A DNA stretch of 25,425 bases, taken from assembly GCA_038213805.1 (NCBI GenBank), contig JBBQSO010000077.1, positions 1-25,425 on the forward strand, read 5' to 3'. Of this stretch, positions 1-25,425 are shown in pieces. The stretch comes from Planctomycetota bacterium (GTDB lineage: Bacteria; Planctomycetota; UBA11346). The notes beneath the pieces are model-generated. The model saw only the letters and a list, made by a program, of their open reading frames with translations. It ran no database searches and had not been told where the DNA came from. Made by a program: the position numbers and the translations under genes. Each line of letters begins with the position of its first letter. Within the stretch, counting starts at the first letter, position 1.

Positions 1-1611
1 CTCCGCCGGAAGCAGGCTGAGTCAGAAAACGTCGTCTTTCGCACGCACCTTGCCTCCATTGGTGCCCCAGCTGATTTGGTGATCGAGAATGCCGCGCTGC
101 GCGCCCAGGTTGCCGACTTCATCGAGAAGCTGGAGGTCATGGCCTACCGCATGGCCAGGATGACTCGCCGCGTCTTCGGCACCTCGAGCGAGACTCACCA
201 TCCGGGTCAACAGCACCTCGACGAGATCATGCGCCAGATTCTAGTAGAGACTGAGCTGCGGCCGGATGACTCGACAGCCGCCACGAAGGCGAACGCCGGT
301 TCGACGACGGCGACCACTGCACCATCAGCTTCTGATGCGGCTAGGCCGGGACCAGCCAAGCCACGCACCAAGCGCCGCGGCCGGCTCTCCCTCCCCGACA
401 CCCTGCCGATCGAAGAGCGGCCCATGGAACTTCCTGAGTCCGAGCGCATCGGCCCAGACGGGAAGCCATTGCCGCAGATCGGTACGCGGATCGTCGAGAA
501 GCTCGACTACTTCCCCGCCTGGTTCCGGCGCCTGCGTCTGATCTATCCCATCTACGGCTCGCCCTTCAGCGATGCGCAGCGGATCTCGGCCGCGCCCATG
601 CCCTGCATCGTGCCCAAGGGTCTGCCCACCGACACCACCGTGGCCATGGTCCTGGTGGAGAAGTACGATCTCCACTGCCCGCTCTACCGGCAGGAGACCA
701 AGCTGGAGCGTGCTGGCATCGATCTTGGCCGTTCCACTCTGATGAACTGGGTGCGCCATGGGGCTACCGCCTTACTGCCCATCCAGGCGGCCATCGGCGA
801 GTCCATCCGCCAGAGCCCGGTGATCGGGATAGATGACACCTGGATCAGAACGCTGGATCCTGGGGCCGGGAAAACGCACCTCTCCCGGCTCTGGGGCTAC
901 TACGCAGACGACGAGTTTTACTGCGACTACCGACGAACCCGAGAGGGTAAATGGCCGGCCGAGTTCCTGCGCGACTACCGCGGCGTTCTCATGGCAGATG
1001 CCTATTCCGGACACCATCGGCTCTTTGCCGACGGGCTCATGACGCCGGCGGCCTGCATGGCGCATGCCCGGCGGAAGTTCGAGGAGGCATTGGAGGCCGG
1101 TGAGCTGATGGCTTCGCGGGCCCTCGACCACTTCTCGCTGCTCTACCGCATTGAGCGCGAGACCGCCGACCACACCGCGGATCAGCGGCTGCGCCGCCGT
1201 CAGGCCGAGGCGATTCCCATCCTCGATCGATTGGAGAGGCTGGTCATCGCCTGGGAGGCGGACCAACGGCACTCCAGCGGTCTCTACGGTGCTGCTCACT
1301 ACACCCGCAAGCTCTTTCCCAATCTGCGCACCTATACGACCGATGGCCGGATCCCGATCGACAACAACGACCTCGAGCGCCTCTGGCGTCAGCCCAGCCT
1401 CAATCGGAAGAATTCCCTCTTCGTGGGCTCAGACCGCGGCGGCACCTGGGCGGCGACGATGTTCAGCATCTGCCAGAGCTGCCGGCTCGTGGGCTTGGAC
1501 CCCTACAGGTACATGGTCGAGATCTTCGCCGAGCTGCACACCGGTAGGACGGATTTTGCCAACCTGCGGCCCAAGGCTTGGGCGGGGTGGCTGGTGGCAC
1601 GGACGGCATGA
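1..1611 (+). CDS. tnpC: IS66 family DDE transposase TnpC, possibly 5'-partial
   Basis: RRVFGTSSE after a coiled-coil, KYDLHCPLYRQ, RSTLMNW, IDDT, MADAYSG, CMAHARRKF, IDNNDLER, RKNSLFVGS, CRLVGLDP. The frame is open from base 1 (LRRKQAESENVVF...), so the true start may precede the TTG at 76. Confidence 0.95.
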   Translation, partial: LRRKQAESENVVFRTHLASIGAPADLVIENAALRAQVADFIEKLEVMAYRMARMTRRVFGTSSETHHPGQQHLDEIMRQILVETELRPDDSTAATKANAGSTTATTAPSASDAARPGPAKPRTKRRGRLSLPDTLPIEERPMELPESERIGPDGKPLPQIGTRIVEKLDYFPAWFRRLRLIYPIYGSPFSDAQRISAAPMPCIVPKGLPTDTTVAMVLVEKYDLHCPLYRQETKLERAGIDLGRSTLMNWVRHGATALLPIQAAIGESIRQSPVIGIDDTWIRTLDPGAGKTHLSRLWGYYADDEFYCDYRRTREGKWPAEFLRDYRGVLMADAYSGHHRLFADGLMTPAACMAHARRKFEEALEAGELMASRALDHFSLLYRIERETADHTADQRLRRRQAEAIPILDRLERLVIAWEADQRHSSGLYGAAHYTRKLFPNLRTYTTDGRIPIDNNDLERLWRQPSLNRKNSLFVGSDRGGTWAATMFSICQSCRLVGLDPYRYMVEIFAELHTGRTDFANLRPKAWAGWLVARTA

Positions 1612-1645
1612 GGCGGTGGCCTGTAGCATGCGTGGACGCTCCCGG

Positions 1646-1834
1646 ATGTCGCAGCATGACCAGGTGCGCTGGTCCGGCTTCATCAGGGTCGCCAGCGACG
1701 GCGACGACACCTTCATCACAGAGCCCGACGACGGCTCACTGCTCTTCTTCGATGACCGACAGGTGGTCGAGAGCGGTGGAACGCATGCCGTGGTGAAGAA
1801 GCCCAGGCAGGTCTATCACGCGAAGGGCGCTTGA
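1646..1834 (+). CDS. Small hypothetical protein (62 aa) between tnpC and the IS right end
   Basis: MSQHDQVRWSGFIRVASDGDDTFITEPDDGSLLFFDDRQVVESGG...; protein-like composition with GC-rich third positions. Alternative ATG at 1628. Confidence 0.45.
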   Translation: MSQHDQVRWSGFIRVASDGDDTFITEPDDGSLLFFDDRQVVESGGTHAVVKKPRQVYHAKGA

Positions 1835-1842
1835 CCGACTCG

Positions 1843-3051
1843 TCACTTAGACGCTGCGATCGCGTCGGCCACCGTTCTCCCCAGGCAGGCCTGGCCGGCC
1901 GTGCCAAGGTGGGTCTGGTCGCTGGCGAACAGATCCGGATGGTCTTTGCCGAGTGCGTGGAAGGCGGCGAAGCCGTCGGCCAGGCCCGCGCGCTCGCTGG
2001 CCGCGGCCTCGCGGCAGGCGGCGGCGAGCTCGCCGACCGCGTCCCAGGTCGCGGCGCTGGGCAGGGTGGCGACGATCAGCACGTCGGCGCTGCCGCCGGT
2101 GGCGCGGCGGATGCGCTGGATGGCGTCGCGCTGCGCGGCCAGGAAGGCCGGCCCGCGCATGCCGCTGTTCCAGTCGTTGCCGCCGAACTCCACCACCACC
2201 AGGTCGGGGTGCGGCGTCGCCTGCAGCCAGCAGGGCATCAGCACCAGGTTCTGGCGCAGTTCCGTGCCGCCGATGGCGGTGTTGATGATCCTTGGTGCCA
2301 CGTGCCAGGTGCTCTGCAGCGTCGAGCTGAAGGTGTCGAGCCAGCTGTGCTCGCGGTTTGACCAGTGGTGCGTGTCGGTCAGCGAATCGCCCATCGCGAC
2401 CACGGTGATGGGCTGGCCCGCGGCGAGCTTGGCCAACGTGCGCGCGAGCGGCGCCCCGTGCGGGCGGTGGTCGGCGGTGTCGAGCGGGATGGTCGCTTCG
2501 AGGCGCAGGTCATCGATGGCGTAGGTGTGCGCCGCGCAGTCGCGCCAGTACCACCACTTGCCGAACCACAGTGCGCCGAGCTGGGCGGGCGGACGGGCGC
2601 CGCGCGCGTCGAGCGGTAGGCTGGCCGCATTGGACAGCACCGGCACCAGGTCGCGCCAGGGTATCACGACCCGCGTCCAGCCGGTGGCGTTGATCGGGAA
2701 GGCGACGTCGTAGCGCTGGGCGAAATCGTCGTTCCACACCAGTTGCAGCGCGCCGCAGTGCGCGGAGCCGTCGCCCTGGACCCAGAACGACAGCCCGGCC
2801 GCCTCATTCCACGCCGGCGTGCCGCGCACCCGCCCGGTGGCGAAGGCGCTGGCGCAGCCGTCGGCGAAGGTGAAGCGCAGCGCCTGCCCGGTGCGACCGG
2901 CGGTCACGGCGACGTCGACCTTGGGGTTGGCAGCGGCGAAGCTGGGCCCTTCCATGCCGTCGAGCAGCGTGGCGTCGGGCTCTGTAGCGGTGGCGCCGAC
3001 GATGACCAGCGCGAGCAGGGCGATTACGCTGGCGGTGGGGCGGATGGTCAT
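1843..3051 (-). CDS. Secreted SGNH/GDSL hydrolase with N-terminal CIA30/CBM11-like domain
   Basis: Signal peptide; GLSFWVQGDGS...GWTRVVIPWRDL (CBM11/CIA30-like); SGNH blocks AMGDSLT, NTAIGG, EFGGND, DQTH. Confidence 0.85.
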   Translation of the reverse strand: MTIRPTASVIALLALVIVGATATEPDATLLDGMEGPSFAAANPKVDVAVTAGRTGQALRFTFADGCASAFATGRVRGTPAWNEAAGLSFWVQGDGSAHCGALQLVWNDDFAQRYDVAFPINATGWTRVVIPWRDLVPVLSNAASLPLDARGARPPAQLGALWFGKWWYWRDCAAHTYAIDDLRLEATIPLDTADHRPHGAPLARTLAKLAAGQPITVVAMGDSLTDTHHWSNREHSWLDTFSSTLQSTWHVAPRIINTAIGGTELRQNLVLMPCWLQATPHPDLVVVEFGGNDWNSGMRGPAFLAAQRDAIQRIRRATGGSADVLIVATLPSAATWDAVGELAAACREAAASERAGLADGFAAFHALGKDHPDLFASDQTHLGTAGQACLGRTVADAIAASK

Positions 3052-3076
3052 GGTGGTCTCCGGAAGAGCGGGACGT

Positions 3077-6000
3077 TCACGGCGCGGGGATGCGGAACAT
3101 GGCGACGATCAGCGGGAAATCCGGCTGGCTGCGCGCCAACCGCCAGAGTGGAAACGGCTGGCCGGTGGCAGGATCGCGCAGGGCTTGCGTGGCCGCGGCC
3201 AGATCGTTGGCGAACCGGGCCCGCGCCCAGGCACGCAGGGCCTCTTCGACCGGCGTCGCCGCCGGCCAGTCCCGCAGCAGGGCGGCGCCCTCCTCCTTGC
3301 GGTCAAGGCCGCGCAGCGCCAGCGCGCTCACCAGCAGCGCGGCACCGCTGCGCGTGTGCCGCGCTGCGGTGGTCGCGGCGATGCGCGTGTAGGCCAGACG
3401 CACCCCCGCATCATCACCCAACGCCTGGCGGCAGCGCGCCGCGAGGAGATCCTCAAGCCGTTCGTCGGTGTCGTAGGGGCGGCCCGAGCCGAGACGCTCC
3501 GGCCAGGTGCGCGCCGCGGCGATGAACGCCTCGGCGCCAGCCACCGCGCCGCCTTCCAGCGCAGCGACGGCGGCCAGCAGGTTGGCGCGGCGGAACAGCG
3601 CACGGCCTTCGTAGGCGCCCTCGTTCGGCAGCACGGTCAGACCGGCGAGCGCCGCCAGCGCCTCACGTGGGCGATCGTCCCACAGGTGGACCAGGGCGAG
3701 GTCGAGAGTCAGCGCCTGGTTGCCGGGGAAGTGCTGCGCTGCATCCACGGCGGTGGCGCGGGCGGCCGCGAGGTCGTCGCCGCCACCGTCAAGCAGGGCG
3801 CGGATCAGCGCGTGCGGCGCGCGCCAGTCCTGCGGGGCGAGCTGCAGCGCCCGACGCAGATCGGCGAGCAGCGCTGGCCGCTCGCCGTCGGCGTGCCGCA
3901 CCTGCGCGCGGTTGAGGTAGAACGCGGCTTCATCCGGAGCATCGCCGGCGGCGGCGAGCAGCGCTGCGGCTTCGTCCACGCGCCCGAGACTGACCAGAAG
4001 CAGGCCGAGCAGGTGGCCGGTCTTCCAGTGCGGCCGGCGTTGCTGCGCCCAGCGCAGCACGGCGATGGTCACGGCCTGCGCGGGGAAGACGCCGCGCACC
4101 GGTGCGGCCAGGGCACGGTCCAGGGCGCGGTCGCTGGCGGCCGGATCGCTGGCACGCTGCAGCCAAGCCAGCCAGAGGTCCGTGAGCGTGCCCGGCGGCG
4201 CCAGCGCGAGCAGGGTCACGGCGTCCGCGTCGCAGCCCAGGGACGTGTAGCGCGCCGCCAGTTCCAGGTAGTCCTGCGTCGGGTCTTCGCCGCGCAGGCC
4301 GGCGGCGAAGGCGGCGCGCGCCTGCGCGTCACCGGCCAGCAGGCAGCGCTCGCTGCGCGCCCCTGCATGCAACGGATCGCGCGCCAACAGGTCGGCGACC
4401 AGGCCCGCCGCCACGTCGGGGTGGTGGTCCAGGCGCGCCACCACCGCCTGCAGGAAGCGGCACTCGTCGCTGCCGTCCTCCGCTCCGCGGCGCGCGTATT
4501 CCGCCGCCCGCCACAGCTCGCGCTCGCGGATGCAAGCGCCCGCCAGCCCGGCCAGCGCCGCGGCACGCAGATCGCCAGAACGCTCCGCCCAGCCGAAGCC
4601 GTCCTTGGCGTCCGCGCTGTGCCCCAGCGCGGCATTCGCTACGGCCCAGCAGAGGTTGGCCTCGGCGTCGCCGGCGTCGATGGCCAGCGCGCGCGCCGCG
4701 GTGGCCGCAGCCTGGTCGTGCTCGCCGCGGCGGTTCTGCAGTTCCGCTACGCGCGCCAGGGCGCGCAGGTGATGGGGTTCGACCGCCAGACAGGACGTGA
4801 AGGATTCCATGGCGGGTGCGTAGTCGCGCTGGCGCAGGTGCTCCTCGCCAGCGGTGAACAAGCCTTCGGCGCTGGCGGGATCGGCGGCGCCGTCCGCGGC
4901 CAGCGGCCGGTGCAGGCGCAAGCGTTCGCCGTCGTCGCTGCGCCAGGAAAGCAGGTGGTCGCCAACCTCGACGCTCAGCGTGCCCACGTGCCCGGCGAGG
5001 TCGACGTCCGCGCTCAGCACGGTCAGCGGTTGTCCTTTCAGGCGCTGGCGGTGGAACACGCTGCCGTCGGCGGCGACGCGCAGTTCGGCATCGAGCGCGC
5101 GCAGTGGACAGCAGCGGATTTCCAGATGTCCGCCGACCTGCACGATATTGAGCGCCCCCCACGGCGACGCGTCGACCAGCCCGCCGATCCCACTGAGCGG
5201 AAACCACTGCTCGCTCCAGCGCAGCGTCTGTCCGGGTGCAAGGGCCGCGTGCTTGAAGGGCGTGGCGCTGCTGTTCTCGTCCGCCTGGCTGGGCATCAGG
5301 CCGCTCTGGATCTCGATGTACTGCGGCGCTGGCGCGTCGGTCAGCAGATCGCGCCACAAGGCGCCGTCGCGCGCCTGCGACCACAGCCACAGCTTCTGCC
5401 CCGGCTTGTCGCCCAGCAGGGACCAGTGCGCGTAGCCCCCGGCGCGGCCGCTCCAATAGCCGCCGAACCACTCCGTTGCCGCGCCCAGCACGTGGTACGA
5501 CTTGTCCGGGCCAAAGGTGTTGGCGCGGTAGGCCGACAAGTCGCGTCCGGCCGCGTCGACCGGCCATGGGTGGGCGATGCCGCCGTGCTCCAAGTAGTGC
5601 TCGCCGGGGTGCAGCATGGTCAGGTCGTCGGCGGCCTCGGCCGCGGCAGTCATCCACTGGTAGCACGACTGGTGGTAGGGAGTGGGGTTCTCCCAGCTCG
5701 CCGTGGTGGTGATCGCCGCCTGGTCGCGCGGCAGGCGGATCTCGACCCGCCAGCGCGTGCTTGACGGCAGGTCGAGGGCGCCGACCGTGCAGCGCACGCC
5801 GCCATCCGCATCGCGCGCCAGCGCGTAATCCACCGGCGCCGCGCAACTCGGCGCGTGGCCGATGGTACCGAAGTTGAATTCGATGCCGCCCGACGTCCAC
5901 GGCCCGCGCAGGCCGACGTCGCGGAACTTCACCACCGGGTTACGGTAGATGAAGTCGCGCCCGCTGACCTTGTCCATGGCGCCCCAGATCTTGCCGCCGA

Positions 6001-6271
6001 TGCCCGGCGCGACCCACACCACCAGCCAATCGTTTTCCAGGCGCACCAGCTTCCATGCGCGCATGGTGCCCTGCGCGCTGCCGCCGTCGAAGCGCGTGTA
6101 CGGGTAGATGCGACCGAACTGGGCGAGGGGGCTGGGGTCGCCATAGGGATAGGTGAGGAAGGTCTGCTCGACCTCGGTGATGGTCGCATCGGCGGCGGCG
6201 GCACGTGCCGGCATCACGGCCGCGATCAGTGCAGGCAGCAGGAGGGGGATGGGAACCCGTTTGACGAGCAT
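3077..6271 (-). CDS. DUF5107 domain and tetratricopeptide-repeat protein, secreted
   Basis: IYPYTRFD, LENDWL...PGIGGKIWGA.DK, RGPWTSGGIEFNFG, GQKLWLW, YIEIQSG, then Ala/Leu-rich TPR-like helices. Start placed at ATG 6271 ahead of a signal peptide (the ORF is open to 6343). Confidence 0.85.
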   Translation of the reverse strand: MLVKRVPIPLLLPALIAAVMPARAAAADATITEVEQTFLTYPYGDPSPLAQFGRIYPYTRFDGGSAQGTMRAWKLVRLENDWLVVWVAPGIGGKIWGAMDKVSGRDFIYRNPVVKFRDVGLRGPWTSGGIEFNFGTIGHAPSCAAPVDYALARDADGGVRCTVGALDLPSSTRWRVEIRLPRDQAAITTTASWENPTPYHQSCYQWMTAAAEAADDLTMLHPGEHYLEHGGIAHPWPVDAAGRDLSAYRANTFGPDKSYHVLGAATEWFGGYWSGRAGGYAHWSLLGDKPGQKLWLWSQARDGALWRDLLTDAPAPQYIEIQSGLMPSQADENSSATPFKHAALAPGQTLRWSEQWFPLSGIGGLVDASPWGALNIVQVGGHLEIRCCPLRALDAELRVAADGSVFHRQRLKGQPLTVLSADVDLAGHVGTLSVEVGDHLLSWRSDDGERLRLHRPLAADGAADPASAEGLFTAGEEHLRQRDYAPAMESFTSCLAVEPHHLRALARVAELQNRRGEHDQAAATAARALAIDAGDAEANLCWAVANAALGHSADAKDGFGWAERSGDLRAAALAGLAGACIRERELWRAAEYARRGAEDGSDECRFLQAVVARLDHHPDVAAGLVADLLARDPLHAGARSERCLLAGDAQARAAFAAGLRGEDPTQDYLELAARYTSLGCDADAVTLLALAPPGTLTDLWLAWLQRASDPAASDRALDRALAAPVRGVFPAQAVTIAVLRWAQQRRPHWKTGHLLGLLLVSLGRVDEAAALLAAAGDAPDEAAFYLNRAQVRHADGERPALLADLRRALQLAPQDWRAPHALIRALLDGGGDDLAAARATAVDAAQHFPGNQALTLDLALVHLWDDRPREALAALAGLTVLPNEGAYEGRALFRRANLLAAVAALEGGAVAGAEAFIAAARTWPERLGSGRPYDTDERLEDLLAARCRQALGDDAGVRLAYTRIAATTAARHTRSGAALLVSALALRGLDRKEEGAALLRDWPAATPVEEALRAWARARFANDLAAATQALRDPATGQPFPLWRLARSQPDFPLIVAMFRIPAP

Positions 6272-6490
6272 AAGACCAGGATCAGGGAAGAGCGCGACTC
6301 GCCACCAGGGGGGCGGTTGGGGCGGCGTCCTTCCATCCACCATGGATGAGACGGCTTGAGGGCCGGCACGGGCATGCGCGGCGTCGCATGGTGCGCCGTC
6401 GCCAAGACCAGGTGAAGCGTTGCCCGGTACTGCGTCCGGTTAGGGCGCGATCATATCGCTGCGGATACCGATCCTCTCGTTCACGTGCTT

Positions 6491-6673
6491 CTACGCACAC
6501 ACCGGTCCCAGCAGGCGCTTCGACCAATACGTCAACAGATGAGCGCCGACCTGGTTCTGACGGGCGTAGGCGCTACGCGATAAGCCGGACCGGCGCCAAT
6601 CGTCGATTAAGGCTTGGCCACGGATGGCGGGGCTTGATTTCAGGACACGCTTCGCGCTGGTGGGCTGGGTCAT
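6491..6673 (-). pseudogene. tnpA: IS66 accessory protein TnpA, truncated (HTH part only, 60 aa)
   Basis: LIDDWRRSGLSRSAYARQNQVGAHLLTYWSKRL matches the IS66 TnpA HTH pattern; the C-terminal half and tnpB/tnpC are missing; RBS AAGGAGGT precedes it. Confidence 0.8.
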
Positions 6674-6676
6674 ACG

Positions 6677-6720
6677 ACCTCCTTGCGCGCGATTATATGC
6701 AGGCGGATTTCAGCTCGCTA
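6677..6720 (-). promoter_or_regulatory. Putative sigma70 promoter and RBS of tnpA
   Basis: Minus strand: TAGCGA (6720-6715), 17-nt spacer, perfect TATAAT (6697-6692), then AAGGAGGT (6684-6677). The -35 match is weak. Confidence 0.55.
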
Positions 6721-6796
6721 GTACACGTGCCTGGACGCATACCATTCTCGAGTCGGACGCCGAGACGTGATCCCCCGTAGCTCGCATCGCTCCGCG

Positions 6797-9700
6797 TCAG
6801 GGATCGACCGCGATCCGCTGTCCCGGTTGCCACACGGTCAGCTCCGGTTGGTAATAGGGATACGCTGAGGACGGCCTGCCTTGGCTGGTGCCGGCAGCGA
6901 TGGCGACGCAGGTGATCGGGATGTCCCACGTCGCGCCGACCGCCAGGCGTTCGCCATAGAGTCGGACTTCGCCATCGGCCCACTCCCAGCAGCCAAGCTG
7001 GCCGGCGCGGACGAGGCGGTCGAGGGCCTCGGCGCGCGGCTCCAGCCCGGCGGGCAGGCCGACGATCAGCATCGGGGCGTAGACCTCCGCATGCGCCTGC
7101 ACGTGCGCCAGCACCGTGCACGGCGCGCCCACGGCCACGTGGGCGGGAGCGGTGATGGTCAACGACATGGGTGCGTTGGCAGCGTCGGTGGGCTGGGCCA
7201 GCCGACCGTCGAGTCGCCAGCGCCAAGCCGGGGCGGGCCCCGCGATAACGACCTCCAGTGGTCCACCGACGGGATCGATGGCCAGTGGCCGTTGCAGCAT
7301 CTCCTGCATGTGCACCGGAATGGCGAGCCGCGCGAGCTCCTGGCCATCGCGGCGGATGATCACCGTGGATGGGGCCGGCCGCGTCTCGTGGTCCTCGGCG
7401 GCGGCGAACGCCTCGATGGCCAGCACATCGCTCTGGGTCGTGTTCCACGCCTCGCCATGACGCTGGGCGCCGAGCCAGGCGAGGCCGCGCCGCGCGTCGT
7501 CCACGCGTCCATCGGCAAAGTAGGCGAGCACTGCCAGGGCGGTGGCCTCGACGTCTGCTACCGGCCGCCACGGCGAGGCCCCCGGGCGGATGGCGGCGCC
7601 GTCCTGATCGAGTCGGATCATGCTGGCCAGGGCGGCAGCCTGGTCAGCGTCCCCGGCCTCGCGGGCGAGACGCGCTGCCAGGCCGAGCGCGTACGCGTCG
7701 CCCGCAAGGCGGGCCGCGGCATAGGCGCGTCCCCGGTCGGCGGGCGGACAGTCGGAGCCGAGGTCGGCCGCGATCTGCACGTCGCTCATGCCGGGGGCGG
7801 TGTTCAGGACTCCGGAGTGGAAGCCGCCGTCCGTGCGGCGCTGCGCCAGCAGCCAGGCCTGCTGACGGTCGAGGAGCGGCCGGTTGACCGCGACCACCGC
7901 CCCGAGGCGCTTGAGCTGGCGCAGTCCGAAGGCCGTAAGGACCGGATCGCCAGGATCGCGGCCGAAGAGCGAGAACCCACCCGAGGGGCAGGCGAAACCC
8001 TGCAGCAGGGCGACAGCTTGGGTGAGGAACGTCGCGGCTCCGCCATCGTCCTGCTGGCGTCTGCGCCGACGCTCGCAGGACACCAGCAGCGGGTAGCTGC
8101 TGGAGGAGGTCTGCTCGAAGCACCCATGCGGCTCGTGCAGGAAATGCCGGTGGACGGCATCGAGCAGATCCTCGAAGCCGCTCTCGACAACAAGGCTGCC
8201 GTGCAGCGTTCCGGGCAGGAAGCCCTGCGCAGGGGGCAGCTCCAGGCGCGCTGAGCCGTGGCGTTGGCCGCCGTCGTGCCACGGCGCACCCGGTGCCTCG
8301 ACGACGATCCCACCCGCGAGCGTGTCGGTGCCAAGTGACGACGCGGCGTGGAGGCGCACCCGCGCGCTGCCGGTCGCCACGGCCACGATCTCGAGGCGGC
8401 CGTCATGGACGATGGCGCGGATGGCTTCGCCCTCGACCGCTACTTCGCTCGCGTCCGCTCCGCGCAGATTGACGGGTGCATCCCAACGGTCGCCCACCGT
8501 CAGGCGCGACGGCAGCCGCACCGCCAGTTCGACCGGCTGGCGGACCTCAAGGGTCGTTGCGGCGGCAGTGAATCCGCCCCGGGCATCGAAGGCGTCGGCG
8601 CGCAGCGTCAGGCGACGGCCGCGCGGCAGCGCGGGCAAGGTCAGTACCAGCCGGCCGGCCGCGCCGCTGGGTTCGGCCGCCCACCACGCCACCGTCGCGT
8701 GATTCGGCAGCCCCTCATCGCTGAGACCGGGGGCCATGACGGTGCGGCGGTCGGCGAGGGCTGAGGAGGCGGCCCCGGACCCTTCGACCTGGGTATAGCG
8801 GTAGTAGATTTCGAGATCGAGCGTGGTGATGGCGGTGCTCAGCAGCCGTCCCCACCGTGTTCCGGTAGCCCCGTAGATCGATGGGTCCCAGGATCCGGCA
8901 TCCGGCAGGTCGGTACGCTGCAGGTTCACCAACACATCGCGCATCGTCGCGTTCCAGGTGAGCCACTTAGCGCCACCCCGTTGGAAGCAGGCCAGGGTAC
9001 CCCAGTAGACGTGGAGCGGATCGAAGGGCGGCGCCAGAGGCGGCTGATCCAGCACTCGGTTGGTGAGGGTATCCAACTGCTGACTGCCGGCATGATGGCC
9101 GAGCATCACTGCCATCCAGGCACCGGCCGCAGCACGGTCGGGAGCGTGGGCCTGGTGTGTGGCCGCATCGTAGACGGCGGGAAAGGTCGAGCGGCCGACC
9201 ATCGGGTCGAGGCGTTGCCAATCCGGATTCGCTGCCTGCCAAGCCGTAGTGAAATAGCTTTTTGCCCGGTTGAGGCTGTCGCGGACGTTCAAGCCGCTGG
9301 CCAACGCGCTCTTCAGCGCCATGACGCACCAGGTGGACGCGACCGCGTCCAGGTGATCGTCCTCTGCCCGGCCCGAAGCGGCCCATCCGCCGATGGCGTG
9401 CTGCTGTTTGAGGAGCGCGTCGATGGCCATCTGCGTCGGTTGACGCAAGGTCGGGTCGGCGGTCATGCCATACGCCTCGGCGAGAGCGGTCACCACGCCG
9501 GCCTGAACCTCGGGATCAGGATCGCAGCGGCCATCAGCCCCGATCTGTCCGACCAGCCAGGTGACCGCGCCCAGCACCATCGCCTTATACCGGCTCGGCG
9601 TCCGGTGATCGTAGCCGGCGCCGAGGTAGGCGAGGGTGGCAAGTGCAGTGCATGAGCGATCGGCGGATGCATCGGTCCAGGTGCCGATCCCATCCGCCTT

Positions 9701-11548
9701 GTCATCCAGGGTGGACTGCAGTGGCCAAGCGGCCGCGCTCCAATGGCCATCCGCGGATTGGTGCCGTTGGAGGAATCTGCTGTCGGCGACGACCGCGGTC
9801 TCGCTGGCGCGGGTGCCGCCGTTGCGGATCACTGCGCGTCGGCGCCCACCGCCGGTGCGGTATCCGAAGGACCCGCTAGAACCACCGGCTCCGATGGCCA
9901 TGAACGCTCCTCCTTGGCCGACCTCGGCGAAGGTGTCCAGGGCGCCGGCCGGGGTGGACAGGGCGGGCGCGAGCTGGAACGGCAGAGCGGGGACCGGCAG
10001 GACGCCCAGCCGGCGCAGCCGGGGTGACGCTGCCGGGCTGCCCCTGCGCCAACCCTGGACGCCGAGGAGGAGATCGAGGCGCTCCGCCGCGCCGGCTCCG
10101 TCCTGGAGATAGGAATCGGCATCAGCCAATTCCTCGACCTCCCCATTGAGCCAGGCCAGCGCCGGCAGGCGCGCTGGCCGCTCCCGGGCCTCGATCAGGT
10201 CCTCATCGCCGGCATCCACGACGCTGAGCGAGCACACCCCGGCGAGGGGCGCCCCCGCCGCGTCGGCGAGGCGCAGTTCGACATCGGCAGGGGCGCCCAG
10301 TGGAATAGTCGGCGGCGCGGTCACGGTCAGGGTGATGCGTCGTGCCGGCCGCAGGAACAGGGTGCGCTGGATGCTCGCCGTGCCGTCCGGAGTGGTGAGC
10401 ACGGCGTCGATCACGCCCGCCACGCCAGCGGTGAGGGGCACCTCCACCGGGGTGACGATGCCCGCGGTCAGCGCGCAGGGGTGGTCGGCCACGACGGTGT
10501 TCCGCCGGACCAGCCGCAGCCGCCAAGTGCCGGTGACAGTGGATTGGATCCGCAGATGCACGGGTCCATCCGCCGCCTGCACCGCCGAACCAAGGATGAC
10601 GGCGCCGGTCGCCTGCACGGCGGGAAGGGTGAACTCCTGCCGCGCGGGTTGCTCGACCACGAGGTGGTAGTCCATGCCGACGGCGGGCGTGAATGCGACG
10701 CAGCACCGGCCCTCGTGACGGGTGGCGAATGCAGCCAGGGCGTTTCCCGCGCCATCGCGGAGCGTTCCGCGGCAATCCGCCGGTTGGCCATCCTGGGAGC
10801 GCGACTGGAGGTAGACCATCGCGGGCAGCCCACCCACGAGCACACCGCCGTCGATCGTCGCCTGCAGGTCGAGGTGCGCAGACGCCAGGGGCAGGCTGCG
10901 GCTGGCCACGACCGCGGTGCCGGCATCGGGAATGCTGGCGGTGACCGTGCCATCGCGCTGGGCGAGATCGGCCGGGATGGGCACCTGGATGCTAGCCCGG
11001 CCCTCGGCATCGCTCACGACGCGCACCTCGCGTGCCGCGCCGCCGCCCAGCGCAACGCGCAGGATCGCCGGCCGATTCGCGAGAGGCGTCCCATCGCGCC
11101 CACGCAGGGCGACGCGCACCTCGGCGGTCTCGCCAGGCACGTAGCCGCGGCGATCGAAGGTGAGTTCGGCGGCGACGCGGCCTTCCAGGCCCTCGACGGT
11201 GCGGGCGATGAGGACGCGCCGCGGCTCGGCGGCGACGCGATCGCCGATCGCGGCGGACACCAGGAAGCTTCCGCCCGCGTCCGCGGGCTTCCAGGTGGTG
11301 GCGGCGACGCTGTCTTCGACGCGGGCCATTCCGCTCCAGACCACGTGATCCCGGCCATCACGAACTTGGAAGCAGACCAATGAGGCGGTGGCGACCGGGG
11401 CGCGGGTCAGCGCGTCGAGCAGGATGGCGCGGAGGCAGACCTCCTCGCCGGGCCGGTACCACGGTCGCTCGCTGGTCACGATCAGGGTCGGCCGCGCCTC
11501 ATCAGCCATCGCCAGCGAGGCGATGAGGAACGCCAGCAGAGTACGCAT
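6797..11548 (-). CDS. Alpha-2-macroglobulin-like thioester protein with an inserted prenyltransferase/squalene-cyclase-repeat domain
   Basis: Signal peptide; MG domains (SERPWYRPGEEV, FDRRGYVPGETAEV, SLSVVD, LDLLLGVQGWRR, LPSRLTVGD); thioester motif PHGCFEQTSS (CFEQ at 8111-8122); TED features (GGFSLFG, LTAFGL, VEATALAVLA, TTQSDVLA); C-terminal GLPAGLEP...AYPYYQPE. Confidence 0.85.
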   Translation of the reverse strand: MRTLLAFLIASLAMADEARPTLIVTSERPWYRPGEEVCLRAILLDALTRAPVATASLVCFQVRDGRDHVVWSGMARVEDSVAATTWKPADAGGSFLVSAAIGDRVAAEPRRVLIARTVEGLEGRVAAELTFDRRGYVPGETAEVRVALRGRDGTPLANRPAILRVALGGGAAREVRVVSDAEGRASIQVPIPADLAQRDGTVTASIPDAGTAVVASRSLPLASAHLDLQATIDGGVLVGGLPAMVYLQSRSQDGQPADCRGTLRDGAGNALAAFATRHEGRCCVAFTPAVGMDYHLVVEQPARQEFTLPAVQATGAVILGSAVQAADGPVHLRIQSTVTGTWRLRLVRRNTVVADHPCALTAGIVTPVEVPLTAGVAGVIDAVLTTPDGTASIQRTLFLRPARRITLTVTAPPTIPLGAPADVELRLADAAGAPLAGVCSLSVVDAGDEDLIEARERPARLPALAWLNGEVEELADADSYLQDGAGAAERLDLLLGVQGWRRGSPAASPRLRRLGVLPVPALPFQLAPALSTPAGALDTFAEVGQGGAFMAIGAGGSSGSFGYRTGGGRRRAVIRNGGTRASETAVVADSRFLQRHQSADGHWSAAAWPLQSTLDDKADGIGTWTDASADRSCTALATLAYLGAGYDHRTPSRYKAMVLGAVTWLVGQIGADGRCDPDPEVQAGVVTALAEAYGMTADPTLRQPTQMAIDALLKQQHAIGGWAASGRAEDDHLDAVASTWCVMALKSALASGLNVRDSLNRAKSYFTTAWQAANPDWQRLDPMVGRSTFPAVYDAATHQAHAPDRAAAGAWMAVMLGHHAGSQQLDTLTNRVLDQPPLAPPFDPLHVYWGTLACFQRGGAKWLTWNATMRDVLVNLQRTDLPDAGSWDPSIYGATGTRWGRLLSTAITTLDLEIYYRYTQVEGSGAASSALADRRTVMAPGLSDEGLPNHATVAWWAAEPSGAAGRLVLTLPALPRGRRLTLRADAFDARGGFTAAATTLEVRQPVELAVRLPSRLTVGDRWDAPVNLRGADASEVAVEGEAIRAIVHDGRLEIVAVATGSARVRLHAASSLGTDTLAGGIVVEAPGAPWHDGGQRHGSARLELPPAQGFLPGTLHGSLVVESGFEDLLDAVHRHFLHEPHGCFEQTSSSSYPLLVSCERRRRRQQDDGGAATFLTQAVALLQGFACPSGGFSLFGRDPGDPVLTAFGLRQLKRLGAVVAVNRPLLDRQQAWLLAQRRTDGGFHSGVLNTAPGMSDVQIAADLGSDCPPADRGRAYAAARLAGDAYALGLAARLAREAGDADQAAALASMIRLDQDGAAIRPGASPWRPVADVEATALAVLAYFADGRVDDARRGLAWLGAQRHGEAWNTTQSDVLAIEAFAAAEDHETRPAPSTVIIRRDGQELARLAIPVHMQEMLQRPLAIDPVGGPLEVVIAGPAPAWRWRLDGRLAQPTDAANAPMSLTITAPAHVAVGAPCTVLAHVQAHAEVYAPMLIVGLPAGLEPRAEALDRLVRAGQLGCWEWADGEVRLYGERLAVGATWDIPITCVAIAAGTSQGRPSSAYPYYQPELTVWQPGQRIAVDP

Positions 11549-11769
11549 GTCAGGTGAACGATCCTGGCTGGCCCGGGTTCATTCGCAACCCGAGGACATG
11601 CCGGCCGCCATCGGAAAGGTCCTGGTGCGAATGCTCTCAGGCGGCTGAGGGATCATAAGAGCCAGGGTTTCGCGATTTTTCACCCAGCTTGTGAGGAGCT
11701 GGCAACGTCCACGCCGCCAACCACCAGGGCCGGCAGGAATGCGTCGGTCTCGCCACGCTCGCGGCGCTG

Positions 11770-12921
11770 TCAGCAGGATCCGGACCCCGGAGCGCAGCAC
11801 GACCCGCCAGACCGATAGTCCACCGGAAGCTCGCCGTTCTTGGTCTCGCGCGGGTGCCGCGCACGATGTCCATCGCAGGCGAACGGCTGTTGTGCGGAAT
11901 CTGCGATGGCCTGGTAGGGCGGCAGGCCGATCACCTGCGCGGCATACGGGACGCTCGTCAGCAGGCGGTAGGTCTTGGCGCATACCGCCGTCCGCTCGCC
12001 CCGACGGAAGACGTGCCCATCGTCATCGTGCACTTCACTCCACGGACCGGGGTAGAGGATCGCATGGTTGCCTTCCTGGCACGGCCCCTGCTTACCCTTG
12101 TAGGCGACGACGGTGACGGCGCGGTACTCGATGCCCTCGACGACCTGCCAGGGGCGTTCATCGCGTTTCGCCAGACTGACGCCGTGGAAACCAGCCTCGA
12201 CGAAGGCTTGCAGGAAACGGTCCTCGCGAAAGGCGCCGCTGATGCACCCGGACCACAGGGTCGGATCGTTGCGCTGATGCTCGGGGACGTCCTCGTCGCT
12301 GACGATGTCGGAGATGGCCACGCGACCGCCCACTTTGGTGACCCGGAACAATTCGCTGAAGAGCTGGTGCCGCTCGCGTTCGTTGACCAGGTTCAGCACG
12401 CAGTTGGACACCACCACGTCGATCGAGGCGTCGGGAATGAGCGGTTGCTCGTGACGCAGTCGTTCCTGCTCGGCCTGCAGGTCGAAGAGCCCTTCCCGGG
12501 ATCGCACCGGGTGTTCAGCCAACCAGCGATCGACCGCCTCCAGGTCCAGCGCCAGATCCTGGATCTGCGCACAGCGGAACTCGGTATTCGCGAAGCCGAC
12601 CGTGCGCGCCACCTGCGGCGCGGCGAGGCGGGCCAGCGCCAGCATCTCCCGATTGCGGTCGACGCCGATCACGCGGCCCCCGGCACCTACCACCTGGCTG
12701 GCGATGAAGCAGATCTTGCCCCCGCCCGAACCGAGATCGAGGACGGTCTCACCGGGCCTGACGAAGCGACTCGGGTCGCCACAGCCGTAGTCCCGCTCAA
12801 GGACCACCGAAGGAATGGCGGCCAGGAACTGCGGGTCGTAGGTGACCGGACAGCACAGTGCGGGTTCGACGGCTCGTGCGGCGGCGCCGTAACGGTCTTG
12901 GACGGCCTGGGTCTGGTCCAT
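11770..12921 (-). CDS. arsM: ArsM/AS3MT-like arsenite S-adenosylmethionine methyltransferase
   Basis: LCCP, YGCGDP, VLDLGSGGG, VVVSNCVLNL and WSGCISGA give the conserved As-binding cysteines of the ArsM/AS3MT family; Cys-rich tail SCCAPGSGSC; clustered with arsS. Confidence 0.8.
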   Translation of the reverse strand: MDQTQAVQDRYGAAARAVEPALCCPVTYDPQFLAAIPSVVLERDYGCGDPSRFVRPGETVLDLGSGGGKICFIASQVVGAGGRVIGVDRNREMLALARLAAPQVARTVGFANTEFRCAQIQDLALDLEAVDRWLAEHPVRSREGLFDLQAEQERLRHEQPLIPDASIDVVVSNCVLNLVNERERHQLFSELFRVTKVGGRVAISDIVSDEDVPEHQRNDPTLWSGCISGAFREDRFLQAFVEAGFHGVSLAKRDERPWQVVEGIEYRAVTVVAYKGKQGPCQEGNHAILYPGPWSEVHDDDGHVFRRGERTAVCAKTYRLLTSVPYAAQVIGLPPYQAIADSAQQPFACDGHRARHPRETKNGELPVDYRSGGSCCAPGSGSC

Positions 12922-13375
12922 GGTCGCATCTCCCGGAAGACAGTGAGTCAGACGACGGGCACCGTCCGCTGGAGGCCGGTGAGTGTCCAGTCATTCTGCC
13001 GGCCGGGCCGGTGTCTGGTCCCCAATGCCCGCCCACTCCAACGGCAGCGGCCCCTCAAGCGAGCAGATGGTTTCGTGCTCCCCGCGTCGCGGGGTCCTTA
13101 TTCACGCGGGCATCGCCTGCGAGTCCGGCTGTGCGCTCGCCGCACGGCTGGACCTGCGGCAGGAATAGACCCGTGGTGCACCAGATCCACCCAGATCAAC
13201 GCATCCTGGAGCAGCGCCACGCGTACTTGAAAATCGTCGGGAAGCCCTCATGCAATGGCCTATTCCCAAGCCAGGGTTGCAGGGCGCGGGAGGAGGATGG
13301 CGTATCAGACCGTCGCCGTCATCGGCAGGTTGGGTCAAACCTGCGGACCATCAGCAACGTCACCCAGGTGAGATC

Positions 13376-15667
13376 ATGAACAAGCGCGTCGTCAAATGGC
13401 TGGTGATCGGGACGGTGCTGGGCGCCCTGATCCTGTTCTTCGCCTTGCATGGGCTGTCCTTCCTGTCCTTCGCGAACCTCAAGAACGAGCAGGCGGCGCT
13501 GCAGGACGGCTACCACCACCGTCCACTGCTGTTCGTCGGCGCCTTCGCCGGCGCCTACGTCATCGCGGCCGCCCTGTCGTTGCCGGGGGCCGCGCTCTTC
13601 ACCTTGGCCGCCGGTGCGATCTTCGGTGTCGCCGCCGGCACGGCGGTGGCGCTGGGCGCGAGCACCATTGGCGCCAGCCTGGCGTTTCTGAGCGCGCGCT
13701 ACGCGCTGCGCGACACCATTGAAGGCTCCTTCCGCACCCGTCTCGAGGCCATCAACCGCGGTCTGGACCGTGATGGCGTCTTTTATCTGATCACCCTGCG
13801 CTTGATCGCGGTGATCCCGTTCTTCGTGGTCAATCTGGCGATGGGGGTGACGCGCATCCGTCTGATCACCTTCTTCCTCGGCAGCCTGGTCGGGATGCTG
13901 CCGGGTGCCCTGGTGTTCGCCAACGCGGGAACGCGCCTGGGTGCCCTGAAATCGCCGGGCGATATCCTGTCCCTGCCCGTGCTGGCCGCGTTCGCGGCGC
14001 TGGCCGTGCTGCCCTGGGCCGCCAAGGGCGCGCTCGGCTGGTGGCGGTGGCGCCGGACCACCGGTCGCTTCCCCGCGCCAGCGCGTTTCGATTTCGATCT
14101 GACGGTGATCGGCGCGGGAGCAGCCGGCCTCACCGCGGCCGCGGTCGCAGCCCAACTGGGCGCCAAGGTCATGCTGATCGAGCGCCAGCGCATGGGCGGT
14201 GAGTGCCTGAACACCGGCTGCGTGCCGTCGAAGGCCCTGCTGCGCGAAGCGCATGTCCTTGCCGAGGCCCGCAGGCATGCCGCAGGTGATCCCACCGTGC
14301 CGGTTCCGGCAGCGGATCTTCCCGCGGCCATGGCCAGGGTGCGGGCGGCGATCGCCAGGCTCGAACCCCACGATTCGCGGGCGCGCTTCCAGGGCATGGG
14401 CGTGACGTGCGCGAGCGGCGAAGCGCGCCTGGTCAGCCCCTACGCGGTCGCGGTCGCCGGAGCGACGGTCACCTCGCGGGCCATCCTGATCGCGACCGGG
14501 GGCAGTCCACGCCTGCCCGACGTGCCCGGATTCGCCGACATCGGGGCCCTGACCACGGAGACCGTCTGGGGCCTGCGCAGCCTGCCGCGGCGGCTGGTGA
14601 TCATCGGCGGTGGTCCGGTGGGATGCGAACTCGGCCAGTGCTTCGCGCGCTTCGGCAGCCAGGTGACGATCATCACCGCGCCCTACCAGCTGCTCGAACA
14701 CGAAGACCTCGACGTGGCGACCATCCTTGCCGACCGCCTGCGCGATGACGGGATCCGGCTGGTCCTTGGCGAGCGCCTGGTGCGCTGCGCGCGTCAGGAC
14801 GCCGACAAGATCGTGGTGAGCCTGGGCGAGAACGGCCAGAGCCACCATGCGTGCGATGAGGTCCTGATCGCGCTCGGCAAGCGGCCGGACACCGCGGCCC
14901 TCGGCCTCGCCGAACTCGGGATCGCCATCGCCACGGATGGGCGCATCGAGACCGACGAATTCCTGCGCACCAATTTCCCCAACATCGTCGCTTGTGGGGA
15001 CGTCTCCTCAAAGCTGCTCTTCACCCACGTCGCCAGCGATCAGGCGTGGCGCGCGACGGCGAATGTGCTGCTGGCGCCGTTCTCGCACCAGCGCCCCGAA
15101 GCCAAGGCGGTGCCGTGGATCACCTTCACCGAGCCCGAGGTCGGACGCGTCGGGGTGTCCGAGGGCGAGGCCACCACGCGCGGCATCCCCGTCGAGGTGA
15201 CGCGCTACGATCTCGCGGAGAACGACCGCGCCGTGATCGACGGGCGGACGGGCATGCTCAAGGTCATCACCGCGCGCGGCACGGACAAGATCCTTGGTGC
15301 GGCGGTGGTCGGCCCGGGCGCTGCGGAGCTGATCGGCGAACTCACCGGCGCGATCGCCCGGGGCGTGGGCTTGAAGACCCTGGCGACCGACATGCATGCC
15401 TACCCGACCTACGGTGACGCCGTGGCGCGCGTGGCGGCTGCCTGGCGGCGGACGCATACGCCGGCGTGGCAGCTCAGGGCTCTCGCCCGTTATCTGGCCC
15501 TGCGCCGCGCACCGGCGCGCTGGCGCCTGTGTCTGGGTCTCGCCGGCGTGGTTGTGGTGGTCGTGGCCGCGGGCGCGTGGTTGGGCGTCTCAACGCTGCT
15601 CTCTCGTCACGTGGCGACATCGGCAGTCGTCGAGGACGCGCAGCCGCCCGTCCCTGGCGATCGCTGA
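13376..15667 (+). CDS. DedA/TVP38 (SNARE-associated) membrane domain fused to a class I pyridine nucleotide-disulfide oxidoreductase
   Basis: LSLPGA, LRLIAVIPFFVVN, GMLPG (DedA); VIGAGAAG, GGECLNTGCVPSK, ATGGSP, IIGGGPVGCE, ACGDV, HAYPTYGD. Start at ATG 13376 (MNKRVV). No MerA C-terminal Cys-Cys pair. Confidence 0.9.
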   Translation: MNKRVVKWLVIGTVLGALILFFALHGLSFLSFANLKNEQAALQDGYHHRPLLFVGAFAGAYVIAAALSLPGAALFTLAAGAIFGVAAGTAVALGASTIGASLAFLSARYALRDTIEGSFRTRLEAINRGLDRDGVFYLITLRLIAVIPFFVVNLAMGVTRIRLITFFLGSLVGMLPGALVFANAGTRLGALKSPGDILSLPVLAAFAALAVLPWAAKGALGWWRWRRTTGRFPAPARFDFDLTVIGAGAAGLTAAAVAAQLGAKVMLIERQRMGGECLNTGCVPSKALLREAHVLAEARRHAAGDPTVPVPAADLPAAMARVRAAIARLEPHDSRARFQGMGVTCASGEARLVSPYAVAVAGATVTSRAILIATGGSPRLPDVPGFADIGALTTETVWGLRSLPRRLVIIGGGPVGCELGQCFARFGSQVTIITAPYQLLEHEDLDVATILADRLRDDGIRLVLGERLVRCARQDADKIVVSLGENGQSHHACDEVLIALGKRPDTAALGLAELGIAIATDGRIETDEFLRTNFPNIVACGDVSSKLLFTHVASDQAWRATANVLLAPFSHQRPEAKAVPWITFTEPEVGRVGVSEGEATTRGIPVEVTRYDLAENDRAVIDGRTGMLKVITARGTDKILGAAVVGPGAAELIGELTGAIARGVGLKTLATDMHAYPTYGDAVARVAAAWRRTHTPAWQLRALARYLALRRAPARWRLCLGLAGVVVVVVAAGAWLGVSTLLSRHVATSAVVEDAQPPVPGDR

Positions 15668-15668
15668 A

Positions 15669-17009
15669 ATGCCGCACGCAGGCGGCGACGGGTTCCCACA
15701 CACGCCGGCCGGTGAGCCGATCGTGGTGGTGCTGGCGCGCGCCCCAGAGCTGGGCCTGGTCAAGTCGCGCCTTGCCCGCGACGTTGGCGCCGCCGCGGCG
15801 CTGGACGTCTACCGCACGCTGCTCGCGTGCACCGCCCGCGCCGTGCGCGCCTGGCAGGGGCACGCCGTGGTGCATTTTTCCGGGTCGCAGGCCGCGCTCG
15901 CCGGCAGCCCGCTCGGCTGGCTGCCGCGCCTGCCCCAGGTCGACGGCTCGTTGGCGCGGCGACTGGAATCCGCTCTGGCGTCGGCGCTGACCGGTGGCTG
16001 CACCGCCGTCGCCATCGGCAGCGATTGCCCGGGGCTGCGCGCCCGGCATCTGCACGAGCTGGTCGCACTCGCGGGCGCGCACCGGGTCGCGTTCGGACCG
16101 GCTGCGGATGGCGGCTATTGGGGCATCGCCGTACGCGACCGCGAAGCGCTGGCGATCTGCTGCGCCGAGGACCTGCCCTGGTCGCAGCCGACGCTGTTGC
16201 ACGCGGTGCTGGCCAGGCTCGCCGCCCACGGCGTCCGCGCCGGCCTCGGAGCCACGCTCGGTGACGTCGATGATGCGGAGGATGCGCGCCGCGCGCGTCT
16301 GACAGGCGCACTGCCACCAGCGGCCCCGCTGCTGACGGTGGTGGTGCCGGTGCGGGATGACGCACTCGCGCTGCAGGGTTGCCTCGACGGTCTGCGCCGC
16401 TGCGCGGGGGCGGCAGAAGTCATCGTCGTGGACGGCGGCAGCAGCGACCAGTCCCGGGCGATCGCCGTGCAGCACGCGCTGCAGCCGCGGGTGCTCAGTG
16501 CGCGTGGCGGTCGGGACCGCCAGCTGGCGGCGGCCTTCGCGGCGGCGCGCGGCGACTACGTGCTGTGCCTGCCGGCCGATGCCCGTCTACCCGGCGGTGC
16601 AATCCAGGCGCTGACTGCGTGGCTGGCTGTAGTGCGGCCGCGCGCCGGCTGCCTGCGCCGGCACGCAGCCGCACGCGCACCGCTGCACCGCTGGCTGGAC
16701 GCCTGGGCCCGCCTGCGCGCGGCGTGGACCGGTGGCGCCTACATGGATCAGGGTCCGTTCTTCCTGCGCGCCGCCGCGCTGCGCTGCGGCGTTCCCGCTG
16801 CCGGCCCCTATGACACCGCAGAGCTGGGCAGGCGCCTCGCCGGGCCCGGCCGCTTCACCATCGCACCGGTGCCCATGGCGGTCTCGTGCCGGGCCTACGC
16901 GGGGGGCAGGACGGCAGCGGTCACCCTGCGCCATCAGCGCCTGCGCCTGCGCCACCACCTGCGCACGTGCTTCTCTCAAGCGGTTTCCCATGGCGGGCGG
17001 GCCCCATGA
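15669..17009 (+). CDS. Fused TIGR04282 (DUF2064) and TIGR04283 (GT2) arsenosugar-associated transferases
   Basis: N half: ARAPELGLVKSRL, IGSDCP, GPAADGGYWGI, PWS, DVDDAED. C half: VVVPVRDD, VIVVDGGSSD, GRDRQL, YMDQGPF. ATG lies 1 nt after the upstream stop. Confidence 0.85.
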   Translation: MPHAGGDGFPHTPAGEPIVVVLARAPELGLVKSRLARDVGAAAALDVYRTLLACTARAVRAWQGHAVVHFSGSQAALAGSPLGWLPRLPQVDGSLARRLESALASALTGGCTAVAIGSDCPGLRARHLHELVALAGAHRVAFGPAADGGYWGIAVRDREALAICCAEDLPWSQPTLLHAVLARLAAHGVRAGLGATLGDVDDAEDARRARLTGALPPAAPLLTVVVPVRDDALALQGCLDGLRRCAGAAEVIVVDGGSSDQSRAIAVQHALQPRVLSARGGRDRQLAAAFAAARGDYVLCLPADARLPGGAIQALTAWLAVVRPRAGCLRRHAAARAPLHRWLDAWARLRAAWTGGAYMDQGPFFLRAAALRCGVPAAGPYDTAELGRRLAGPGRFTIAPVPMAVSCRAYAGGRTAAVTLRHQRLRLRHHLRTCFSQAVSHGGRAP

Positions 17010-18130
17010 CGCTCGCCGGCGCGTCCGCGACCCGCATCGTGCTGCTTGGGGCTGGGCACGCGCACCACCACGCGCTGGCCCACCTGGAGGAGTACGCGCG
17101 CAGTGGATGCGTGGTGACCCTGGTCGCCGAAAGCCCCTTCTGGTACTCGGGCATGGCATCTGGGATCCTCGGTGGCCATTACGCGCCGGAGGAGGCCCAG
17201 ATCGATGTCTTCGGCCTGGCGGCTCGCGGTGGCGCGACGGTCGTCGCGGGCCAGGCCGCGTTCATAGACCGGCCAGGGCGCCTGGTGGTCCTGGAGGATG
17301 GCAGGACGATTCCCTATGACGTCGTATCGCTGGCCATCGGCAGTGGCGTCCGCACCGATGTGGCGCTGCCCGGACCAGAGAGCGCCTTCACCGTCAAGCC
17401 GCTCGTGAGGCTCTGGGAGCTGCGCTGCGCGCTCGAACGGTTGGTGCGGGAACGTGCGCTGGCGCCGGTCACGGTCGTGGTCATCGGCGGTGGGGCGAGC
17501 GCCTGCGAAGCCGCCGCGAACGCGCACGCGCTCATCACCGCTCGCGGCGGGCGCGCGCAGATCGTCCAGGTCACCGGCGCGGCCTGGCTGGCGGCGTTCC
17601 CGGCGCGCGTCCGCACGCAGGTCGCGCAGGATTTCGCGCGGCGCGGCATCCGGGTGGAACCGGCGCGGGCGCTTGGCTGCACTGCGCAGGGCGTCGCGCT
17701 CGTCGACCGGCCCGTGATCCCCTGCGATGCCGTGGTGATCGCCACGGGACTGGAGCCACCGCCGCTCGCGGCCGCCAGCGGGCTGCCCGTCGATGGCGAG
17801 GGGGCACTGCTGGTCGACGCCCACCTGCGCGCGCTGGGCGATGCGCGGATCTTCGGTGGGGGTGACTGCATCGCCATCGCCGGCCACGCCGTGCCGCGAC
17901 TGGGGGTCTTCGCCGTGCGCCAGGGGCCGGTGCTGCACGCGAATCTCATCGCCACGGCGCGCGGCGCGCAGCTGCGCACCTTCCGACCCCAGCGCCGCTG
18001 GTTGTCGATCCTGAACCTGGGCGCCCGCCGCGGCCTGGCGACGTGGGGTCCGTTCAGCTGGTATGGGCGCGGAGCGTGGCTGCTGAAGGACCGCATCGAC
18101 CGCGCCTTCGTCCGCCGCTATCAGCGCTGA
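17006..18130 (+). CDS. FAD-dependent NDH-2-like oxidoreductase (TIGR03169, SelD N-terminal-like), stand-alone
   Basis: LLGAGHAH, YSGM.SG.LGG.Y, YDVVSLAIGS, VKP, VIGGGASACE, IFGGGDC, GVFAVRQGPVL..NL, PQRRWLSILNLG, LKDRIDRAFV; ATGA overlap with the upstream gene. Confidence 0.88.
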   Translation: MTLAGASATRIVLLGAGHAHHHALAHLEEYARSGCVVTLVAESPFWYSGMASGILGGHYAPEEAQIDVFGLAARGGATVVAGQAAFIDRPGRLVVLEDGRTIPYDVVSLAIGSGVRTDVALPGPESAFTVKPLVRLWELRCALERLVRERALAPVTVVVIGGGASACEAAANAHALITARGGRAQIVQVTGAAWLAAFPARVRTQVAQDFARRGIRVEPARALGCTAQGVALVDRPVIPCDAVVIATGLEPPPLAAASGLPVDGEGALLVDAHLRALGDARIFGGGDCIAIAGHAVPRLGVFAVRQGPVLHANLIATARGAQLRTFRPQRRWLSILNLGARRGLATWGPFSWYGRGAWLLKDRIDRAFVRRYQR

Positions 18131-18148
18131 GCGCGGGCGGCGGACGCC

Positions 18149-19192
18149 TCAGGCGACGGTAGCCCCGCCGCATCCCGAGCCCTGACCAGCCGTGCAGCCC
18201 AGGCAGTGCGTCGCGGTGGCGATCGCCCGACCATCCATCAGCGCCTGGTCGTAGGCGAAGATGGTGCGGCTCGCCGTCGGGGCCACCGGCAGCTCAAGCA
18301 TCTGGTTGAAATCGCAATCGTACAAGGCCCCGTCCCAACCGACCGAAAGGGTGTTCCGGCACATCAGCCCCGCGAGCGCCGCGGGGTTGAAGGCCGCGCT
18401 GAGTTTCGCCAGGTAGGCGCGGTAGTTGCCCGACGCGATGAGATATTCCAGGAAGCGGCTGATCGGCATGTTGGTCAAGCCGATGAGGTCGTTGAAGACC
18501 ACCCCGTGGCGGCGCGCGAGCAGGTCGCGCGTGCGCCGCTCGGCCCCCGCCTGCGCAGGTGGCAGGAAGGCACCGGTGGGATTGCTCATCAGGGTCAGGC
18601 GCAGTCCGCTGTCCGCATGGCCGTACCCCAGGTCATTCAGCAGGCGCAGCCCCCGGATCGAGCGCGCAAAGACCCCGTCGCCGCGCTGCGTGTCGGTCTG
18701 GCCCGCATCGACCGCCGGCAAGGAGGCGACGATGTGCACGCGCTGCTGCGCGAGGAACGCCCCGAGCCCATCCTGCCCGCCAAGCAGCAGCACCGTGAGG
18801 TTGCAGCGATCGATGATCTCCGGCACGCCGCGTTCGCGCAGGGCGAGGACGAAACGGCGGAAGTGCGGATTGAGCTCGGGAGCCCCGCCGGTGAGGTCGA
18901 CGATCGGCGGGCGCAGGCGGGTGGCGACATCCAGGCATGCCTGGAAGGTCGGCCACGCCATGTTCTGGACGGTCTGGTGCGGTCCGGCATCGACGTGGCA
19001 GTGCCGGCAGCGCTGGTTGCAGAGCTTACCGACGTTGATCTGCAGGACCGTGGTCGGGCCCGCGACCAGGGCCGGCTGGGCATGCCTCGCCAAGTGCTCG
19101 GCGAAAGGCGGCACCCCCGCATCACCGAGCAGGCGGAGCTGCTGGGCGGGCGCGAGCGGTCCAGCGGGTGGAGGCGCCATCGGACCGCTCAC
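18149..19192 (-). CDS. arsS: Arsenosugar biosynthesis radical SAM protein ArsS (TIGR04167, rSAM/Cys-rich)
   Basis: LQINVGKLCNQRCRHCHVDAGP, DLTGGAPE, DRCNLT, TNMPISRF, LMCRNTLSVGWDG.LYDCDFNQML, HCLGCTAGQGSGCGG; GTG start overlaps the upstream stop (GTGA). Confidence 0.93.
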   Translation of the reverse strand: MSGPMAPPPAGPLAPAQQLRLLGDAGVPPFAEHLARHAQPALVAGPTTVLQINVGKLCNQRCRHCHVDAGPHQTVQNMAWPTFQACLDVATRLRPPIVDLTGGAPELNPHFRRFVLALRERGVPEIIDRCNLTVLLLGGQDGLGAFLAQQRVHIVASLPAVDAGQTDTQRGDGVFARSIRGLRLLNDLGYGHADSGLRLTLMSNPTGAFLPPAQAGAERRTRDLLARRHGVVFNDLIGLTNMPISRFLEYLIASGNYRAYLAKLSAAFNPAALAGLMCRNTLSVGWDGALYDCDFNQMLELPVAPTASRTIFAYDQALMDGRAIATATHCLGCTAGQGSGCGGATVA

Positions 19193-19518
19193 ATCGACAA
19201 CTGGTCGGCGCGCTTGCGCATCTGCACGCCGTGAACCAGCACCGCGCCGCCGGTGATCGCGGCGGCGACATGTACGGCTTCCATCTGCTCACCGCGCGTG
19301 CAACCCTGTTCGAGGGTGCCCGCGGTGTAGGCATCGATGCAGTAGGGGCACTTGACGGCGTGCGCGACCGCCAGTGCGATCAGCGCCTTCTCGCGCTTGG
19401 TCAGTTCGCCATCGTCGAAGACCTTGCCGTACCAGGCGAAGAAGGCATCGGCCAGGTGCGGGGCTTCCGTACCGATGGCGGGGAATTTGGCGAGGTCGCC
19501 GTCTTCATAGTAGGTCAC
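19189..19518 (-). CDS. AhpD/CMD-like arsenosugar biosynthesis-associated peroxidase-like protein (TIGR04169)
   Basis: TYYEDGDLAKF, LTKREKALIALAVAHAVKCPYCIDAY, EAVHVAAAI.GGA.LVHGVQM; GTG start at 19518 after GGAG. Confidence 0.9.
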   Translation of the reverse strand: MTYYEDGDLAKFPAIGTEAPHLADAFFAWYGKVFDDGELTKREKALIALAVAHAVKCPYCIDAYTAGTLEQGCTRGEQMEAVHVAAAITGGAVLVHGVQMRKRADQLSM

Positions 19519-19618
19519 GGTGGGCTCCAGTGGGGGAAGATTCATGCCGTCGGCGGGTACGCCAAAGGGAAGTTGACGGAACCCCAGGCGGGAACCCGGC
19601 CGCACTGCTGGTCCGCCA

Positions 19619-20134
19619 TCACGGCCCGGTGGCGACCGCGGCGGCGAAACGCTTGCGGAGCTCCTCGATGCGGGCGCGGTTCACGCCGAAATCATAGCTG
19701 CCGACGCGCGCTGCGGACCTGACCTGGATGACTTTGGCCGCATCATCCAGCAGAAATTCGGCATCGTCGACAAAGCGCAGGATGGCAGACGTGAACGTCG
19801 CGTGCACGTAGGTCCCGTCGTCGGTGAGAATCGCTGCCCGCTGCATGCCCCCCAGGCAGGCCACGAGGCGGCGATGGGCGACGTCCTTGGCGCCGGCATA
19901 CGGGATCGGCAGGATGGTGTGCCGGGCGTCCGCGTCCTGCGAGCAGACGCAGTTGGGCGACTCCGGGCATGGGGCGAGGCGCCCATCAGCGACGTTTCCG
20001 GCGGCGTTGGCGAACTGGGACATGGCGGACAATCCTCCCAGGCCGCATAGGCCGATGGCCAGCACAGCGGTGACAATGATCATCAGGCGCCTGCCTGAGC
20101 GTGAGCCGGAATGCGCAGTCGCGGGAAGTGGCAT
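19619..20134 (-). CDS. DUF1499 domain protein with N-terminal membrane/signal segment
   Basis: LAPCPESPNCVCSQ, RFVDDAEF, VRSAARVGSYDFGVNRARIE. Start uncertain (20134 or 20083). Confidence 0.88.
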   Translation of the reverse strand: MPLPATAHSGSRSGRRLMIIVTAVLAIGLCGLGGLSAMSQFANAAGNVADGRLAPCPESPNCVCSQDADARHTILPIPYAGAKDVAHRRLVACLGGMQRAAILTDDGTYVHATFTSAILRFVDDAEFLLDDAAKVIQVRSAARVGSYDFGVNRARIEELRKRFAAAVATGP

Positions 20135-20209
20135 GGGCGGGGACCTGCGGCGCAGCGCAAAATAGATGGAACACTGACTGGAAGCCACCAACCGTCGTGA
20201 GATGGTTGT

Positions 20210-20398
20210 TCATGCCATCAGGCAGCCGTCGTCAAGCCCCATCGTCTTCAGGATTCCGCTCCCGACCAACTTCTGGCAGAGCCCGCAGCCAACGCCCGTG
20301 CCAGAGCGCTTCACCAAGTCAAACGACGGGCAGAGCGACTGCTCACAGCATCCCATTGCAGCGATATCAAATAGCCGGGGTGGTGCCCCGTTCCACAA
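20210..20398 (-). other. Possible BFD-like [2Fe-2S] small ORF or remnant
   Basis: SFDLVKRSGTGVGCGLCQKLV resembles the BFD-like GxGCGxC motif; start and upstream CxC are unconvincing. Confidence 0.3.
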
Positions 20399-20451
20399 TG
20401 TTTATGGGAATTACACCGTGTGCGAGAGCCTTCTCAAGCTAAGTTGCCAGC

Positions 20452-21213
20452 GTGTCCACCCTGGTCGACATCTCCGCCCACGAGCTGCTGTCGGTCCAGG
20501 ACCGCGTGCGGGACGAGTTGCGCGCCAGCCCATCTTTCGAGGTCTCGGCACAGCGCTACGTGCAGCAGATCCATGCGGCCTTCAGTGGTGAGATCGCCTT
20601 GGCGCGCATGTTCATGACCATCCCGTTCGACGACCTGCCCGACGACCTGCGCCGGTCGGCATGGAAGGTCGTTGAAGGTCAAGCCCTGGCCGCCCAGATC
20701 AAACCCATGACCCCAGTGCTCACCCTGCTGGGCAGCCACGGTGACGAGGCCCAGTGGTGTGACCGCAGATCTTCACGCGGTCATGCCGCGATACCCCTGT
20801 GTTCGAACAGCTTCGTCGATTCGATCCCCATGGTCGCGCGCATGCTTCAGGAGATGGGCGTGGATCTCGGCCTCAAGCTGGACACCGAACGGTACGTCAA
20901 GAACCTGCTGGGCGTGGGGTGGGTCGGCCTCTTCTATGTCGAGGACGCGCGATCTGCTCGCGACGACAAGGGACGGCGGGTGATCCCCTCAGCGGAATTC
21001 GTCGACACCTACAACATTCGCACCGTGTTCGGCCTCGGGAAGGTCTACGCCAACGGCGCGATCACGGCCTTTATCGCCTTCACCACGAAGGTGATCCCCA
21101 GAGCGAAGGTCGAACTGCTCGTGCCGACGGTCAATCTCTTCAAGGCGTCCACGAACGAACTCGTCCAGAGCCGGCAGTATTTCTCGCCTCGGGATGGCTT
21201 GGGTCCAGCGTGA
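20452..21213 (+). CDS. Hypothetical protein, probable stand-alone GAF-like sensor domain
   Basis: Clear codon bias; LARMF.TIPF..LP, LTLLGS.G...W.DR.SSRGH.AIPL, FYVEDA, FV..YNIRTVFGLG resemble GAF-like input domains; GTG start. Confidence 0.7.
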   Translation: MSTLVDISAHELLSVQDRVRDELRASPSFEVSAQRYVQQIHAAFSGEIALARMFMTIPFDDLPDDLRRSAWKVVEGQALAAQIKPMTPVLTLLGSHGDEAQWCDRRSSRGHAAIPLCSNSFVDSIPMVARMLQEMGVDLGLKLDTERYVKNLLGVGWVGLFYVEDARSARDDKGRRVIPSAEFVDTYNIRTVFGLGKVYANGAITAFIAFTTKVIPRAKVELLVPTVNLFKASTNELVQSRQYFSPRDGLGPA

Positions 21214-21372
21214 GAGGACGGTGTGGTCGCGCCCCCGTCGCAGACGGTCGCGAGGGGTTCGCCAATGCCGGGAAGCCACTCGGCCCACAGCCGTGGCCAA
21301 GCGCGACGTGGACGGTCCCCGGGGTTTACGCGCGGGTGAGTGCCGCAATGGGCGCTCCGTGAGGAAACACCG

Positions 21373-21708
21373 TCAGATGCGGTCGATGTCCTCGAGGATC
21401 CCAAGCACCTTGGTCACCATCTTCTTCATCGTCGTTTTCTGCTGCAGCATGATCTCCAGCTCCAGGATGCCGGCGTGGTAGAGCGTCGTCCCACTCAGGT
21501 CGCGCATGAGCCGGAGCGCCACCAGCGCGTTCTGCAAATGCGTGCGGCACGCGCCCGGGACGGATTGGTTGCGCGCTGAAAGCACTTCATGGAGCGAATT
21601 TGTGGCAGTTTTCGCGATGTGGAACCACTGCGGAGATTTGTACTGCTCACGTGCACGACTATTCTGCACGCGGCGGCCCCTGGACACATTATGTATCGCA
21701 TTGTCCAT
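21373..21708 (-). CDS. Hypothetical protein (up to 111 aa)
   Basis: C-terminal part is amphipathic with GC-rich third positions (ILELEIMLQQKTTMKKMVTKVLGILEDIDRI); start uncertain. Confidence 0.45.
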   Translation of the reverse strand: MDNAIHNVSRGRRVQNSRAREQYKSPQWFHIAKTATNSLHEVLSARNQSVPGACRTHLQNALVALRLMRDLSGTTLYHAGILELEIMLQQKTTMKKMVTKVLGILEDIDRI

Positions 21709-21817
21709 TTCCGTACAATCGGCATTTGCAACGCCCTGAACCAGCGCGTGATTGCACCATGCAAAATGCAGCGATCAAAATGGTTGCGCCGATTCCGCCG
21801 GGCCAAGATGGCTGCTC

Positions 21818-23713
21818 ATGAAGACCTCCAAGCGCATGACCCGCAAGACCGGGATCCTGATCGTGCTGGGGGTCATTGTCGTCCTCGCCGTCAGCAAGAG
21901 CTTCTTTGAGCCACTCGTCCTCGCAGCGCTGCTCAGCATCGTCCTCGCCCCGCTGGTCCGCTGGCTGACTGCGAAGGGCATACCCAACGCGCTCGCGGTG
22001 ATGGCGTCGACGATCGCCGCCCTGCTGGTGGTGGGCATTCTAGGCTGGAGCATCGCCGGTCAGGTCGAAGGCCTCCTCGCGGAAATCCCCCATTATAAGG
22101 AAAACCTGCTCAAGCGCATGGACTCGTTCCGGCATCTGCCCGCTGGGGCCCTGGCCGATGCGGCGTCGGCGATCAGTGGTACCGACATGGGTTCCGCGCC
22201 ACCGGCGCCTGGTCATGCGGAAGGCGAGCCCGCAGCACATCCGCAGTTGCGGGGCAGAGCGGCGCGTCCTGGAAGTGGATCCACCGCCTCTGCGCAGCCA
22301 TCTGCCCAGGCTGAATCGCCAGCGATGACGTGGGGAAGCTATGTCGCGCTCGCCGAGACCGCCCTGGCACCATTCGCGACCGCCGCCGCGGTACTGCTCT
22401 TCGCCATCTTCATGCTGCTGCAACGGGATGATCTCCACGACCGCTTCATCATGCTTTCCGGGTCGATGGCCGGGAAGCACAACATGCGGCGCTCCGCGGA
22501 AGCGTTGAACGAGACCTTCGCGAAGATCGGCCTCTATATCTTCATGCAGCTCTCGACCAATGTCCTTACCGGCGTTGTCCTCGGGCTGGTATTGTGGGCG
22601 GTGGGCCTGCCCAATCCGCTGCTGTGGGGTCTGCTGGCGGCCATGATGCGTTTCATCCCGTACCTCGGCATGCTCATGGCCGCGCTGCTCACGACGATTT
22701 TCGCCGTGGCGATATCTCCGGACTGGTCCTTGCCAATGATCGTCCTGGGTCTGTTTGCCGGCATCGAATTGGTCGTCTCCAACATCATCGAACCGCTCCT
22801 CTATGGGCATGGCACCGGCCTCTCCAGTCTTGCCATCCTGGTGGCAGCGGCGTTCTGGACCTTTCTCTGGGGTCTGCCTGGATTGTTCCTGTCGGTGCCC
22901 CTGACGGTGTGCCTGGTGATGATCGGCAAGCACGTGCCTTTCCTCGACTTCCTCGAAACCCTGCTCAGCGACCGCGACTCGCTGCCCAAGGATTCGCTGA
23001 TGTATCACCGGTTGTTGAGCATGCAGGACGGGGGGATGCAGACCGAGATCGACCGTCTCTGCCAGGGGCAGAGCAAAGCGAAGGCCCTGGATACGGTCTA
23101 TCTCCCGACGCTGCGGATCGCCGAGCAGGAATTGCTGTTCGAAAGGCTCACCCACGAGCGCTTCGCCGGATTGTTGCAGAACATGCGCATCGCCGTGGAG
23201 GATCTGGCGGGGAGCGAGCCGGCGAATTCGCCGCCGGGTCCAACGGATGAGCTACCGTCCCCGGCTCCCGCGCCCGTGCAGAAGATTCTCTGCGTCGGCG
23301 CCCTGGGCGAACTGGACCAGATGATGGCGGCGATGATCCTGCGCCTGGCCGATCCCGCAAAAGCGACCATGGCCGAGATGCCCGCCTCGTCGATCGCGGA
23401 AGGCATCGCAGCCATCGCGCGCGATCCCGTCACCACGGTCATCGTCGCCTCCGCCAGCGATACGTCGACGATGACCGCCATTTCGTGGTGCCGGAGCCTG
23501 CGCTACGCGTTCCCTGAAATGACGATCATCGCCTGCGCCTGGGATTCTGACGCGCATGCGGAGAACCGCCTTGAGCTGGTGCATCGGCGCCGCAAAGTGG
23601 TGATCTGCCGTTCGATCGTCGAACTGCAGGAGATCCTGAATCCTGCCGTAGTGATCGATACCCAGGCGGCAAAGAATGAGGCCCTCCGGACACCTGAACA
23701 CGGCCTGAAATAG
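21818..23713 (+). CDS. AI-2E (PerM) family transporter with long soluble C-terminal extension
   Basis: PLVLAALLSIVLAPLVRWL, GLPNPLLWG...RFIPYLG, SNIIEPLLYG..TGLS, FW..LWG.PGLFLSVPLT; about 250 aa of cytoplasmic tail; start at ATG 21818. Confidence 0.9.
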   Translation: MKTSKRMTRKTGILIVLGVIVVLAVSKSFFEPLVLAALLSIVLAPLVRWLTAKGIPNALAVMASTIAALLVVGILGWSIAGQVEGLLAEIPHYKENLLKRMDSFRHLPAGALADAASAISGTDMGSAPPAPGHAEGEPAAHPQLRGRAARPGSGSTASAQPSAQAESPAMTWGSYVALAETALAPFATAAAVLLFAIFMLLQRDDLHDRFIMLSGSMAGKHNMRRSAEALNETFAKIGLYIFMQLSTNVLTGVVLGLVLWAVGLPNPLLWGLLAAMMRFIPYLGMLMAALLTTIFAVAISPDWSLPMIVLGLFAGIELVVSNIIEPLLYGHGTGLSSLAILVAAAFWTFLWGLPGLFLSVPLTVCLVMIGKHVPFLDFLETLLSDRDSLPKDSLMYHRLLSMQDGGMQTEIDRLCQGQSKAKALDTVYLPTLRIAEQELLFERLTHERFAGLLQNMRIAVEDLAGSEPANSPPGPTDELPSPAPAPVQKILCVGALGELDQMMAAMILRLADPAKATMAEMPASSIAEGIAAIARDPVTTVIVASASDTSTMTAISWCRSLRYAFPEMTIIACAWDSDAHAENRLELVHRRRKVVICRSIVELQEILNPAVVIDTQAAKNEALRTPEHGLK

Positions 23714-23761
23714 CGGGCACGTACCGAGTCCATAGCCAAGCACCGTCTGGATGAACCGAGC

Positions 23762-23807
23762 GCTGACCGCGGTGTCCGGAATTGCTGGCTTGTCCTGCGC
23801 GGTCAGC
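23762..23807. repeat. 10-bp perfect inverted repeat downstream of the AI-2E gene
   Basis: GCTGACCGCG (23762-23771) and CGCGGTCAGC (23798-23807) with a 26-nt spacer; no U-tract. Confidence 0.5.
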
Positions 23808-24115
23808 CAGGGGGTGCGCAGCGTGAACGCCGCGTGCGGCCTGAGGAACTCTGTGCACGCATCGCGGCACTGCTCGTGGGTGCGCTGTGCTTGCGCAAAA
23901 CCTTTTTGTCATGAGTCTCCAGGACGTGGGCCGCCAGCCGCCAGGACTGGGGGTCTCAGTGCCGCCGTTCCCGCTTGGCGCGAAAGGTGGTAGCGTCGTG
24001 TCGCTCGTACGCGTCCACGTGCGCCCGTTGCGCGATGCTTGCCATTGCGCGGCCACGCCTTCGTTCGCAGCCCGTCTGCTCTGGCCATGAAACGCCTGAC
24101 CACCGAAAATCCGCC

Positions 24116-24928
24116 ATGCGCTCCACCACGCTGATCTCCCTGCTCCTGCTCGCCTGCGCGACCGCGCGCGCGCCCGCCACCGCCACCGAGGGCACCGCGG
24201 CCCTGCCCGATGGCGTGCTGGCGTGGACTCCGGCAGCCCCCGGGGCCACGCTCACCGGCGAGGTGGAAGCCGCGCGCTGGGGCATGTACCAGGTCCAGGC
24301 CCAACTCGCCGCGCCCGCTGGCGGCGCGCTCACCGTGGGGCTGCTCGGCAGGAACCTCGCCGCGACCGCAGACGGGTCATCCACGACCGTCATCCTGGGC
24401 ACGGTCTATATCGCCAAGGACGGCAAGCAGCCGGTAACGGTCGCGGCGGTTCCGGCCGATGCGGCCAGGCCGCTGGTCGTCACCGGCCTGCAGTTCGTGC
24501 CGGCCTGCGAGGGCGTGGTGCCGGTGCAGGCCGAGGACCGCTCCATCACCTTGCACGCCCACGATGCCACCGTCCACGGCGCGAAGCTGCGTTATGAGAT
24601 CCGCCCGGACAAGAACACGCTCGGCTATTGGGCCGACGCCAGGGACTGGGTGGGCTGGCAGTTCGAGCTCAAGCAACCCGGACGCTTCATCGTCGTCGCC
24701 ATGCAAGGCAGTTCCGGTGGCAGCCAGCTCGAGCTGTCGGTGGGCGGACAGCGGCGGACCTGGACCACCAAGGACAGCGGCGGCAATCACACCTTCACCT
24801 TCCTCGAAGTCGGCACCGTGTCGCTTGATCAGCCCGGCACCCAGACGCTGACCCTGCGCCCGCTCGCAAAGGTCGGCGGCGCGATCATGGACCTGCGCAT
24901 GCTCATGCTGTTGCCTATCCTCAAATGA
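24116..24928 (+). CDS. Secreted protein with CBM6/DUF5077-like beta-sandwich domains
   Basis: Signal peptide MRSTTLISLLLLACATA; LGTVYIAKDGKQ; LRYE..PDKNTLGYW...DWVGWQF...PGRF.V...QG; VGTVSL..PG..TLTLRP...IMDLR. Confidence 0.75.
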   Translation: MRSTTLISLLLLACATARAPATATEGTAALPDGVLAWTPAAPGATLTGEVEAARWGMYQVQAQLAAPAGGALTVGLLGRNLAATADGSSTTVILGTVYIAKDGKQPVTVAAVPADAARPLVVTGLQFVPACEGVVPVQAEDRSITLHAHDATVHGAKLRYEIRPDKNTLGYWADARDWVGWQFELKQPGRFIVVAMQGSSGGSQLELSVGGQRRTWTTKDSGGNHTFTFLEVGTVSLDQPGTQTLTLRPLAKVGGAIMDLRMLMLLPILK

Positions 24929-25216
24929 CGGAACACGATCGTCCTGCGGGATGATCATTCCGCTGGCGGCGCTCCACCAGCTCGCGGCCTCAACCGTCGC
25001 CTCGCGTCACCACCCCGCGATCGGTGCAGCGGGAACCAAGCAGCCGAAGGCTCTGTAGCTGAGCGCGACGCACAGGAGGGGGTCTTCGCAATGGCGGAAA
25101 CCCAACGCGAGGAGGACGAGATGCGTCCTGCTGATGGTCGACAGCATGCGGGTGATGACAGGGTCGCGGCGTCCGCAGGAGCGAATCATGGGATGATTCC
25201 CAATCGCGGGTGCGCC

Positions 25217-25245
25217 TTGATGCCAATTCCTCTGGCCGCTAGTAT
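25217..25245 (+). promoter_or_regulatory. Candidate sigma70 promoter
   Basis: TTGATG (25217-25222), 17-nt spacer, TAGTAT (25240-25245) in non-coding DNA. Confidence 0.4.
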
Positions 25246-25425
25246 GGACGGATTGCGCGCGCTCAAGACGACGCCTAATCAGTTAAAGTGTAAACGGCGG
25301 CGTAGGCTCGGTCGTCACCCTGCTCAGGATGTACTGGGCTGGTCTCCCTGCGTCCGCGCTATTTCTGCGCGATCGTCAATTTGCGCGCCTCCTCCGTCCC
25401 CGTCTTCGCAGCGACGATCACATTG

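Follow-up and report, generated by a model that had tools for sequence, protein, structure and literature searches.

Proteins of the alpha-2-macroglobulin (A2M) family are triggered by an event in a single loop, which in the animal versions carries either an unfolded bait (A2M, TEP) or a releasable folded domain (C3/C4/C5). This loop is the LNK/bait insert of MG6 as defined in PMC9156758, which also places the anaphylatoxin (ANA) domain of complement C3, C4 and C5 at the bait position. P0001, a protein encoded by a Planctomycetota bacterium (UBA11346), recalls both groups. Like the trapping A2Ms (human A2M, A2ML1, TEP1, CD109, ECAM/YfhM and SaA2M) it has MG domains, a TED with a CxEQ motif and a bait between MG6 and MG7, but whereas their bait is an unfolded stretch, its loop holds a folded toroid with a leader. 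The complement ANA domain is, by analogy, the nearest precedent. As in C3, C4 and C5 (PMC9156758), the LNK/bait insert of MG6 accommodates a folded helical domain that precedes MG7, CUB, TED and MG8; a basic site marks the N-terminal edge of this domain, and a CxEQ thioester follows downstream. Unlike in those proteins, the host is bacterial, no Pfam match follows the MG8-type end of the protein, and the domain at the bait position is not an anaphylatoxin fold but an (alpha/alpha)6 toroid of ~340 aa, compared to the small ANA domain. Our literature search, which had most subscription journals outside it, found no published description of an A2M with a toroid at the bait position.

The features of the gene are given below in positions of the window, by which we mean the whole stretch of DNA analysed (positions 1-25,425 of contig JBBQSO010000077.1, assembly GCA_038213805.1; 25,425 nucleotides).

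6797-11548, minus strand: whole gene P0001, stop codon included; encodes a 1583-aa A2M-family thioester protein (ORF list and translation)
11504-11548, minus strand: predicted Sec signal peptide, aa 1-15 (MRTLLAFLIASLAMA), without a lipobox Cys (by reading the sequence; orthologue N-termini are alike)
10043-11503, minus strand: N-terminal MG domains, aa 16-502, closing in the pre-bait anchor LDLLLGVQGWRR (Pfam MG2 at aa 129-194)
9875-10042, minus strand: pre-linker, aa 503-558, candidate protease-accessible bait (predicted disorder, pLDDT <50; rich in Pro, Ala, Leu and Arg)
9782-9874, minus strand: Gly/Arg-rich leader of the module, aa 559-589 (GSFGYRTGGGRRRAVIRNGGTRASETAV...; highest conservation among orthologues, 67-70%)
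8783-9781, minus strand: terpene-cyclase-like (alpha/alpha)6 toroid, aa 590-922, in which QW-like motifs are present and DxDD is absent
8699-8782, minus strand: post-linker, aa 923-950, variable, second candidate bait stretch (low model confidence)
8207-8698, minus strand: post-bait MG7/CUB region, aa 951-1114, from the TVAWW anchor on, with approximate boundaries (alignment to human A2M)
7349-8206, minus strand: TED, aa ~1115-1400, with GCFEQ at aa 1142-1146, window 8111-8125 (Pfam TED_complement)
6800-7348, minus strand: C-terminal CUB/MG8-type region, aa 1401-1583 (family-profile match to solved A2Ms)

The window is high in GC and holds many spurious open reading frames.

Judged by its sequence, P0001 is an exported A2M-type protein whose thioester site is intact. 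In the whole protein Pfam MG2 matches aa 129-194 with 39.9 bits (cut-off 32.8), rising to 44.2 bits when the N-terminal part is scanned alone, and TED_complement scores 44.6 bits against a cut-off of 22; bMG10 reaches 17 bits in the C-terminal region, under its cut-off of 26.2, and an NCBIfam scan of the whole protein returned no families. A profile of the family matched human A2M at E 7e-125 and C3 at E 6e-94, the matches among the trapping A2Ms being 6tav_A (7e-125), 7q1y_A (5e-115), 8s3o_A (1e-109) and 2pn5_A (5e-106), and against solved A2Ms the match extends to profile position 1488 of 1502. The subfamily is much closer to animal-type A2Ms than to ECAM (1e-55) or SaA2M (2e-51), and P0001 has a plain predicted signal peptide instead of a lipoprotein anchor. 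CD109 aligns over aa 1135-1385. Of 71 relatives, 70 retain GC.EQ, and the remaining one is truncated at a contig end.

The original prediction, which concerned positions 8790-9910, was that a whole alpha/alpha barrel occupies the bait position of an A2M. These positions lie within the minus-strand frame 6797-11548 and by computation encode aa 547-920, and the peptides on which the prediction drew are all present: LDLLLGVQGWRR (aa 491-502), GSFGYRTGGGRRR (559-571), FLQRHQSADGHW (592-603), LLKQQHAIGGW (712-722), LVNLQRTDLPDAGSW (873-887), LDLEIYYRY (910-918), TVAWW (952-956) and LPSRLTVGD (1012-1020). The placement is borne out by the anchors and by the alignment to human A2M. In 42 aligned relatives the bait region is bordered by the anchors GWRR and T[LV].W; TVAWW is aligned with FPETWIW of human A2M, and in the profile alignment the post-bait anchor of the family corresponds to the human A2M stretch VRKYFPETWIWD. 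The insert thus falls exactly between the two bait-flanking anchors of this A2M subfamily, where 449 aa separate GWRR from TVAWW at the start of MG7: a 56-aa disordered linker, the Gly/Arg leader, the toroid (confidently folded over aa ~563-922 in the model described below) and a 28-aa linker. In a distant relative, P0105, the module (aa 963-1286) lies between Pfam A2M_BRD (757-883) and Pfam A2M (PF00207; 1325-1415), the latter following directly after it. It was also proposed that the folded module replaces the bait, which does not hold in that simple form, as linkers of 56 and 28 aa persist on either side. The bait loop, that is the LNK/bait insert of MG6, is rather enlarged by a mobile planctomycete module, and both this architecture and its recurrence are near certain.

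Could the arrangement be an artefact, in which misassembly or a fused gene call has joined an A2M gene to a toroid gene? The assembly is of metagenome type, in 180 contigs, and spurious frames are many at its high GC. However, the gene is one unbroken frame, and in each of two runs window 8300-10500 is covered by one contig, with 0 differences in one run and 1 in the other and without a junction where the insert begins or ends, although both of these runs or assemblies may be the source of the DNA studied. In addition, other assemblies supply proteins of this layout: P0002-4, P0109 (locus L008), P0111, P0175 and P0192. An assembly error is unlikely, and we give the artefact as a whole hardly any credence.

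The insert was modelled as a separate barrel, as had been foreseen. AlphaFold2 with 48 sequences gave an all-helical toroid with a mean pLDDT of 85 and a pTM of 0.82, aa ~563-922 being mostly above pLDDT 90, whereas the 56-aa pre-linker was below 50 and the block means after segment residue 420 were ~34-60. On this model the insert would fold independently as a toroid between two flexible linkers. The protein also has its own TED (Pfam) and so, as first described, combines two alpha/alpha barrels in a chimeric thioester protein. There is no CxEQ thioester motif inside the inserted barrel, and a recent duplication of the TED of P0001 was rejected as the source of the insert. The GGGRRR segment, which had been taken for a free, cleavable linker, is modelled differently: from ~R564 (about aa 563) the leader is an ordered helix packed on the barrel.

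The fold was first assigned to the prenyltransferase type, but that of class II terpene cyclases, the (alpha/alpha)6 toroid, is nearer and is the one the insert has. A Pfam scan of the insert alone gave nothing above cut-off, only Pec_lyase at E 0.033, below cut-off. QW motifs, in the sense defined for squalene-hopene cyclase, have three counterparts of the Q....G.W type, at aa 592-603, 712-722 and 873-887, and these QW-like repeats proved to be conserved across the family: in the alignment Q597, G601 and W603 are invariant (48 of 48 rows), as is W722 (46 of 46), and Q877 is present in 47 of 48 rows and W887 in 46 of 48. Past the conserved GGW lies a site that we take to be equivalent to the DxDD position of the cyclases. 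The consensus there reads G/S-D-T-S-V; its one Asp, D734, occurs in 37 of 48 rows and follows columns that are mostly gaps, so that neither DxDD nor the DxD general-acid motif is present at this presumed site in the 48-row alignment. Class II terpene cyclases and their single-domain relatives (squalene-hopene cyclase, MstE and drimenyl diphosphate synthase) differ in this from the insert, which is moreover exported as one domain attached by a Gly-rich tether. We rejected an active terpene cyclase because DxDD is lacking; a lone Asp at the presumed site argues against cyclase chemistry. A catalytic role of another kind is conceivable, since the toroid holds several conserved polar residues, the module's set including R564, E583, H648, E691, D734, R901 and E913.

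Among orthologues no stretch is better conserved than the leader, with 67-70% identity versus 53-56% for the barrel and the TED. Its conserved residues include R564 (45 of 47 rows), G577/G578 (43 of 47) and E583 (44 of 48). Two module-bearing lineages, P0111 and P0175, have no Gly leader, so the arrangement can exist without one. Identity to the orthologues P0002-4 is 44-48% in the pre-linker, slightly under that of the domains, and 25-42% in the post-linker. The linkers of P0001 are only mildly less conserved than its domains, unlike the hypervariable baits of some A2Ms.

The module is by no means confined to A2Ms: it also occurs in proteins that have no A2M part. It was present in 334 of the 401 genomes sampled of the phylum, and a 681-aa query, the flanks of which match scaffolds too, gave 4691 cluster representatives at E <= 1e-10. 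Only five of the best 150 representatives and three of 80 metagenome A2M loci are A2M-borne cases, and among the scaffold relatives 63 of 68 are without the insert and five have it. The match starts at or before model position 25 (~aa 567 of P0001) in 122 of 143 representatives, and the module is C-terminal in 121 of the 143. Among the representatives of 480-700 aa, 60 of 71 have an N-terminal membrane helix, with S...H in 50 of these 60 and a Pro-rich next stretch in 33. A TolA/TonB layout, in which an N-terminal membrane helix with a SHLS motif is followed by a Pro-rich spacer and a head at the end, is described in PMC12204202, and the commonest carrier of the module accordingly looks, in sequence terms, like a TonB-like membrane anchor. 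Our literature search found no published description of toroid-headed anchors of this TonB/TolA-like kind. This genome encodes at least four TonB-like toroid paralogues that are 42-43% identical to the insert; those on contig C63 fit the TonB/TolA-like layout (GWPISAAVH). P0001 itself does not have that layout, as it begins with a signal peptide and MG domains, and its module is internal, in the A2M loop, whereas in the anchors it is terminal. VIT-vWA and PD40 proteins likewise have the module at their end. Outside the A2Ms the insert is most closely related to that of VIT-vWA proteins (38-43% identity), in which the scaffold is another one and the module C-terminal. Planctomycete proteins annotated as prenyltransferase/squalene oxidase repeat-containing have the same module with the same leader, and Atlas clusters of the module proteins so annotated score 0.94.

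How often did the module enter the bait loop? Both trees, that of the scaffold (AU p 0.0016) and that of the module (AU p 9e-6), speak for rejection of a single origin, although P0105 is a long branch; a third apparent origin, that of P0014, whose nearest genome relatives are without the module, did not reach significance (AU p 0.07). The A2M-borne modules, 11 in all, are confined to two clades in which every other module is VIT-vWA-borne, and they are more closely related to the modules of VIT-vWA proteins than to the heads of the TonB-like arms. By these trees the arrangement arose two or more times, always from the subtype associated with VIT-vWA proteins and never from the far commoner TonB-like or PD40 ones. 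The rejection of a single origin, together with the exclusive clades, points to selection for the bait site.

An alternative is that the bait loop merely accepts a large insertion and that the toroid, be it an enzyme or a binder, is uncoupled from the trap. Contrary to the premise that bait regions are short, those of 35 module-less relatives in this subfamily are 130-392 aa long, some with hydrophobic stretches, and a module found so widely in the phylum is evidently highly mobile; it may be that the insertion tolerance of a long, variable bait loop is a partial cause of the recurrence. Yet the arrangement survives divergence to 31-57% identity, and chance acceptance sits poorly with at least two origins that always involve the VIT-vWA-associated subtype. 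We therefore regard an uncoupled passenger as rather unlikely.

We infer that a protease trap whose bait loop bears a binding head is the most likely reading. P0001 retains nearly all the family-conserved residues of the module, and among orthologues the module is as conserved as the scaffold, which together argue for a retained function. The protease would cut a flexible linker, at aa 503-562 or 923-950, the MG body would then rearrange, and the GCFEQ thioester would react with the attacking protease. The toroid would be a non-catalytic binding head, akin to the heads on TonB-like anchors, VIT-vWA and PD40 proteins, that positions or aims the bait, either by tethering an anchorless trap to a partner in the envelope or by recruiting particular targets. 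To this role of the toroid we assign a probability of roughly 40%.

Does the toroid instead leave the protein, as the ANA domain does when a convertase sets it free? The original prediction had raised release on cleavage, and with the ANA domain as precedent this idea is less unprecedented than was then held. Cuts on both sides, or at the Arg-rich leader, would free the toroid, its departure would unlock the thioester in the manner of C3a, and the fragment would have a signalling, binding or enzymatic role. In its favour, P0001 has a folded domain in the same place, between two flexible linkers and with RRR at its N-terminal edge. However, nothing points to processing, the model puts the RRR where an ordered helix begins, the toroid has another fold than an anaphylatoxin and is roughly four times as large, and in most carriers (the 121 of 143 above) the module is a permanent terminal head. 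Release is, in our view, improbable.

A further possibility is that leader and toroid are themselves the bait, an integrated decoy copying the exposed heads of the cell's own TonB-like arms and VIT-vWA proteins, so that an attacker of those heads springs the trap. The leader, the best-conserved stretch, is common to TonB-like and VIT-vWA carriers, the genome supplies at least four TonB-like proteins with heads to be copied, and the modules of A2M and VIT-vWA proteins form exclusive clades. Moreover, these two large carriers of the toroid subtype both have cleavage-activated protease-inhibitor homologues in animals, ITIH heavy chains being distant relatives of the VIT-vWA part. One of them, ITIH4, is reported in PMC7793589 to be such an inhibitor. 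On the other hand, no protease is known that cuts the leader or toroid, the leader is modelled as ordered from R564 onward and would be less accessible, P0111 and P0175 do without it, and the A2M-borne modules are nearer to those of VIT-vWA proteins than to those of the TonB-like arms. We consider a decoy unlikely. A still broader proposal, that leader and toroid form a portable trigger or bait cassette plugged into cleavage-activated traps (the A2M bait loop, and VIT-vWA proteins after the vWA) and mimicking the cell's own TonB-like heads, seems to us more doubtful again. If it were true, the trap would be sprung not by any protease but by a specific engager or cutter of heads, such as a competitor protease, a toxin or a phage protein, and would parallel, in a bacterium, the integrated decoys found in plant immune receptors or the C3a switch of complement.

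A bacterial lineage has placed in the triggering loop, at least twice, a folded domain different from and far larger than that of complement, which suggests that the bait loop is an evolvable slot setting what the trap responds to. The shared head links three classes of envelope protein (A2M, VIT-vWA and TonB-like arms) and offers an inroad to what the toroids of planctomycetes, a domain family both very large and unstudied, do. As the read-out of an A2M is simple, a conformational shift and a thioester adduct, P0001 could serve as an assay for toroid recognition.

The genomic surroundings of the gene comprise an arsenosugar cluster and a DUF5107-TPR gene. We found no conserved gene neighbourhood pointing to a partner in the window or at loci L023 and L035, where the neighbours are unrelated save for one VIT-vWA-toroid gene in L023, and no ExbB/ExbD was seen beside this genome's tandem toroid genes. 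The sequencing runs listed include no RNA data from a holder of the gene. No toroid was seen in the only VIT protein of this genome, a frame of 759 aa; a VIT-vWA-toroid gene lies 5 kb from the gene of orthologue P0003, on the same strand.

The gene encoding P0001, the 1583-aa A2M-family protein under study, lies in the window among the following features:

1-1611: IS66-family transposase gene, extending beyond the left edge of the window (DDE_Tnp_IS66, E 2e-72)
3077-6343, minus strand, downstream of the A2M gene: 1088-aa protein with DUF5107 (E 3e-109), then TPR repeats
6797-11548, minus strand: ORF encoding P0001, a single frame of 1583 codons
11770-19192: arsenosugar-type biosynthesis cluster adjoining the A2M gene
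within 11770-19192: ArsS radical SAM protein, TIGR04167 (379.9 bits, cut-off 300)
within 11770-19192: ArsM-like methyltransferase (332.8 bits, below the cut-off of 500)
within 11770-19192: TIGR03169 oxidoreductase (247.8 bits, below the cut-off of 310)
within 11770-19192: fused TIGR04282 and TIGR04283 glycosyltransferase (both below cut-offs)
within 11770-19192: VTT/DedA domain fused to an FAD disulfide oxidoreductase

In relatives, the DUF5107-TPR gene showed no link to the A2M gene. The region singled out in the original prediction (8790-9910) corresponds to aa 547-920 of P0001 on the minus strand, and all peptides quoted from the protein were found at their places. The domain scan proposed there, now run, put two Pfam families above their cut-offs, MG2 (39.9 bits against 32.8) and the A-macroglobulin thioester domain (44.6 bits against 22), with a sub-threshold match to bacterial MG10, while an NCBIfam scan of P0001 named no family. 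The thioester motif GCFEQ occupies aa 1142-1146, and the N-terminus reads as a putative Sec signal peptide with no lipobox cysteine.

The anatomy of P0001, a helical toroid in the A2M bait loop, is firm. An alignment of aa 400-1583 with 41 relatives revealed two conserved subfamily anchors, ...DLLLG.QGWRR and ...T[LV].W.... The stretch separating them is variable, measuring 449 aa in P0001, 381-452 aa in the seven rows that carry the module (P0001 among them) and 130-392 aa in the 35 relatives without the module. When the family profile built from this alignment was compared with solved structures, the second anchor aligned to human A2M VRKYFPETWIWD, and VvDeAVl, upstream of the first anchor, to human A2M LRAVDQSVL. 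In P0105, a distant, long-branched relative, Pfam assigns aa 757-883 to A2M_BRD and aa 1325-1415 to the A2M domain, and the module model matches aa 963-1286. From these alignments and this layout it follows that the insert is located within the part of MG6 that passages of PMC9156758 define as the LNK/bait insert, and the bait position originally proposed for it therefore stands. The bait regions of P0137, P0150, P0157, P0159 and P0167, which have no module, contain strongly hydrophobic, membrane-helix-like stretches.

Scanned alone, the insert reached no Pfam cut-off. Structure prediction of aa 503-953 from a 48-row alignment (mean pLDDT 85, pTM 0.82) gave the separate domain that had been anticipated: all-helical, spanning aa ~563-922 with pLDDT mostly above 90, preceded by a segment (aa 503-557) below 50 and followed by a poorly modelled tail. 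The three QW-like motifs noticed at the outset are all conserved across the family, and in 37 of the 48 rows a single Asp stands at what we take to be the equivalent of the cyclase DxDD position. The Gly/Arg-rich stretch had been viewed as a cleavable linker, but it is part of the module and not a spacer: no other segment is as well conserved among orthologues (67-70% identity vs 53-56% for barrel and TED, the thioester domain), it recurs in other carriers, and the model shows it, from ~R564 onward, as ordered helices on the barrel. It is absent from two A2M lineages (P0111 and P0175). That the insert is a copy of P0001's own TED was ruled out by comparison; the module model weakly matches the TEDs of nine relatives, consistent with the shared fold class described in part of PMC12414744.

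Could the arrangement be a misassembly? In each of two sequencing runs one contig spans window positions 8300-10500; there are 0 differences from the window in one and 1 in the other, and neither contig shows a joint where the insert begins or ends. Because the window DNA may itself derive from these runs, they do not count as independent evidence. Such evidence is provided by other assemblies, in which orthologues have the same layout: P0002-4 (55-57% identical to P0001), P0109 (L008; 78-81%, frameshifted late), P0111, P0175 and P0192. In the L008 orthologue (4321-11157), which comes from a long-read MAG, the frame shifts near ...PMLIVGLPAG and is extended to 2278 codons at the expense of the true C-terminus, probably through a sequencing error.

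Separate searches with insert and scaffold, as had been suggested, showed the module to be widespread outside A2M and rare within it. With matches at E <= 1e-10 in 334 of 401 sampled genomes, it is near-universal in the phylum; of the 150 matches listed, the window's own is the only one to span the A2M flanks. Among 108 proteins found with the insert region, a hand count of Pfam annotations gave 21 VIT-vWA and 35 PD40 carriers. Searching 1.84 billion cluster representatives with aa 440-1120 returned 4691 at E <= 1e-10, a number that includes scaffolds matched through the query flanks. In 143 new module-bearing representatives the module is usually C-terminal (121), the match begins at or before model position 25, ~aa 567 of P0001 (122), and the protein is shorter than 700 aa (95). 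An N-terminal membrane helix was present in 60 of the 71 representatives of 480-700 aa; these 60 include 50 with S...H, 41 with W..S...H and 33 with a Pro-rich stretch next after the helix, a layout shared with TolA/TonB, including the SHLS motor-binding motif, as described in passages of PMC12204202, a paper that makes no mention of toroid heads. The window's genome itself encodes such proteins:

L119 (G000:C63), 6103-11715: three tandem toroid genes after rpsA, each with a TonB-like membrane helix (GW.IS...H), linker, Gly leader and toroid

The tandem genes have no ExbB/ExbD gene next to them; upstream, on the opposite strand, is a MoxR-type AAA gene. A further paralogous module is found on another contig of this genome. 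A less probable reading of P0001 is that its toroid would be an integrated decoy, a bait that mimics the cell's own toroid heads.

Within A2M the module was detected in 5 of 68 scaffold relatives (P0001 included), 3 of 80 metagenome A2M loci and 5 of the best 150 cluster representatives. How often did it enter? All trees were quick or FastTree builds. On the scaffold tree (MG7-CUB-TED, 71 rows) the eight module-bearers are scattered over three positions, and constraining them to a single clade lowers the log-likelihood by 82 units (AU p 0.0016); without P0105 the cost is 38.5 units (p 0.07), and a third origin is therefore not established. Forcing together the nine A2M-borne modules on the module tree costs 137 units (AU p 9e-6). 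A FastTree of 120 module rows from all carrier types places all of its 11 A2M-borne modules in two clades, otherwise composed of VIT-vWA-borne modules only (15 VIT and 9 A2M; 6 VIT and 2 A2M; each 99% local support), with the 53 TonB-like and 27 other modules outside both. From these sequence trees and shared clades we conclude that the A2M bait loop acquired the module on at least two occasions, in each case from the VIT-vWA-associated subtype. A VIT-vWA-toroid gene lies 5 kb downstream of orthologue P0003 on the same strand of its contig (L023), and between the two toroid genes (7523-11482) are two same-strand ORFs (705 and 594 aa), neither of which matches a Pfam family. The sole VIT protein of the window's genome has no toroid.

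We favor, with a probability of roughly 0.4, an ordinary cleavage-triggered thioester trap, in which the disordered linkers on both sides of the toroid would serve as accessible bait and the toroid as a non-catalytic binding head, placing or aiming a trap that has no lipid anchor. A folded domain at the bait position is already known from complement C3/C4/C5 (part of PMC9156758), so the principle is not new; in the literature searched we found no description of a terpene-cyclase-fold toroid there, bacterial and repeatedly acquired. Less probable explanations are release of the toroid as a complement-like fragment and a toroid that is simply a tolerated passenger in the bait loop. The connection between A2M and VIT-vWA, the two large proteins that carry this toroid subtype, is indirect, if suggestive. 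ITIH4, an animal VIT-vWA protein, is reported to become a protease inhibitor on cleavage (PMC7793589).

The scaffold of the planctomycete subfamily is far nearer in sequence to animal proteins (human A2M, E 7e-125; A2ML1, 5e-115; CD109, 1e-109; TEP1, 5e-106; C3, 6e-94) than to enterobacterial ones (E. coli ECAM, 1e-55; Salmonella SaA2M, 2e-51), and ECAM is lipid-anchored whereas P0001 is not. Many scaffold relatives have an anti-sigma-type zinc finger at the N-terminus (PF13490 is listed for four; examples include P0138, P0145, P0160 and P0173), and ~20 have similar N-termini with LLDYLYDLLE...C..C; from their sequences, the zinc-finger-headed relatives look like membrane-anchored anti-sigma/A2M fusions.
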